In this document: one piece after another, positions 1 to 32,000 of the stretch
Layout: each line of letters opens with the position of its first letter
Position numbering within the stretch: the stretch's first letter is position 1
Source: Candidatus Scalindua sp.
Lineage (GTDB): Bacteria > Planctomycetota > Brocadiia > Brocadiales > Scalinduaceae
Length of the DNA: 32,000 nt
Direction of reading: 5' to 3'
Assembly: GCA_031316235.1 (NCBI GenBank)
Contig: JALDRA010000001.1
Location: 2,100,001 to 2,132,000 of the forward strand
Made by a program: the position numbers and the translations under genes
Notes under the pieces: generated by a model
Seen by the model: the letters and a program-made list of their open reading frames with translations, nothing else
Told to the model about the DNA's origin: nothing
Databases searched by the model: none

Positions 1-1124
1 CATTTGAGGATGTGGAAATATATGGAGTAGACAAGTTCCTTGCTGAAATAGTAGAGGAACTTGAAAACAGAACCTATAAACCACAGCCGGTACTAAGAGT
101 GTATATAGCTAAAGCCAACAGCAAAACTCGTCCATTGGGAATTCCTGTGATAAAAGACAGGATACTACAGATGGCGGTAAAGCTTGTAATAGAACCGATC
201 TTTGAGGCGGATTTTGAAGACAGCTCTTATGGTTTTCGACCGAAACGTTCAGCCAAAGGTGCTGTAACGGAAATCAAGAAGAATCTGAGGCTAGGAAAGT
301 GTGATATTTTTGATGCTGACCTGAGCGCCTACTTCGACACGATTCCACATAAGGAACTGTTAACGCTGGTAGGCAAGAGGATAAGCGACAAAAATGTACT
401 GCACCTTATAAAAATGTGGTTAAAAGCGCCAGTGATGGAGAACGGCAGACTTACAGGTGGGAAGAAAAACAAGCTCGGAACACCGCAGGGGGGAGTAATT
501 TCACCATTATTAGCAAACATTTATCTTCATTTGCTCGATAAAGCAGTGAACAGAGAGGGTGGTGCATTCTATCAAAGTGGAATCAAGATCATTCGTTATT
601 GCGATGATTGGGTATTGATGGCAAAACGAATTCCGCAGAGAGCACTTGACGACCTTAATAAACTGCTAAAGAGGATGAAGCTAAAGCTTAACGAGGATAA
701 GAGTAATATAGTAAATGCCTTTGATGAGAGCTTTGACTTTCTTGGCCATACTTTCAGGTTTGACGATGATGTGCTTGGTAGAAAGCTTAGGAAGTATTGG
801 AACGTTGAGCCAAGCTGTAAATCTCAAAAGAAAGTTAGGGAAAAGATAAGAGAGTATCTGTGGCACAATGGGCATAAACCTCCGCAAGATGTAGCTAATG
901 ATTTGAATACAATAATAAGAGGCTGGATTAATTATTTCTCAATAAAAGGAGTAACGTATCCAGGCAAGGCGAAGAGAAACCTCCGGTATTATCTCAGAGA
1001 GAAATTGGCGAGATATTATAAGAGGAAAAGTCAACGCAAGTGCAAGCTCTATAATCAAGGAGCATGTAAGGTCTTAGTAAGTAGATACGGACTAATCGAC
1101 CCCTCAAAATACGCGCTTATTTGA
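1..1124 (+). CDS. Group II intron-encoded reverse transcriptase/maturase; 5' end lies outside the window
   Basis: Frame is open to base 1 (..[13 protein letters not shown]). RT blocks [46 protein letters not shown] (YxDD box). Maturase X motif [11 protein letters not shown]. Group II domain V follows about 36 nt after the stop. Confidence 0.9.
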
Positions 1125-1159
1125 CTACCTGTGAATACTTGAGATGAAGACTGTCGGAA

Positions 1160-1190
1160 AGCCGTGTGCGGGAAAACCGCATGCACGGTT
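1160..1190 (+). ncRNA. Group II intron domain V
   Basis: AGCCGTGTGCGG-GAAA-ACCGCATGCACGGTT: AGC triad, about 12-bp helix with bulge, GAAA tetraloop. Confidence 0.8.
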
Positions 1191-1350
1191 TGACGAGGGG
1201 GAGTTGGTAATATGGTATGGTTGTAATATTGTGACACTCACAGACGAAAGGGTGAGAAACAGTGAACACAAACTACAGCCTGTAGCTACTGCGCCTGTTC
1301 TCTACTCTACTGCAATCTGTGCCTGGTTACAATGTTGCCGTCTGTTTCAC

Positions 1351-1518
1351 TTATTCATCTTCCGTTTCCGTCTCCGTCTCATCCTCTCCAAAAAGAGCCT
1401 TGCCCATGCGGAATTTGACTTGCCTGTGCGTAGCACGTAAGCAGGTGTCGTAGTTGATGATAAAGTCGAGCTCTTCTTCGGCGAAACTGTAGTGCCAGAA
1501 AAGAGTTTCCGATTTTTT
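1351..1518 (-). pseudogene. C-terminal gene remnant (..LFWHYSFAEEELDFIINYD..KFRMGKALFGEDETETETEDE*); parent gene unknown, methyltransferase/restriction-like tail suspected
   Basis: 56-codon open frame with no credible start. Paralogous tail at 18176-18310 (..IKYRI..QKALFGEGEAEAEDEDE*). Confidence 0.3.
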
Positions 1519-1595
1519 TCATATCAGAATCTTTTTCGAATATAAACTCTATCTCTGAATAGATAAGTCTTGGCCCTTGATATTTAATGCGATTC

Positions 1596-1913
1596 TTATG
1601 CAGGCTCGTGAACTCTTTCGTAAATATTTACTTCTTTTTCGAGTCGCTCTGAAAGTTTATCTTCTGCAATGTCGAGATCGTAATCCATTTGCAAACCAAG
1701 CCAAAACTGTGGGGACATTTTGAAATAATATGCTAAGCGAAGTGCAGTATCAGCGGTAACTCTGCGTTTTCCGTGTACTATTTCATTGATTCTGCGTGGA
1801 GGGACACCAATATCATTGGCCAGCTGATTTTGACTTAATCTCATTGGTTTCAGAAATTCTTCCAAAAGTATCTCTCCAGGATGGATTGGTTTTATTTTTT
1901 CTGTGCTCATCAT
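1596..1913 (-). CDS. higA: HigA-family XRE helix-turn-helix antitoxin
   Basis: IHPGEILLEEFLKPMRLSQNQLANDIGVPPRRINEIVHGKRRVTADTALRLAYYF is the typical HigA signature. Lies 8 nt downstream of the HigB-like toxin gene. Confidence 0.85.
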   Translation of the reverse strand: MMSTEKIKPIHPGEILLEEFLKPMRLSQNQLANDIGVPPRRINEIVHGKRRVTADTALRLAYYFKMSPQFWLGLQMDYDLDIAEDKLSERLEKEVNIYERVHEPA

Positions 1914-1921
1914 ACAACCTC

Positions 1922-2203
1922 CTAATGATAATCAGTTATTTCAACATTTCCTGCTTCACTATCAGACCACTTAAAACAAATTCTCCATTGATCATTTATT
2001 CGAATACTGTGCGGCCCTTTTCTATTGCCGTGCAATGCCTCAAGATGATTTGATGGTCGGACCTTCAAGTCATTTAATTTTTTAGAGCTATTCAGCATTC
2101 TCAGTTTTCGTAATGCAATTCGTTGAATGTCGTGAGGAAGCTTGCGTGAAAAAAACCGATTGAATATTTTTTCCGTTTCTTTGCATTTGAACGACTTTAT
2201 CAT
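1922..2203 (-). CDS. higB: HigB-like toxin (RelE/ParE fold, plasmid maintenance system killer family)
   Basis: MIKSFKCKETEKIF...LEALHGNRKGPHSIRINDQWRICFKW. The ORF track extends to a TTG at 2239, but the family N-terminus MIKSF corresponds to the ATG at 2203. Confidence 0.8.
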   Translation of the reverse strand: MIKSFKCKETEKIFNRFFSRKLPHDIQRIALRKLRMLNSSKKLNDLKVRPSNHLEALHGNRKGPHSIRINDQWRICFKWSDSEAGNVEITDYH

Positions 2204-2305
2204 GTAAGAAGTATAAACTGCCATAACGCGTAACGTCAAGCGTTAAATGCTGATATAAATTAAAGATACATAGCATTAATTAGCCGTCTTATTTTAAGGC
2301 TGTTA

Positions 2306-2363
2306 GTATACTCATCTCATAATGGTTTTCGGATAAAATCCGAGACCAAATTGAGCGGGTATA
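2306..2363 (-). repeat. R3 hairpin module (inverted copy), contains TCGGAT-AAA-ATCCGA stem-loop at 2329-2343
   Basis: Reverse complement matches 13424-13482, 30545-30582 and 11364-11400 (..ctcggattttatccgaaaac.at.atgagatgagtata). Confidence 0.75.
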
Positions 2364-2471
2364 ACTGCCCGCCTGAACGACATGTCGGGCAGGCAACCAA
2401 GATTTTGTTTTCGGTAAAACCCAGTAGTGTCCGGTCAGGTTTTTGCGTATTTAATTTATTGTTCAAAAGAT

Positions 2472-2550
2472 GTCATTCCCGCATGTTTTTAGCGGAAATC
2501 CAGGATGAATGAGACTCTCTGGATACCCGATAAAAGCACTCGGGTATGAC
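2472..2550. repeat. Palindromic REP-like unit (cattcccgc..gcggaaatcc and atacccga..tcgggtat hairpins)
   Basis: 8-bp perfect stem ATACCCGA/TCGGGTAT at 2523-2530/2540-2547, with an imperfect stem upstream. Single copy in this window. Confidence 0.45.
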
Positions 2551-2576
2551 AAAAGCCGCACGTGCAAATTCCTAAC

Positions 2577-3003
2577 CGGACGTTACTGATTCTCAACAGA
2601 AGAATATGAGATATTTTTAATATCGGTGAAAGGGTATTGTGTCAAACCAAAATAGGTGACCAAAATATATCCCAATTATTTGCAATATCATTGTCGGGGG
2701 AGCTATCGGGAATAAGTTTCCCTGAGCTTGCAGAAAGATATAAAATAGCAACTTATAAGACGATAACATCAAATGAAAGAAAAGGGAGAGAGCAGCATAA
2801 AGAAAAAAATAATATGCAAAGCTAATGCAGTCAAGGGGGGATTTGATCCTTTGTACAATCTCCTTTTTATGGGAAATTTTATAATGTGTATACGATGTTG
2901 TGGTATAAAAAGTGTACGATGTTATGAAACACACCAGCCAATCACAAATCAAGGTATGACCCCAAGTATGACCCAATAAATAGGTATGGTGTCCCCCGAA
3001 TAG
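2577..3003 (+). repeat. R1 interspersed noncoding repeat, copy A (core ~2590-2849, tail-A 2850-2966 with a ~24-nt internal duplication, DR25-like end 2978-3003)
   Basis: About 90% identical by eye to 13540-13902 and 30639-30899; partial copies at 7226-7300, 11521-11720, 18606-18742. Confidence 0.85.
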
Positions 3004-3170
3004 TCACAGGCCATTCGCCAGCCCCCGTCCCCGATGATTGACCCCATCTTGTCAAAGTTAAAGAACCGACCTCGATGATGCCCCGATGACGAGAGCCAAC
3101 GAACAAAGCCCGAAACGACCCATGGGCCAATCTGACCTGCAGATCGGACCTCGGGGTGTTGCGTGCAGTG

Positions 3171-5312
3171 CTACTGCTGTAAATCCCAAACGATTAGCTT
3201 CAGATTCCCGCTATTGGTTCGAACCGCGGAAACCAGCATGTCGTCGCCGGTGCGCGCCAGGTCGAGGGCGCTGATTCCACCAGCGAAAGCCTCACTGCGC
3301 AGCTGTATGGTGGCACCGTCGGGGCTGACCTCAAACAGGCTCATCTTTAATGCTTTGGTCGATGGATCCTGACAAGCCGTTACCAACGTCCCAACACCCA
3401 GGCGTTCGGAGTCGAGAAGCCCACATCCACCGGCACTGACCGCGCTGCCAAGACGACGTACTGTACCAACGTCGTTCACATCCCATGCGATTACTTTCTG
3501 GTCGCCTGATGTGGTGCGGACAGCAGACACCATCAGGTAGTCAAAATCTAGTGCGGTGGCGGTGAGACGACTTACGGACCCAGCGGAGTAGCTTCCTTGT
3601 CGCTGCACCTGCCAAGAACCATTTTCACGAACAACTTTCCAAGCGATCACTTTCAAATTGCCCACCGAATCCCGAACAGTGGTTGAAACGCCCCACGGAT
3701 TGGGAGTAACGTCCACCAGCGAAACCAGCCCTGCGGTGGCATCAGCGAGGCGATGAATGGAACCGTCGGCGTAGACACGCCAAGCAATCACTTTCAGAAC
3801 ACCAGTGCTGGTCCGCACTGCCGTAACAACATGCAGGCGATCCCAACGAGTTGCCGCAATGCTGCTGACTGCACCAGCGGTCGCATCGTGCAATCGCTGA
3901 ACCGAGCCGTTAGATGAGACCTTCCACGTGATCAGTTTCAGGTTGCCACTTCCATCACGAACCGCGGTGACAATGTTGCCGAGACCTGTGTGCAGAGCGG
4001 CAATCTGGGAAACCGGACCGGCCTGGGCGCTGCCTTGAAGACGTTGAACTGTGTTGCCGTCGGTACTGACACTCCAAGGTATGAGTTTCATCTGGTTGTT
4101 CGCAACGCTAACCGTAACCAGACGGCGGTGCCCAATACGGACAAGATGAACGTCATCGATCGATCCAGCCTCAGCGCTGCCTCGGCGCTGCAACGTCATA
4201 TTGGCAGAGCTCTGCGGCGAGATCAGATCATGACGGTTCATGTTCTCCAGGGCATCGCGCATGCGATCGATCTGTTGGGGAGAGAAGTGGTTGTCAAATC
4301 CGCATCCCTTGAAGTAACTCATCACGATGCCACGGTCTGGTTCCAATCGGTACGTCTTGCTGGAGGAGCCAAAGTCCACGGGAATATCGATAAAGCTATA
4401 GTTAGGAGTGCATTTGTCTCCATATTCCTCGACCCAGATGCTACCCATAGCATCGGCGGGGGTGTCGAGAACATACGCGCGATCACCATCTAGTGCGTCG
4501 AGTCCATCATTCTTCGCCATACCGTTGTCGACAGCCTTCTTGATTCTCGCCGCGGCGTCCTCCACGTTCAAAACTCCACCAACAAAAGGATGTACTTGAT
4601 GCAAGTAATGGCCAATCTCGTGAGCCAAATCTGGAGATCCAGGGTTGCCTTTCATCGAGACCCAACGACCGGTACCACTCGACGAACCACCGTTGCCAGC
4701 ACCGGTAACGGTCCAGTGGCCAAGCCCTTCGTCGTAGACCAACTTGTCCGGACTGGAGAAGTAGAGAACCAATTTGCCGCGATGGGTATTGGCAACCGCT
4801 CGTCTGAACGCCTTGTGCCAAACCGACGTGGTCGGTGGCTCAACATTAGGATCCGTGTAGTCTTCTACGTCAGCGAGAAGCGTAAAGTACTTGTTCAAGA
4901 TTGTCGCGTTCTTCTGCTCGAAGTCGGTCGCGGGGTCAAACTCAAACTCAATTCCAGCTTCGTAGAATATGTCGTTTATGGCCGAGATCTTCGACTGGAG
5001 TTTGGATGCTGTGTACGGTGAAGCATCCGAGCCGTCGCTGTTGGCTGTCGCGATAGCGTGCAGGCGAATCGTATAAACGGGTGTGCGCCTAAACGGGATT
5101 GGTTGCCACCGGGACGGAACTATTGGGCCATCGTTATCTTTGTATACCGTGGTTCCTCCCCCGGTTGTATTGCTTCCTATGACACCGTCCGTAGTTCCAT
5201 ACGAATAGTCATCTCTGGAAAACCCTGCTGCGTCTGCGTTGCCCAAAGTAGAAAATGCAACGGTTAATAAAATTACTGATACGCCAATTATTTTTTTTAG
5301 TTTGATTTTCAT
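3171..5312 (-). CDS. Secreted metzincin-like zinc metalloprotease fused to a C-terminal ~7-repeat beta-propeller-like domain
   Basis: SD GGGAGAGG 5 nt upstream of the ATG. Signal peptide MKIKLKKIIGVSVILLTVAFSTLGNADA. HEIGHYLHQVH (HExxHxxxxxH). Seven ~47-aa repeats of the form ..VTAVR..G.LK[LV]I[AT]W.V...G.V.RL.. with the last strand LKLIVWDLQQ at the C-terminus. Confidence 0.8.
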   Translation of the reverse strand: MKIKLKKIIGVSVILLTVAFSTLGNADAAGFSRDDYSYGTTDGVIGSNTTGGGTTVYKDNDGPIVPSRWQPIPFRRTPVYTIRLHAIATANSDGSDASPYTASKLQSKISAINDIFYEAGIEFEFDPATDFEQKNATILNKYFTLLADVEDYTDPNVEPPTTSVWHKAFRRAVANTHRGKLVLYFSSPDKLVYDEGLGHWTVTGAGNGGSSSGTGRWVSMKGNPGSPDLAHEIGHYLHQVHPFVGGVLNVEDAAARIKKAVDNGMAKNDGLDALDGDRAYVLDTPADAMGSIWVEEYGDKCTPNYSFIDIPVDFGSSSKTYRLEPDRGIVMSYFKGCGFDNHFSPQQIDRMRDALENMNRHDLISPQSSANMTLQRRGSAEAGSIDDVHLVRIGHRRLVTVSVANNQMKLIPWSVSTDGNTVQRLQGSAQAGPVSQIAALHTGLGNIVTAVRDGSGNLKLITWKVSSNGSVQRLHDATAGAVSSIAATRWDRLHVVTAVRTSTGVLKVIAWRVYADGSIHRLADATAGLVSLVDVTPNPWGVSTTVRDSVGNLKVIAWKVVRENGSWQVQRQGSYSAGSVSRLTATALDFDYLMVSAVRTTSGDQKVIAWDVNDVGTVRRLGSAVSAGGCGLLDSERLGVGTLVTACQDPSTKALKMSLFEVSPDGATIQLRSEAFAGGISALDLARTGDDMLVSAVRTNSGNLKLIVWDLQQ

Positions 5313-5546
5313 TTTTCCTCTCCCTTAGTAAAAACGATTAAAATAGTAGTAAAAGCTACTAGCATTTGATACTTGGTTTTATGATAGAGCGATTCACGCG
5401 CCAAACCATAATAACTATCTTTAGATATGTTCTTCTGTGCTGGCGTAACAATTGGTTGTACAAAGCATTATGATTGTAAAAAAAATAAAAATATAGTTTT
5501 GAAGACTGATTTATGGGGTGTGGAATAGTAGGTGAAATAGTGGTTC

Positions 5547-5729
5547 AAAACTGGGGTATTCCACACTCCAAAAGAAAACCAATTTGGTGAATCGGTTTGC
5601 GTAACGTGTGCATGATATCTAGTAAACCGGCTGCAACATTAAAAACTGTTTCCTTTGAAAGCTGTAAAATACAGGAGGTTTATTGAAACACTCCTGTTCA
5701 GCGGTGCTGAGTATTTTCATTCTTGCCAT
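5547..5729 (-). pseudogene. tnpA: Tn3-family transposase N-terminal remnant (frameshifted, truncated)
   Basis: SD ggag + ATG at 5729: MARMKILSTAEQECFNKPPVFYSFQRKQFLMLQPVY*. It continues in another frame as ..RKPIHQIGFLLECGIPQF*, resembling the DUF4158-type Tn3 TnpA N-terminus. Confidence 0.45.
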
Positions 5730-5794
5730 AGCTATTACTCCTTATTTTCCTTGCAAAAAGGCGTTACCTTTTATTGAATATATGAAATAGGTTT

Positions 5795-6000
5795 TTGCAA
5801 GGGAAACTTGAAGCTGCCAAGGTAGAAGGACGTACCGGCGGTCGGAAACCAATACTTCAGAATGATCAGCGCAAGGATGTGATTGAAAATGTTCTCTCTG
5901 GCAGGGAAATGGTGCGCAGAGGGCACGGCAATATAATGTCAGCAAGGCAACTATATCTCGTGTTATTGCCGCCCATAGGCAGGTGTTGTCTCGCGCTTGA
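5795..6000 (+). pseudogene. tnpR: Serine recombinase (resolvase/invertase) C-terminal HTH remnant, frameshifted, catalytic domain missing
   Basis: ..GKLEAAKVEGRTGGRKPILQNDQRKDVIENVLSG.. then, after a frame change near 5905-5912, ..GAQRARQYNVSKATISRVIAAHRQVLSRA*. Stops lie immediately upstream of 5795. Confidence 0.5.
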
Positions 6001-6305
6001 TCCTACACAACATTTGGTACCTTTATGGGATTAGACCCAACTACGTAGTGTGCTTATGGGTTATTATAGAAAGATAAATACTTTGAGTATTTCTGAAGAT
6101 CAGGAGGTGGGTAAAAATAACTTAACCCAAGTCGACAAATCGGAGCTAAAAAGTGCAAAAAATGGTAATATATCAGCCATTCGCTCTGCTTTTCCATACC
6201 TCCCTGCCGTGTAAATATTTTGCCAATCTCTCCCATTTAAGGAATAACAAAAACCTCGAAAAAAAAAGCTGGCGTCCGGTTTCGATTTATGGTATACAAT
6301 ACCAA

Positions 6306-7226
6306 ATGAGAAACAAATGGATTATAAGAGGTCGTACAATCAGCGAAGATGATATCTCCATCATCAACAATCTGATAAAAGAGTATTTCCATAAAGGACG
6401 CAAACACATTTCCCGCCAACTAGCACACCATTGGAACTGGTATCAACCCAATGGACAAACAAAGGACATGGCCTGCCGGTACATACTCCTCTCTTTGGAA
6501 CAAGTAGGAGTAATAAAATTACCCCCTCGTCTTAATTCGGCTAATAATGAGAAGAGAAAGATTGAAAAGATAGAACTGGATAAAAAGCCACTCACCGGAA
6601 CAGTTACAAACCATCCCTCTTTGAAGTTAAAACATCTCATCTCCCCGGAAGAACATAAGCTCTGGAACAGAATAATCCACAGCTATCACTACCAGGGATA
6701 CCAGATAATAGTTGGTAAATATCTCAAGTACATAGCATACATTGATGACAGACCAGTGGCCCTTGTGGGTTGGGGATCAGCTGCATGGTCTTTAGAGGCA
6801 CGTGATACGTGGATTGGGTGGAGTAAAGAGATGAAGGATAGGAATCTTTGTGGGATAGTGAACAATATTCGGTTTTTGATTTTGCCATGGGTCAAGATTA
6901 AATACCTGGCAAGTAGAATTCTGGGGTTAAATATAAGGCGAATACAAGGTGATTGGAAAAAGAGATATGGACATTCTATTTATTTATTGGAAACATTTGT
7001 AGAACAAGACAAGTTTCATGGGACATGCTACAAAGCGGCAAACTGGACATACCTGGGTCAAACAAAAGGGAACGCTAAACGAGGAAATACCCATACATAC
7101 CACGGGAAGATAAAAAAGGTATTCGTATATCCTCTGTGTAATGATTTTCGGGACAAACTCACCCGCCAGGATGACTTTGTCGTCTGCCCGTACCGGTCCG
7201 GACGGGCGCTAGTGGAGAAGGGGTGA
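6306..7226 (+). CDS. DUF4338 domain protein (DruA-like family)
   Basis: ..HSYHYQGYQIIVGKYLKYIAY.., ALVGWGSAAWSLEARDTWIGW, NNIRFLILPW, YLLETFVEQDKFHGTCYKAANWTYLGQTKG. Start chosen at MRNKW (6306) rather than the ORF-track 6153. Confidence 0.75.
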   Translation: MRNKWIIRGRTISEDDISIINNLIKEYFHKGRKHISRQLAHHWNWYQPNGQTKDMACRYILLSLEQVGVIKLPPRLNSANNEKRKIEKIELDKKPLTGTVTNHPSLKLKHLISPEEHKLWNRIIHSYHYQGYQIIVGKYLKYIAYIDDRPVALVGWGSAAWSLEARDTWIGWSKEMKDRNLCGIVNNIRFLILPWVKIKYLASRILGLNIRRIQGDWKKRYGHSIYLLETFVEQDKFHGTCYKAANWTYLGQTKGNAKRGNTHTYHGKIKKVFVYPLCNDFRDKLTRQDDFVVCPYRSGRALVEKG

Positions 7227-7553
7227 TGGAAAAGGGAGAGAGCAGCATAAAGAAAAAAACAATATGCAAGGCTAATGCAGTCAAGGGGAGAATTGACCCC
7301 AAACTCACTATAATAATCATTACACACCAGATGTTTTCCAGCAGTTGTTAACAGTCCCTTCGCAGTTTACACTCAAGAATTTAATCAGAGCTCCTTGATG
7401 AAATAATTATGATGCAAATTGATATCTATTAGATGGATTGTAATATCAAGGTCGTGTGTTAGCTCTATAATCAGCTGCCGGGATATACCGAATGGCTAAT
7501 ATATTACGTTCTTTGTTTCTAGCATGTAGCCATGTATGGACTTGCCCCCTTTA
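7226..7553 (+). repeat. R1 3' segment (7226-7300) joined to R4 module (7300-7553), copy B
   Basis: 7300-7553 differs from 30900-31153 at only 2 positions by eye. It begins exactly at the DUF4338 stop codon. Confidence 0.85.
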
Positions 7554-7643
7554 ATAAGCCTTCAAGAGTTTTTCAATAACAAGGTGACCAGCAAATAAAG
7601 CCCAGGCATAATGCTCGTTGTTAAAAAAACTTTCCATTGCCTG
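7552..7643 (-). pseudogene. About 90-bp fragment of the HEPN gene (duplicate of 12286-12377)
   Basis: taataagccttcaagagtttttcaataacaaggtgaccagcaaataaagcccaggcataatgctcgttgttaaaaa.actttccattgcctga is nearly identical to the intact HEPN CDS interior. Confidence 0.8.
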
Positions 7644-7702
7644 ACGAGTCTTTTGGCGGAGCTGACCTCCACTTTGCTTTTGTTCACCCTATCCCTCAAA
7701 TT

Positions 7703-7727
7703 AAATGAGTATGGTGTCCCCAGATTA
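7703..7727 (+). repeat. DR25 direct repeat (aaatgagtatggtgtccccagatta), left copy flanking the Gp49/XRE cassette
   Basis: Matches 8567-8591 (1 mismatch in the 25-nt core; 27 of 29 when the flanks are included) and, more loosely, 2978-3003. Confidence 0.8.
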
Positions 7728-7794
7728 CTGCTAATACATAATCAAAGCGATCTCTAACCGGTCGTCGTAAAGCACAGTACTTTGTTTGCTGTTT

Positions 7795-8070
7795 TTAAGC
7801 AACTTCAAGCTTCAGGTGTTTACCTAATGCATTTGCAAATTTTTCAAGCGTTGACAGTTTTATATCTTCAGCATGATTTTCAATCCGGGAAATAGCAGAC
7901 TTTTTTGTGTGAAGCTTCTTAGCGAGTTCTTCCTGTGTTAAACCAGCTTCCTCACGGGCTGTTTTAAGCATTACACCAATTTTGAATTGTTCGTAACCGG
8001 ATTCAAAATTTTTTGCAAATTCAGGATCTCGTACCTTACGCTTTTTAATGTAATCTTGCAAATCGCTCAT
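7795..8070 (-). CDS. XRE-family HTH antitoxin
   Basis: ..[52 protein letters not shown]. 4-nt overlap with the upstream toxin gene. Confidence 0.85.
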
Positions 8071-8409
8071 TTTGTTTTTCTCCTTTTAAAATAATCACTT
8101 TTACGTTCCTCTGCTACCTTAATCGCACTTTTAGGAGTCTTTTGAGATTTTTTCTGGAATCCATAAGCCAAAACCACCAAAGTCGAACCATCATAGAAGC
8201 CAAGAAACCGAAATATATTTGATCCGAATATGATACGTACCTCCCAGATATCATCACTATTTTTCAATTTTTTGAAATAATGAGACGGAACTATGTCGAG
8301 TTCCTCTACTAAACTCAATACCCATGCAACTTTTTGAAGATAGCGTGTTAAGAAAATCCTTTACAGGGTTTTTCCCTGACGCTGTTTTGTAAAATATAAT
8401 TTCTCGCAC
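8067..8409 (-). pseudogene. Gp49-like (HigB/RelE-fold, phage-derived) toxin, disrupted by a frameshift in an A5/T5 run
   Basis: GTG at 8409 gives MREIIFYKTASGKNPVKDFLNTLSSK. After the T5 run at 8331-8335 the family sequence continues in another frame (..KVAWVLSLVEELDIVPSHYFKKL..IWEVRIIFGSNIFRFLGFY..VVLAYGFQKKSQKTP). Confidence 0.7.
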
Positions 8410-8414
8410 GCACA

Positions 8415-8440
8415 ATATGTTAACATACGTGTTAACATAT
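8415..8440. promoter_or_regulatory. Putative TA operator: two TGTTAACAT boxes 12 bp apart
   Basis: ATATGTTAACATACGTGTTAACATAT lies 6-31 nt upstream of the toxin GTG. Each box contains the palindrome GTTAAC. Confidence 0.45.
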
Positions 8441-8566
8441 TCAAGAGAGAAAGTTTGTGTTAGATTGAGGATAGTGATTGATAGTCTTAATTTTGTTCAT
8501 AAGAAGTGATAATACGAGAGATGATTCCTCACATAAAATAAGGATGACAAAATCCGAAAACATTTT

Positions 8567-8591
8567 AAATAAGTATGGTGTCCCCAGATTA
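8567..8591 (+). repeat. DR25 direct repeat, right copy (aaataagtatggtgtccccagatta)
   Basis: See 7703-7727. Confidence 0.8.
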
Positions 8592-8717
8592 ATGTAGAAG
8601 TTTCTCATGGGCCTTATCATGGGCCCCGTCATGGGCTTTCTCTAATTTTTTTAACGCAATATCTTTCCACTCATGAGCGCTTAGCAGTTTTAAGAGTTCC
8701 TTTTCATTCATACTCAT
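8589..8717 (-). pseudogene. N-terminal remnant of an AlbA_2/AAA-4-type regulator, running into a short tandem repeat
   Basis: MSMNEKELLKLLSAHEWKDI.. resembles the N-terminus of the 468-aa protein at 16730-18136 (MTEKELLIKLEEF..). The frame then reads through three tandem CATGGGCC units (8607-8637). Confidence 0.3.
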
Positions 8718-8736
8718 TGAACAACTTTTTCTTTAA

Positions 8737-8754
8737 CCACAGATGGACACTGAT
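8737..8754 (+). repeat. Inverted repeat, left arm, flanking the GxxExxY gene
   Basis: ccacagatggacactgat versus the reverse complement of 9199-9216 (ccacagatggacacagat): 17 of 18 match. Confidence 0.7.
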
Positions 8755-8826
8755 TCACACAGATAATATTTTTAATAATTCTGTTTTTCGATAATACAAA
8801 ATCCGTGTCTAACTGTGTCCTTTTCT

Positions 8827-9210
8827 TCATAAGATGATTCTCTCCCCTTCAAGTTTGGCATGTTTAAAGTTTAATACCAGCCCTACTCTCAACCCGATAA
8901 TCTTTAGATAATTGATGATTTGAGCTATTTCGTTATTGCCAATTTTCTCAATGACCTTGATATCAACAATAATTTTATCAAAAGCAATCAGATCGGAGAT
9001 ATATTCACCAACTTGTACAGATTTATAAATTACCGGTAACCGTACCTGTTGCTGAAACGGTATTTGTTTTATACCAAATTCAACAACAATTGCATTTTCA
9101 TAGGGTTTTTCAAGAAGACAATGACCAAGTGTGTTCAAAACTTCAAATGCACATCCAATAATCTGATGCGTTTCTTCCTTATACAAAAATCTGTGCTTAT
9201 CTGTGTCCAT
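8827..9210 (-). CDS. GxxExxY-family protein (PD-(D/E)XK-like superfamily)
   Basis: MDTDKHRFLYKEETHQIIGCAFEVLNTLGHCLLEKPYENAIVVEF..DLIAFDKIIVDIKV..QIINYLKIIGLRVGLVLNF. Start taken at the ATG at 9210; the ORF track extends to 9267. Confidence 0.75.
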   Translation of the reverse strand: MDTDKHRFLYKEETHQIIGCAFEVLNTLGHCLLEKPYENAIVVEFGIKQIPFQQQVRLPVIYKSVQVGEYISDLIAFDKIIVDIKVIEKIGNNEIAQIINYLKIIGLRVGLVLNFKHAKLEGERIIL

Positions 9211-9216
9211 CTGTGG
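9199..9216 (-). repeat. Inverted repeat, right arm, containing the GxxExxY start codon
   Basis: See 8737-8754. Confidence 0.7.
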
Positions 9217-9491
9217 TTCCTCACCCTGATCTAATATCCGCCAGTTCATACCACATATTTTTTCCAACCTCCAATTACTTTCATAAATTACGGGTTAAGG
9301 TCCTGAAAGCTTTGTGGTTTATCGCGGAGCAGATTTATAAGCCAGCTAATAGAAGAAGATTTGTCAGAAACAAACAGAAACACTATATAGAGAATTATAG
9401 GTATTATTGACGGTCATTATATTGTTCATACATCTGAAAAATTAAAAAACCGAAGGTTCTGAATTGAATTCAGGAGCTATTCAGCCAAATT

Positions 9492-9612
9492 AAAAGAATC
9501 TACGTGATGAAATCAAAATAGAAAAATTATAGTTTTAAATCTGTGGCTTTTTAAAACTAGTTTTACCCAGAAACATGTTTCTAAATCATTATGCGGGATT
9601 ATTTGTCAATAG
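9492..9612 (+). repeat. R2 repeat, copy 1 (~121 bp; contains the perfect 14-nt palindrome AGAAACATGTTTCT at 9569-9582)
   Basis: Near-identical to 11400-11520 except for a ~16-nt variable patch. Confidence 0.85.
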
Positions 9613-9638
9613 GTTAGGTTTAACCCCAGCATTCCTTT

Positions 9639-9941
9639 CTATATTGGTTCTTCTGATATCACATTTCGCTGGATCAGTATGGAATTAAACTGATCTCTGG
9701 TCATCGGGCAGTTAATCAGATCTGCCGCTTCCCTGTTGGTTTCCAATCGAAGCTGTTTACGCGTACACAAAAGAAGATCGCCTGCAATGTCTTTTGTCTT
9801 GCTTGAATGCGATATGTATGTATAAACCCCGGTTTCTCGACCTTCATATTCGTGATAGAAATAAATATGGTGACCGCTTGTTTCCTTTCTAAACCCCTTT
9901 TTAGGTAGGTTTTTTATGATGTCATTGCGTTTGACCTTCAT
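9639..9941 (-). CDS. HicA-like (YcfA-type) toxin with a C-terminal extension
   Basis: MKVKRNDIIKNLPKKGFRKETSGHHIYFYH...YISHSSKTKDIAGDLL..KQLRL resembles the HicA core. ATGA overlap with the upstream gene. Confidence 0.5.
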   Translation of the reverse strand: MKVKRNDIIKNLPKKGFRKETSGHHIYFYHEYEGRETGVYTYISHSSKTKDIAGDLLLCTRKQLRLETNREAADLINCPMTRDQFNSILIQRNVISEEPI

Positions 9942-10366
9942 TCATTGATCTTCTGAAAAAATTCCTCATAATACTGCTTCAGTCGTTGCGCATCACCAGT
10001 GACTTGCTCCCAATTCAGCTTTGTGTAATGTCTGTAAAAGTGGATTAATTGTTCACAAAAGGCCTTGATAGCGTTAATCCTGGTTTCTCCGGTAGTAAAA
10101 ATACCAAGATTTTCATTTTCGGCGAAAAAGAGGCTTTCTCCTTTTCGAACCTTAACAGAAACCGGTTTTAAAGAACGGATCACTACCATCGGCGAAGTAA
10201 ATCGCCAAAGTGGTGTATATGCAGCTGCGTGTTGCCGTACACTTTTATCAACATCTAATTCCCGGGCGGTCAGATCTCCTTCCAGAAATCTGGTATAACT
10301 TGAAGGAAAAGAGCTCTGTCGTTCTGCTTTTATTGCATAGCTTTCATCTAATTCAGTTTTTATCAT
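9938..10366 (-). CDS. HicB-like antitoxin-domain protein (no recognisable DNA-binding tail)
   Basis: ..VSVKVRKGESLFFAENENLGIFTTGETRINAIKAFCEQLIHFY resembles the HicB N-terminal fold signature. ATGA overlaps at both ends. Confidence 0.4.
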   Translation of the reverse strand: MIKTELDESYAIKAERQSSFPSSYTRFLEGDLTARELDVDKSVRQHAAAYTPLWRFTSPMVVIRSLKPVSVKVRKGESLFFAENENLGIFTTGETRINAIKAFCEQLIHFYRHYTKLNWEQVTGDAQRLKQYYEEFFQKINE

Positions 10367-11079
10367 ATAGTTTCGCCTTTTAGATATTGACGATACTCAT
10401 CAGTGATATAGTTCTCGAATAAGTTTCTGGCCTGATTATGTGCCTCATTTACTTTATCTCTTATGTTTGAAAATGTGAGTTCTTTAACATTTGCAAAATC
10501 AAAATCCAGTAGTATGGCCTCCTGCTGCTCATCCGAACGTGCTACAGATTCAATCTTCGTGGTGATGGTTCCGTTCGTAACTCTTGAAATAAACGTAAAG
10601 CTGAAATTCTCATATTTTTTCGATACTTCACCGGGTAAATTGAGGTCAAAATTAATAAACTGCTGAAGCGGGACTATGCTATCCTCACGTGTGAATGGAA
10701 TAGCGTTAATGTACCGCCATCCGAGGCGATTTACGAGTTTCAGCGTAAACGTTTCACCAAAAATCTTTGTGAGACGGATAAATTCTTTGATGAATGGTTT
10801 GTGACCTGAATATTCTTTTTCGTAATAGGAAAACCGGTTAATTGCCAGCATAATACCAGAATTTTGATCTTGATTCTCAAATCGATACGTAGGAAGTGCT
10901 CCGGCCAAAAGACCGTCCTTTTGCGGAACGAGAATATATGGATAATTATCCCTGATTTTGTCATAAAATTCATCTGTACGACATATTATGGACAATTCCT
11001 CTGGAAACCGGATCTCGCAAACCACCTCCACCAAGGGTGAATTGGGGTATACTTCTTTTATATCGTATTGTTTTGGCAT
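10363..11079 (-). CDS. TIGR04255-family uncharacterised protein
   Basis: N-terminus ..YPNSPLVEVVCEIRFPE.., then ..RLGWRYINAIPF.. and ..AILLDFDF.. as in TIGR04255 members. First gene of a three-gene translationally coupled set. Confidence 0.65.
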   Translation of the reverse strand: MPKQYDIKEVYPNSPLVEVVCEIRFPEELSIICRTDEFYDKIRDNYPYILVPQKDGLLAGALPTYRFENQDQNSGIMLAINRFSYYEKEYSGHKPFIKEFIRLTKIFGETFTLKLVNRLGWRYINAIPFTREDSIVPLQQFINFDLNLPGEVSKKYENFSFTFISRVTNGTITTKIESVARSDEQQEAILLDFDFANVKELTFSNIRDKVNEAHNQARNLFENYITDEYRQYLKGETI

Positions 11080-11120
11080 TTTTCCTCCTGAAAGAATTAC
11101 TGAATTGTATCAAATTTAGC

Positions 11121-11357
11121 CTAAAACCCCAATCCATTTTTCCTGGCCGGTACGTCGTCTATCAAGCGCTTTTCATCTGTTACAATAAAATGGAGAGCAG
11201 AAAGTGCATTGGCTAATCTCCAGAAAAGTGGATTGCGACCCACTGCTTCCTCAACCAAAAAGCGTTTCAGTGCTTCTCCGCGACCTGCTGCAAAGATAAT
11301 CATGCTCTGGTGAAGGTATCCCCGGACAAAAAGCGCCGAGGACTTAACTTGATTCAT
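11121..11357 (-). pseudogene. Probable C-terminal remnant of a DUF1156/COG1743-type (defence-associated methylase-like) protein
   Basis: ..LHQSMIIFAAGRGEALKRFLVEEAVGRNPLFWRLANALSALH..DEKRLIDDVPARKNGLGF* resembles from memory the tail of that family. Only 78 codons, and the ATG abuts repeat R3. Confidence 0.3.
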
Positions 11358-11363
11358 TTTTTT

Positions 11364-11400
11364 CCGGATTTTATCCTAAATCCATTATGAGATGAGTATA
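11364..11400 (+). repeat. R3 hairpin module (partial, degenerate stem)
   Basis: ccggattttatcctaaatccattatgagatgagtata. Confidence 0.65.
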
Positions 11401-11520
11401 AAAGAATCTACGTGATGAAATCAAAATAGAAAAATTATAGTTTTGAAAGTGGGGTTTTTTTTAACTAGTTTTACCCAGAAACATGTTTCTAAATCATTAT
11501 GCGGGATTATTTGTCAATAG
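11400..11520 (+). repeat. R2 repeat, copy 2 (palindrome AGAAACATGTTTCT at 11477-11490)
   Basis: See 9492-9612. Confidence 0.85.
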
Positions 11521-11720
11521 AATAGGTGACCAAAATATACCCCAATTATTTGCAATATCATTGTCGGGGGAGCTATCGGGAATAAGTTTCCCTGAGCTTG
11601 CAGAAAGATATAAAATAGCAACTTATAAGACGATAACATCAATGAAAGAAAATGGAGAGAGCAGCATAAAGAAAAAAACAATATGCAAGGCTAATGCAGT
11701 CAAGGGGAGATTTGATCCCA
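11521..11720 (+). repeat. R1 repeat, copy C (5'-truncated core, no tail)
   Basis: aataggtgaccaaaatat...cagtcaaggggagatttgatccca. Carries a 1-nt indel relative to copies A/D (aatgaaagaaaatg versus aaatgaaagaaaag). Confidence 0.85.
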
Positions 11721-11741
11721 ATTCCAATTCCTCTGTTTTAC

Positions 11742-12065
11742 TTAAATAATTCTTTCTCCTGTTTTTATTATCTCTCGAATATAAGGATTTGTTTCATCAA
11801 AATCTGTCTTCGCAAATGGATGAGGTTCTATGCGGAGATCAACAATTCTTCTTAGCTTCATTAATGTTGAATCTTCTTCAAAACCATCAAGATCATTCTT
11901 TTCCAGAAAAATAGCCAAATCTATATCGCTTTCACTATTGTAGGTGTTCTTTGCATAAGAACCGTAAAGATATAATCTCCATATCGGTATATGATTTTTT
12001 TTAATAATATCAATGTACTCGTTAATTTTTTTGTAGACTAATTTTTTATCTTTTCGATGAGCCAT
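11742..12065 (-). CDS. Minimal nucleotidyltransferase (MNT) partner of HEPN
   Basis: LYLYGSYAKNTYNSESDIDLAIF (GS..DxD NTase motif). Overlaps the HEPN gene by 28 nt. Confidence 0.85.
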   Translation of the reverse strand: MAHRKDKKLVYKKINEYIDIIKKNHIPIWRLYLYGSYAKNTYNSESDIDLAIFLEKNDLDGFEEDSTLMKLRRIVDLRIEPHPFAKTDFDETNPYIREIIKTGERII

Positions 12066-12430
12066 TTTCTGAAGTCCTTTATTCTGGTAATATAATTTTC
12101 TGTAAATTTTCCGGTTGCCTTTCTATAGAATCTATTTTTATAGTCAGGATATCTTGCTTTAATATTGAAAGTGGTGACATCATCAAGAAAGTCTTCCTGT
12201 TCTTCTGATAAGGTAAGACCTGCTTTTCTGGCTATACTTGACAAATCATGGGAATACGGGATGTCAGTATTTACATTTTTCATGTAATAAGCCTTCAAGA
12301 GTTTTTCAATAACAAGGTGACCAGCAAATAAAGCCCAGGCATAATGCTCGTTGTTAAAAAGACTTTCCATTGCCTGAAAATCATTATCTGAAGAACTAAG
12401 CCAGTATCTTATAATTTCATCTTTTATCAT
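12038..12430 (-). CDS. HEPN domain protein
   Basis: ..DNDFQAMESLFNNEHYAWALFAGHLVIEKLLKAYY..HDL.. About 130 aa, adjacent to MNT. Confidence 0.8.
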   Translation of the reverse strand: MIKDEIIRYWLSSSDNDFQAMESLFNNEHYAWALFAGHLVIEKLLKAYYMKNVNTDIPYSHDLSSIARKAGLTLSEEQEDFLDDVTTFNIKARYPDYKNRFYRKATGKFTENYITRIKDFRKWLIEKIKN

Positions 12431-12621
12431 ATTAATTACTAATTCTTATTGTTTTCGCTGTCTTCAATGTATTCTCTATTTTCCCGTTTATTTACTTATA
12501 GCTTCAGGTTCCATATTGTACTCTCTCACATCATGTATGCCAGTTTTTTTATTTCCGGTACTTTTAAATACAAATATCTTTCCTTATTCACTAATAAAGG
12601 TTTGATGCCCTAAGCTCACTC

Positions 12622-12692
12622 CACCTTAGATTCATGAGACATCTGACTCTTGACACCAATCTTAATATCTTAAAAGGCGACTCTTTGGATCA
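12622..12692 (+). repeat. R5 repeat, copy 1
   Basis: caccttagattcatgagacatctgactcttgacaccaatcttaat..ggcgactctttgg is about 75% identical by eye to 14585-14647. Confidence 0.55.
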
Positions 12693-12834
12693 AATTCCAA
12701 CAGCAATGGTCACACCATAGTGATCCTGTTTTGTATGTATTATGTAAAAGTTGTTAATTGAAAAATGAAGGTCTGGCCCTTTGAGTAAAACTAAAACAAT
12801 TGATTATTTGCCATTACACCTCACAGATTATATA

Positions 12835-13281
12835 TTACCAATTAACGATATCCTCATTATCGCCAGTGCCTCCATTAACTCCATCAGCACCATAGGACAC
12901 GATATCGTAATTTCCATGCTCGCCAGGATACGTATAAATGTATTCTCTACCCCAGGGATCTTTAGGTGTAACACTCTTTTTCAAATAAGGTCCACACCAA
13001 CTCGCTTCTATGTCTGGCTTTATTATTAAAGCGGTTAGTCCTGATTCTGAAGAGGGATATCTACCAGTATCCAGTTTGTACCTATCTAAAGCTGTGGAGA
13101 ACATCTCTATTTGTGCTTTTGAAGCGCTGCACTTATGTGATGTAAGGTAACATGTGCTTGTTAGATTTGGTGCAATTATTAGATAGAAATATCCGAGAAT
13201 ACCTATTACTATTAATGCAAAACAGTACTTTATTTTTCTTCGATTTTTTACCATACCAGAATTCCACTCATATTTTTTCAA
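12835..13281 (-). CDS. gspG: Type II secretion pseudopilin GspG-like protein with a non-canonical N-terminus
   Basis: T2SS-G domain: KAQIEMFSTALDRYKLDTGRYPSSESGLTALI..WCGPYLKK..KDPWGREYIYTYPGEHGNYDIVSYGADGVNGGTGDNEDIVNW. The N-terminus lacks the G/FTLIE prepilin motif. Confidence 0.75.
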   Translation of the reverse strand: MKKYEWNSGMVKNRRKIKYCFALIVIGILGYFYLIIAPNLTSTCYLTSHKCSASKAQIEMFSTALDRYKLDTGRYPSSESGLTALIIKPDIEASWCGPYLKKSVTPKDPWGREYIYTYPGEHGNYDIVSYGADGVNGGTGDNEDIVNW

Positions 13282-13343
13282 AATTTCAATATACCTTTGT
13301 TATTAAATTATCGACCTTTACGAAAGTTATTTAATGAGTTGAT

Positions 13344-13373
13344 TTAATGAGTTTCCGTACGGAAACTCATTAA
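13344..13373. promoter_or_regulatory. Perfect 30-nt palindrome TTAATGAGTTTCCGTACGGAAACTCATTAA
   Basis: 63-92 nt upstream of the gspG-like start. A partial extra half-site ttaatgagtt lies at 13331-13340. Confidence 0.4.
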
Positions 13374-13423
13374 ACTAAAACCGATTTGGTTTTCGGTATT
13401 ACCTGAAACCAGATCTTGGTGAA

Positions 13424-13902
13424 GGTATACTCGCTCAATTTGATCTCGGATTTTATCCGAAAACAATCATGAGATGAGTATATCATATGATAAATCGAGG
13501 AACAAACCCTGATAGAATCTTTTGCAAAGAGGAATGTTATTCTCAACAGAAGAATATGAGATATTTTTAATATCGGTGAAAGTGTATTGTGTCAAACCAG
13601 AATAGGTGACCAAAATATACCCCAATTATTTGCAATATCATTGTCGGGGGAGCTATCGGGATTAAGTTTCCCTGAGCTTGCAGAAAGATATAAAATAGCA
13701 ACTTATAAGACGATAACATCAAATGAAAGAAAAGGTAGGGAGTAGCATAAAGAAAAAAACAATATGCAAAGCTAATGCAGTCAAGGGGAAATTTGACCCC
13801 AAAACCTCACTTTGTACAATCTCCTTTTTATGGGAAATTATATAATGTGTATACGATGTTATGAAACACACAAGCTAATCACTAATCAAGGTTTGACCCC
13901 AA
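13424..13902 (+). repeat. Composite repeat copy D: R3 (13424-13482, stem-loop TCGGATTTTATCCGA 13446-13460), linker, R1 core (13540-13800), tail-A (13801-13902)
   Basis: The linker + core match 30583-30899. Tail-A matches 2850-2966 and 18646-18742. Confidence 0.85.
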
Positions 13903-13953
13903 TTGCTTTATAACTTGAATAATGAAGATGACCTTTGAAATTCAGGTGCTTAA

Positions 13954-14178
13954 TTATTTGGTAGGAATGCCTTGTATCTTTGAAGGACGGCAAACGTACA
14001 TATCAATTTTACGATTAGCTTCTTCATCAAAGAACTGTTCTTTGCAGGAATTGCATTCATCAAAAACAAGATTAGGAACTTTTACTTTGCCATACTTTGT
14101 ATCGAAAGAAAGAGTTCTTTTTACTCGCTTAATCTCGGAGCTATCACATATTGGACACGATTTCCATTTAGATTCCAT
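13954..14178 (-). CDS. YgiT/MqsA-type zinc-ribbon antitoxin (no HTH domain)
   Basis: CPICDSSE...(30 aa)...CNSCKEQFFDEEANRKI, located downstream of the MqsR-like gene. Confidence 0.6.
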   Translation of the reverse strand: MESKWKSCPICDSSEIKRVKRTLSFDTKYGKVKVPNLVFDECNSCKEQFFDEEANRKIDMYVCRPSKIQGIPTK

Positions 14179-14190
14179 GATACAACCTTC

Positions 14191-14499
14191 TCATTCGGAT
14201 ATCTTTGAAGACACAAGGACATAGAATACTTCACCAACTTTTGTCTTTCTTATTGTTCCCTTTGTATAAATCCAAGTCCCACTCAAATTAGGGCTTTCGA
14301 TGATATATAACTTTTCTTTTTTTAGTACTTTTCCAGGACTTTTAGATCGAATAATTTTCTTTATCGCAGTTGCCCTTACAATAGATTCAATAATATCATC
14401 AATTGTTAATCCGTCAAGTAATCTTTCATCCTCTGCCTTTCTTGTAAAAATAAGCTTTCGTGCAATTGATAATCGTTTAATTTTAGAAAGTATATCCAT
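14191..14499 (-). CDS. MqsR-like toxin
   Basis: ..KLIFTRKAEDERLLDGLTIDDIIESI...WIYTKGTIRK..EVFYVLVSSK parallels MqsR (..VRTTRSALLNADELGLDFD...VYLKITVI..LIVSFKEK). Confidence 0.5.
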   Translation of the reverse strand: MDILSKIKRLSIARKLIFTRKAEDERLLDGLTIDDIIESIVRATAIKKIIRSKSPGKVLKKEKLYIIESPNLSGTWIYTKGTIRKTKVGEVFYVLVSSKISE

Positions 14500-14584
14500 G
14501 CGTGATGGATGCTATCAATATTACATGTACTTTTCAAGAAGCTTTTGTTTTAAAGAGGTAAATTGAACAAGGGTAGCCTTGAAT

Positions 14585-14647
14585 ACACCTTTGATTCATG
14601 GGACGGTTCACTCTTGTTACGTATCTTAATAGGCGATCCTTTGAGCA
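14585..14647 (+). repeat. R5 repeat, copy 2
   Basis: See 12622-12692. Confidence 0.55.
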
Positions 14648-14836
14648 TGAGATTTAAATACCCCTCAAATACCCCGAATAAAATGTATTATCACTGATCA
14701 ATGGTGTGCCCATTGGATTACAGAATTCGATTCAAAATACTCTCATATTCTCTCTTTAATACGATTTCGTAAAGTAGTTATTTGCATCATTTAAGCAAGG
14801 ATTGGGTTATTTGTTATAACGAAAGATTTGATAATT

Positions 14837-15778
14837 TTATAACTTGATCGTTGCTTTTATTTGATTAATCAGGTCTTCTTTTAATTCTTCCCATTTGTCC
14901 ATTTCCCAAGTAATATGATTAAATTGCCTTATATCAAAATGTAATTCTTTAAGTTGGTCTTTTTTTATTAATCGAATAACCTCTTTTGACTCGCCCATGG
15001 CGAAGCCAGCTTCAAAATATACACCATTATTCTGATCGGTAAAATCAGCAATAATAAATTTCGATTGTTTTATGTCAGAAATTATTTTATGAGAAATGTC
15101 ATTATTGTGTCTCTCATCAGAAACCAAATTTGCTTCAAAACCACAAGATGCACAAGCTGCCTTTATGGTGTTGACCAGATCATCTTGAAAATCTGTTTTG
15201 AAATCACATGCAATAAATACCTTTTTAGATTGTATATTGTTTCTTAATGCAGATTCAATTTCTGAAAACCCTTCAACCGTTAACATAACACATTCATTAG
15301 AATCATCACCAATTTTACCATGGTCTCTCTTTTGTAAAATTTTTGTTTCTTGTAAATATGTTAAGAGCTTGATTAGTTCGCTATAATTTTTTAGGTAGAA
15401 TAGTGTATATAAATTTCTATACTCTACTACTAATGATTTTCCTATAGAAGATGTTTTTTGATAGAGGTAGCTCTTTATTTTAGAAATTTTTTCACTGAGA
15501 GGAATTGTTTGACAATACTCTAAAATTTGTGGCAATTCTTTACCTATAAACTCACTTGTTAATGTGATGGATTGGTTGTTTCTTAAAAATCCAGAAAACA
15601 ATATTTTCTTTTCATCAGTTGTTAATATTTTTAAAAATTCTTTATCATCTAATGCACGCCGTTCGATAGTGAACTTACCACATAGGCAATTACTATATGT
15701 AGTTTCAAGCGTATCAGGATTTTTATATATTTGCGCTTCTATTCCACAAAATGGGCATACTTTATTTTCGGTATTCAT
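14837..15778 (-). CDS. Zn-ribbon + helical/wHTH-like middle + C-terminal nucleoside 2-deoxyribosyltransferase-like / TIR-like domain protein
   Basis: N-terminal CPFCG...CLCG. C-terminal KKVFIACDF..(~45 aa)..SKFIIADFTDQNNGVYFEAGFAMGESKEVIRL (Rossmannoid NDT/TIR-like pattern with conserved Glu). Confidence 0.55.
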   Translation of the reverse strand: MNTENKVCPFCGIEAQIYKNPDTLETTYSNCLCGKFTIERRALDDKEFLKILTTDEKKILFSGFLRNNQSITLTSEFIGKELPQILEYCQTIPLSEKISKIKSYLYQKTSSIGKSLVVEYRNLYTLFYLKNYSELIKLLTYLQETKILQKRDHGKIGDDSNECVMLTVEGFSEIESALRNNIQSKKVFIACDFKTDFQDDLVNTIKAACASCGFEANLVSDERHNNDISHKIISDIKQSKFIIADFTDQNNGVYFEAGFAMGESKEVIRLIKKDQLKELHFDIRQFNHITWEMDKWEELKEDLINQIKATIKL

Positions 15779-16033
15779 TTTATTCTTTCCTTAATTTTAA
15801 CCATAGCCTTTTTTGGTTGGTTGGTGTTCATTGCTATCTGAAAACTTGATTAGCGCGTACACAACAATCACGCAGCTTTAATTTGGTATAAATATTTTTG
15901 AAATTCAACAAAATCAAGAACTTCTAGTTGTTTTGATTACGGCAATCTTTTTACGTTTATATTGATTCTATCTGCAATACTCATATCGTTTTGTCCTTAC
16001 AAAATTATACTAAAACCGAAAACTAAATTGGTT

Positions 16034-16672
16034 TTATTTTAGCTCTTTCCATTCTGGAATAACCTTTGCAAATTCTTCTTGAAATGCCGGCCTGCCCATA
16101 TTATTCATCTTTATTGGTAAAACATATTTTCTCCAATCAGCGGGTTTCTTCATTACGTCAACCAATACATGCCGTACCCTTTTTGCCGCCTCTGCTTTGA
16201 ATCTGTAATCCTGACCATGATCACCGCCACCATATTCGTCAAGTTCCGCAAGCTCGGGCTCTAACTCACGCCAGAGTGAAAGCAAGGCAGAAGACGCTGC
16301 GCCTTCCTTTAGTACATTGCTCACCTTAACCGTTTCTTTCAGTGTATCCAAACACTCTCTTCTTATGGAATTGTCCCTTGCTGCTAATCCGAGAACAAGC
16401 TTTACAAGGTCATCTTTTTCTGCAAAGTTGAGCAATTCTGCAAGAGGTTCTTTATTCTTTATATTTTTTCGTTTTGAATCTGTTTCATTAAGTAAGCCTT
16501 CTTTATTGTGGTAAATAACGTTGTAACGCTTCTTTTTCCTGTCCCAACCTACATACTTTTTGCCAGTCTCAATTTTCTGAAGCATGTATATATGGTACAT
16601 AACATCTTCTAAATCTATTTTCTCAGGTAATTCTGTTATTAAATATTTTAATTTTGATTTTAAAATTTCCAT
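16034..16672 (-). CDS. Hypothetical protein
   Basis: 212-aa ORF, 57 nt downstream of the AlbA_2 gene, with no recognisable motif. The C-terminal half is visibly GC-richer than the N-terminal half. Confidence 0.45.
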   Translation of the reverse strand: MEILKSKLKYLITELPEKIDLEDVMYHIYMLQKIETGKKYVGWDRKKKRYNVIYHNKEGLLNETDSKRKNIKNKEPLAELLNFAEKDDLVKLVLGLAARDNSIRRECLDTLKETVKVSNVLKEGAASSALLSLWRELEPELAELDEYGGGDHGQDYRFKAEAAKRVRHVLVDVMKKPADWRKYVLPIKMNNMGRPAFQEEFAKVIPEWKELK

Positions 16673-16729
16673 CCTATCGTAACTACTTGGAATTTCAAGA
16701 CTAAGCCGGAAGGCTCTTTTAAAACTCTT

Positions 16730-18136
16730 TTAAACAGGAGACCATTTAGAATACCCGTTGTTACGTATTATCCCCTTGATTCTTAATGCAGAGAGCAAGT
16801 TAGTAACTTTGTTTTTCTTCTGAGATTCAGTTAATATGTCTGGCAATTTATCCCGAAGGAACTTCTCAATGTTTTTTCTTGGTGATTCCCCAAACTTTTT
16901 TAGATATTCAACGATGAGATTTTTATAGTGCTCATCATCAAGCCCTCTCTGCTTAATATAATACGCCTTTAATTCATCATTGGACAGCGATGCAGTAATT
17001 TTGGCGGAGATAACGTAATTGGGTTTTCTCCCCTCTATTAAACCAAGCCCTTTCAGATATTTGATCTCTTCATCAGGAAGAGGTTTCTGCTTTTGTACCT
17101 TATCTAACATGATAATTTGCTCTAGAGACAAACTCGGATTTCGTGCGAGTACACGCGCAAAATCCATATCGAGTACCTTGCCAATTACTGTTACTTTTAC
17201 TTTATCTTCTGACAAGTCATATTCCGGCATTGGAAAAAATCTTTCACGCTGATAATTAAACATCTTCCTTATGCCACCGCCTGCGGTGTCAACCATTTTT
17301 AAATTAAACATTGCGGTTGCAAGAAACCTATTGCGGTAATATTCTTCTGGTGCATCTTCTTTAACTACCTTCTCCACTGAGCCGGGAATGAAGCTGCCGA
17401 GATTAGTAAATATCAATTGGTCTTCCATTTCAACAACATTAATGCGGCCGCCTTTTGTGTAATCCTGGTGTGCAATGCAATTGTTTATAGCTTCACGGAT
17501 TACAAACGGTTCGTATTGGTCAACCTCATCAGGGAATAAAGTGCCGTCTTTGATATAGCGATATTTCAGATTGCGGATTTTTGCATATATCTTATCAACG
17601 GCCAACAGTAAAGGACAACTCTCAATGTGATAGTCCCTGTTATTTCCTTTAGCATCTTTCAAGAGCCAGCGTATCTTTGCCTCTGCCGGGCTAACAAAAT
17701 GTTCCGGATTCAATGGCGATAGTTTTTCTCCTTCCCTTCCATAGTAGTGTCCATCAAAGGCAACGGGTATACCTTTTGGAGCAGCAGGAATGTGAAACAT
17801 AACTATACGACCTTCGGGTAGATACAGTTCATAGATTTCAATAAAAGAAATACGATTGGTGGTTTTATTGGCTAACTCCCCTTTAAGGTTGTCAAGATCC
17901 TTACGGTTATGGCGGAACTGGCTGCCAACTATTGTTCTTCCCTTATCCTTAATCCCGAAAATAAGCCATGCGTGAGATTTGCCTTTGAGGTTTGCCTCAT
18001 TTGAAAGAGCAGAAAAATATTTGCCCAGCTTATTAGAGTCATAATTATTCCTGGCCTCTTTAAATTCAAAGACCTCCGTTTCCGCAGGCAATCTGCGAAA
18101 TTCCTCCAATTTAATTAATAATTCTTTTTCCGTCAT
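16730..18136 (-). CDS. AlbA_2 (Schlafen-like DNA-binding) + HATPase_c_4 domain putative regulator (often annotated RecG-like)
   Basis: ETEVFEFKEARNNYD..KYFSALSNEANLKG..AWLIFGI (AlbA_2). REAINNCIAHQDY..GGRINVVEMEDQLIFTNLGSF (ATPase-like). C-terminal wHTH-like tail. Confidence 0.8.
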   Translation of the reverse strand: MTEKELLIKLEEFRRLPAETEVFEFKEARNNYDSNKLGKYFSALSNEANLKGKSHAWLIFGIKDKGRTIVGSQFRHNRKDLDNLKGELANKTTNRISFIEIYELYLPEGRIVMFHIPAAPKGIPVAFDGHYYGREGEKLSPLNPEHFVSPAEAKIRWLLKDAKGNNRDYHIESCPLLLAVDKIYAKIRNLKYRYIKDGTLFPDEVDQYEPFVIREAINNCIAHQDYTKGGRINVVEMEDQLIFTNLGSFIPGSVEKVVKEDAPEEYYRNRFLATAMFNLKMVDTAGGGIRKMFNYQRERFFPMPEYDLSEDKVKVTVIGKVLDMDFARVLARNPSLSLEQIIMLDKVQKQKPLPDEEIKYLKGLGLIEGRKPNYVISAKITASLSNDELKAYYIKQRGLDDEHYKNLIVEYLKKFGESPRKNIEKFLRDKLPDILTESQKKNKVTNLLSALRIKGIIRNNGYSKWSPV

Positions 18137-18175
18137 GCGTTAATAGTACCTCTATCTCTCCTGTTACGGTTTCAC

Positions 18176-18310
18176 TCATTCATCCTCATCCTCAGCCTCA
18201 GCCTCACCCTCTCCAAACAGAGCCTTTTGTCCACCTGTCTGTTCGTCAAAGGCGCATCTGCCACGCCTGCGGCAGATGCGATATTTGATGCCTGGCTTGA
18301 ACCTAGCAGA
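18176..18310 (-). pseudogene. C-terminal gene remnant paralogous to 1351-1518
   Basis: ..FKPGIKYRICRRRGRCAFDEQTGGQKALFGEGEAEAEDEDE*. The ICRRRGRCA segment is encoded by the perfect hairpin at 18253-18280. Confidence 0.3.
18253..18280. repeat. Perfect 10-bp stem / 8-nt loop hairpin CGCATCTGCC-acgcctgc-GGCAGATGCG
   Basis: Read directly. Embedded in the gene remnant, with no convincing T-tract. Confidence 0.6.
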
Positions 18311-18572
18311 ATGGGTGCATTGTGATCCTAAATAACAGTCGCTGTTCCTATTGTCCCTCTCTATTCAGAATTTGCAAAATACGCTTAACGTGATGATTCA
18401 TTACTGAGATTTTTAAAGTCACTTACCCAGAGATATTTCAGTTTCATCTATCTACCCTTTGATATAAAGCTCAATACTGCATCCAGTAATTTACTTGAAC
18501 ATTCTATTTTTTAACGGTACATCATTTTTATTTTTAGTACAGGATCTCTTTTAAATATCCATATATTTCCTT

Positions 18573-18742
18573 AATCACTGATCAAGGTTTGACGTCATTT
18601 TTCGTGCAAGGCTAATGCAGTCAAGAGGAGATTTGATCCCAATACCTCACTTTGTACAATCTCCTTTTTATGGGAAATTATATAATGTGTATACGATGTT
18701 ATGGAACACACCAACTAATCACAAATCAAGGTTTGACCCCAA
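18573..18742 (+). repeat. R1 copy E (3' core fragment 18606-18645 + tail-A), bracketed by direct repeats aatcac..atcaaggtttgac (18573-18594 and 18716-18737)
   Basis: gcaaggctaatgcagtcaagaggagatttgatccc + ..cctcactttgtacaatctcctttttatgggaaattatataatgtgtatacgatgtt.. Confidence 0.8.
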
Positions 18743-18794
18743 GTGTCTCCAAGAACCAATTGTTTTGTGTTGGTTTATATTTCCCCTGAAGTCT

Positions 18795-21700
18795 TCAGGT
18801 AGGCTGAATGGATTCATTTAATTTGTTTGTCTTTAAAATTATTTTAAACATTTTCTTAATGTATGTGGCTTCGTCTTCCTGAAACAATACATTATGCTTC
18901 TCGACATCTTCCTTATTAAGCTTTTTATCCCACCATTTTATTTGATAATGCTCTGTAACAGAGATAATGAATGAATTCAAAATAACATCTTTGTCACCAA
19001 TCTGGCCTTCAAGAGTTTTAATCTCTTTATGAAAACGCATTTTAGGATCATCGAGGCCTTTTGCATGACGAATACCATGAGGATCGATAAATGTAATGAA
19101 TTGTGTTCCGCCATAAACTACCCACATGATAAAGTCCGGATAAAAATTATGAGCCTGAAAGAAACCGACTCCTCTGCCTCTACCCAGATTCCGGAGTAAA
19201 TACATCTCCTTATCTTTAAAATAATCAATATTGTCCTCATAGTGTTTCTTCAAGTCGGCAACAAATTGATTCTCTCCCTTATTCAAGGCAACCGGTATCA
19301 CCTTTATTTCGCTATCTTTTATGTAAATCATGGGTTTATACAGGTGTCGGTCGAAAGAGAATGAGTGTAAAGATCCGAACTCAAAATTACTGAAATCCTG
19401 GTTTTCTATCTTTTGTTTCAGCTCTGTAAGTTTGGTAATAATATCCTCCCGAGACTTTTCAACCGTAAAGGTATACTCATCAAAAAGATTACCCTTCTTT
19501 TCCTGAGCTGACAAAGCTGTTTCAACTTCATGAATATACTTATATTCAATCTTATCTTTCTCATAATCTAATTTTTTCACATTGTAATACTGATCACAAT
19601 ATTTCTTCAGTAAGACAACGGCTATATCCTGCCATAATTGAACCTGTTCGAATGATTTAAGTTCAAGTTCTTCCTCTGGAATATATAGGATATACCAGTC
19701 AGTTCTCGCCAACAAGGCAGGAAGAATATTCTTATCAATATTCAAATTATAATAACAGCGTTCATTCTTGTATTTCTGTAATTCAAAATAGATCTCTTCA
19801 ACATCCATAAAAGCAAGATGTACACTCTTTAATTCTCCTTCGTTAAATGTTGCCACTGCAGTGGAACGGGCCATCCTGCTTTGCAGGGCTTCTATCTTCG
19901 GGTACCAGTCAACGAGAACCGGATGTTCAAGCATGTAGTCATCAGGCTCTCCCAGCGTTGGCCGTTCACCCTGTTTCTTGAAATTAACTCCCTCTTTAAG
20001 CTGAGGATATTTAAGTTTGGTTTTCCCCAGATTAGAAATAGCCGGTATCGCAATCTCTTCGTATTCATCTGCTCCTTTAACCCCTTCATCCTCCAGATAT
20101 TCTCTGAATTGACGCATATAATCCGCCTTGACGCCAAACACATGAAGCGTCTCAACTATGCCGATGTTCTTGGGAATGTTAACACTCTTCAAATATTTGC
20201 TTCGTTTCAGGCTCATATCGTATCCCTTCAAGCGCACACCTCTTCCAAACAACTGAATAATTTCAGACCCTTCCGTTTTACCCACATTCATAAGACCCAT
20301 TGTGCTTACGCGCCAGCTGTTCCAGCCTTCCGTGAATTTCTTTGATCCTATCAGGATTTTTACCGGAGAACTCTTTTCAGAGAGCCGATGGAAAAGCGAA
20401 TCAGAAAAATCTTTGCTTGAAGCAATGAGACCATTCTGTTCACAAAGGTTTATCAGATCACGGTCATCTCCGACATTGATAACGCCGAAATGCTCATTGT
20501 CTCCAAGTCTCAGGCCTATCTCTCCCTGCGCTCCTTTCAGATTGTCTAAATGCATATGTGCCTCAACAGTAGTACAATTAAAGACCTGTTTCCTGATATC
20601 AGTGTATAAGTCATTCGCTTCCATTCTCTTGGAGATTAAATATATGAATTTTCCGGCAAAAAGGTCATTTCCTCTGGTGTCATTCAGCTGAGATGTCCCA
20701 CTGAGTAATCTCTCAATATATTCAATTGATTCCTGCGTATTCCTTAAAAAACTGTCCAGAAACAGAAGGATGTCTACCACATCGGAAACCTTGCTGCCCT
20801 GTTCAGTGCGAACTGCGTTTACCCTGCTGCCGACAAAAATCCAGAGCGGCTCTTCCAGTAAAAACGGAGAAAATGCCCTTTCGTTTTCATGAAACAATAA
20901 AAGCTGCTGGTAGAAACTCAAGAGACATGCAGTTAAGTAAAGCTGTTTCTGCTCTTCATGACGATTTTCTGCAAGATTTAATATTGAATACTCTTTTCCG
21001 TATCCGTCCCGGTAGAAATATTTATACGAATAGTCAAACAGGATGCACTTTGCATACTGCTGAAGCATCTCTTTTTTACCGGATGCCTTCATGGCCTGAC
21101 CGAATGTCGCCGAATACTCAAAGGAAAAGCCATCCTCACACAGGCGATTGCGTTTATCCATCCACTCTATCCCGCCGGCACCTCGATGGCCTTCATCAAC
21201 AAGCACCAGATTTTTCCCCTCAAAACAATCCACGCTGACTGTCTTCTCTTTTGACTCTTCCTTTAATTTATGGATATCAATAATCTCAATTTCGTTACTA
21301 ATAAACAGCCCCAAAGCGTCTTTTTTGAAAAGATCAGCCGTGAAACCTGATAACAGAAATTCTTTTCAATGCTGTTCTGAAAGCCCCTCGTTGGGAGTTA
21401 AAAGGATTGTCCTGTTTACCTTTTTCTTTAAACCATATCTCTTTTGATAATGCTGATACTGAAGTATGTTTATGTGCATGATCAATGTTTTACCTGATCC
21501 CGTCGCCTGCCAGAAGGCTATCTTGTTGAGCTCTTCAATTGCGTATGGCATAACCTGTTCACCTGGTTCTCTGTCTGTATTAAACTGCGTGACAAAATCA
21601 TTCAGCTCCGTGAGCAGGTTTTGCGGATTTCGAAAGTATCTGTCCAGATAAATCTCGCAGAAAAGGAGCGCCATATACTGAAAATACTTCCAGCGAAATC

Positions 21701-21989
21701 CTTCACGTTTCGAGCAAATACGCAGGGTGTGGCTAACGATATTCTGATCAAACTGTAGAAGGAGATCGTCAGGCAGGGCTTTACGTTCAAAGAGTTGGTT
21801 GGTCAGGTGTGTGTGAAAGTGGGAGACATTATTCTCATCGACACCCTCCAGATGCTGTGCTTTCATGCCATCGCACAAATTATCCAGTGACTCTACCTCA
21901 AAGAGAAAAAGGATATATTGGAAAAGCACGAGGGACTTTCCAAACTTGAAATCTGCCTGTCTCCGTCTGTTTTGTTGTCTTTTAGCCAT
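18795..21989 (-). pseudogene. Type III Res-like SF2 helicase with a C-terminal nuclease-like motif; one reading frame interrupted by a single in-frame TGA (21366-21368)
   Basis: ORFs 21366..21989 and 18795..21314 are in the same frame. Read-through gives ..LTPNEGLSEQH*KEFLLSGFTADLFKKDALGLFISNE.. Motifs: ATGSGKT, VLVDEGHRG, FTEGWNSWR, QLFGRGVRLKG, YPDFIMW..FIDPHG. Confidence 0.8.
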
Positions 21990-22160
21990 AGTATTTATAT
22001 AATTGATTGTATATCACTATATTTATAAGCCATATCCGCTTAGGTTACATATAGTTATAATTTTTGTCTCACTAAATATACACAAACATGTTTGCGTCTC
22101 ATTAGCAGTCTTAAATGAGACACAAAATGTATTTTTGTTTCATCAGTTAGATGCTAAACG

Positions 22161-23255
22161 TTATTCCACAATTTCGAGTAACTTATTAAAAATATATATG
22201 CTGGCTTTTCTTCCGCCTCCTTTACGCAAAACCGAAATTACGCCTTCTTTTTCAAGCAATTTCATAAAACGCATCGCACTTGCCTTAGGAATGCCCGAGC
22301 TATGGATAAAGTCACTGGCGCTAAAGACTGGCCTGGCAAAAAGTGTGTCGATGATATTAATAACATATTGAGACCTTGTAATAGTTTGCATACGCTCTTT
22401 CTTCTTTTCATATAATTCCAATATTTCTCTCGCCTTTTTACTGTTTGTTTTTGCCTGTTCAACGATAGAGCGTAAAAAGAACTCTATCCACTCTTCCCAT
22501 TTCTTATTTTGAGTAATAGCTTTTAGTCTCTCATAATATTCATCTCTATTGGCCTCAAGGTATTCACTTATATAAAACATCGGAGTACTGAGCACCCTTT
22601 TTTCGTATAGTAATAATGGAATCAATATCCTTCCAACCCTTCCGTTTCCATCTACAAAGGGGTGAATTATTTCAAATTGAGCGTGAACAACGGCAAGCTG
22701 GACTAGCGTATCCTTTTCATCAAAATGTATATACTTCTCAAAATTAGATAAGTACTCCATTAAGCGCATTGGCTCTGGTGGAACGTAATAAGCTTGTTCC
22801 ACAGGCGTTCCCGGTTTACCAATCCAGTTTTGAACACTCCTAAATCTACCCCTTCCCTTATCTTTACCCCTAACACTATCTAAAAGTTGGCCGTGTATCT
22901 CTTTTATCAAATTTAATGTGATTGGCTTTTTCATAAGCCAGTCAAGCGCCATATCAATAGCCTTGCGATAATTTATTATTTCCTGGATATCCTTTTCTTT
23001 TTCAGTCTGTATCACAGCTTGAGCAGAAGCTTCGAATTCAAGAACCTCTACAAGGCTAGCCTGTGTCCCTTCAATGCGTGAAGAAAGAACTGCCTCATTA
23101 GTAGTAAGGGGTGATAAGAGCACACGTGGATTGATAATTCCCTGTAAAATACCATCATAACGAGCTAACTCAGCATTCGCCTTTCCTATAAGAGTTATAA
23201 ATCTTACCCAATCAATGTCTTGTAGTGGTAATGTATCCGGAATAAATGGTTTCAT
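22161..23255 (-). CDS. fic: Fic-domain protein (AMPylase-type) with N-terminal inhibitory motif and C-terminal wHTH
   Basis: HPFVDGNGRVGR (HxFx[DE]GNGRxxR). SSRIEGT matches [ST]xxxE[GN]. C-terminal ..GIPKASAMRFMKLLEKEGVISVLRKG. Confidence 0.9.
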   Translation of the reverse strand: MKPFIPDTLPLQDIDWVRFITLIGKANAELARYDGILQGIINPRVLLSPLTTNEAVLSSRIEGTQASLVEVLEFEASAQAVIQTEKEKDIQEIINYRKAIDMALDWLMKKPITLNLIKEIHGQLLDSVRGKDKGRGRFRSVQNWIGKPGTPVEQAYYVPPEPMRLMEYLSNFEKYIHFDEKDTLVQLAVVHAQFEIIHPFVDGNGRVGRILIPLLLYEKRVLSTPMFYISEYLEANRDEYYERLKAITQNKKWEEWIEFFLRSIVEQAKTNSKKAREILELYEKKKERMQTITRSQYVINIIDTLFARPVFSASDFIHSSGIPKASAMRFMKLLEKEGVISVLRKGGGRKASIYIFNKLLEIVE

Positions 23256-23283
23256 TTTTTCTTTTTTCAGATTCTATAGGGAG

Positions 23284-26200
23284 TTAAATTTCCTTAACAT
23301 CAAACATCCGTTTCTTAAACTCTTCTTCTATGAGAGAGACCTTCCATCTGTCCTCATCAACCTTCAGGTTTTCAAGATTGTTGTCTCCATTAACAAATAT
23401 CTTATCAAATTCAAAATCCTGAGTATTATAACCCTGCTTGGTAAAAAAGGTATCCAGTTCCTCATTTGTCTTTTCTTTCGTATTTCTCCAAATTACGAGT
23501 GTCTTTTCTCCTGTGCGCAATTTACCACGAATCACCTTGAATCCCCGAATAACTTCTGTCTGCTCAACATAAAGGCCGACCAGGTAATTAAAGGTTTCTA
23601 TCAGGTCTATTTTTTTTGTCTTCAGCTCATTCTCATCGCGAATCTTGAGGGTATAATGAAAAGGGTCTTCAAACCTGTCAATATTGAGCAGGCTGTCGCT
23701 TTCCCGAGTCTCTATATCCAGCATATATCCAATCACATAATCTTCTTTTGCGGCCTTACTCATATCAAGTACCATCTGCTGCTTTTCATCCCGATTAAGA
23801 ATAAGATTATCGAGTGTATCTTCGTAGCTTTCAAGTTTCATGTATTTGAACATGTGGCTAACGCCCTCACGGGAAACCGGTTTGCCGTTTTTCCAGTCTT
23901 TGGAATAGACTACCTTTTGTATACGTGGTTTGAGAACCGTATCAAAATACTGCCCCATCTCAACGAGGATATATTTACGATTACCATTGTCTTCACGGTT
24001 AAGGTTTATAACGGCATGGGCAGTGGTGCCGGAGCCGGCAAAGTAATCGATAAATAATGTATAAAGTCCATAGCTTATGGATTGCAAGCAATCTTCAACA
24101 GCATGTAAGCTTTTAGGAAAAGAAAAATCTCTTTGCCCTATTCCAAAAATATCATTTAACAATTCTGAGCCATAAGTACTTGCATCAAGTTTTTTTCCTG
24201 TCCAAACTGATTTTCGTAGCTTTTGTTTTCCCTCTTGATGATAGTGTATTTGAATAGCTCCTTTAATTATTTTTGCCCATACACTACCTTCCTCTGCATC
24301 TTGAATTACTCTCTCTCTCCCATAATACCACCTTCTCTCTACATTATTATCATCAATTGGCCAAATCATTTCTGTTCTTGGATTTTTATGTTTAGGGATA
24401 TCATCCTCCAATGCCAAAGGTTCAGTTGTCCCAACTATCTTCAGTGTTTGTTTGTCTACTTCGATTCCATAAAACTGCTTAGGTGATGAGCTTCTAGTAG
24501 AATCTGTTCCTGTCCTCCTCAAGTTTCTTCTTATGTCATTTGACTTTTCCTTTTTACGAGTAATTAAATCCTTATCTCTTTTAATTGCCCACAACGCATA
24601 TTCATGAGTAATAGCAAAATTACTTTTTACTCTACCTCTATGATTATACTCAATAATAACTGGTCTTATCTCATATTCTGTCATCACCTGTTCAATAATT
24701 TTTGTTAAATTACTTAATTCACAATCATCAATTGTTGCACATAAAATACCATTTTTATTTAATAGCGACTTACCTTTGTCAATTCGATCATAAATCAAGC
24801 AATTCCAACTGCTATCTTTATACCCATTTTTATAAACAATCTCTGTGGCATCAGTATTGTATGGAGGATCAATATAAACCCCATACACTTTCTCCTGATA
24901 TTTTTCTCGCAACAAATTCAACGCTTGAAAATTCTCTGAATTAATTATCAATCCATCACACGCTTCATCAACATTATCAAAACTTGCCAGCAGTTTTTCC
25001 TTAAACTCATCACTGAAGAATTTCGTATCGAGAACCAGATAGTGATTGGCTTCCAGAAAGTTCCTGGTAAGCGGTTCTGAGTATGCGGGTTTCATTAAAT
25101 CTCCCTCAATCTCATGAATGGCAAACAGCCTTACCCACTCCTCACGCTGGGCGTCATTTTTTACTATCTCCTCATACAGCCCTGCCGGCACACGGTCTAA
25201 CGTAACACAATATCCGCAATCAACCACAAACTTCTTCTTGAGCCACATCTTCTTCTGAAACTCCTCAATCTGTGCCAGAAATGTTATGATCTTCCGGGCA
25301 ATATGCTTAAGAACCTTGACCTTCCCGATAGACCGCATCACCTTTTTCTCATCCTGTTCATCAAGGTCATCAATAAAGAGGACTTCATTCTTGATATAGA
25401 AATCCAGTTCGCGCCGCATGAAACCGCCGAGATCTTTGTGGATAAAGAAGTCAAAATTGAACCGGGCGGTGTAGTCGTTCAAATGCTTTTCGAAAAGTGT
25501 TCGCTTTGGATTCTTTGGAGTCGACTTTTTTATAAACAGATCCTGATAGCCCTCCTTTACAAGATATCCATCTCTAGAATCAACATATTCCACTGTCTTT
25601 TTATTCAGATCCGTCTGTTTTGCCTTATCAGGTTGATACGTAAACTGAATATACAAATCGTTTTCTTCAATCTTAATCGGTTCTTCCTCATAGAGTTTAA
25701 ACTTTCGTTCTTTCCCCTGTTCCTGTTTAACATTATCCTTCTCTTCAGTCGCGTCAACAAGCTTGAAATGCACCCGTTTGTCACCATCAATCTTAAATGC
25801 ATAATCCCTCAGATATTCAGATGATTTTATGTAGTATTGATCAGCGTTCGCCCAATGGAGCTTAACCTCTTCTCCCTCGTAGGGTATTGCATAGGTATCT
25901 TTCTTATAACGCCGGAGGCTTAAGAAGTCGCCGTCATCATAGTAACGTCTGAAAAAGGTAGTCAGATGTGAGAAGACCTCATTTACAAGCGCCTCCTCAT
26001 TGCCATATGTTCCAAGCTCTTCACGCAATTCTCTTACTTTAGGCGAATCATCAGGATTCAGTCCGCTTTCCTTGACTGTCTTTTCCAAACGGGCTAACTC
26101 CTTCTGCTTTTCCCCTGCATCGACGCTTTTGTATTTTGAGAATTCTTCTTTCACCTGAGGCAGAAGTTCTTTATCGAGAAAGTGCTCTATTTCATCCCTC

Positions 26201-26301
26201 TTCTGATTCATGATACGATAGATGCCAAAATCAAGATCAGCCTGGTCCATCTGAAACATCTGCCGTAAAATCTTTTTCAATTTTTCATATTGTGTTTCCA
26301 T
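23284..26301 (-). CDS. Beta-class N6-adenine (N6_N4 type, type III Mod-like) DNA methyltransferase with a ~460-aa N-terminal extension
   Basis: VYIDPPYNT (motif IV) precedes DYFAGSGTTAHAV (motif I) by about 260 aa. N-terminal LDFGIYRIMN and FIHKDLGGFMRRELDFYIKNE regions have unknown function. Confidence 0.9.
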   Translation of the reverse strand: METQYEKLKKILRQMFQMDQADLDFGIYRIMNQKRDEIEHFLDKELLPQVKEEFSKYKSVDAGEKQKELARLEKTVKESGLNPDDSPKVRELREELGTYGNEEALVNEVFSHLTTFFRRYYDDGDFLSLRRYKKDTYAIPYEGEEVKLHWANADQYYIKSSEYLRDYAFKIDGDKRVHFKLVDATEEKDNVKQEQGKERKFKLYEEEPIKIEENDLYIQFTYQPDKAKQTDLNKKTVEYVDSRDGYLVKEGYQDLFIKKSTPKNPKRTLFEKHLNDYTARFNFDFFIHKDLGGFMRRELDFYIKNEVLFIDDLDEQDEKKVMRSIGKVKVLKHIARKIITFLAQIEEFQKKMWLKKKFVVDCGYCVTLDRVPAGLYEEIVKNDAQREEWVRLFAIHEIEGDLMKPAYSEPLTRNFLEANHYLVLDTKFFSDEFKEKLLASFDNVDEACDGLIINSENFQALNLLREKYQEKVYGVYIDPPYNTDATEIVYKNGYKDSSWNCLIYDRIDKGKSLLNKNGILCATIDDCELSNLTKIIEQVMTEYEIRPVIIEYNHRGRVKSNFAITHEYALWAIKRDKDLITRKKEKSNDIRRNLRRTGTDSTRSSSPKQFYGIEVDKQTLKIVGTTEPLALEDDIPKHKNPRTEMIWPIDDNNVERRWYYGRERVIQDAEEGSVWAKIIKGAIQIHYHQEGKQKLRKSVWTGKKLDASTYGSELLNDIFGIGQRDFSFPKSLHAVEDCLQSISYGLYTLFIDYFAGSGTTAHAVINLNREDNGNRKYILVEMGQYFDTVLKPRIQKVVYSKDWKNGKPVSREGVSHMFKYMKLESYEDTLDNLILNRDEKQQMVLDMSKAAKEDYVIGYMLDIETRESDSLLNIDRFEDPFHYTLKIRDENELKTKKIDLIETFNYLVGLYVEQTEVIRGFKVIRGKLRTGEKTLVIWRNTKEKTNEELDTFFTKQGYNTQDFEFDKIFVNGDNNLENLKVDEDRWKVSLIEEEFKKRMFDVKEI

Positions 26302-26322
26302 ATGTTTATTGTCTCTCTTGTG

Positions 26323-29192
26323 TTAAACAACCTTCCATCGTATCATAAATAATGTTTCGGTATCAGTTTTCTGCTCCATCTTTTTCTTGAGCGTGTCAAT
26401 CAGTATATCACGTTTTTCTTCTATTTCATCCTCTACATCAAAGATTCGCTGTCGCTGCCTGCGTTGAATTTTTTCTGTTTCCCTGATCTTTACCTCAACG
26501 TCATGCTTCTCCTGCAGGGATGTCGATTGGCGCAACTCTCGGTTCAAAGCACGGAGTCTGTTCTTGGTATCCTTTAATTCCTTTTCGGCAGATGAGATCA
26601 GGTCATCTGTCCAGCGAAACAGGCGATCGCATTCATCATGATAATAGGAATTGTTCCGTTCCATTGTCTTATCGATCGTAGCGTCAATATGACATTGAGC
26701 GTCATCTCGCAATCTCTTCTGTATTTCATCCGGCAAACTAACATCTCTTTGAGTAGTGGCGCCACAATCAAACAATTTCTCGCAAATTTCAGGATGAATT
26801 ACAGCGCCTGTATCATCGAAAGCATTAAAAAGTAAATATTCGTCCTGCCCGAAACTCTTAATCATGAGTTTAGATAGTATCAAATACCCTGATTTTCGCT
26901 TGAGTGACTCAACGACAGATATCTTAACAGGATGGCTGCTGATATCAAAGACTAGTTCTGCATAAGGGGTATTGCATCTTCTCGATTCTGACAATACATA
27001 CTCCCCAAGAGGATGAGACATGCGATATAAATATATACTTTCAACATTTTCTTTTCTTTTTGATATTAAATGATAGTTGCCGGTGCGGATTGTATTGCCA
27101 GGTGGTTCCTTAAGATAAAACGATAACTCTTCACAATGGAATTCTGCTCTCTTCTCCAAGACATGTTCCGTAATCTTCCAGAATCTCAGCTCCATCTTAT
27201 CAAGTAAATCCTGTGTTTGGTCCAAATGCAGTTTAAGACGTTCGTGTACATCCTCATCAAAATGTTCAAGGAGAATCTGTTTGCTTTCCTTAATCTTTGA
27301 TTGAATCTGTTCGTCCATTTTCTGTTGTAATTCTGAAAAGGCGCTCTGAATCTCCTGTGGTTTGCGGCATTGCCGGTAGATTCGTAACACCTCCTTCTCA
27401 AAATCGACACCTGATTCGAGCGAACCAAGTACTTCATCAGATGCACCAAAGACACCACTGAACAGTTTAAATTTATATACCAAAAGATCATATACCTGTC
27501 GGTCAACGTCATTGCGTTCATTTAAGAAATTAATCACGACAACATCATATTTTTGTCCGTAGCGGTGACATCTTCCTATTCGCTGTTCTATACGTTGCGG
27601 GTTCCATGGCAGATCATAATTGATAACCAGTGAACAGAATTGCAGATTTATTCCCTCTGCAGCAGCTTCAGTTGCGATAAGAATATCCGATGTATCTCTA
27701 AAATGCTCCAGGATGGCAATACGTTTATCCGAGCTCTTCGATCCACTGATACGACCGGTGTCTCTGTTGTGCTCAAGCCAGTTTTCATATATTTTTTTAG
27801 ACTCCTGGTCTGTATTTGTTCCGTTAAACGTAACAACTCTTCCTGCATAGCCGTTGGCATCCAGATAGTCCTTTAAGTATTGTTGTGTCCGACGTGATTC
27901 GGTAAATACAACAGCTTTTTTCTTTGCCCCCATTTTCTCCGCTTCCGCAAAACCGCGTTCAATGCCGTCTCTGAGCTTTTTTGTTTTTGAGTCGACTTTG
28001 ATAACCTTTGCGTCTTCAATAAATTTTTCCAGCAATTCAATTTCGTGATCAATCTTTTCCTTATCAATTTTACCTCCATCCTGATCTTCTGTTTTATCTT
28101 CCTCCTCTTTCATGGCTATTCCCAGTTCTTCCATCTCCTCATCATCCAGGGATTCATCATCAACCAACTGATCAACGATGTTTTCTTCTACCGGTTGTTC
28201 ATCACTTAACTTCTCTAAACGTCTTTTTATTGTTTCCAATGTTGCTATGAGAGCATAGGATGATGATGCCAGTATTTTTCTCATCACCAAGGTAATAAGA
28301 GATTTCTGGCTTGTTGGTATGGCGTAGGTATCAGGCTGTTGGAGAAATGCTGTTATGCCCTGATATAATTTTATCTCTCGATCGGTCTGTGCGAAGTGAA
28401 TGGTTATTGCTTTGCGATTAGTATAGGGGATATATTGTAACACCTGCTGGCGCAGTGTGCGTTTACAAAAACCTTTTAAACGAGTCTTAAGGCTTTCTAA
28501 GTCGGCATCATTAACATATAATTGACGAAAACTTCTGCTATCTCCAAAGAGATAATCGTCTATAATTGTGGATAAACCAAAAGCTCCATTAACGAATTCT
28601 GTAGTGGGGTTGCTGTCAAAAGTATCTTCTTTGTGTCTTCCAGAACCCACTTAATCGATTGTCCGAGTACATTTGATCTGCGGTATGCGTTTCTCAGCTT
28701 ATGAGCTTCATCAATAATTGCTAAGTCCCAGGGGATTAATTTTGTTGTTTCTTTCTTACTATGTATGAACTGATATGAACAGATAACAACTTTATCCTGG
28801 GTAAATGGGTTATCATAACCATCATTATTGAACTGATTATACGTCCTAGACTCAAGAATCACGGAAGGTATATTAAATTTTTCTTCAAGCTCTATGCTCC
28901 ATTGCTTTCTTATCGATGCCGGACAAACAACGAGTAATTTTCGCTTACGTTCTGCCCAATACTGGCAAAGCGCTATAGATGCTTCGATTGTTTTACCCAA
29001 ACCAACCTCATCAGCCAGGACAACACCTTTTGACAAAGGAGACTTTAAGGCGAAAAGAGCTGCTTCTATTTGATGGGGATTCAAGTCAACCGCAGCATCA
29101 AAAAGGGAACGAGATATCTTCTCAATCCCATCTTCAGTGGATGATTTCAGCAAGTCGTGTGCATAATATTTAGCATGATAATCGGTAATCAT
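26323..29192 (-). pseudogene. SNF2-family helicase with a long C-terminal extension; split by a 1-nt frameshift near 28579-28582
   Basis: The N-terminal ORF ends ..LTATPLQNSLMELLVYPQL*. The second ORF contains ..AFGLSTIIDDYLFGD.. One extra T in the cttttgg run would give ..SLMELFGLSTIIDD.. Motifs: DEVGLGKT, IIDEAHKLRN, LTATPLQNS, QRIGRCHRYGQ. Confidence 0.8.
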
Positions 29193-29334
29193 TGAGTTAT
29201 AAAGACAGAATTTTTATATCCTATTATTTTATGATATTTCTTTGCCATTAAATTGTATACCGATTATCATGGTATGATAATTTGGAAGATTTTATTGTAA
29301 GGCGTTTATCTGTAAAAGTTTCCATCTTAATAAA

Positions 29335-29490
29335 TCAAGAAGATCCTTTACGAGAGTTATGATATCGACATAAAACTTGTCCATTAAAAATAGCAGTGGG
29401 CCCACCCTTAGTATGTGGTATTATATGGTCTGCTTCATATTCATTCCAACCTACCGTTGCCTCTTTTTCATTTTTTTCTTCTTGCATCAT
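29335..29490 (-). pseudogene. 51-codon HNH nuclease core mini-ORF, probably a truncated gene
   Basis: MMQEEKNEKEATVGWNEYEADHIIPHTKGGPTAIFNGQVLCRYHNSRKGSS*: DH..N..HN core present, upstream CxxC absent. The ATG lies 3 nt from the RAYT left inverted repeat. Confidence 0.45.
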
Positions 29491-29492
29491 AA

Positions 29493-29505
29493 GGGTCAAG
29501 TCTGC
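29493..29505. repeat. RAYT-flanking inverted repeat, left arm GGGTCAAGTCTGC (overlaps the RAYT stop codon)
   Basis: Perfect reverse complement of 30514-30526. Confidence 0.8.
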
Positions 29506-30476
29506 CGATAGCTTAACTGTAAATCTCTTTTTATATTATCTACATGTTTTTTCAGTTTTTTGTTACTTATGAGATTTGACTTTACACTTTCAATTATACT
29601 GCTTACGCTACTATATTTAACAACCTTAAACTCTTTGCCTATTTCCTTTAAAGAATCGCGCCGCATATATCGTGTTAAGTAAATCGCTATATTTCTTGGC
29701 TCATTAACTGCTCCCCGACGGATACCATATAATTGAGACATTTTGACTTTGTATTCTTTACAAACGGCAAGTATTATTTTTTCCTTGTCTGGGGCCAACA
29801 GCTTCGTCTCTGGAATTTCTTCTTTAAATAGAAAGGCTGAATATTTCTCTTTTACCCAGTTTATAAATTCCTCAGTTCCCAGTATAGAAGGAGAGTTCTT
29901 CTTTTTAAATACATTAACTATCTCTTCTGGATCTTCCTCATTCATAAATTCCTTATATTCTTTCAAACGTTTTGATTTATCATGAGTCAATAATTCAAAG
30001 AAACTTTCCTTGTCTAACCAATTCCATTGAGAGGATTTTGACAGATATCCTTTATGACTGCTCCAGGCATAATCCTCTAATCGGCTAACTATTCCAGCCC
30101 GTAGAGGATTGTGGTGAATATACCTTACCAAAACGGTAAGATAATTTTCACTGTCTAATAAAATAGATTTATATCTTCCTCTGAATAATTGTCCATCATG
30201 CCTATTCCTACGATTGTATCTCTGAGTATAAACACCATTTATGTGCCTCATGCACCGTGAAAGATTCCCTTCGGGTGTCTGGACTAAAAGATGGTAATGA
30301 TTAGACATTAAACAATATGCAACTATTTTAATATTCCATGCTGATACCGTTTCCTTTAATATCTCAATAAAGGCTATATAATCTTCTTTCTTTGGGAATA
30401 TGGTTTCACGGCGACGCCCTCTATTCATTACATGATAGTACGCACCCGAGTATTGTATTCTGAGCGGTCTTGACAT
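29496..30476 (-). CDS. REP-associated tyrosine transposase-like (RAYT / IS200-like Y1) protein with a C-terminal DnaA-C-like HTH domain
   Basis: YHVMNRG, AYCLMSNHYHLLV (HUH), VRYIHHNPLRAG..YAWSS (catalytic Tyr region). C-terminal ..RGAVNEPRNIAIYLTRYMRRDSLKEIGKEF.. is like DnaA domain IV. Confidence 0.85.
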   Translation of the reverse strand: MSRPLRIQYSGAYYHVMNRGRRRETIFPKKEDYIAFIEILKETVSAWNIKIVAYCLMSNHYHLLVQTPEGNLSRCMRHINGVYTQRYNRRNRHDGQLFRGRYKSILLDSENYLTVLVRYIHHNPLRAGIVSRLEDYAWSSHKGYLSKSSQWNWLDKESFFELLTHDKSKRLKEYKEFMNEEDPEEIVNVFKKKNSPSILGTEEFINWVKEKYSAFLFKEEIPETKLLAPDKEKIILAVCKEYKVKMSQLYGIRRGAVNEPRNIAIYLTRYMRRDSLKEIGKEFKVVKYSSVSSIIESVKSNLISNKKLKKHVDNIKRDLQLSYRQT

Positions 30477-30513
30477 TGCAACAATATAACACCATCAAGT
30501 AGTATAGTCAATA

Positions 30514-30526
30514 GCAGACTTGACCC
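30514..30526. repeat. RAYT-flanking inverted repeat, right arm GCAGACTTGACCC
   Basis: See 29493-29505. Part of the hairpin GTCAA-tagcagac-TTGAC (30507-30524). Confidence 0.8.
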
Positions 30527-30544
30527 CTTTACCGACCCCTTTAC

Positions 30545-31153
30545 CCGGATTTTATCCGAAAACAATCATGAGATGAGTATATCATGTGATGAATCGAGGA
30601 ACAAACCCTGATAGAATCTTTTGCAAAGAGGAAGGTTATTCTCAACAGAAGAATATGAGATATTTTTAATATCGGTGAAAGTGTATTGTGTCAAACCAAA
30701 AGAGGTAACCAAAATATACCCCAATTATTTGCAATATCATTGTCTGGGGAGCTATCGGGATTAAGTTTCCCTGGGCTTGCAGAAAGAAATAAAATAGCAA
30801 CTTATAAGACTGTAACATCAAATGAAAGAAAAGGTAGAGAGTAGCATAAAGAAAAAAACAATATGCAAGGCTTATGCAGTCAAGAGGAGGATTGACCCCA
30901 AACTCACTATAATAATCATTACACACCAGATGTTTTCCAGCAGTTGTTAACAGTCCCTTCGCAGTTTACACTCAAGAATTTAATCAGAGCTCCTTGATGA
31001 AATAATTATGATGCAAATTGATATCTATTAGATGGATTGTAATATCAAGGTCGTGTGTTAGCTCTATAATCAGCTGCCGGGATATACCGAATGGCTAATA
31101 TATTACGTTCTTTGTTTTTAGCATGTAGCCATGTATGGACTTGACCCCTTTAC
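30545..31153 (+). repeat. Composite repeat copy F: R3 (30545-30582), linker, R1 core (30639-30899), R4 (30900-31153); bracketed by the 16-bp direct repeat gacttgacccctttac (30517-30532 and 31138-31153)
   Basis: Matches copy D (R3-linker-core) and copy B (core 3' end + R4). Confidence 0.85.
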
Positions 31154-31173
31154 TTTATTCTCTGTAGTAACCA

Positions 31174-31767
31174 TCATCTACAAGAGCAGATGGTTTTTTT
31201 TGACCCCAGCAAATTATCTTGTGTAATATCTGGAAAGTCATCTACATAAGAGAATCTAGTGAAACGGTGACTAGCTGGTTTAGGTATTATAATTGGAATT
31301 GATAATTGTTCTACATTTGTCACCTTGCACTTAACCCTGATCCATTTTTTCCTAAATCCATCCCGGACTTCTTCTAAGGCTGCATCATAATTTTCAAAAG
31401 AATTACATGCGACTAATAATTCATTAGCCCTTCTATCAAAAAGTTTCTTATCTTCAAAGTAATTGATTATTGACGAATATTCATCTTCAGTTATTAATTC
31501 GGCATCATGATGAATACCAATGATTATAGATTCCTTAGTTTCTGGATGTATTGAAAAAAATCCTATACTAAATTTTCCATTATTATCATTTAGCTTCTTA
31601 GTTTGTGGTGTTTTATATGTATAAGGGAATATATATCCATTATATTCATCGGATAACTGAAAATTCCACTCTTCGTGTCCAAATCCTTTCTCACCTGGAA
31701 AGCCCCCCTCATATGTTGAACCAGACGGTAATTTCCATCCCCTTGTATTCCAACATATCCTTTGCAT
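31174..31767 (-). CDS. Hypothetical protein with an N-terminal CWN..W..PSG / GFGHEEW module (a module recalled as the N-terminal domain of some HNH endonucleases)
   Basis: MQRICWNTRGWKLPSGSTYEGGFPGEKGFGHEEWNF... 197 aa from the ATG at 31767; the ORF track starts at 31779. Confidence 0.55.
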   Translation of the reverse strand: MQRICWNTRGWKLPSGSTYEGGFPGEKGFGHEEWNFQLSDEYNGYIFPYTYKTPQTKKLNDNNGKFSIGFFSIHPETKESIIIGIHHDAELITEDEYSSIINYFEDKKLFDRRANELLVACNSFENYDAALEEVRDGFRKKWIRVKCKVTNVEQLSIPIIIPKPASHRFTRFSYVDDFPDITQDNLLGSKKTICSCR

Positions 31768-31849
31768 TACTCTTAACATTACGAATTACCTTCTTTTAAT
31801 ATTTTTACTTACAGTTATAATTTTTAATCAGCTTAATTTCATACTAATT

Positions 31850-32000
31850 TTAGTGTTTCATCAATAAATGATTACGGTTGACATCTCGTATATATTCCCA
31901 TTCATTGGAGTGATATTTCTTTGCAACCTCTTTCAAGTCTACCTCTTTGAAATAATATAAAAGGGATGAATCAATACTTGATAAATCTACCATTGCTGAC
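31850..32000 (-). CDS. Small or partial ORF (47 aa from the ATG at 31993; frame is open to the window edge)
   Basis: MVDLSSIDSSLLYYFKEVDLKEVAKKYHSNEWEYIRDVNRNHLLMKH*. No recognisable motif. Confidence 0.2.
   Translation of the reverse strand, partial: SAMVDLSSIDSSLLYYFKEVDLKEVAKKYHSNEWEYIRDVNRNHLLMKH

Follow-up and report, generated by a model that had tools for sequence, protein, structure and literature searches.

We found that a G+C-rich island in the window (the whole 32,000-nucleotide stretch of Candidatus Scalindua sp. DNA analysed here) is, with high probability, a foreign gene gained horizontally by its low-G+C host. The foreign origin is well supported by the atypical composition of the island, a family-wide regression of gene G+C, the 3' flank, relatives on the Myxococcota side and the mobile and defence surroundings; the horizontal acquisition proposed in the initial annotation is upheld on these grounds. 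The island contains one intact ORF on the minus strand, running from 5312 to 3171 (713 aa; stop codon at 3171-3173). Its translation and homologues identify it as a metzincin-propeller protein that is predicted to be secreted, from a family that is unnamed in Pfam and NCBIfam but has a well-conserved and structurally confident architecture.

Compositional limits and integrity of the island

Maximum-likelihood change points placed the edges of the island at 2988 (support 2953-3009) and 5245 (support 5238-5267). Between them the G+C content was 55.1%, versus 37.3% for the rest of the 32-kb window, and the highest value among 253 windows of equal length outside the island was 42.2% (mean 37.2, sd 2.5). 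The tetranucleotide L1 distance was 0.66 for the island and 0.15-0.28 elsewhere in the window. The gene itself had a G+C content of 53.9% and a GC3 of 57.1%, compared with 37.4±3.2% and 34.5±6.4% in the other 22 ORFs of the window (z-scores of 5.1 and 3.5). The island is thus an outlier in G+C, GC3 and tetranucleotide usage alike, although the baseline, a mobile and defence region in its own right, consists of the 32-kb window only. Among relatives of matching G+C content we found no close homologue. The G+C-rich span had originally been drawn at 3004-5240, for which we obtained 55.0%, and the hand counts behind it were correct (55.0% at 3541-3600, 56.7% at 4141-4200 and 35.0% at 5401-5460).

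Beyond the stop codon, the island includes a non-coding 3' flank of 183 nt (2988-3170, minus strand) with a G+C content of 58.5%. As this value lies in non-coding DNA, protein composition cannot account for it, and we take the flank to have been imported along with the gene. The minus-strand RNA of 2960-3175 is predicted to be strongly structured (-87.3 kcal/mol, z = -3.5). No similarity was found between this flank and the 3' flank of the closest homologous locus, L004.

We considered whether the island could be an assembly chimera or a contaminating contig joined to the host genome, which is extremely improbable. The identical gene was assembled independently in three Logan runs. Although two of the three Logan contigs stop near the island edges, the multi-copy repeats flanking the island explain these breaks. 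The third contig, L001 (3961 bp, from a separate assembly), covers 2780-6740 at 100% identity and crosses both junctions, and the ORF continues in frame across the right-hand one.

Relatives of the gene and the implied donor G+C

In 12 homologous loci, gene G+C closely tracked the G+C of the flanking DNA (r = 0.97). For a host with 37.3% G+C, this regression predicts a gene G+C of 43.9±2.7%, while the observed value was 53.9% (p = 0.004). This comparison bears on the idea that the gene is native and owes its composition to repeats rich in Gly, Ala, Val and Arg or to expression-linked codon choice. The mature protein is indeed richer in Ala, Gly, Val and Ser than the other proteins of the window, and an Ignavibacteria homologue lies 5-7 points above its flanks. 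However, any family effect is already contained in the regression, which predicts only 44%, and both GC3 and the non-coding flank are high as well. Furthermore, a motif-seeded scan of species representatives yielded no relative from Scalindua or other Brocadiales among 54 genome loci, nor was there one among the 157 homologous proteins. We therefore regard a native origin as very improbable.

The closest relative (P0002) showed 67% identity and is encoded on a contig with 61% G+C. In a neighbour-joining tree of the family, built without support values, the window protein formed a clade with Kofleriaceae and Haliangiales. Its nearest relatives lie on contigs with 61-71% G+C, and those that carry a label are Myxococcota. 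With the best relative only 67% identical, the tree points to a clade rather than to a donor lineage.

The initial annotation had proposed a recent transfer from a high-GC donor. On the family regression, gene G+C and GC3 both give a donor of ~50-52%, and we restate "high-GC" as a donor G+C of at least ~50-52%, as these values imply. The word "recent" is plausible, as the non-coding flank has not been ameliorated; it would fit a donor of ~50-55% G+C. An older transfer from a donor of very high G+C (61-71%, GC3 0.8-0.9, for example a member of the Myxococcota), with the gene now roughly half ameliorated, would fit the finding that all relatives of the same clade lie on contigs with 60-71% G+C and have GC3 values of 0.80-0.94, with the window gene intermediate at 0.57. 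Against this, the non-coding 3' flank would be expected to ameliorate fastest, yet it still has 58.5% G+C and is at least as high as GC3. The agreement of G+C and GC3 on ~50-52% also suggests equilibrium with a genome of moderate G+C. We consider the older transfer unlikely.

No relatives were found on viral contigs, and a search of plasmids returned only one distant match to the propeller, on a Bradyrhizobium plasmid. The gene neighbourhoods of two further relatives (P0003 and P0004) resembled neither one another nor the window, indicating that the gene stands alone.

The 5' end of the gene

A Shine-Dalgarno-like GGGAGAGG (5317-5324, minus strand) lies 4 nt ahead of the ATG in A+T-rich, host-like DNA and presumably acts as the ribosome-binding site. 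The N-terminus of the protein, MKIKLKKIIGVSVILLTVAFSTLGNADA (codons 1-28; 5229-5312, minus strand), reads by inspection as a Sec-type signal peptide, with a Lys-rich n-region (MKIKLKK), a hydrophobic core (IIGVSVILLTVAF) and a c-region (STLGNADA) followed by AG. A-D-A precedes the predicted cleavage site, providing small residues at -3 and -1, and the three regions bear out the signal peptide noted initially. The product would thus be a Sec-exported zinc endopeptidase, with cleavage probably after Ala28 and a short unstructured linker following.

Residues 29-66 (5115-5228, minus strand) form a Gly/Thr/Asp-rich linker or short pro-segment, as delimited by the start of homology and by model confidence. 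Their AlphaFold pLDDT was below 50, and they lack Cys as well as any homology to the family; the alignment with P0002 begins at residue 67, and DNA homology to L004 at about codon 75. Unicellular pappalysins have a short pro-segment at the N-terminus with a cysteine switch (PMC6949598). As residues 29-66 lack Cys, the window protein has no such pro-segment.

The right edge of the island falls within the ORF, at about codon 23. The island thus begins inside the coding sequence and leaves the gene with a host-like 5' end that takes in the promoter, the ribosome-binding site and the larger part of the signal peptide. The position of this boundary is a point absent from the initial annotation. A simple whole-gene transfer does not account for the promoter and the first ~22 codons, which lack a foreign-like character.

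One refinement of whole-gene transfer is that the gene is a mosaic, in which foreign DNA starts only at about codon 23 and runs on through the 3' flank, the host having contributed the promoter and ribosome-binding site together with the start codon and the bulk of the signal peptide; this is a real possibility, though short of probable. In-frame recombination would then have supplied the incoming protease with a working local export signal, a step to which we attach the same reservation. Several observations point in this direction. The change point at 5245 (5238-5267) lies within the ORF, and the G+C content of 5246-5312 is 23.9%. Codons 1-28 are host-like, with a G+C content of 32% and a GC3 of 29%, against a GC3 of 0.58 in the remainder of the gene; the binomial probability of this drop is 0.0014, or 0.03 once the usual 5' dip is allowed for. 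Six homologues in their native genomes had a GC3 at most 0.15 lower in the first 30 codons than in the rest. With its use of Lys and Ile the signal peptide follows the host, but that of the closest relative is rich in Ala, Leu and Arg, and no family member is homologous to residues 1-66.

On the other side, the stretch concerned covers only ~22-28 codons, and part of the drop could come from selective pressure towards A+T-rich 5' ends of weak structure and towards Lys-rich n-regions. GC3 also climbs gradually (0.2, 0.4, 0.5, 0.6) without a step. Moreover, BLASTN, protein and pattern searches did not find a host gene with an identical 5' end: 5200-5760 matched only a 25-nt repeat in the window, residues 1-76 gave no protein matches, and JGI metagenome contigs contained no match to the signal peptide as a back-translated pattern. 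If true, the mosaic 5' end would illustrate in concrete terms how an imported secreted protein is adapted to the export machinery of a new host. The boundary inside the ORF offers a small, testable lead on host-compatible 5' ends of transferred secreted proteins.

A pappalysin-like metzincin catalytic domain

Residues 67-372 (4197-5114, minus strand) form a pappalysin-like metzincin catalytic domain, as judged from AlphaFold (pLDDT 91.3), Foldseek and a weak match to PF05572. All significant PDB matches of the model were metzincins (PAPP-A, ADAM33, ADAM8, ulilysin and snake-venom metalloproteinases), with PAPP-A as the top match (E 2.6e-6); TM-scores against these solved structures were moderate, at 0.4-0.5 (query) and 0.5-0.6 (target). 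The match to PF05572 (Peptidase_M43), the only one that Pfam gave for the whole protein, scored 13.7 bits against a gathering cut-off of 23 (E = 0.059) and covered residues 226-251 only. An NCBIfam search with the whole protein gave zero hits.

In the family alignment, the zinc site HEIGHYLHQVH occupies residues 231-241 (4590-4622, minus strand) and keeps the metzincin spacing H-E-x-x-H-x-x-x-x-x-H. H231, E232 and H241 are invariant in 46 family members, and H235 is present in 45 of them. The three His residues would bind zinc, with E232 serving as the general base, and we infer zinc-dependent proteolysis from these residues. The metzincin motif HEXXHXXGXXH/D has a canonical Gly at position 8 (PMC6949598), which is absent here: the position is taken by His238 in the window protein, and by Q in 26, H in 18, S in 1 and G in 1 of the 46 members. 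Mirolysin, an accepted metzincin and bacterial pappalysin, has Asp231 in place of this Gly (PMC6949598).

Downstream of the zinc site, Met331 (4320-4322, minus strand), in the segment VMSYF, is kept in 45 of 46 members in the same alignment and would form the Met-turn. It is flanked by C301 and C337, both present in all 46 members; these probably form a disulfide, by analogy with Cys262-Cys291 of mirolysin, which surrounds Met284 (PMC6949598). Five residues after the zinc helix (D275, D277, D283, T284 and D287) are invariant in the family, and the four Asp residues are a candidate calcium site. Together with the fold match, the Met-turn and the zinc ligands at 231-241 bear out the earlier metzincin label.

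The domain resembles pappalysins (MEROPS M43; ulilysin, mirolysin and PAPP-A) in the extended zinc motif, with three His followed by P/T-F (HEIGHYLHQVHPF), in the Met-turn with a Cys shortly after it, and in an Asp-rich segment following the zinc helix, where pappalysins bind calcium. Pappalysins are also secreted, as is predicted for the window protein, and supply the best PDB structural matches of its catalytic domain; with mirolysin it shares the missing Gly (PMC6949598). In contrast to pappalysins, the domain falls under the PF05572 threshold, its query TM-scores reach only 0.4-0.5, and the protein has no PDB match by sequence profile. In 44 of 46 members its family also has Gln or His where the Gly would stand, and it keeps a single invariant Cys pair in place of two disulfides; the window protein also carries a C-terminal propeller.

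A seven-bladed propeller

Repeats, AlphaFold and Foldseek identify residues 373-713 (3174-4196, minus strand) as a seven-bladed β-propeller with repeats of 47-52 aa (..VTAVR..G.LK.I.W.V..G...R.G..). The marker [LMQ]K[LVM][ISL]x[WF] recurs at residues 408, 458, 506, 553, 605, 655 and 704. The initial annotation had counted seven repeats of ~47 aa; the number stands, and the spacing is slightly longer. The protein ends in ...LKLIVWDLQQ*, which places the last strand at the extreme C-terminus, as had been claimed, and the repeat pattern suggests that an N-terminal strand (~residues 372-381) completes the last blade. The propeller was modelled with a pLDDT of 96.7 and a pTM of 0.93.

Foldseek, which had returned metzincins for the catalytic domain, gave the highest TM-scores for the propeller with PLL2, PLL4, PLL5 and PHL (0.70-0.76 over the full length), at 16-17% identity in the structural alignments. 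Repeats of PLL lectins, known as "W-motifs", are ~50 aa each. PLL and PHL lectins are multivalent and bind sugars, among them fucose or O-methyl sugars. Like the Photorhabdus lectins of this family (PLL, PLL2-5 and PHL), the window propeller has seven four-stranded blades, repeats of ~47-52 aa and an overall size of ~340 aa; unlike these free-standing lectins, it is the C-terminal domain of a protease. The sequence searches gave no counterpart to the structural likeness. Neither the family profile of the whole protein nor a 67-blade single-repeat profile retrieved PLL chains from the PDB at E ≤ 10 (HMMER), the matches of both being at chance level only, and nothing meaningful was found in Pfam with the propeller alone or with a four-blade concatenate. 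The description of a lectin-like propeller outside any named family is consistent with these results.

We infer that the propeller tethers or directs the protease to a repetitive ligand, with glycans of cell envelopes or of matrix glycoproteins as the most likely choice. It would do so much as the hemopexin propeller does in matrix metalloproteinases (MMPs), in which a metzincin is likewise followed by a closed C-terminal β-propeller that directs substrate or ligand recognition. The likeness to MMPs is by analogy only: their catalytic domain belongs to subfamily M10, and the hemopexin propeller is four-bladed, not seven-bladed, and unrelated in sequence.

Alternatively, the propeller might not be a lectin. 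It would then bind proteins or recognise substrates, in the manner of hemopexin or WD40 domains, or serve as a ligand-free scaffold. The WD40 proteins RACK1 and Ciao1 fall in the same Foldseek E-value range as the PLL lectins, which, together with the lack of sequence similarity to PLL, makes a lectin function an analogy rather than a demonstrated homology. In addition, there is a single conserved Trp per blade, whereas the sugar-binding sites of PLL lie between blades and rely on Trp stacking (PMC6943638). The top full-length TM-scores, however, all belong to PLL and PHL, and the repeat length agrees with that of PLL. The propeller is also confined to extracellular hydrolases, and a DUF346/fucose-lectin-like propeller takes its place on the same catalytic domain. 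We find a non-lectin role doubtful, and glycan targeting remains our preferred reading.

Of 1.84 billion cluster representatives, 843 belonged to the propeller family, for which Pfam, NCBIfam and the PDB gave no sequence match. Propellers of the window type were fused to M23, astacin (M12A), matrixin (M10), M12B-like, M43 and S8 peptidases. Conversely, P0079 and P0104 combine a window-type catalytic domain with the DUF346/fucose-lectin-like propeller. Occurrence on many peptidases and this exchange are what one would expect if the propeller were a swappable targeting module. Tentatively, both ideas may hold at once: a mosaic gene with a host 5' end, and an unnamed propeller that, carried by at least six unrelated peptidase families, works as an exchangeable targeting module and probably binds glycans. 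The ligand of the propeller, once defined, would annotate several hundred proteins.

Two side points concern this family. DUF346 itself was rejected as an identity for the window propeller, as P0079 and P0104, which bear DUF346, have nothing but the catalytic domain in common with the query. Among the carriers of the propeller, one metzincin lineage has Gln or His in place of the canonical motif Gly.

Genomic surroundings

The island abuts a multi-copy host repeat of ~370 nt (2600-2967, plus strand), found by repeat search and BLASTN, with copies at 13550-13902, 30649-30893, 11521-11718, 18605-18744 and 7229-7299. At its left edge lies a 30-nt host repeat (2976-3005, plus strand) that contains the exact 13-mer GTATGGTGTCCCC and that the repeat search also located at 7701-7730 and 8565-8594, against ~0.4 expected by chance. 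Just upstream of the gene, 5540-5731 (minus strand) holds a frameshifted, transposase-like remnant with host-like G+C, whose translations read MARMKILSTAEQECFNKPPVF... and, in another frame, LLDIMHTLRKPIHQIGFLLECG. From its DUF4158-like N-terminus, we take it to be the N-terminal part of a Tn3-family transposase. A group II intron, toxin-antitoxin pairs and restriction-modification genes also lie in the window. A single foreign gene would have entered the low-G+C host at a site crowded with repeats, remains of transposons and defence genes. One window protein, which clusters at 90% identity or more with Ca. Scalindua proteins, marks this host as probably Ca. Scalindua. The protein as part of the neighbouring defence genes was dropped as a candidate, since PADLOC gave no defence-system match for it.

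The transfer event resembles a textbook single-gene genomic islet, clear but fairly ordinary. Like such islets, the island is atypical in G+C, GC3 and oligonucleotide composition, is sharply bounded, has repeats, transposase remnants and defence genes nearby, and is patchily distributed across taxa. It differs in that one of its boundaries lies inside a coding sequence and in that no integrase, tRNA or flanking direct repeat indicates an insertion mechanism; we found no integrase, att site or target duplication around the island. Speculatively, an extracellular protease added to an anammox-type genome could matter for peptide scavenging or for remodelling of the biofilm matrix.

The initial annotation had also marked motifs at the left edge. 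The 30-nt repeat at 2976-3005 is confirmed, and the status of TTGACCCC at 3038 is weaker. This motif occurs 10 times in the window versus 0.63 expected, but the copy at 3038 falls within the G+C-rich segment and another, at 4932, encodes the conserved peptide FDP, so that the copy at 3038 could be due to chance.

Composition and extent of the island

The G+C-rich island of the initial annotation (3004-5240) has a computed G+C content of 55.0%, and a recount of its three 60-nt blocks returned the values reported earlier (55.0%, 56.7% and 35.0%). In a 500-nt profile, positions 3001-5000 lay at 52.6-57.2% G+C and the rest of the window at 29-46%. Two-state likelihood change-point analysis placed the left edge at 2988 (2-lnL support 2953-3009) and the right edge at 5245 (support 5238-5267). 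The island so delimited contains 55.1% G+C compared with 37.3% for the remaining window, where the highest value among 253 windows of island length was 42.2%. Its only long ORF (5312→3171, minus strand, 713 aa) has a G+C content of 53.9% and a GC3 of 57.1%; the 22 other window ORFs averaged 37.4±3.2% and 34.5±6.4%, respectively, giving z = 5.1 (G+C) and 3.5 (GC3) for the gene. Its tetranucleotide L1 distance to the window background was 0.66, with 0.15-0.28 elsewhere. Both gene and island are outliers, and the contrast far exceeds chance.

The 183 non-coding nt that separate the stop codon from the left edge have 58.5% G+C, for which the amino-acid content of the protein is no explanation. Furthermore, an independently assembled 3961-bp Logan contig was identical to window positions 2780-6740, crossing both edges. 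The island is not an assembly artefact.

The protein and its catalytic domain

A Shine-Dalgarno-like GGGAGAGG can be read 4 nt 5' of the ATG on the minus strand. The protein begins with MKIKLKKIIGVSVILLTVAFSTLGNADA, followed after the likely cleavage site by AG; by inspection, the n-region of the predicted signal peptide is rich in Lys, its hydrophobic core spans 13 residues and an A-x-A precedes that site. The initial annotation had named both this putative signal peptide and the zinc site HEIGHYLHQVH, which occupies residues 231-241. Among 5.8 billion proteins, 157 relatives were detected. About 60 share the two-domain architecture, and almost all come from metagenomes and lack a name. When 46 full-length members were aligned, H231, E232 and H241 were invariant and H235 was present in 45. 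The Met-turn VMSYF was conserved (Met331 in 45/46), and C301, C337 and the LDGD...DTPAD cluster (D275, D277, D283, T284, D287) were invariant. The canonical metzincin Gly position (HEXXHXXGXXH) was occupied by Gln in 26 members, His in 18 and Gly in one.

Pfam returned only a sub-threshold Peptidase_M43 match (13.7 bits; cut-off 23), and neither an NCBIfam search with the protein nor a search of all PDB sequences with the family profile gave a match. The catalytic domain (residues 60-372) was modelled with a pLDDT of 91.3 from 52 aligned sequences. All of its significant PDB structure matches were metzincins, with only moderate TM-scores, including PAPP-A (E 2.6e-6), PAPP-A2, ulilysin, ADAM33, ADAM8 and snake-venom enzymes. 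These matches and the M43-like motif HEIGHxLxxxHxF point to a divergent pappalysin-like metzincin, for which proteolysis is predicted. A motif without the canonical Gly has precedent among pappalysins, mirolysin having Asp231 in its place (PMC6949598). The pair C301/C337 on either side of Met331 would fit the pappalysin plan, as would the invariant Asp cluster. In contrast to unicellular pappalysins, the protein has no cysteine-switch pro-segment, as residues 29-66 contain no Cys; this stretch is Gly/Thr/Asp-rich, was modelled with low confidence and had no detectable homology to any relative.

A large subfamily (P0024-P0053, at loci such as L007, L009 and L010; Ignavibacteria, Blastocatellales and others) lacks a signal peptide, its proteins beginning right at the catalytic domain (M..YKIRVQ..). 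Many of them carry a 40-60-aa C-terminal extension that ends in a conserved GGEC[DG] in the same alignment. The gene neighbourhoods of P0003 and P0004 resembled neither each other nor the window, so that no conserved neighbourhood was found, and PADLOC gave no match to the window protein.

The C-terminal propeller

Seven repeats with the pattern [LMQ]K[LVM][ISL]x[WF] start at residues 408, 458, 506, 553, 605, 655 and 704. The number agrees with the initial annotation, and the spacing, described there as ~47 aa, measured 47-52 residues. The protein ends in GNLKLIVWDLQQ and the stop codon, placing the final strand at the extreme C-terminus as noted before. Judging from the repeat phase, the seventh blade would be completed by the domain's N-terminal strand (MTLQRRGSAE), as is usual when a propeller closes.

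The propeller model (residues 365-713; 87 aligned sequences) had a pLDDT of 96.7 and a pTM of 0.93. The top full-length TM-scores (0.70-0.76) were to the seven-bladed Photorhabdus lectins PLL2, PLL4, PLL5, PLL3, PLL and PHL; WD40 proteins were comparable in E-value but reached TM-scores of only 0.56-0.68. In PLL lectins, the sugar pockets are formed between adjacent blades (PMC6943638). The window propeller is only 16-17% identical to these lectins, and no PLL chain or Pfam family was found with the family profile or with a profile of single blades (67 blades). The initial annotation was therefore right that the repeat belongs to no named family. The predicted propeller is PLL-like by fold and at most a putative member of the PLL family.

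An exhaustive phmmer search of 1.84 billion cluster representatives with the propeller alone returned 843 representatives at E ≤ 1e-3 and 536 at E ≤ 1e-10. Many were free-standing proteins of ~350-420 aa. The recognisable partners were secreted hydrolases, namely M23, astacin, matrixin with PG_binding_1, reprolysin-like, bona fide M43 and subtilase S8 domains; the propeller is also encoded by a gene on a Bradyrhizobium plasmid, where the annotation reads 'M12 family metallopeptidase'. Conversely, P0079 and P0104 (metagenomic and NCBI proteins) combine the unnamed catalytic domain with another C-terminal propeller, which has a match to DUF346 and a weak one to the fungal fucose-specific lectin family; this is evidence for propeller swapping on this protease. 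The simplest role for a module that is exchanged among extracellular peptidases, and that a lectin-type propeller can replace, is targeting or ligand binding. We infer multivalent glycan binding; the main rival is hemopexin-like protein binding. The two folds are familiar, as is the 'protease plus propeller' design. The family has no name, however; its zinc motif is without the canonical Gly, and the propeller repeat is a distinct, promiscuous module.

Relatives and proposed foreign origin

A TIGR04255-family protein of the window (10363-11079) clusters at at least 90% identity with Candidatus Scalindua MAG proteins, and Scalindua genomes have ~37-41% G+C, in line with the window. Each GTDB species was represented by one genome in a motif-seeded scan, which yielded 54 loci. 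Scalindua and Brocadiales contributed none of these, and no relatives were found among viral contigs. Full-length relatives in the scan came from Kofleriaceae (43% identity), Haliangiales (40%) and Ignavibacteria (37%), as well as Blastocatellales, Acidiferrales and Polyangiaceae. The best relative overall, P0002, shares 67% identity and lies on a contig of 61% G+C; P0003 and P0004 lie on contigs of 69-71%. In a neighbour-joining tree without support values, the window protein paired with P0002 in a signal-peptide-bearing clade that holds Myxococcota sequences. At 67% identity, P0002 itself points to no particular donor lineage.

Across 12 homologous loci, gene G+C tracked flank G+C (slope 0.70, r = 0.97), so that a 37.3% host predicts a gene of 43.9±2.7%. 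The observed 53.9% falls outside this prediction (t = 3.7, p = 0.004). Composition, regression, the non-coding flank and relatives outside Brocadiales support the proposed horizontal acquisition of a single-gene islet. It encodes a pappalysin-like metzincin, predicted to be secreted, that is joined to a seven-bladed propeller of PLL-like fold.

The initial annotation had further proposed a recent transfer from a high-G+C donor. Two observations favour recency: the non-coding flank is still G+C-rich, and G+C and GC3 agree, both corresponding to a ~50-52% genome on the same regression. The donor would then have been of moderate G+C, ~50-55% if the gene is unameliorated. An older, partly ameliorated transfer is the less likely alternative but still plausible, because the nearest known relatives all have a GC3 of 0.80-0.94.

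The boundary inside the ORF

The right change point falls within the ORF, 67 nt from its start (about codon 23). G+C is 23.9% over 5246-5312 and 32.7% over the 250 nt upstream. GC3 is 0.20 for codons 1-20, then climbs to 0.40 and 0.50 and reaches 0.6-0.8 past codon 70; it is 0.29 for codons 1-28 compared with 0.58 for the remainder (binomial P 0.0014, or 0.03 allowing a dip of 0.1). In six homologues in their native genomes, the first 30 codons were at most 0.15 below the remainder. The Lys and Ile use of the signal peptide resembles that of the host. P0002 was apparently called too short (166-2478 of its locus, L004), and from an upstream in-frame Met its true N-terminus is likely MNANSSSHIARLLGSALLVALAFTMLLGDTPALA, a proper signal peptide.

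A host-derived promoter, ribosome-binding site and signal peptide might have been joined in frame to a foreign mature protein. We consider such a mosaic possible rather than probable, because selection for A+T-rich 5' ends could account for part of the drop. No source of the 5' end was found by BLASTN within the window, a protein search with residues 1-76 or a search of JGI metagenome contigs. Two leads are worth following, the possible mosaic 5' end and the propeller family that has no name.

Edges of the island and surrounding genes

On the left, the island abuts a ~370-nt non-coding multi-copy host repeat (2600-2967), with five other copies at 13550-13902, 30649-30893, 11521-11718, 18605-18744 and 7229-7299 (74-97% identical). 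Copies usually end in ...CAAGGT-TTGACCCC. The window has 10 copies of this 8-mer, where 0.63 would be expected; almost all are on the plus strand, and the 8-mer belongs to the host repeats. A 30-nt repeat, TTAAATRAGTATGGTGTCCCCAGATTA, which contains the exact 13-mer GTATGGTGTCCCC (also at 7709 and 8573), marks the left edge at 2976-3005; its other copies (7701-7730 and 8565-8594) flank a Gp49/HTH toxin-antitoxin pair (7795-8318). The left-edge motifs reported initially were confirmed in part, and the TTGACCCC copy at 3038 may be chance.

As RNA, the 3' flank (2960-3175, minus strand) forms a long imperfect hairpin (-87.3 kcal/mol, z = -3.5; 0/200 shuffles folded as well), and no canonical terminator was found in it; this structured flank might be a donor-derived element. 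To the right lie A+T-rich DNA and then, upstream of the protease gene, a frameshifted, truncated remnant (5731→5540, minus strand), presumably resembling the N-terminus of a Tn3-family transposase (MARMKILSTAEQECFNKPPVF.., in another frame ..LRKPIHQIGFLLECG). No integrase, att site or target duplication pointing to an insertion mechanism was found.

The window is a variable, mobile-element-rich region, and such regions are the usual landing sites of foreign genes. It begins inside a group II intron, of which the 3' part holds a reverse transcriptase/maturase ORF (RVT_1 and GIIM, 12-1124) and domains V-VI (RF00029, 1157-1310). Besides the Gp49/HTH pair, it encodes HigBA, a PD-(D/E)XK protein and, between two host repeat copies, a lone DruA-like gene (PF14236, formerly DUF4338; 6153-7226, plus strand) with no other Druantia components nearby. 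A type III restriction-modification/DISARM-like cluster, into which a Fic gene (22161-23255) is inserted, contains a split res gene (18795-21314 and 21366-21989) and a split DrmD-like SNF2 helicase gene (26323-28650 and 28560-29192). Each ORF pair matches successive parts of one PADLOC model; the splits are probably due to frameshifts or mark pseudogenes, although phase-variable switching is possible.

The gene at 29496-30476 (minus strand) joins an IS200-like Y1 transposase domain to the C-terminal helix-turn-helix of DnaA and is flanked at 30520 by sequence containing TTGACCCC. A second member of its 90% cluster is encoded on the same contig. The fusion protein is a candidate mobiliser of the window's repeats, and the ~370-nt repeat could be a MITE or REP-like element possibly tied to it. 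A 313-aa ORF (14837-15778, minus strand) has the lowest G+C in the window (29%) and a weak C-terminal TIR-effector match (PADLOC E 1.5e-7), and may be another defence gene of separate origin.

Follow-up and report, generated by a model that had tools for sequence, protein, structure and literature searches.

Introduction

In the omega-epsilon-zeta systems, a third component is encoded first, followed by an antitoxin without a DNA-binding domain and then by the toxin. Many HicB proteins, although not all, carry a C-terminal RHH or HTH domain. HicA and HicB have been described as strictly two-gene pairs (Makarova et al. 2009, PMC2701414), and an antitoxin-first order is known from the HicBA system of S. 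pneumoniae (PMC6159526). In the tripartite TAC systems (HigBA-SecB(TA) / HigBAC), a SecB-like chaperone holds the ChAD tail of the antitoxin and serves as the phage sensor, and the warheads are modular (bioRxiv 10.1101/2024.02.24.581848). In paaR2-paaA2-parE2, a third component likewise precedes an antitoxin without a DNA-binding domain and a toxin (PMC8630535). The Hma defence system includes HmaA (helicase-nuclease), HmaB (DUF1156 methylase) and HmaC (DUF499 ATPase), and unrelated defence systems are reported to insert preferentially into the gap between hmaB and hmaC (PMC11232893).

Here we describe a three-gene module in a 32,000-nucleotide stretch of DNA from Candidatus Scalindua sp., referred to below as the window. 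Its first gene, A, encodes a protein of the TIGR04255 family, which has no Pfam model and no solved structure, and which is unmentioned across about 8.3 million full-text papers.

Anatomy of the module

The ORF listing placed three minus-strand genes, A, B and C, at exactly the coordinates given in the original prediction, with an ATGA joining each neighbouring pair. The features of the locus are as follows.

10363..11079, minus strand: gene A, TIGR04255-family protein, 238 aa, first gene of the module (ORF and NCBIfam)
9938..10366, minus strand: gene B, antitoxin-like protein, 142 aa (ORF and a weak PF12910 match)
9639..9941, minus strand: gene C, divergent HicA-like protein, putative RNase toxin, 100 aa (ORF and a sub-cut-off PF07927 match)
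10363..10366, minus strand: ATGA in which the stop codon of A overlaps the start codon of B, translational coupling (sequence)
9938..9941, minus strand: ATGA in which the stop codon of B overlaps the start codon of C (sequence)
11084..11089, minus strand: Shine-Dalgarno sequence AGGAGG, with a 4-nt spacer to the start codon of A (read from the sequence)
11124..11315, minus strand: hmaB remnant (DUF1156 methylase of the Hma defence system), last 64 codons (tblastn)
11508..11721, strand not given: copy of a dispersed repeat, full repeat ~365 bp (self-BLAST)

Direct comparison with E. coli hicA-hicB bore out the prediction that the gene order is reversed. No RNA family was found by Rfam within 9000-14000 of the window, scans for promoters and terminators around the module gave matches no more frequent than in shuffled sequence, and PADLOC recognised none of A, B and C.

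Gene A belongs to TIGR04255 and has a predicted two-repeat fold

The TIGR04255 identity proposed for the 238-aa product of A was borne out by a match to the NCBIfam profile with 110.1 bits (E = 1.5e-31; curated cut-off, 30 bits), in which residues 11-231 were aligned to profile positions 2-249 of 252. A had no match in Pfam or PADLOC, sequence and profile searches against PDB chains gave nothing significant, and no similarity to SecB was found by sequence. The AF2 model (pLDDT 86.5, pTM 0.84) predicts two TBP-like (beta-alpha-beta4-alpha) repeats. Foldseek matched this model to TBP and AdoMetDC at probability 1.0, yet with TM-scores of only ~0.3; the best BFVD match reached 0.53/0.61, and other structural neighbours were the Bet v 1/START and CYTH ligand-binding folds. 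P15, Y90, F96, R118, G120, R122, Y123, D192, D194 and F221 are invariant in the wider family. The pI of the window protein is 5.2, and those of other TIGR04255 proteins range from 4.8 to 6.7.

Gene C resembles HicA at the family level, and gene B is antitoxin-like

C had been predicted to be HicA-like with a C-terminal extension of ~35 aa. At the family level this agrees with PF07927 (HicA_toxin), which was matched by 26 of 33 C relatives at E < 0.1 (best E, 1.8e-6), three C relatives having a precomputed match; the window copy itself scored 17.6 bits (E = 0.004, residues 6-56), below the gathering cut-off of 27. Window C is thus best described as an apparent divergent relative of HicA, not as a recognised family member. 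The extension is conserved and holds the invariant Cys78; L12, K15, G16, F17 and S44 are likewise invariant in C homologues, and H25, at the HicA G-S-H position, is kept in at least 90% of them. By eye, H25 can be placed opposite the His of 'GSNH' in E. coli HicA with no gap needed. A Smith-Waterman comparison of C with E. coli HicA was no different from shuffled sequence (z about 0), hhalign of the C profile against the single E. coli HicA sequence was non-significant, and sequence and profile searches of C against the PDB gave no significant match and reached no HicA chain. A winged-helix fold, to which weak MecI and eS10 matches pointed, was rejected because the ~11 residues before L-x-K-K-G-F are too few for three helices.

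The sole Pfam match of window B was to PF12910 (PHD_like), at 16.5 bits (E = 0.009; cut-off, 27), and 15 of 27 B relatives also matched this family below threshold (best E, 0.004). No HicB family of Pfam was matched by B, the B family had no match in PHROGs, and searches against PDB chains, with 48-sequence profiles included, returned nothing significant. The AF2 model (pLDDT 71.5 overall) falls below 50 over residues 1-46, which are predicted to be disordered; conserved within this tail in the close clade are E8, Y10, E15, P21, F24 and T33. The modelled core has four strands and two helices (beta4-alpha2). Its Foldseek match to 3k6q_B (probability 0.72, rmsd 3.1 A over 65 columns) is non-significant at E = 1.0, and hhalign against E. 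coli HicB aligned only the G-E-T-x-x-E-A helix, non-significantly (E = 0.04). Profile searches found no HTH or RHH DNA-binding domain in B or its relatives, and the model ends in two helices packed on the sheet. Of the prediction that B is HicB-like without a DNA-binding tail, the missing DNA-binding domain stands, and the HicB label is weaker than proposed, coming down to the sub-threshold PHD_like matches and the non-significant match to 3k6q; B may be called weakly HicB/PHD_like-like.

B is the fastest-evolving of the three proteins. The median pI is 9.4 for the C family and 5.4 for the B family, although window B, at 7.8, is not acidic. As judged from sequence, a basic C beside an acidic, fastest-evolving B corresponds to the classic toxin/antitoxin pattern.

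A, B and C are inherited together

The original prediction could be checked in the neighbourhoods of TIGR04255 genes, where HicAB-like partners were expected. Using A alone, we located 55 loci in other genomes (identity of A, 33-95%) from at least 12 phylum-level lineages, and in 49 of them homologues of B and C lay directly downstream of A, as expected. The six exceptions comprised four contig ends, one locus with a PIN toxin instead of C and one deletion, so that among loci not interrupted by a contig end synteny was 49/51. The overlap between A and B was 4 nt in 42 of the 49 syntenic loci; B-C spacing in the same loci ranged from -14 to +27 nt, with a 4-nt overlap in 12. Pairwise distances among A, B and C were correlated at 0.78-0.88. 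This arrangement is far beyond chance, and A-B-C is an obligate, co-inherited unit.

The flanking genes were unrelated from locus to locus (alaS, recA, IDH, integrases and others), and the module is therefore autonomous. Varied flanks of this kind are characteristic of mobile TA or defence cassettes, and the module has a patchy, mobile distribution within TA or defence islands. The genomic features expected of a type II TA module are present: small, neighbouring, co-transcribed genes, a patchy mobile distribution, a basic putative toxin and a fast-evolving putative antitoxin that is acidic as a family. Searches of IMG/VR and of GenBank phages turned up no viral relatives of A.

Three loci depart from this arrangement in different ways. 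In L057, A and a B-like protein are followed by a PIN-domain protein in the place of C, suggesting that the warhead is exchangeable. In L064, C is intact and A and B have been deleted; an active toxin would not be expected to survive as an intact orphan, unless the genome has a second B or the MAG was wrongly assembled. A Geminocystis plasmid encodes a protein with the B core together with C and without A, and there a domain of ~270 aa replaces the tail of B. This combination fits an action of A through the N-terminus of B. That the 270-aa N-terminus might be a fused TIGR04255 domain was tested and found not to be so.

The window contains a decayed Hma locus

Five distinct Hma loci (L004, L007, L010, L011 and L017), with HmaB and HmaC identified by PADLOC, carry the module in the gap that separates hmaB from hmaC. 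In all five, hmaC starts 1-3 nt past the stop codon of C or overlaps it, which places all of these genes in one operon. The closest relatives of the window module are Hma-embedded, and its closest clade bears scars of the hmaB 3' end. The sister Scalindua locus L010 has hmaB as well as hmaC. In the window, hmaC is missing and hmaB is reduced to a 64-aa scar with 83% identity to the HmaB C-terminus of L010 (tblastn); the scar ends about 40 nt upstream of A. The original prediction overlooked this context; the window is a decayed hmaB-ABC-hmaC locus.

The hmaB remnant may carry the promoter of the module: a weak -35/-10 match lies within it at 11165-11136, such matches being no commoner than in shuffled sequence. 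The repeat copy at 11508..11721 and the truncated end of the remnant are ~190 nt apart, and a 36-nt fragment of the repeat lies nearer to the remnant, at 11365-11400. This ~365-bp repeat, of which self-BLAST found at least six copies in the window and for which there are also matches to L010, probably has to do with how the remaining hmaB was lost. Compared with L010, dN/dS was 0.19 for A, 0.46 for B and 0.30 for C; the three window genes are intact and under purifying selection. The module also outlives Hma decay elsewhere (L001/L016, L024, L054, L013 and L014). Persistence of A-B-C without Hma, together with purifying selection, thus looks like addiction.

The wider TIGR04255 family heads other three-gene operons

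The profile of A matched 4,597 TIGR04255 clusters at 50% identity (E <= 1e-3). Distant members of the family head co-directional three-gene operons on plasmids of Proteobacteria and Cyanobacteria, with examples in Acinetobacter, Klebsiella, Vibrio, Pseudomonas, Rhizobium, Chroococcidiopsis and Gloeocapsa. Their first gene is 22-30% identical to A, shares with it the invariant R-x-G-[LW]-R-Y and D-x-D, and overlaps or abuts the second gene, as A does B. Unlike B, the second gene encodes an Xre/CI-type HTH protein of 190-290 aa, and, unlike C, the third encodes an unannotated protein of 220-305 aa (~280) with the motifs W-x-Q-G, [ST]-Q-D-C-D and W-L-A-x-R-Y. A remote homology of these two proteins to B and C was tested, and no similarity was found. 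TIGR04255 is consequently not a general partner of HicAB, a role that the original prediction had allowed for. Since the distant TIGR04255 genes precede a regulator-like gene and a variable third gene, A would be the constant partner of variable regulator/effector pairs.

Comparison with described systems

In several respects the module follows HicAB/HicBA. C is small, basic and, at the family level, PF07927-like, as is the HicA mRNA interferase, and its L-x-K-K-G-F, G-H-H, S-H and K-Q-L-R-L segments follow the HicA order; B is small and, as a family, acidic, and the G-E-[ST]-x-x-E-A helix after its beta-rich core recalls HicB N-domains; and the genes are adjacent and overlapping. It differs in its obligatory upstream TIGR04255 gene, in a B without an RHH or HTH domain and with an N-terminal tail of 46 aa predicted to be disordered, and in the ~35-aa extension of C with its invariant Cys, the window proteins being under the Pfam cut-offs.

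With TAC the module shares a tripartite composition, an antitoxin extension, in B predicted to be disordered, that a third protein might hold, and a variable warhead, which in the A-linked loci is HicA-like or PIN. However, A has a predicted TBP-like two-repeat fold and is not a SecB-like chaperone, it is encoded first and not last, and the tail of B is N-terminal whereas ChAD is C-terminal. The gene order is that of paaR2-paaA2-parE2 and omega-epsilon-zeta, but their third components are HTH/RHH repressors, and A is acidic and has no such domain. Hma encloses the closest relatives of the module, which has no homology to Hma proteins and is mostly found without them.

Discussion

Our working model, held tentatively and at a little short of even confidence, is that A-B-C is an autonomous, horizontally mobile three-component TA-like module, probably an abortive-infection or addiction switch, with C as RNase, B as neutraliser and A as a stabiliser of B or a sensor acting on it. 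C, whose toxicity we infer, would be a HicA-type, ribosome-independent RNase 'warhead'. B would be a protein antitoxin whose HicB-like core binds and blocks C, with no DNA binding of its own, and the 4-nt overlap would cause A to be produced in step with B. A would act on B, most likely on its N-terminal tail of 46 residues, predicted to be disordered, in a manner resembling that of the SecB-like chaperone of TAC on the ChAD tail; TAC thus offers a precedent for tail recognition and phage sensing (bioRxiv 10.1101/2024.02.24.581848). Titration or triggering of A, perhaps through a phage product, would lead to the loss of B and to RNA cleavage by C. What the sequences support directly is the anatomy, the synteny and co-evolution, the assignments of A and (at the family level) C, the charge pattern, the defence context and the purifying selection. 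Several observations count against the model, namely the orphan C in L064, the lack of viral A relatives in the collections searched, the pI of window B, an A that is not SecB-like, a gene order unlike that of TAC, the lack of recognition by PADLOC, a window C below the Pfam cut-off, C profiles that reach no HicA chain in the PDB, a non-significant alignment of C to E. coli HicA, and a likeness of B to HicB that is sub-threshold everywhere.

A different role for A, that of a DNA-binding autoregulator whose TBP-like saddle sits on the operator and replaces the DNA-binding domain absent from B, would account for a B without HTH or RHH domain, and it is in keeping with the order shared with paaR2-paaA2-parE2 (PMC8630535) and with the Foldseek probability of 1.0 to TBP. 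We nevertheless consider it unlikely, because A is acidic to neutral, as is its family, unlike basic DNA binders, its TM-scores to TBP are low, and inspection of the upstream region revealed no conserved operator or inverted repeat; moreover, gene 2 already bears an HTH in most other TIGR04255 operons, so that what those operons lack is not a DNA binder. A similarly low probability attaches to a reading outside toxin-antitoxin biology, in which C is a non-toxic dsRBD-like RNA binder and the three proteins form a small complex that handles RNA or nucleotides, A being its ligand-binding or enzymatic subunit. The intact orphan C in L064 and the only distant likeness of C to HicA speak for it, as do the family-wide invariant R118, R122, D192, D194 and Y123 of A, which suggest a ligand or active site, and the AdoMetDC, Bet v 1/START and CYTH folds among its structural neighbours. 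It accords poorly with the His that at least 90% of C homologues retain where HicA has its G-S-H motif, the PIN nuclease that substitutes for C in L057, the basic/acidic charge pattern, and the mobile, patchy distribution in TA or defence islands.

The Hma loci raise the question of whether the module is independent at all. Its position between hmaB and hmaC in five of them, in one operon with these genes, and the hmaB 3' scars in the closest clade could mean that A-B-C serves Hma as an accessory unit for regulation or sensing, the window copy being a leftover. We regard this as quite improbable, given that about 45 of the 55 loci have neither hmaB nor hmaC in their flanks (up to 6 kb on each side), that the module is intact and under purifying selection once hmaB and hmaC are lost, and that the hmaB-hmaC gap is the reported insertion hotspot for unrelated defence systems (PMC11232893). 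As TA genes cluster in islands, a HicBA-like pair might also have come to lie beside an unrelated TIGR04255 gene by accident; nothing further favours such a fortuitous adjacency, whose probability is next to nil, being refuted by the 49/51 synteny across at least 12 phylum-level lineages, the 4-nt A/B overlap and the correlated divergence.

If the model of a TA-like module with A acting on B is right, the tripartite toxin-antitoxin systems would gain a new variant. Confirmation would establish a new tripartite TA/defence architecture with a novel sensor fold, provide a new signature for defence-system annotation tools and, as has been done for TAC, offer a modular scaffold for the engineering of hybrid systems. 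TIGR04255 might further be the common sensor/stabiliser of three-gene immunity/addiction systems that make up a large, modular and undescribed class, TAC-analogous but of a different fold, in which a TBP-like two-repeat protein controls a tail-bearing neutraliser/regulator (HicB-like or Xre-HTH) and the latter keeps an exchangeable effector in check (HicA-like RNase, PIN nuclease or the ~280-aa 'QDCD' protein); this broader proposal is speculative, and we hold it to be rather doubtful. The TIGR04255 members sampled here nearly always head three-gene operons, and the family thereby gains a role that can be put to the test, that of third partner to a TA-like pair with exchangeable nuclease warheads, recurrent inside a phage-defence locus.

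Organization of the module in the window

As the original prediction had placed them, three minus-strand ORFs are joined in the window sequence by ATGA stop/start overlaps at 10366–10363 (A/B) and 9941–9938 (B/C), and AGGAGG lies 4 nt ahead of the ATG of A.

10363–11079, minus: gene A, 238 aa, TIGR04255
9938–10366, minus: gene B, 142 aa
9639–9941, minus: gene C, 100 aa
7795–8070: HTH antitoxin of a Gp49/HigB-like plus Xre-HTH pair
8827–9267: GxxExxY (TIGR04256/PDDEXK_3) gene
11742–12065: nucleotidyltransferase of a HEPN-nucleotidyltransferase pair
12038–12430: HEPN member of that pair

Given these neighbors, the module lies in a dense toxin-antitoxin (TA)/defense island. The Gp49/HigB-like gene (8067–8415, minus), upstream of the HTH antitoxin gene, appears divided between two overlapping ORFs, 8257–8415 and 8067–8318; the Pfam match of the latter spans only positions 28–89 of the 90-position profile, and the absent N-terminus (IIFYKTASGKNPVKDFLNTL) sits in the other frame. 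This is probably a frameshifted toxin pseudogene. A 74-aa ORF (13954–14178, minus) contains two CxxC pairs (CPICDS...CNSCKE) and appears to resemble the zinc-ribbon N-terminus of MqsA/YgiT-type antitoxins.

The three proteins

A is a clear member of TIGR04255 (110 bits, E 1.5e-31, cut-off 30), as predicted, and has no match in Pfam, PADLOC or PDB sequences. Its AF2 model (pLDDT 86.5, pTM 0.84) consists of two beta-alpha-beta4-alpha repeats, for which Foldseek returned AdoMetDC and TBP at probability 1.0 but TM ~0.3, with Bet v 1/START and CYTH folds next; in a viral structure library the matches were TBP-like proteins (best TM 0.53/0.61). P15, Y90, F96, R118, G120, R122, Y123, D192, D194 and F221 are invariant across the whole family, and A has an acidic to neutral pI (5.2 for the window protein).

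B had been described as a HicB-like fold lacking a DNA-binding tail. The absence of such a tail was borne out, as no HTH or RHH domain was found. The HicB resemblance is weak: the single Pfam match, PF12910 (PHD_like), was below threshold, and Foldseek gave no significant match to the model (pLDDT 71.5), the geometrically best, non-significant one being 3k6q, a PHD_like structure and antitoxin of a putative TA pair. We therefore write “HicB-like” and do not assign B to the HicB family. Behind an N-terminal tail of 46 disordered residues, the model has a confidently predicted core (four strands, two helices), and E8, Y10, E15, P21, F24 and T33 of this tail are conserved within the close clade. 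Median pI is 5.4 in the B family and 9.4 in the C family.

The description of C as HicA-like with an extension of ~35 aa held for the family better than for the window protein, which scored 17.6 bits against Pfam HicA_toxin (cut-off 27) and is therefore called HicA-like rather than a HicA family member; 26 of 33 C family members matched PF07927 (best E 1.8e-6). No variation is seen at L12, K15, G16, F17, S44 or C78, and at least 90% of C homologues keep H25. Compared visually, LPKKGF, GHH, ISHS and RKQLRL parallel in order the motifs LESQGV, GSNH, PRHP and LKQLGL of E. coli HicA, with H25 on the HicA His; the pairwise alignment of C with E. coli HicA was not statistically significant, and PDB searches from C reached no HicA structure. 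The C-terminal extension (~35 aa) is conserved (xEAVDLIxCPMDxxxFNxIL) and without parallel in HicA.

A, B and C are inherited together

Queried with an alignment of A alone, 185,579 species genomes yielded 55 loci (33–95% identity to A), most of the related loci being MAG contigs, which their records assign to Planctomycetota, Desulfobacterota, Nitrospirota, Elusimicrobiota, Gammaproteobacteria, Ignavibacteria, Thermoleophilia, Calditrichota, Spirochaetota, Omnitrophota, Deferribacteres, Aerophobetes, Bacteroidota and Clostridia. The B and C HMMs found both genes directly 3′ of A in 49 of these 55 loci; four of the other six are contig ends and two are real exceptions. The 4-nt A/B overlap is kept in 42 of the 49, and B–C spacing ranges from −14 to +27 nt. 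Homologues of B (n = 30) and C (n = 78) lie on the same contigs, the closest being in Candidatus Scalindua (91–93% identity), which assigns the window to an anammox planctomycete relative. Pairwise divergences of the three proteins are correlated (Pearson 0.88, 0.78, 0.81), B evolving fastest. Representatives at E ~1e-26 to 1e-30 against the A profile keep the overlapping layout of A (240 aa) and proteins of ~130 and ~95–100 aa, their B and C being recognized only weakly. The conserved order, overlaps and correlated divergence therefore define one inherited unit and exclude a chance juxtaposition of A with B–C. The module is autonomous and mobile: what flanks it varies by locus, with alaS, recA, isocitrate dehydrogenase, integrases and two-component systems among the neighbors.

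Decay of an hma locus around the module

The single recurrent neighborhood has DUF1156 upstream and DUF499 downstream of the module, identified by PADLOC as HmaB and HmaC of the Hma phage-defense system (E 2e-95 and 4.5e-123). The order hmaB-A-B-C-hmaC occurs in loci L004, L007/L032, L010 (a sister Scalindua locus), L011 and L017, with hmaC starting 1–3 nt past, or overlapping, the C stop codon. In L017 a B-core fragment (2425–2703, equivalent to residues 58–126) is the sole remnant of the module between the two hma genes, and hmaC is followed by a second copy of A.

The window aligns with L010 at 94.6% from 11315 down to the exact C stop codon at 9639, including the last 64 codons only of hmaB (11124–11315). 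The next match (window 9588–9633) pairs with L010 sequence lying 3.8 kb beyond, and hmaC is thus cleanly absent from the window. An hmaB 3′ scar also precedes A in L001/L016, L024, L054, L013 and L014. Although Hma was lost, A, B and C are intact in the window (dN/dS against L010: 0.19, 0.46 and 0.30). The hma region has been termed a hotspot of defense-gene insertion, 66.5% of hma loci having inserted genes, with Septu, PARIS and Ppl among them (PMC11232893).

Upstream of an hmaB-scarred A-B-C copy, L002 (JGI 3300036222 Ga0402058_010, 1–1809) encodes a protein of 1,017 aa that contains SACS and NOV_C domains; since the NOV_C nuclease domain defines HmaA, this protein, too, may be a relic of an earlier Hma locus.

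A dispersed repeat of ~365 bp, with at least six copies in the 32-kb window (90–96% identical, some truncated), resembles a MITE or similar mobile element.

13436–13803: repeat copy
30546–30908: repeat copy
2589–2889: repeat copy
11508–11721 (+11365–11400): copy and 36-nt fragment, near the truncated hmaB end
18605–18690: repeat copy
7229–7309: repeat copy

It is also present in the L010 contig (6881–7248), and copies adjoin breakpoints of synteny with L010.

Variant modules and the wider TIGR04255 family

In a groundwater Deltaproteobacteria MAG (JACPIY010000004.1; L057, 6001–7792), TIGR04255 is followed by a B-like protein of 222 aa (hhalign E 1e-3) and, in place of C, a PIN-domain protein (PF01850, E 3e-7), an apparent toxin swap. 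The 10.4-kb Geminocystis sp. NIES-3709 plasmid pGM3709_06 (NZ_AP014827.1; L078:275–562, L079:1–796) carries a two-gene variant across the record origin: an unannotated 356-aa ORF, which the PLSDB gene table lacks since it spans the start of the record, matches the B core in its last 64 residues (E 3e-9) and is followed, through a start/stop overlap, by a C homologue (E 5e-28). Its N-terminal 270 aa were considered as A-like and rejected, having no similarity to A. The plasmid has no TIGR04255 gene; B core and C thus form the basic pair, and presence of A correlates with a short disordered tail on B. In L064 (5989–6529), a deletion removed most of A and B, leaving A residues 1–51 fused to a short tail and C as an intact orphan, which we cautiously take to argue against constitutive toxicity of C.

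At E ≤ 1e-3 the A profile reaches 4,597 clusters (50% identity); 892 of them remain at ≤ 1e-10 and 120 at ≤ 1e-30. In a census that covered two metagenome contigs and 14 records of plasmids, distant TIGR04255 genes (22–30% identity) head three-gene operons on plasmids of Acinetobacter, Klebsiella, Vibrio, Pseudomonas, Robbsia, Rhizobium, Chroococcidiopsis and Gloeocapsa (L065–L069 and L071–L074: NZ_CP043459.1, NZ_CP104160.1, NC_019699.1, NC_021909.1, NZ_CP093490.1, NZ_CP044084.1, NZ_CP139168.1, NC_020051.1, NZ_CP115190.1). Gene 2 encodes an HTH protein of Xre/CI type whose N-terminal tail (~75–100 aa) is variable, and gene 3 an unannotated protein of ~220–305 aa (about 280) with W-x-Q-G, SQDCD and WLAxRY motifs (WRQG, SQDCDI, WLAxRYxRxAFPD; invariant W, Q-G, C-D and R) and no Pfam, NCBIfam or PADLOC match. 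These partners were considered as relatives of B and C and rejected as unrelated. The operon looks like an uncharacterized plasmid-borne system of its own, and TIGR04255 is not a general HicAB partner, because these plasmid operons pair it with genes unrelated to B and C; the predicted tie to HicAB-like genes applies to the relatives of A at 33–95% identity.

Proposed function

We tentatively favor, at slightly less than even confidence, a tripartite TA-like or abortive-infection switch, in which C would be a HicA-type RNase, B would neutralize it, and A would serve as a stabilizer or sensor by acting on B, probably through the disordered tail of B. In this role A would most resemble the SecB-like chaperone of toxin-antitoxin-chaperone systems, which holds the ChAD element of the antitoxin until a phage protein displaces it (bioRxiv 10.1101/2024.02.24.581848). 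The main alternative, that A is a DNA-binding autoregulator as in paaR2-paaA2-parE2 (PMC8630535), agrees with the order of the genes and with a TBP-like fold, but it is weakened because A is acidic and because gene 2 of the other TIGR04255 operons already encodes an HTH, and we consider it improbable. A non-toxic RNA- or ligand-handling complex seems comparably doubtful. The recurrent hmaB and hmaC flanks could suggest a dedicated Hma accessory, which is unlikely because ~45 of the 55 loci show neither gene in the fetched flanks.

HicA-HicB modules were described as strictly two-gene pairs, HicB itself probably not binding DNA (Makarova et al. 2009, PMC2701414); A-B-C differs in its third gene, and TIGR04255 is unmentioned in the full-text literature searched. 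The original idea of a tripartite HicAB-type system survives in that A, B and C are one inherited unit, and is narrowed in that TIGR04255 in general is no HicAB partner and that B and C are only HicB- and HicA-like. In the operons sampled, TIGR04255 is the constant first gene ahead of regulator-like plus effector-like pairs. A-B-C is best classed as a putative tripartite TA system that joins a HicAB-like warhead to a third component of a predicted new TBP-like fold.

Follow-up and report, generated by a model that had tools for sequence, protein, structure and literature searches.

Intergenic repeats in a Candidatus Scalindua gene-cassette island are decayed fragments of a TIRtron

Results

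Gene cassettes and R1 copies of the island

The window, i.e. the whole stretch of 32,000 nucleotides of Candidatus Scalindua sp. analysed here, carries an accessory-gene island in which the genes neighbouring the repeats lie on the minus strand and the repeats occupy the gaps between gene cassettes. The neighbours are mostly toxin-antitoxin pairs, a PD-(D/E)XK protein, a HEPN/nucleotidyltransferase, a pseudopilin and a methylase/helicase block, and a repeat is found 12 to 235 nt 3' of the stop codon of almost every cassette. The only long plus-strand ORF between about 2.3 and 32 kb encodes a DruA-like protein (PF14236, Druantia; 6153-7226). A group II intron occupies positions 12-1310, with an ORF for a reverse transcriptase/maturase (12-1124; RVT_1 + GIIM) and, at 1157-1310, a match to Rfam Intron_gpII, and a 58-nt stretch at 1344-1401 resembles 18169-18226 (79%). 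The segment 3171-5312, which encodes on the minus strand a secreted-looking protein of 713 aa with no Pfam match, has a G+C content of 54-57% against about 38% around it and is probably foreign DNA. The methylase/helicase block (18795-29192, minus strand) is defence-like and comprises an N6_N4 methylase (1005 aa) and a Fic protein; two helicases are each split in two ORFs (28560-29192 and 26323-28650; 21366-21989 and 18795-21314), possibly through frameshifts or phase variation.

The first-pass annotation had described a repeat, R1, present in six copies of a single orientation. Using a repeat finder and a self-BLAST of the window, all six were recovered on the plus strand at about the positions given there (copies A to F, Table 1), all of them direct and none inverted. 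The core, reported as roughly 90% identical, shows pairwise identities of 87-98% (E from 1e-23 to 1e-162). The mosaic organisation was also found as described: 3' of the core, tail-A is present in A, D and E and R4 in B and F, while R3 and a linker precede the core in D and F. In copy C, a 1-nt deletion joins two frames into an ORF of 88 aa.

Table 1. Coordinates of the R1 copies, of their modules and of the resident TIRtron in the window.
Feature	Position	Strand	Description
Copy A	2589-2965	+	Core 2589-2849, then tail-A with an internal duplication
Copy A, ends	T1 2821-2849; T2 2942-2963	+	T1 degenerate (TTGATCC)
Copy B	7229-7300	+	Last 72 nt of the core with T1, directly 3' of the stop of the DruA-like gene
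Copy B, R4	7301-7553	+	Ends in TIR type T3
Copy C	11356-11721	+	Partial R3 11356-11400, D5 module 11399-11527, 5'-truncated core with T1 11508-11721
Copy D	13423/13447-13905	+	R3, linker, core, tail-A
Copy D, R3	13423-13482	.	60-nt imperfect palindrome at the 5' edge; separate from the transposase remnant
Copy D, linker	13481-13540	+	Remnant of TIRYT N-terminal codons about 13-33 (YHMINRGTNPDRIFCKEECY)
Copy D, core	13539-13796	+	Pseudogene remnant, Bac_DnaA_C-like HTH, residues about 228-328
Copy D, T1	13772-13800	+	Right TIR of the dead unit (CTAATGCAGTCAAGGGGAAATTTGACCCC), overlapping the gene's last codons and stop
Copy D, tail-A	13801-13905	+	Second short module; ends in T2 (TCACTAATCAAGGTTTGACCCC, 13879-13900)
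Copy E	18572-18745	+	Solo T2-like repeat 18572-18597, core end of 38 nt with T1 18605-18642
Copy E, tail-A	18643-18745	+	Carries T2
Copy F	30546-31152	+	Half R3, N-terminal remnant 30580-30639, core 30638-30899 (T1 30871-30899)
Copy F, R4	30900-31152	+	Closes with T3 (GGACTTGACCCCTTTAC)
Solo R3, inverted	2307-2366	-	68 nt upstream of the HigB start
D5 module	9393-9633; also 11399-11527	+	Match in copy C seen only as an alignment extension
Solo T2-like repeat module	12561-12612	+	TTCACTAATAAAGGTTTGATGCCC; below the GspG-like cassette
Resident TIRtron	29490-30532	-	TIRYT gene 29496-30476 (Y1_Tnp + Bac_DnaA_C)
Resident TIRtron, TIRs	29490-29508 (-); 30513-30532 (+)		Inverted GCAGACTTGACCC; the first overlaps the stop

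Homology of the core and linker to TIRYT transposases

According to Di Nocera et al. 2013 (PMC3733652), RAYT-like genes flanked by terminal inverted repeats (TIRs) are called TIRYTs, and the units they form TIRtrons. The R1 core had been regarded as noncoding, which is wrong as to its origin, since phmmer, tblastn and a family HMM all identify it as a pseudogene. The 88-aa ORF of copy C was compared using phmmer with 1.84 billion representative proteins, yielding 19 matches at E<=1e-3 (best 6.6e-8), which are to the C-terminal regions of Y1 transposases. Among them are a full-length protein of 328 aa with a RPLRIEYPGAWYHAMNRG N-terminus (P0016) and a 132-aa ORF of S. japonica annotated as 'DnaA HTH domain protein'. 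When the matched proteins were searched against the window with tblastn, copies A, C, D and F aligned colinearly with residues about 207-325 of 328 (E 1e-10 to 5e-20), and a profile HMM of 116 full-length relatives matched the core with E 7e-9 to 5e-6. Positions 13-35 of this HMM matched the linker in copies F (i-E 1.1e-4) and D (i-E 7.8e-3), both of which retain the N-terminal motif YHxMNRG, and residues 14-33 of the resident TIRYT matched the linker of copy F (30580-30639) with 60% identity over 20 residues (E 0.005). A word-indexed protein search with the plus-strand peptide of the core returned one Scalindua ORF and none outside Scalindua, and Pfam gave no match to this peptide. By homology, the core is the 3' third of a TIRYT gene, read on the plus strand and encoding a C-terminal Bac_DnaA_C-like HTH.

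Having an N-terminal remnant in the linker and the C-terminal core, copies D and F are internal-deletion derivatives of one gene. The same architecture of N-terminus plus C-terminus is seen in an open ORF of 137 aa located elsewhere (P0007). Residues about 36-206 are absent from every R1 copy, so that neither an intact HUH motif nor the catalytic tyrosine is present. R1 is thus a derivative and not a member unit of the TIRtrons, because the region of the HUH motif and tyrosine is missing and the frame contains stops. The resident TIRYT, with HYH and YIHHNP, is 100% identical to a Scalindua protein in NCBI (P0020) and about 30-35% identical to the R1 core peptide. Its relation to the dead gene of R1 is that of a distant paralogue. 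Upstream of copy A, a segment unique to that copy (2367-2588) contains two short hairpins (TTCCCGC..GCGGAAA and ATACCCGA..TCGGGTAT), and faint similarity suggests that the coding remnant may continue at 2520-2588 (residues about 206-227).

Terminal inverted repeats

The invariant 30 nt that end the core (..TTA TGC AGT CAA GGG GAG ATT TGA CCCC) encode LCSQGEI followed by a stop, paralleling the C-terminal LCSQEET/LCSQEWT of the family. According to Di Nocera et al. 2013 (PMC3733652), the TIR motif GGGGWSAS is common to TIRtrons, and TIR copies occur as singles, dimers and clusters; in the classification of Quentin et al. 2018 (PMC6006769), TIRYTs make up subclass 2.1, whose subgroup 2.1.2 has a Bac_DnaA_C-like C-terminus and is without nearby REP hairpins. 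At its 3' end the core has ...TTGACCCC; the complement, GGGGTCAA, agrees with GGGGWSAS at 7 of 8 positions, and the type found in metagenome contig L004 (GGGGTCAC) agrees at 8 of 8. In every intact relative read, the end repeat is found again, inverted, upstream of the gene, with 13/13 agreeing positions for the resident gene (GCAGACTTGACCC), about 38/45 for S. arabica L099, 31/31 for L102 and about 36/44 for L004. On these comparisons, the conserved end of the core is the right TIR of a dead TIRtron.

Three TIR types were distinguished. T1 closes the core and is degenerate (TTGATCC(C)) in three of the six copies, namely A, C and E. Elsewhere, T1 is found in three metagenome contigs that have only this 30-nt TIR in common with R1: it stands alone in two (L004, L005) and forms an inverted pair with no gene in the third (L006). 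T2 (TCACTAATCAAGGTTTGACCCC) closes tail-A as well as the solo modules at 12561-12612 and 18572-18597, and matches both TIRs of the intact L004 TIRtron. R4 is closed by T3 (GGACTTGACCCCTTTAC), which is identical to the TIR of the intact gene resident in the window. As for a left TIR, no GGGGTCAA was detected upstream of any R1 copy, where the R3 palindrome is found instead; on the plus strand GGGGTCAA occurs only once, inside a gene. Flanking direct duplications, as a sign of target-site duplication, were searched for at the R1 junctions and none was found.

The 30-nt end was also considered as a REP hairpin. This reading was rejected: the TIR DNA folds no better than shuffles (z -0.03 to -1.2), and the end is a TIR, in line with the published description of this subclass (PMC6006769). 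Similarly, the end of D5 (GGTTTAACCCC, 9617-9627) was dropped as a fourth TIR because it aligns equally well to a coding stretch of the core (ATACCCCAA). Among viral contigs, the 29-nt end pattern gave 0 matches; motifs of 15-16 nt from the end gave 22 and 70, about the number expected by chance from a rough estimate of the collection size, with no extended similarity. In L102, a direct copy of the last 52 nt of the T1-type TIRYT gene lies upstream of the intact gene (1-160, 1100-1160) and faces the inverted left TIR 50 nt away, which makes a head-to-head TIR doublet; alternatively, the arrangement reflects a tandem or circular sequence that collapsed in the assembly of this 1.26-kb contig. 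Finally, a 30-nt repeat (TTAAATrAGTATGGTGTCCCCAGATTA) is found downstream of other cassettes at 7701-7730, 8565-8594 and 2976-3005. Its TGTCCCC resembles a TIR end and is without link to any TIRYT gene.

Accompanying modules

R3 folds as DNA at -10.3 kcal/mol (z -3.7). Besides the copies at the edge of D and upstream of HigB, partial copies are present at 11356-11400 and 30546-30581, and further ones in two contigs of another Scalindua genome described below (L001, 2490-2544 and 4533-4569; L002, 1892-1938 and 2458-2514). It behaves as a module of its own, with ...GAGTATA at its end. Relative to minus-strand genes (GspG-like, TIRYT, orf78, HigB), its location in the window varies between overlap with the start codon (copy C) and about 140 nt upstream. 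R3 may thus serve as an operator or a terminator, or it may be a tiny palindromic element. An operator-like sequence is present in the 5' region of the GspG-like gene: a perfect palindrome of 32 nt (13343-13374; TTTAATGAGTTTCCGT/ACGGAAACTCATTAAA), accompanied by a third TTTAATGAGTT at 13330.

From slight similarity to gene residues about 227-265, D5 is probably a second, older and more diverged remnant. When R4, tail-A and the segment upstream of copy A were compared with TIRYT proteins, only colinear, non-significant matches (E 0.2-2) were obtained beyond the last 20-30 nt; D5, too, showed no significant homology to the gene beyond that length (E>0.1). Tail-A and R4 appear to be further short relics, with two other TIR types and weak homology to the gene.

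Decay of the coding sequence

It had been stated that indels break every ORF in R1. ORFs of 62-119 aa do survive, on both strands, and they are not conserved as coding sequence. The core of copy D has in-frame stops and a 7-codon deletion, and still ends at the original TGA stop (13794-13796). One in-frame stop (RRI*DIF) and the 7-codon gap relative to intact proteins are common to A, D and F, from which it follows that copying came after the death of the gene; further stops are found at GRE*HKE and MQS*CSQ. The differences between copies are spread evenly over codon positions. Leaving aside the non-homologous edge of C, they comprise 5 synonymous and 13 nonsynonymous changes, for 22% synonymous expected by chance. 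They include radical replacements within the HTH (E>G, Y>N, P>S/H), and look neutral.

Noncoding RNA, small protein and integron readings

A role for the core as a functional small HTH protein, i.e. a domesticated C-terminal domain expressed from ORFs of 50-88 aa, is very improbable in our judgement. Such a protein would have a candidate ORF spanning the HTH in every long copy (2637-2825; 11483-11749; about 50 aa in D and F) and an annotated homolog in the 132-aa ORF of S. japonica. However, the substitution pattern is neutral, with dN/dS near 1 here and radical changes in the HTH itself, the starts and ends of the ORFs vary among copies, the stops at GRE*HKE and MQS*CSQ fall within the sequence, and no protein among the 1.84e9 representatives is more than 54% identical. 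The structured noncoding RNA gene family put forward in the first-pass annotation found no support and appears hardly credible to us. Its GGGAA..TTCCC hairpin nested in GAGCT..AGCTT does exist but is unexceptional: as DNA, 13650-13695 folds with a z-score of -0.5 and 64 of 200 shuffles fold as well. The hairpin falls in the codons of ELSGLSFPEL; the homologous coding sequence of S. japonica lacks it. The fold of the whole element is better (z -3.4 on the plus strand and -4.4 on the minus strand), but this z-score comes mainly from the separate R3 palindrome. Conservation of 91-96% between two Scalindua species would also fit an RNA gene, yet it is explained by coding ancestry and recent duplication of a pseudogene, the R1 copies differing by no more than 13% and having duplicated recently. 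That R1 resembles no known RNA family was borne out: no credible Rfam match was obtained, either at the gathering threshold for the whole window or at E<=1 for copy D, and Rfam returned only the group II intron elsewhere and noise. A tRNA/tmRNA search returned none, and promoter and terminator scans of copy D stayed at background level.

The repeats could also be read as integron-type attC sites bounding gene cassettes, given that the island contains small cassettes with repeats directly 3' of stop codons, that cassette order varies between strains, and that GTCAAAC...GTTTGAC resembles the R''/R' boxes (RYYYAAC/GTTRRRY). We rejected this reading as most improbable. Each box is one position off the consensus, and the boxes are about 290 nt apart, whereas integron attC sites span 57-141 nt. 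The repeats and the cassette genes have opposite orientations, and no integrase domain is found among the ORFs of the window. The boxes belong to the 8-bp inverted pair previously noted at the ends of R1 (GTCAAACC...GGTTTGAC), which is perfect only in D; A has GGTATGAC, and B and F end in R4. Its two halves are explained separately, GTCAAACC as coding remnant (..CQT..) and GGTTTGAC as part of T2, a different terminal repeat.

Distribution and spread of the copies

A Logan contig matches the window with 100% identity over 7.6 kb. Look-ups of exact proteins (P0020, P0021, HigA and the 201-aa ORF), meant to extend the window, gave no record. In a scan of 185,579 species genomes, the core end was detected on two contigs only (L001 and L002), both from the MAG Candidatus Scalindua sp. 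SCAELEC01. These contigs share cassettes and repeats with the window at 91-96% identity; their cassette order differs from that of the window, with most breakpoints at TIR ends. They are similar cassette islands, and no dispersal of R1 outside such islands was found in SCAELEC01. Taken with the homology, this occurrence essentially corresponds to the outcome that the first-pass annotation had envisaged as contrary to its own proposal, namely that the copies are pieces of a single degraded gene and are limited to the island. In L002, a central TIRYT fragment (2514-2747, minus strand; residues 88-165, 49% identical to P0016) adjoins an R3 copy, which indicates that such islands hold further transposase debris. 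In the window, 93 nt of the HEPN gene (12038-12430) are found twice (7552-7644 and 12285-12377, 99% identity); the former stretch directly follows the terminal repeat of the R4 of copy B and is the scar of a recent rearrangement at a TIR end.

L001 and L002 contain three further R1 copies, giving nine independent copies in all. These have nine different 5' ends (13423, 13436, 13447, 13539, 13585, 13729, 13732, 13753 and 13765 in the coordinates of copy D), and the 3' TIR end is kept in all. The junctions to the next module are located within a few nt of TTGAYCCC. Some composites are common to several copies: core + tail-A (A, D, E), core + R4 (B, F) and core + D5-end (L001, L002).

The account that we find probable is that R1 is the wreck of a TIRtron which spread inside the island by segmental duplication and recombination, and now acts as portable homology. 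The original unit was a Y1/HUH TIRYT gene (Y1_Tnp + Bac_DnaA_C-like HTH) bounded by TIRs ending in ...TTGACCCC. The gene died first, and the copies arose later and then drifted. Copies and composites would have spread within the accessory-gene island through segmental duplication and through recombination between repeats of the same orientation; as whole composites are duplicated, segmental copying is favoured over transposition of a unit. Events specific to the TIR end may have added to the earlier spread. The nine 5' ends with a constant 3' TIR end are not predicted by plain decay or by random segmental duplication, and the closeness of the junctions to TTGAYCCC (a few nt) is a hint that the events were site-specific and not purely homologous. 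Today, the only role of R1 would most likely be that of portable homology through which nearby toxin-antitoxin and defence cassettes can be reshuffled.

The MITE/REPIN-like nature initially suggested for R1 stands as regards its origin from a RAYT-type Y1 unit, the retained right TIR and the internal-deletion anatomy of D and F, and fails as regards the missing left TIR, the lack of target-site duplication, the decay of the TIR in half of the six copies and the nature of the copies as degraded-gene fragments. A rival reading has R1 as a non-autonomous element that is, or was until recently, active through a TIRYT acting in trans, with processing anchored at the right TIR and a variable or cryptic left cut, like one-ended HUH events. 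This we hold to be unlikely. An intact TIRYT is present in the window, but it has another TIR type (T3) and about 30-35% identity to the core peptide. The anatomy of D and F (N-terminal and C-terminal remnants plus a TIR), the open 137-aa ORF of similar anatomy (P0007) and the gene-less inverted T1 pair of L006 are all consistent with mobilisation, as are the nine different 5' ends, the location of every copy on one strand and the junction of the dead core, exactly at its TIR end, to at least four different right-hand neighbours. Against it, no left TIR is found and the single plus-strand GGGGTCAA is inside a gene, the TIR is mutated in A, C and E, composites are common to copies, and matching contigs are limited to the two of SCAELEC01. 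Furthermore, TIRYT activity is presented by Di Nocera et al. 2013 (PMC3733652) as never demonstrated experimentally. A bolder idea, which we consider improbable, is that the ...TTGACCCC repeats are working recombination sites: a TIRYT would cut single-stranded DNA at the 3' edge of the repeat, and segments between repeats of the same strand would be excised and re-inserted beside another. It would explain the nine 5' ends with one 3' end, the junctions near the repeat, the location of the repeat 12-235 nt after stop codons and the breakpoints at repeat ends relative to SCAELEC01. If true, a tyrosine HUH transposase would drive an integron-like shuffling of cassettes, the cargo being a toxin-antitoxin or defence cassette or a 5'-truncated relic.

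Discussion

The R1 family is like TIRtrons (PMC3733652, PMC6006769) in combining Y1_Tnp with a Bac_DnaA_C-like HTH, in its inverted flanking repeats and in an outer end (GGGGTCAA/C) close to GGGGWSAS. In both cases the 3' repeat overlaps the end of the gene, and TIRs are found single, as dimers or clustered. Unlike a TIRtron unit, R1 has lost the HUH and tyrosine motifs and the left TIR, and its frame is broken; unlike TIRtrons, the R1 island stacks fragments of several TIR types head-to-tail on one strand. Repeat copies bearing a pseudogene are not described for TIRtrons in the parts of these two sources consulted here.

Like REPINs, with their RAYTs, and BIMEs, R1 consists of short repeats derived from the ends of a single-copy Y1 transposase gene, which form intergenic mosaics, often just 3' of genes. 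Unlike REP and REPIN sequences, it has no stable palindrome with a GTAG tag, no inverted doublets in the window, a low copy number and long gene remnants. D and F are similar to MITE-like internal-deletion derivatives and to the PATEs of IS200/IS605 in that a piece of the N-terminus, the C-terminus and the element end remain, with the middle deleted; they differ in having one recognisable end, and no target duplication, empty sites or dispersal was seen. In Neisseria, NIMEs with dRS3 are variable modules, with a short conserved motif between them, around exchangeable gene cassettes. The likeness of R1 to NIMEs would be functional only (modules between swappable genes, plausibly promoting recombination), the motif, origin and enzyme being unrelated.

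As regards annotation, some 2.5 kb of conserved repeat between the genes of Scalindua islands turns out to be transposase debris and neither an RNA gene nor small proteins; in public genomes, several of the fragments carry the annotation of hypothetical or 'DnaA HTH' protein. What TIRYT genes leave behind in these anammox Planctomycetota, with three TIR types represented, are solo TIRs and pieces of the genes, clustered on one strand. The constant 3' end and variable 5' end provide a concrete hypothesis on the site of action of TIRYTs. If the repeats act through homology only, they would still help explain how defence and toxin-antitoxin cassettes are reshuffled between close relatives.

Follow-up and report, generated by a model that had tools for sequence, protein, structure and literature searches.

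A minus-strand gene cluster of Candidatus Scalindua sp. is probably a member of a three-gene R-M module made up of an SNF2-family ATPase, a long type III-like methyltransferase (Mod), and a long Res-like protein. In this reading the SNF2 protein would belong to the restriction arm; an embedded Fic gene is independent cargo, and the copy studied here has decayed. The module can be described as a type III-like R-M family that has its own SNF2 partner and varies a modular theme already known from DISARM class 1, BREX type 3, and ARMADA; no name for it was found in PADLOC, NCBIfam or the literature within search reach. An earlier reading made from the sequence alone (hereafter the sequence-only reading) had proposed an SNF2-assisted type III-like hybrid with an embedded Fic gene, possibly undescribed. 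A conserved SNF2-Mod-Res unit distinct from canonical type III, DISARM, and BREX systems was borne out; however, Fic turned out to be cargo, PADLOC already places Mod and Res under type III, and the copy is decayed.

Locus layout and state of this copy

The window analyzed is a 32,000-nt stretch of the Candidatus Scalindua genome. Four co-directional minus-strand genes (SNF2, Mod, Fic, Res) occupy positions 18795-29192, and the ORF listing reproduced the coordinates and intergenic gaps of the sequence-only reading (SNF2-Mod, 21 nt; Mod-Fic, 28 nt; Fic-Res, 171 nt). The motifs quoted for SNF2, Mod, and Res were all found in the translated or repaired proteins, and both reported lesions, an SNF2 frameshift and a Res stop, were located. 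The window is a defence island, also encoding a DruA-domain protein, an AlbA_2/Schlafen protein, and a TIR-like protein.

The DrmD/RapA-like SNF2 gene (26323..29192, minus strand; assigned from ORFs, PADLOC, and Pfam) is a pseudogene split into ORFs at 28560..29192 (210 aa) and 26323..28650 (775 aa). The lesion is the loss of 1 nt from a run of T residues (T4 on the minus strand, 28579..28582); with a T put back, the protein again reads ...LQNSLMELFGLSTIIDDYLFGD... and reaches 956 aa. The long Res-like gene (18795..21989, minus strand; ORFs, PADLOC, Pfam, and family alignment) is also a pseudogene, with ORFs at 21366..21989 (207 aa) and 18795..21314 (839 aa) and an in-frame TGA at 21366..21368. 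Because both ATPase genes (SNF2 and Res) are inactivated and Mod and Fic are intact, restriction has most likely been lost in this genome, with an orphan methylase and Fic left. The window's copy is a decayed member of a widespread, putative three-gene restriction module.

It is unlikely that the locus is fully functional, with the frameshift and the stop representing sequencing or assembly errors or being bypassed by phase variation or recoding. The SNF2 frameshift does sit in a homopolymer, a classic site of long-read errors and slippage, the window derives from a 4.15-Mb MAG contig, the remaining motifs are all intact, and intact triads are known elsewhere. However, separate Logan assemblies of runs SRR28338161 and SRR28338162 contain identically truncated products, namely an SNF2 ORF of 210 aa and Res ORFs of 207 aa and 839 aa. 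Typical contingency tracts are longer than a T4/T5 run. The Res TGA is a substitution in a variable column of the Res alignment, where the closest homolog has Arg, and fits CGA>TGA.

Component proteins

The repaired SNF2 protein carries the motifs DEVGLGKT, DEAH, LTATPLQNS, and QRIGRCHRYGQ and the Pfam domains SNF2-rel_dom and Helicase_C. It matched the PADLOC DrmD model PDLC02619 (E=1e-201) over aa 29-673 only, and NCBIfam DISARM_DrmD_b with 670 bits (cut-off 950) over profile positions 22-669 of 868 only; the PADLOC match to HmaA was weak. A DrmD equivalog is ruled out by the sub-cut-off DrmD_b score together with the C-terminal 280 aa, to which the PADLOC DrmD models gave no match. The family alignment delimits a family-specific C-terminal extension comprising the last 362 aa (26326..27411, minus strand). 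The extension had been described as a charged, coiled-coil-like segment of ~430 aa; its existence was confirmed, but it measures about 360-410 aa across the family and is more than a charged coiled coil, being conserved, family-specific (mean column identity 54%), and always C-terminal. When searched alone it gave a PADLOC match over its first 79 aa only, with no Pfam match and no PDB sequence match; 1678 cluster representatives (50% level) match it. The extension marks the SNF2 subfamily tied to the long Mod/Res pair.

Mod (23284..26301, minus strand; PADLOC, Pfam, and PDB sequence matches) is intact and, as read previously, has 1005 aa and the beta motif order, with DPPY (aa 478-481) ahead of FAGSGTT (aa 754-760). 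It matched N6_N4_Mtase (PF01555) in Pfam and MTase_III/II models only in PADLOC, including MTase_III PDLC03646 at E=9e-226. Sequence matches in the PDB included EcoP15I Mod (4zcf_A, 5e-19), H. pylori Mod (6k0w), Mbo45V Mod, and 7dsu. The protein is thus a homolog of known type III Mods and a predicted DNA methyltransferase of the beta class (N6A/N4C). Two alignments revealed many invariant residues in its N-terminal region (aa 1-460; 24922..26301, minus strand) across the whole long-Mod family, whether the SNF2 gene is present or absent. This region had been called unassigned, which held insofar as it had no Pfam match and a Foldseek search of the PDB with an AF2 model (pLDDT 70.5) returned nothing below E=1; PDLC03646, however, already covers it. 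Since PDLC03646 and the REase_III model PDLC03654 span the whole length of the long Mod and Res proteins, the Mod N-terminus included, the pair already has a place among the type III models.

The Res read-through product (1064 aa) contains every motif reported earlier: ATGSGKT, DEGH, QLFGRGVR (the expected QxxGRxxR), and YPDF...FIDPHG. PDLC03654 (E=4e-218) was the sole PADLOC family matched and ResIII the Pfam match; DrmA and YprA/DUF1998 gave no match to Res in either collection. Public names of homologs include "type III restriction endonuclease subunit R." The C-terminal motif, YPDF...W...FIDPHG (PD...(D/E)x(K/H); 19074..19142, minus strand; family alignment), includes the invariant residues P951, D952, W956, P970, and G972. 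Other loci carry DPKG (52) or (D/E)PHG (20) where the window has DPHG. The motif first described as nuclease-like can be refined to PD-(D/E)xK-like, with DPHG a recurrent natural variant of the commoner DPKG, and the domain is a predicted nuclease. Res matched no solved structure in the PDB by sequence or profile, EcoP15I Res included. A low-confidence AF2 model of a close homolog (pLDDT 70, pTM 0.41) gave weak, non-significant SF2-helicase matches, with EcoP15I Res outside the top 50. As similarity to solved structures was not detectable, the "type III Res" label rests on the PADLOC/REBASE-derived name and the domain order.

The intact Fic/SoFic-type gene (22161..23255, minus strand; 364 aa; PADLOC and Pfam) encodes Fic_N and Fic domains, an N-terminal inhibitory motif (SxxxEG), and the active-site motif HPFVDGNGRVGR, in which the HPFxDGNGRxxR pattern is intact. 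SoFic, a single-gene Fic defence, is recognized by its Fic domain, a catalytic HPFx(D/E)GN(G/K)R motif, and a match to the SoFic model, and the protein has all of these; the model match is full-length (E=5.5e-117, profile positions 6-358 of 361). Unlike SoFic, it scored under the NCBIfam SoFic equivalog cut-off (182 vs. 550 bits) and is embedded in another operon.

Conservation of SNF2-Mod-Res across loci

Neighborhood surveys covered 160 loci in all, anchored on Mod in genomes and on the SNF2 extension in metagenomes. Res lies downstream of long Mod in 75/75 informative Mod-anchored genome loci. The SNF2 gene is present in 42/73 Mod-anchored loci, 41 times directly upstream of Mod, and the Mod+Res pair stands without it in the other 31. 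Among metagenome loci anchored on the SNF2 extension, long Mod is adjacent to SNF2 in 75/77, and Res was found wherever the sequence extended far enough past Mod. A purely two-gene type III arrangement thus does not describe the lineage as a whole. The SNF2-Mod gap is <=200 nt in 84/114 loci. All three genes are intact full-length ORFs in 55 loci, with ATPase, methylase, and helicase motifs kept in 51-55 of them, and conjugative IncF plasmids from E. coli and Klebsiella carry the intact triad together with a small HTH gene. Plasmid pEC316_2 is one carrier of an intact triad. Pairwise divergences correlate most closely for Mod-Res (r=0.87); SNF2 co-divergence with Mod (r=0.45) and Res (r=0.50) is only moderate (Mantel p=0.001 each). 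No fourth conserved gene was found in the flanks of other loci (67 upstream, 45 downstream). SNF2, Mod, and Res are a conserved unit across many phyla, in the fixed order SNF2-Mod-Res; SNF2 is not universally required, because ~40% of Mod-Res loci are without it.

The expected co-occurrence of all four genes in other genomes thus held for SNF2, Mod, and Res and failed for Fic, homologs of which occupy a slot in only 5/160 other loci, among many other cargo families. Cargo is found between Mod and Res in 37/117 loci and between SNF2 and Mod in 30/114, and consists mostly of known or candidate defence genes (DUF1016/PDC-S02, HEC-01A/B, SoFic, PDC-S32, Ppl, PDC-S01, GmrSD-type). Fic is interchangeable embedded cargo in a variable slot and no core component; that it is integral to the module was not supported. 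Fic/DOC and DUF1016 genes have also been found inside type I R-M operons, flanked by the core genes (PMC9881135).

Relation to known systems and proposed mechanism

Type III R-M systems consist of Mod and Res only; they hemimethylate an asymmetric site, and cleavage needs ATP and two inversely oriented unmethylated sites. The present module resembles EcoP15I and EcoP1I (Mod2Res1) in its co-directional mod then res, its beta-class Mod homologous to EcoP15I Mod, and a Res in which a predicted SF2 ATPase comes first and a PD-(D/E)xK-type motif lies at the C-terminus, both proteins being in PADLOC type III models. It differs in a Mod ~360 aa longer (EcoP15I Mod chain, 644 aa) with a conserved extra N-terminal region, a Res without sequence similarity to EcoP15I Res, a dedicated third gene (SNF2) in about half of the family, and cargo slots in the operon.

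DISARM class 1 (DrmD SNF2, DrmMI, DrmA, DrmB, and an optional DrmC) shares an SNF2 core near DrmD_b beside an adenine methylase and a helicase, but has another methylase class and another SNF2 C-terminus. As the sequence-only reading had maintained, its partners are absent: DrmA, DrmB (DUF1998), and DrmC (PLD) had no PADLOC or Pfam match among the four proteins and ten neighboring ORFs. DISARM class 1 membership was rejected on the absence of DrmA and DrmB from these ORFs and of any conserved gene from the flanks of other loci, and BREX membership on the lack of PADLOC or Pfam matches to PglZ and BrxC in the window ORFs tested. ARMADA combines a BrxHII-like SNF2 (ArmA), a PglX-like MTase (ArmB), and a YprA (DUF1998) helicase with a Vsr-type nuclease (ArmC; bioRxiv 10.1101/2025.09.15.676423). 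It likewise joins a methylase to an SNF2 motor and to a helicase that ends in a PD-(D/E)xK nuclease, and type II ARMADA has the same SNF2-MTase-helicase/nuclease order. All three protein families differ, however, the module having a type III Mod rather than a PglX-like one and a REase_III-type Res rather than YprA/DUF1998, and ARMADA membership was rejected on the PADLOC matches of Res and Mod. The DUF499-centered, BREX-related Hma/"BR" systems are methylation-based, with an SNF2-family helicase and embedded defence genes (PMC12839542). PADLOC "HEC" candidate families are also cargo in the SNF2-Mod-Res triad, which, in contrast, has no DUF499 ATPase, no DUF1156-type methylase, and an SNF2 protein matching HmaA weakly. 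MANTIS, too, probably belongs to the DUF499-centered systems.

That the cluster might fit no named system was upheld in part, as the four proteins each fall in a named PADLOC family (DrmD-like SNF2, MTase_III, SoFic, REase_III), Mod and Res as type III. This spread over three different named families or systems, the defence-island setting, and the Mod+Res pairs without SNF2 would suit unrelated neighbors, namely a two-gene type III R-M, an orphan DrmD from a lost DISARM, and SoFic. For Fic, chance adjacency is essentially correct. For the SNF2 gene it is largely refuted by the SNF2-anchored survey, with its fixed order across many phyla and mostly short SNF2-Mod gaps; moreover, the protein scores under the DrmD_b cut-off, its C-terminus is unlike the DrmD models, and the flanks hold no DrmA/DrmB-sized conserved neighbor, making this explanation as a whole quite improbable. 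It is more doubtful still that the triad represents DISARM class 1 or ARMADA in degenerate or minimal form, with the Res-like protein standing in for the DrmA/DrmB (YprA-type) helicase. DrmD models are the best PADLOC and NCBIfam matches of SNF2, and the logic of SNF2, adenine methylase, and helicase-nuclease fits ARMADA (bioRxiv 10.1101/2025.09.15.676423); against this, Res matches the REase_III model alone, Mod belongs with the beta-class type III Mods and not with the DrmMI/PglX-type gamma class, and no DUF1998 or PLD gene is present in the window or conserved in the flanks.

In the three-gene R-M module that we favor, the core would be the type III-like Mod-Res pair. By analogy with type III enzymes, Mod would mark an asymmetric host site, and the Mod-Res complex would use ATP to communicate along DNA and cut unmarked DNA. 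About half of the family encodes, directly upstream, a dedicated SNF2 protein that is defined by its own C-terminal extension and has almost no occurrences elsewhere. This putative translocase may act as a DNA motor in the restriction arm, loading or moving Mod-Res on incoming DNA or clearing its path, as the SNF2 proteins of DISARM class 1, BREX type 3, and ARMADA are thought to do. Fic is an independent SoFic-type defence gene in the variable cargo slot between Mod and Res. Walker mutants of the SNF2 protein ArmA lose ARMADA defence (bioRxiv 10.1101/2025.09.15.676423), and an acquired DrmD-like SNF2 is essential for defence in the ietAS system (bioRxiv 10.64898/2025.12.08.692795). We tentatively suggest that the triad could be a distinct, unnamed defence system of three components that cannot restrict without its SNF2 motor, which would dock via its family-specific C-terminal extension. 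If so, the triad would parallel DISARM and ARMADA while deriving from type III, instead of being a type III R-M with an optional helper, and its built-in slots would recruit secondary defence genes such as SoFic.

The four-gene cluster and its lesions

Four co-directional genes occupy the minus strand of the window between 18795 and 29192, as identified from the ORF listing. They encode an SNF2-family ATPase, which is split into two ORFs (28560..29192, 210 aa, and 26323..28650, 775 aa), an intact Mod methyltransferase of 1005 aa (23284..26301), an intact Fic protein of 364 aa (22161..23255), and a Res-like protein that is likewise split (21366..21989, 207 aa, and 18795..21314, 839 aa). Mod matches a protein of a Candidatus Scalindua sp. 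MAG at 100% identity, which places the window in an anammox planctomycete. The genes are separated by 21, 28, and 171 nt; the ORF listing and the sequence confirmed all coordinates, gaps, and motifs quoted in an earlier sequence-only reading of this DNA.

In SNF2 one nucleotide of a T run has been lost, leaving T4 on the minus strand at 28579..28582. When one T was added to this run, ...LQNSLMELFGLSTIIDDYLFGD... was regained together with a protein of 956 aa, which is the length of all intact homologues. The Res lesion is an in-frame TGA (21366..21368). An invariant Gln-His directly precedes its alignment column, which is itself variable; Arg occupies the position in the closest homologue, as is consistent with a CGA>TGA origin of the stop. 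Exact-protein look-up recovered the truncated SNF2 product (210 aa) and both Res products (207 and 839 aa) in Logan assemblies of SRR28338161 and SRR28338162. Since the truncated products are found in assemblies of two different runs, the lesions are not a one-off consensus error. In decaying restriction-modification (R-M) systems loss of restriction is tolerated and loss of methylation is not, and the cluster, with both ATPase genes (SNF2 and Res) broken and Mod and Fic intact, shows this usual pattern. The joint loss of SNF2 and Res weakly favors a place for SNF2 in the restriction arm, as a single case.

Several other features were observed in the window. Two defense-island genes lie downstream of Res, encoding a Schlafen AlbA_2 + HATPase_c_4 protein (16730..18136, minus strand) and a protein with a TIR/nucleoside-deoxyribosyltransferase-like C-terminus (14837..15778, minus strand). 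Just upstream of SNF2 (29335..30476, minus strand), an HNH endonuclease survives as a C-terminal remnant of 54 aa, which adjoins a fusion of a REP-associated tyrosine transposase with a DnaA C-terminal HTH domain. A DruA-domain protein (6153..7226, plus strand; PF14236, E=1.6e-39) was identified, and no Druantia family was found in the other scanned window ORFs. A group II intron is located at 12..1310 (plus strand), with an RT/maturase ORF (12..1124; Pfam RVT_1, GIIM) followed by a match to Rfam Intron_gpII (1157..1310). The GC content at about 3000..5000 is 54-57%, compared with about 37% in the rest of the window; an ORF of 713 aa in this stretch (3171..5312, minus strand) had no Pfam, PADLOC, or Rfam match.

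Conservation of SNF2, Mod, and Res

Gene neighborhoods of the triad formed by SNF2, the long Mod, and the long Res were surveyed twice, once starting from Mod and once from SNF2. In the Mod-anchored survey, an alignment of 16 Mods (A1) led to 80 loci, one per species genome, whose 10-kb flanks were searched by tblastn with the window proteins. Res was located downstream of Mod in all 75 informative loci, and an SNF2 gene was present in 42 of 73, in 41 cases directly upstream of Mod and in one downstream of Res. The loci come from Bacteroidota, Bacillota, Planctomycetota, Alpha-, Beta-, and Gammaproteobacteria, Thermodesulfobacteriota, Nitrospirota, Deinococcota, and a Methanospirillum. Loci without SNF2 mostly have a Mod from a remoter clade (median N-terminal identity 40% vs 51%), and SNF2 is also absent from four close relatives.

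The SNF2-anchored survey, based on an alignment of the C-terminal extension of SNF2 (A2), covered 80 metagenome loci. Downstream DNA was usable in 77 of them, and in 75 of these a long Mod was the next gene after SNF2; Res was present wherever the DNA past Mod sufficed. All three genes were intact and full-length in 55 loci, among which motifs were retained in 52-55 (SNF2), 51-53 (Mod), and 53-55 (Res). Pairwise divergence was strongly correlated between Mod and Res (r=0.87) and moderately between SNF2 and Mod (0.45) and SNF2 and Res (0.50; Mantel p=0.001 each). Matches to the extension comprise 1678 representatives after clustering at 50%, 883 of them at E<=1e-10. It is invariably C-terminal, complete-looking proteins being mostly about 920-1000 aa in total; members are found in many bacterial phyla and some archaea, and Klebsiella and E. 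coli carry some on conjugative plasmids. Mod and Res are thus an obligate pair, and the SNF2 proteins with the extension form a subfamily that is dedicated to this pair and almost never found elsewhere. The neighborhood check proposed with the sequence-only reading therefore supports co-conservation of the triad; the opposite outcome, no conserved co-occurrence across genomes, does not hold for these three genes.

No further gene family was found in more than seven loci among 67 upstream and 45 downstream flanks. The third-ranked flank cluster is a small ORF that overlaps or abuts the SNF2 start in six loci, and the ORF at this position on an E. coli plasmid is annotated as an HTH regulator. 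The SNF2-less loci have no conserved alternative partner, except for a fusion of a UvrD helicase with PD-(D/E)xK in three of them (L007:7268-9988, L066:5553-8354, and L063:3136-5100). The fusion is encoded immediately upstream of Mod, in the usual place of SNF2, which suggests that the operon has an "accessory motor" position of a generic kind.

Two kinds of variation were seen in Res. At the nuclease motif (window 19074..19142), 52 ORFs have DPKG and 20 have a recurring natural variant, (D/E)PHG; this variant occurs in separate clades, that of the window among them. Five long homologues (P0132, P0160, P0161, P0163, and P0164) have about 1200-1258 aa vs about 1060 aa for most and contain an added Peptidase_S24 (LexA-like) domain, which hints at damage- or signal-controlled variants.

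Family assignment and comparison with known systems

The best PADLOC-DB matches were DrmD for SNF2 (PDLC02619, E=1e-201, aa 29-673 only), MTase_III for Mod (PDLC03646, E=9e-226), SoFic for Fic (E=5.5e-117), and REase_III for Res (PDLC03654, E=4e-218). The Pfam domains were SNF2-rel_dom and Helicase_C in SNF2, N6_N4_Mtase in Mod, Fic_N and Fic in Fic, and ResIII in Res. Mod and Res had no match among NCBIfam models. In public records Res homologues are named "type III restriction endonuclease subunit R" or "DEAD/DEAH box helicase family protein"; SNF2 homologues appear as "SNF2-related protein," "DEAD/DEAH box helicase," "ERCC4-related helicase," or "RapA," and none among the records listed is named DrmD.

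The N-terminal 460 aa of Mod, considered unassigned in the sequence-only reading, had no Pfam match up to E 10, and its AF2 model of moderate confidence (pLDDT 70.5) had no Foldseek match below E=1 in the PDB. When scanned alone, this region and the C-terminus of Res were covered by the PADLOC type III models above, so that library already treats the long Mod and Res as a type III pair. Pfam, again up to E 10, gave nothing for the C-termini of Mod and SNF2. Nothing in PADLOC or Pfam matched the last ~280 aa of SNF2, and a profile search of the extension against PDB sequences gave nothing meaningful. Full-length PADLOC alignments had raised the idea of a BrxHII/RapA-type C-terminal module; the segment alone gave it no support.

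The triad would work like a type III R-M system. Mod qualifies as a member: in a PDB sequence search its homologues include solved type III Mods, EcoP15I Mod among them (5e-19). Res agrees in motif order and in its PADLOC model; homology to a characterized Res was not obtained from sequence, profile, or low-confidence fold searches. No solved structure was matched by sequence or profile among PDB sequences, and a model of the intact homologue P0122 (84% identical), of low confidence (pTM 0.41; RecA2 region pLDDT 25-35), gave only weak Foldseek matches to SF2 and SNF2 helicases (best E=0.007). Two genes suffice for type III R-M, a pattern from which the SNF2-bearing lineage departs in gene content. 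The triad is not DISARM: NCBIfam DISARM_DrmD_b matched the helicase part of SNF2 alone, at 670 bits where the cut-off is 950, and DrmA/B/C were not found among the window ORFs scanned. Neither is it BREX (PglZ and BrxC were not found among these ORFs), ARMADA (the YprA helicase and PglX-like methylase are absent), or a DUF499-centered BR/Hma system. Term counts in the MANTIS preprint, as far as they go (DUF499 present, SNF2 absent), suggest a different system there. No name for the triad was found in PADLOC, NCBIfam, or the papers searched.

A conserved SNF2-assisted type III-like module exists, and as a unit it is unnamed in current schemes. The earlier interpretation is partly right; the parts, however, all belong to known families, and the theme of SNF2, methylase, and helicase-nuclease is already familiar. 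Annotated with present tools, the module would fall apart into "type III R-M" and an orphan "DrmD," so that its abundance is hidden and DISARM-like matches are inflated.

Embedded cargo, mobile copies, and proposed mechanism

The distance between Mod and Res exceeds 600 nt in 37 of 117 loci and that between SNF2 and Mod exceeds 400 nt in 30 of 114, and the ORFs in these slots are almost all co-directional with the operon. Clustering and HMM scans of the inserted ORFs identified a DUF1016/YhcG nuclease (PDC-S02, 7 loci), an AAA_21 + DUF4276 pair (HEC-01A/B, 6-7 loci), SoFic-type Fic (6 ORFs in 5 loci), PDC-S32 (5 loci), and, recurrently, Ppl, PDC-S01, and GmrSD-type enzymes. The window Fic has an intact HPFVDGNGRVGR motif, and the Fic copies of two surveyed loci (L050 and L139) are 46-48% identical to it. 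Given slots with such varied, recurrent cargo, Fic is one of many interchangeable embedded defense genes and not a core component; of the hybrid proposed from sequence alone, the conserved SNF2-assisted module is retained and Fic as an integral part is not. Fic/DOC and DUF1016 have been documented between the core genes of type I R-M operons (PMC9881135).

An intact HTH-SNF2-Mod-Res operon is carried by a conjugative IncFIB/IncFII plasmid of E. coli (L161; pEC316_2, NZ_CP018955.1 29496-39248). Intact triad copies were found on IncF plasmids of E. coli and Klebsiella, and related Mod genes on plasmids of Klebsiella, Raoultella, and Citrobacter. The full operon is present in only 2 of 5426 complete E. 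coli genomes. A phage collection yielded one partial MTase match only, and thus no sign of phage carriage.

If type III enzymes are a guide, Mod would mark an asymmetric site, and a Mod-Res complex would cut unmarked DNA using ATP and the PD-(D/E)xK domain. SNF2 may be a dsDNA translocase working with the restriction complex, as judged from DISARM DrmD, BREX BrxHII, and ARMADA ArmA. The ATPase motifs of ArmA are essential to ARMADA defense (bioRxiv 10.1101/2025.09.15.676423), and a DrmD-like SNF2 acquired by ietAS is likewise essential (bioRxiv 10.64898/2025.12.08.692795).

For the Scalindua genome itself the outcome is an ordinary one, a decayed restriction system with an orphan methylase remaining. 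For the family, the cargo slots are a ready supply of candidate defense genes, and the intact IncF plasmid copy of E. coli/Klebsiella makes a direct experimental test possible. A contribution of SNF2 to Mod-Res, once shown, would inform the role of SNF2 helicases in DISARM, BREX type 3, and ARMADA.

Follow-up and report, generated by a model that had tools for sequence, protein, structure and literature searches.

Within the 32 kb of Candidatus Scalindua DNA analysed here (the window), a minus-strand gene for a RAYT-like Y1/HUH protein is enclosed by short inverted sequences, and longer repeats (R1, R4, tail-A and D5) are dispersed over the remainder (Table 1). In the window, the octamer TTGACCCC (opposite strand: GGGGTCAA) was counted 10 times, against an expectation of 0.63 from dinucleotide shuffles, a count reached in none of 100 shuffles, and nine of the 10 copies lie on the plus strand. 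The looser TTGAYCCC was seen 12 times (1.9 expected), and GTCAA-N8-TTGAC, with at most one mismatch, eight times (1.4 expected). An earlier reading of the sequence, the original prediction, had singled out this motif as recurring at repeat junctions, and every motif site that it listed is present to within 1-2 nt. Most of the window copies fall within a few larger repeats, namely R1 (six copies, full or partial), tail-A (three) and R4 (two), and hence do not represent independent events; the enrichment within the window is inflated accordingly, so that decisive evidence had to come from outside it. Related ATGGTGTCCCC cores that had been pointed out as well are real at 2985, 7710 and 8574, but those near 12708 and 14700 are 2-mismatch matches. 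The copy at the border of the GC-rich island, which is followed by atctt-GTCAA, may have arisen by chance or may be what heavy decay has left of a TIR end.

Table 1. Element, repeat modules and associated sites in the window
Feature	Coordinates	Strand	Description
Intact TIRtron	29493-30527	-	1035 bp: TIR, promoter, TIRYT gene, TIR
TIRYT gene	29496-30476	-	326 aa; N-terminal Y1/HUH transposase and C-terminal DnaA domain-IV-like HTH
3' TIR of intact element	29493-29505	-	Stop codon TGA at 29496-29498 inside TTGACC
5' TIR of intact element	30502-30527	-	Minus strand reads GGGGTCAAGTCTGCTATTGACTATAC; fits family consensus GGGGTCAARTCTNNNNTTGACT
Promoter-like site	30483-30511	-	TTGACT-17-TATATT with TG upstream (promoter scan)
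Stutter	30522-30545	+	Last 6 nt of TIR plus 6 nt of flank (GACCCCTTTACC), tandem duplicate
R1 copy A	13423-13800	+	Longest copy; 5' part to ~13371 in comparison with L090, L020 and L026
R1 copy B	30546-30899	+	Relic; codons ~13-35 joined to ~225-end
R1 copy C	11364-11720	+	Mosaic: 36-nt 5' piece, D5-like segment, R1 3' part with TIR
R1 copy D	2589-2849	+	3' part, TIR ending TTGATCC; 5' piece inverted at 2307-2366
R1 copy E	7229-7300	+	Last 72 nt including TIR; starts directly after DruA stop codon
R1 copy F	18605-18640	+	Last 36 nt including TIR; preceded by tail-A-type end variant at 18583-18595
R4	30900-31148	+	Second copy 7301-7550; ends in full 26-nt TIR variant ATGTAGCCATGTATGGACTTGACCCC, 31123-31148
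Tail-A	13801-13900	+	Further copies 2850-2964 and 18641-18740; shortened TIR CACTAATCAAGGTTTGACCCC; contains GTGTATACGATGTT repeats
Short relic	31149-31207	+	Ends CAAGAGCAGA-tggttttttt-TTGACCCC; by eye, weak likeness to family 3' TIR AGTCAAGAGCAGACTTGACCCC plus insertion
D5 module	9491-9626	+	TIR-like end GTCAATAGGTTAGGTTTAACCCC; at synteny break relative to Scalindua SCAELEC01
TTGACCCC-atctt-GTCAA	3038-3055	+	Edge of GC-rich island; inner part of TIR not recognisable

The gene and its flanks make up an element with the modal length of its family, whose ends, GGGTCAAGTCTGC (29493-29505) and GCAGACTTGACCCC (30514-30527), are mutually inverted copies. Very probably, TTGACCCC is the outermost 8 nt of a 20-26-nt TIR belonging to such an element, which is IS-like, compact (about 1035 bp) and of the type known as a TIRtron. 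The right end of the intact copy (30502-30527) reads GTATAGTCAATAGCAGACTTGACCCC, and the GTCAA-N8-TTGACCCC arrangement noticed earlier at 30507-30527 is borne out as part of this 5' TIR; the partner end, aaGGGTCAAGTCTGC, had been overlooked because it has three G only. Inside the 5' TIR, the inner arm doubles as the -35 box of the promoter-like site, a consensus match at sigma-70 spacing, and the ATG of the TIRYT gene follows 6 nt beyond the -10 box, a distance that suggests a leaderless mRNA. A like layout, TTGACT-N17-TATAAT-N7-ATG, is found at four loci in other genomes (L047, L057, L068 and L026). What the original prediction perceived as a palindrome is best explained by the chance meeting of the invariant tip GGGGTCAARTCT with a -35-like hexamer (TTGACT), an arrangement that the 3' end repeats in mirror image.

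The 326-aa protein matches the Pfam families Y1_Tnp (9.5e-17) and, at residues 232-296, Bac_DnaA_C (3.7e-12), and it scores 85.3 bits against the NCBIfam model REP_Tyr_transpos, for which the cut-off is 80. Its sole sequence matches in the PDB are to the C-terminal domain IV of DnaA (8btg, 1j1v). Since the HUH motif (H60-Y61-H62) and Y119 of RYIH-NP are invariant when the protein is aligned with 12 homologues of 53-82% identity, the window copy looks functional. A protein 100% identical to it over 95% of the query is encoded on a 4.15-Mb Ca. Scalindua contig, more than 7,400 homologues were found at E <= 1e-10, and a single metagenome scan returned over 500 relatives; among 72,556 plasmid records, nine carry a distant relative, at less than 40% identity. 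In the assembly collection, the contig that bears the window protein is 7.6 kb long and stops 192 nt away from the gene. The C-terminus S[QHY]x[QR]T, mostly SQEQT, is shared by 61 of the best 120 homologues, and in relatives SQEQT followed by the stop is the translation of the 3' TIR AGTCAAGAGCAGACTTGA.

Elements of this kind have been described before. Di Nocera, De Gregorio & Rocco (2013, BMC Genomics 14:522; PMC3733652) distinguish RAYT-like genes that have long TIRs, not REPs, and name them TIRYTs and TIRtrons; there, the TIRs overlap the gene ends, a motif GGGGWSAS is common to 'some TIRs', the TIR families are "moderately abundant" and occur as single, dimeric or clustered copies, and in-vitro binding and cleavage assays are named as future work. 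A later classification (Quentin et al. 2018, BMC Genomics 19:475; PMC6006769) places most TIRYTs in TnpA-Y1 subclass 2.1, of which subgroup 2.1.2 carries a Bac_DnaA_C-like domain. The window gene shares the essentials: it encodes a RAYT-like Y1/HUH protein with a C-terminal HTH, it is flanked by TIRs that overlap its ends and not by REP hairpins, and copies of the TIR form a dispersed family of single, paired and clustered sequences. By domain content, its Bac_DnaA_C-like C-terminal extension likens the protein to subgroup 2.1.2, and GGGGTCAA agrees with GGGGWSAS at 7 of 8 positions, the last base being A and not S (C/G). In sequence, the element matches the TIRtron/TIRYT class, a known kind that is biochemically uncharacterised. 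A literature search with the motif strings returned Di Nocera 2013 only, and the literature searched contained no assays of TIRYT binding, cleavage or transposition.

The architecture recurs in other genomes. Scanning GTDB, one genome per species, with the R1 end CAGTCAAGNGGNNNNTTGAYCC gave 98 loci, and across 46 of these a near-invariant 26-mer, ATGCAGTCAAGGGGAGATTTGACCCC, was matched 51 times, in many Scalindua species and in a few MAGs assigned to other phyla. When 50 differently flanked 26-mers are compared, conservation extends abruptly from ATG to CCCC and gives way to a T-rich flank. Some nine loci carry, upstream of the 26-mer and in reverse complement, the beginning of a TIRYT homologue (MARPLRIEYP...). 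In gene orientation these loci read GGGGTCAAATCTCCCCTTGACTGCAT-N17-TATAAT-N7-ATG, and at the opposite end of the gene the 26-mer returns in inverted orientation and takes in the final codons together with the stop. L047 and L071 each show the gene between two inverted 26-mers that span 1041-1043 nt. A metagenome scan with the protein-family alignment added 80 loci whose homologues show 37-65% identity, and in 48 of these the inverted pair GGGGTCAARTCTNNNNTTGACT flanks the gene at constant spacing and a modal length of 1035 bp; the remaining loci appear to be mostly truncated contigs or the most distant relatives, in which no TIR was found. The suspected link between the motif and the neighbouring Y1 ('RAYT-like') gene is thereby upheld, the motif being the tip of a GGGGTCAA...TTGAC repeat that flanks the gene in the window and in those 48 of 80 homologous cases.

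Within the TIR, 4 nt are variable. Between the two ends of one locus they agree on average at 3.5 of 4 positions, and between ends of different loci at 1.55 of 4; the ends of an element thus evolve in concert, as expected of transposon ends that are read by one protein. The MAG OFTM180 holds several copies with near-identical 5' regions and different flanks (L057, L068, L083 and L087), which argues for mobility. Among the 50 external 26-mers, 42 are solo, five belong to full-length pairs and three to inverted doublets of 82-100 bp, of which those of L039, L075 and L077 carry both TIRs. Solo TIRs and head-to-tail stacks of ends occur in related genomes, with arrays in L028, a 1.9-kb contig of Scalindua SCAELEC01. 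The bias in the flanks is symmetric (AAA/GGGG...CCCC/TTT) and concerns A/T content, with no fixed target sequence. No target-site duplication was found at the element flanks, which tend to be inverted (AAA...TTT) and not direct.

The overlap of the TIR with the -35 box, the last codons and the stop codon also admits an altogether different explanation, by which the motif serves only regulation and coding in a domesticated gene (promoter or operator at one end, C-terminal codons at the other) and is no transposon end, and the DnaA_C-type HTH, which binds duplex DNA, makes autoregulation of the promoter plausible. We consider this highly improbable: the 3' copy is an exact inversion of the 5' copy, down to the non-coding GGGG tip and the locus-matched variable 4 nt, and such a gene accounts neither for solo 26-mers in 42 unrelated contexts, nor for several copies per genome with different flanks, nor for deleted derivatives that retain the TIR end.

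The original prediction had taken the motif for a degenerate REP-like site. In the strict form of this idea, a REP/REPIN system, an ssDNA hairpin formed by GTCAA-N8-TTGAC and accompanied by a cleavage tag would be spread by the RAYT, and it is true that the protein passes the model for REP-associated tyrosine transposases, that short repeats are dispersed through the intergenic DNA of many Scalindua genomes, and that the 82-100-bp inverted doublets of one MAG are REPIN-like. The details of the repeat speak otherwise, and we judge a REP/REPIN system very unlikely. The repeat has neither a GTAG nor a CGTC tag, and the GTCAA/TTGAC stem amounts to 5-7 bp, worth merely -2 to -5 kcal/mol. Where TTGAC has changed to TTGGC, TTAAC, TTAGC or ATAAC, GTCAA is unchanged, so that there is no covariation and the pairing is not maintained; the conservation of TTGAC itself is accounted for by its match to the -35 box. 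Beside subclass 2.1 genes, Quentin et al. (PMC6006769) found nothing REP-like. The window element does share with REPtrons (RAYT/TnpA-REP with REP, BIME or REPIN sequences, as in E. coli and Pseudomonas) a homologous Y1/HUH domain, short repeats both flanking and dispersed, and inverted doublets. REPs, however, are stable, species-specific palindromes of 20-40 nt tagged with GTAG at one end, whereas the repeat described here is a TIR with a weak, unmaintained palindrome that is near-identical across many genomes, and its protein has an additional HTH. The original prediction was therefore partly right: its observation is confirmed and its candidate enzyme is the right one, but the class of site is not.

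Members of the IS200/IS605 family (IS608, ISDra2), which move by 'peel and paste', resemble the window element in their Y1/HUH transposase, small size and lack of a clear target-site duplication. They differ in having no TIRs, in their distinct left and right subterminal hairpins and in inserting 3' of a fixed tetra- or pentanucleotide, and none of these features was found for the window element or its family.

Judged by sequence comparison, R1 is an internally deleted copy of the TIRtron that has kept the 3' TIR. Copy B ends in a 26-nt TIR, ATGCAGTCAAGAGGAGGATTGACCCC (30874-30899), and has no 5' TIR. In blastn searches against intact Scalindua elements, its segment 30580-30638 corresponds to nt 133-191 of the element at L054 (85%, E 1e-11) and 30592-30899 to nt 751-1084 (70%, E 3e-47); the other R1 copies gave equivalent matches. 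The protein-family profile HMM matches R1 at positions 13-35 and 225-310 (225-306 in copy B), and in tblastn YHVMNRG...IF.K.E.Y runs straight into the HTH region. The idea that R1 might encode a small protein was dismissed, its frames being broken by stop codons and frameshifts. One and the same deletion is common to all copies, and R1 has therefore multiplied after its deletion. The copies are differently flanked in the window and in Scalindua SCAELEC01 (L090, 96% identity), no recognisable 5' TIR was found in any R1 copy of the window, and the 5' extents are nested, from the full length through a copy shorter by 24 nt to the last 261, 72 and 36 nt. Segmental duplication or recombination, and not transposition, could account for this multiplication. 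As with MITEs, an autonomous element has given rise to non-coding derivatives, namely R1 and the 82-100-bp doublets; unlike MITEs, R1 has one TIR only and shows no target-site duplication.

The other modules end in the same way. The R4-type TIR variant ATGTAGYCAAGWRTGGACTTGACCCC is present in six copies in L028, where the end of tail-A is conserved too, and the shortened TIR variants that terminate tail-A and D5 are likewise conserved in SCAELEC01. The interiors of R4 and tail-A gave no detectable homology to the TIRtron by blastn, profile HMM or tblastn. As deleted TIRtron copies of the R1 type the two were rejected, there being no significant protein or DNA similarity beyond the ends, and it is these ends that suggest a status as relics.

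The TIR ends of the window form six clusters, and the association between motif and module junctions that was originally proposed is real. What does not stand is a dedicated site at which unrelated modules are joined; the motif probably lies at the junctions for the reason that each module either is an element terminus or finishes in one, and the most economical view is that element ends pile up at these places and recombine. A site-specific recombination site of the integron attC or Xer/dif type, where a recombinase from another locus joins unrelated cassettes, would also place co-oriented motif copies at module junctions. It could be invoked for the block 9639-11315 as well, which is syntenic with SCAELEC01 at 94.6% identity and on both sides of which synteny stops beside TIR-bearing modules; the minus-strand gene that reaches 11315 is truncated there relative to its SCAELEC01 orthologue. 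Such a site is nonetheless barely credible here, given that a Pfam scan of the 20 larger ORFs of the window revealed no tyrosine or serine recombinase, or other recombinase domain as in an integron attC array, that ordinary genes of very unequal length and no cassettes lie between the motif clusters, that R1, the module characterised best, is itself part of the element, and that the motif does not fit the R''/R' boxes of attC (RYYYAAC/GTTRRRY).

By analogy with insertion sequences whose ends carry outward-facing -35 boxes, the tip TTGACC of the TIR could supply neighbouring genes with a -35 box. As an outward -35 box from R1, TTGACCCC was rejected on account of inconsistent spacing to TACAAT/TATAAT, which is 16 nt in two tail-A copies and 10 nt before R4 and is lost in copy D. 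An Rfam scan of the window found a group II intron at 1157-1310 only, and nothing at the repeats.

One property of the ends deserves separate description. Directly beyond the 5' TIR of the intact element a tandem had been noted, and GACCCCTTTACC is indeed exactly doubled (30522-30533 and 30534-30545). This stutter is found elsewhere in the family, where the last 4-8 nt of the TIR together with 3-8 nt of flank are repeated in tandem two to four times, mostly with a period of 10-15 nt (mode 12, full range 7-20). It affects 10 of 50 GTDB ends and 20 of 88 metagenome ends (~20%), compared with 6 of 1000 and 6 of 2000 random positions at the same loci (0.3-0.6%), and since the duplicated flank differs from locus to locus, stutters arise locally. 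The repeat period varies too much for a target-site duplication of the classical kind, and in the window example the borders of the unit lack the microhomology expected of slippage. By analogy, and as speculation, the stutter may stem from staggered or repeated HUH nicking with re-ligation, or from overshoot as in rolling-circle Rep proteins.

Taken as TIRtron ends, these features suggest how the locus may have come about. TIRYT would recognise the invariant GGGGTCAARTCT tip, probably as duplex DNA by way of its HTH domain, and its HUH/Tyr centre would nick at or near the tip of the TIR; this activity would have moved full elements, and decay, deletion and recombination would then have yielded relics and stacks of ends. 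A bolder version, which we think unlikely, is that TIRYT transposition differs from the 'peel and paste' of IS200/IS605, in that the HUH enzyme, guided by its HTH, nicks a single strand at the 5'-GGGGTCAA tip, remains bound to that end, and transfers or copies DNA from it with variable termination. A one-strand nick with variable termination would explain the nested R1 copies that share their TIR end, the head-to-tail stacks of ends, and the stutter as a footprint of overshoot or re-ligation like that of rolling-circle Rep. If this is true, the stutter shows where cleavage takes place in an uncharacterised IS family that many uncultured anaerobes carry.

Several of these observations may extend the picture of TIRtrons. 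An architecture that keeps to 1035 bp across phyla, TIRs that include the -35 box and the stop codon, the internally deleted derivatives and the stutter are absent from the passages of the TIRtron descriptions cited above, and the solo 26-mers, the 82-100-bp inverted doublets, the head-to-tail stacks of ends and the stutter are possibly new details. An apparent mystery disappears with the recognition of the "junction motif" as a transposon end, and this part of the Scalindua genome proves to be, amid defence-type genes, the graveyard of a single element family. For annotation, the finding explains assembly breaks at these sites and the mislabelling of such genes as "DnaA". TIRtrons are common, and for a first biochemical test the material described here offers concrete predictions and substrates: a fixed 1035-bp architecture, an invariant 12-nt tip, agreement between the two ends of a copy, natural deletion derivatives, 82-100-bp doublets and the stutter.

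Tandem duplication of the tip (outermost nucleotides) of a terminal inverted repeat (TIR) together with a few flanking bases, here called stutter, was found at ~20% of element ends compared with <1% of control positions, with a period of mostly 10-15 nt, and we know of no mechanism that produces it. TIRs also occur in short units: three loci of the Planctomycetia MAG ERP125453_co2_192 (L039, L075, and L077) contain mini-elements of 82-100 bp, MITE- or REPIN-like in form, in which two inverted 26-nt TIRs surround a short spacer (~30 nt in L075).

Several further small repeats are listed in the table. The reverse complement of GTATGGTGTCCCC, GGGGACAC, exactly matches GGGGWSAS, the TIR motif published for TIRtrons (the class to which the ~1035-bp elements belong), and in L081 the 30-nt repeat bearing GTATGGTGTCCCC directly follows a 5' TIR of the full-length Scalindua type (the 26-mer); this repeat may derive from a second family of elements, as either its terminus or its 5' part. 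The short repeat GTGTATACGATGTT(A/G)TG, which lies within tail-A, a module ending in a shortened TIR, is found in L026 in inverted orientation just downstream of a gene for TIRYT, the TIRtron transposase, that is truncated at codon 60 (125-304), and may be another small mobile repeat. The AACCACAGATGGACACTGATTCACACAGAT pair (8735-9218) spans most of a gene for a PD-(D/E)XK_3 nuclease, with one member located just 3' of this gene and the second within its 5' end.

Positions of repeats and neighboring features in the window and in loci fetched from other genomes or metagenomes (L-numbers)
Feature	Window	Other loci	Description
Stutter	30522-30545	L015, L017, L054, L071-L073, L079, L082, L104, L116, L119, L129, L136, L137, L144, L149, L163	
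Unaltered 26-mer		L009, L069, L071, L076 (Nitrospinota); L048 (Omnitrophica); L043 (Chloroflexia); L061 (Anaerolineae); L081 (Vicingus)	MAG assignment in brackets
Repeat containing GTATGGTGTCCCC	2976-3005, 7701-7730, 8565-8594	L081, about 690-760	30 nt
GTGTATACGATGTT(A/G)TG	2872-2930, 13835-13865, 18675-18705		Within tail-A
AACCACAGATGGACACTGATTCACACAGAT	8735-8764, 9189-9218		30-nt inverted repeats
Syntenic block	9639-11315	L090, 6114-7790	
Group II intron	12-1310		Reverse transcriptase/maturase ORF (RVT_1 + GIIM), then Rfam Intron_gpII match (1157-1310)
GC-rich island	3000-5312		54-57% G+C vs ~37% around
Lone Druantia DruA homologue and R1 end	6153-7300		
Defence-type gene run	16730-29490		All (-): Schlafen/AlbA_2 protein; 839-aa ORF without assigned function; Fic; 1005-aa N6/N4 methyltransferase; SNF2 helicase

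A cluster of TIR-type ends marks the left border of the GC-rich island, which is probably foreign DNA and includes a minus-strand 713-aa ORF without a Pfam match. The final 72 nt of R1, an internally deleted TIRtron copy, start directly after the DruA stop codon, and the junction sequence, GGGGTGAT, is similar to the TIR tip. Within the defence-type run, the SNF2 helicase is divided between two ORFs (26323-28650 and 28560-29192), and a short HNH-like fragment adjoins the 3' end of the intact TIRtron.

Among the fetched loci, only one block is syntenic with Scalindua SCAELEC01 (L090); both of its limits adjoin TIR-bearing modules, and the minus-strand gene within it is truncated at window position 11315. 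The Scalindua-type 26-mer itself is found unaltered in MAGs assigned to other phyla, and its presence there reflects either mis-binned Scalindua contigs or recent horizontal transfer of the element.
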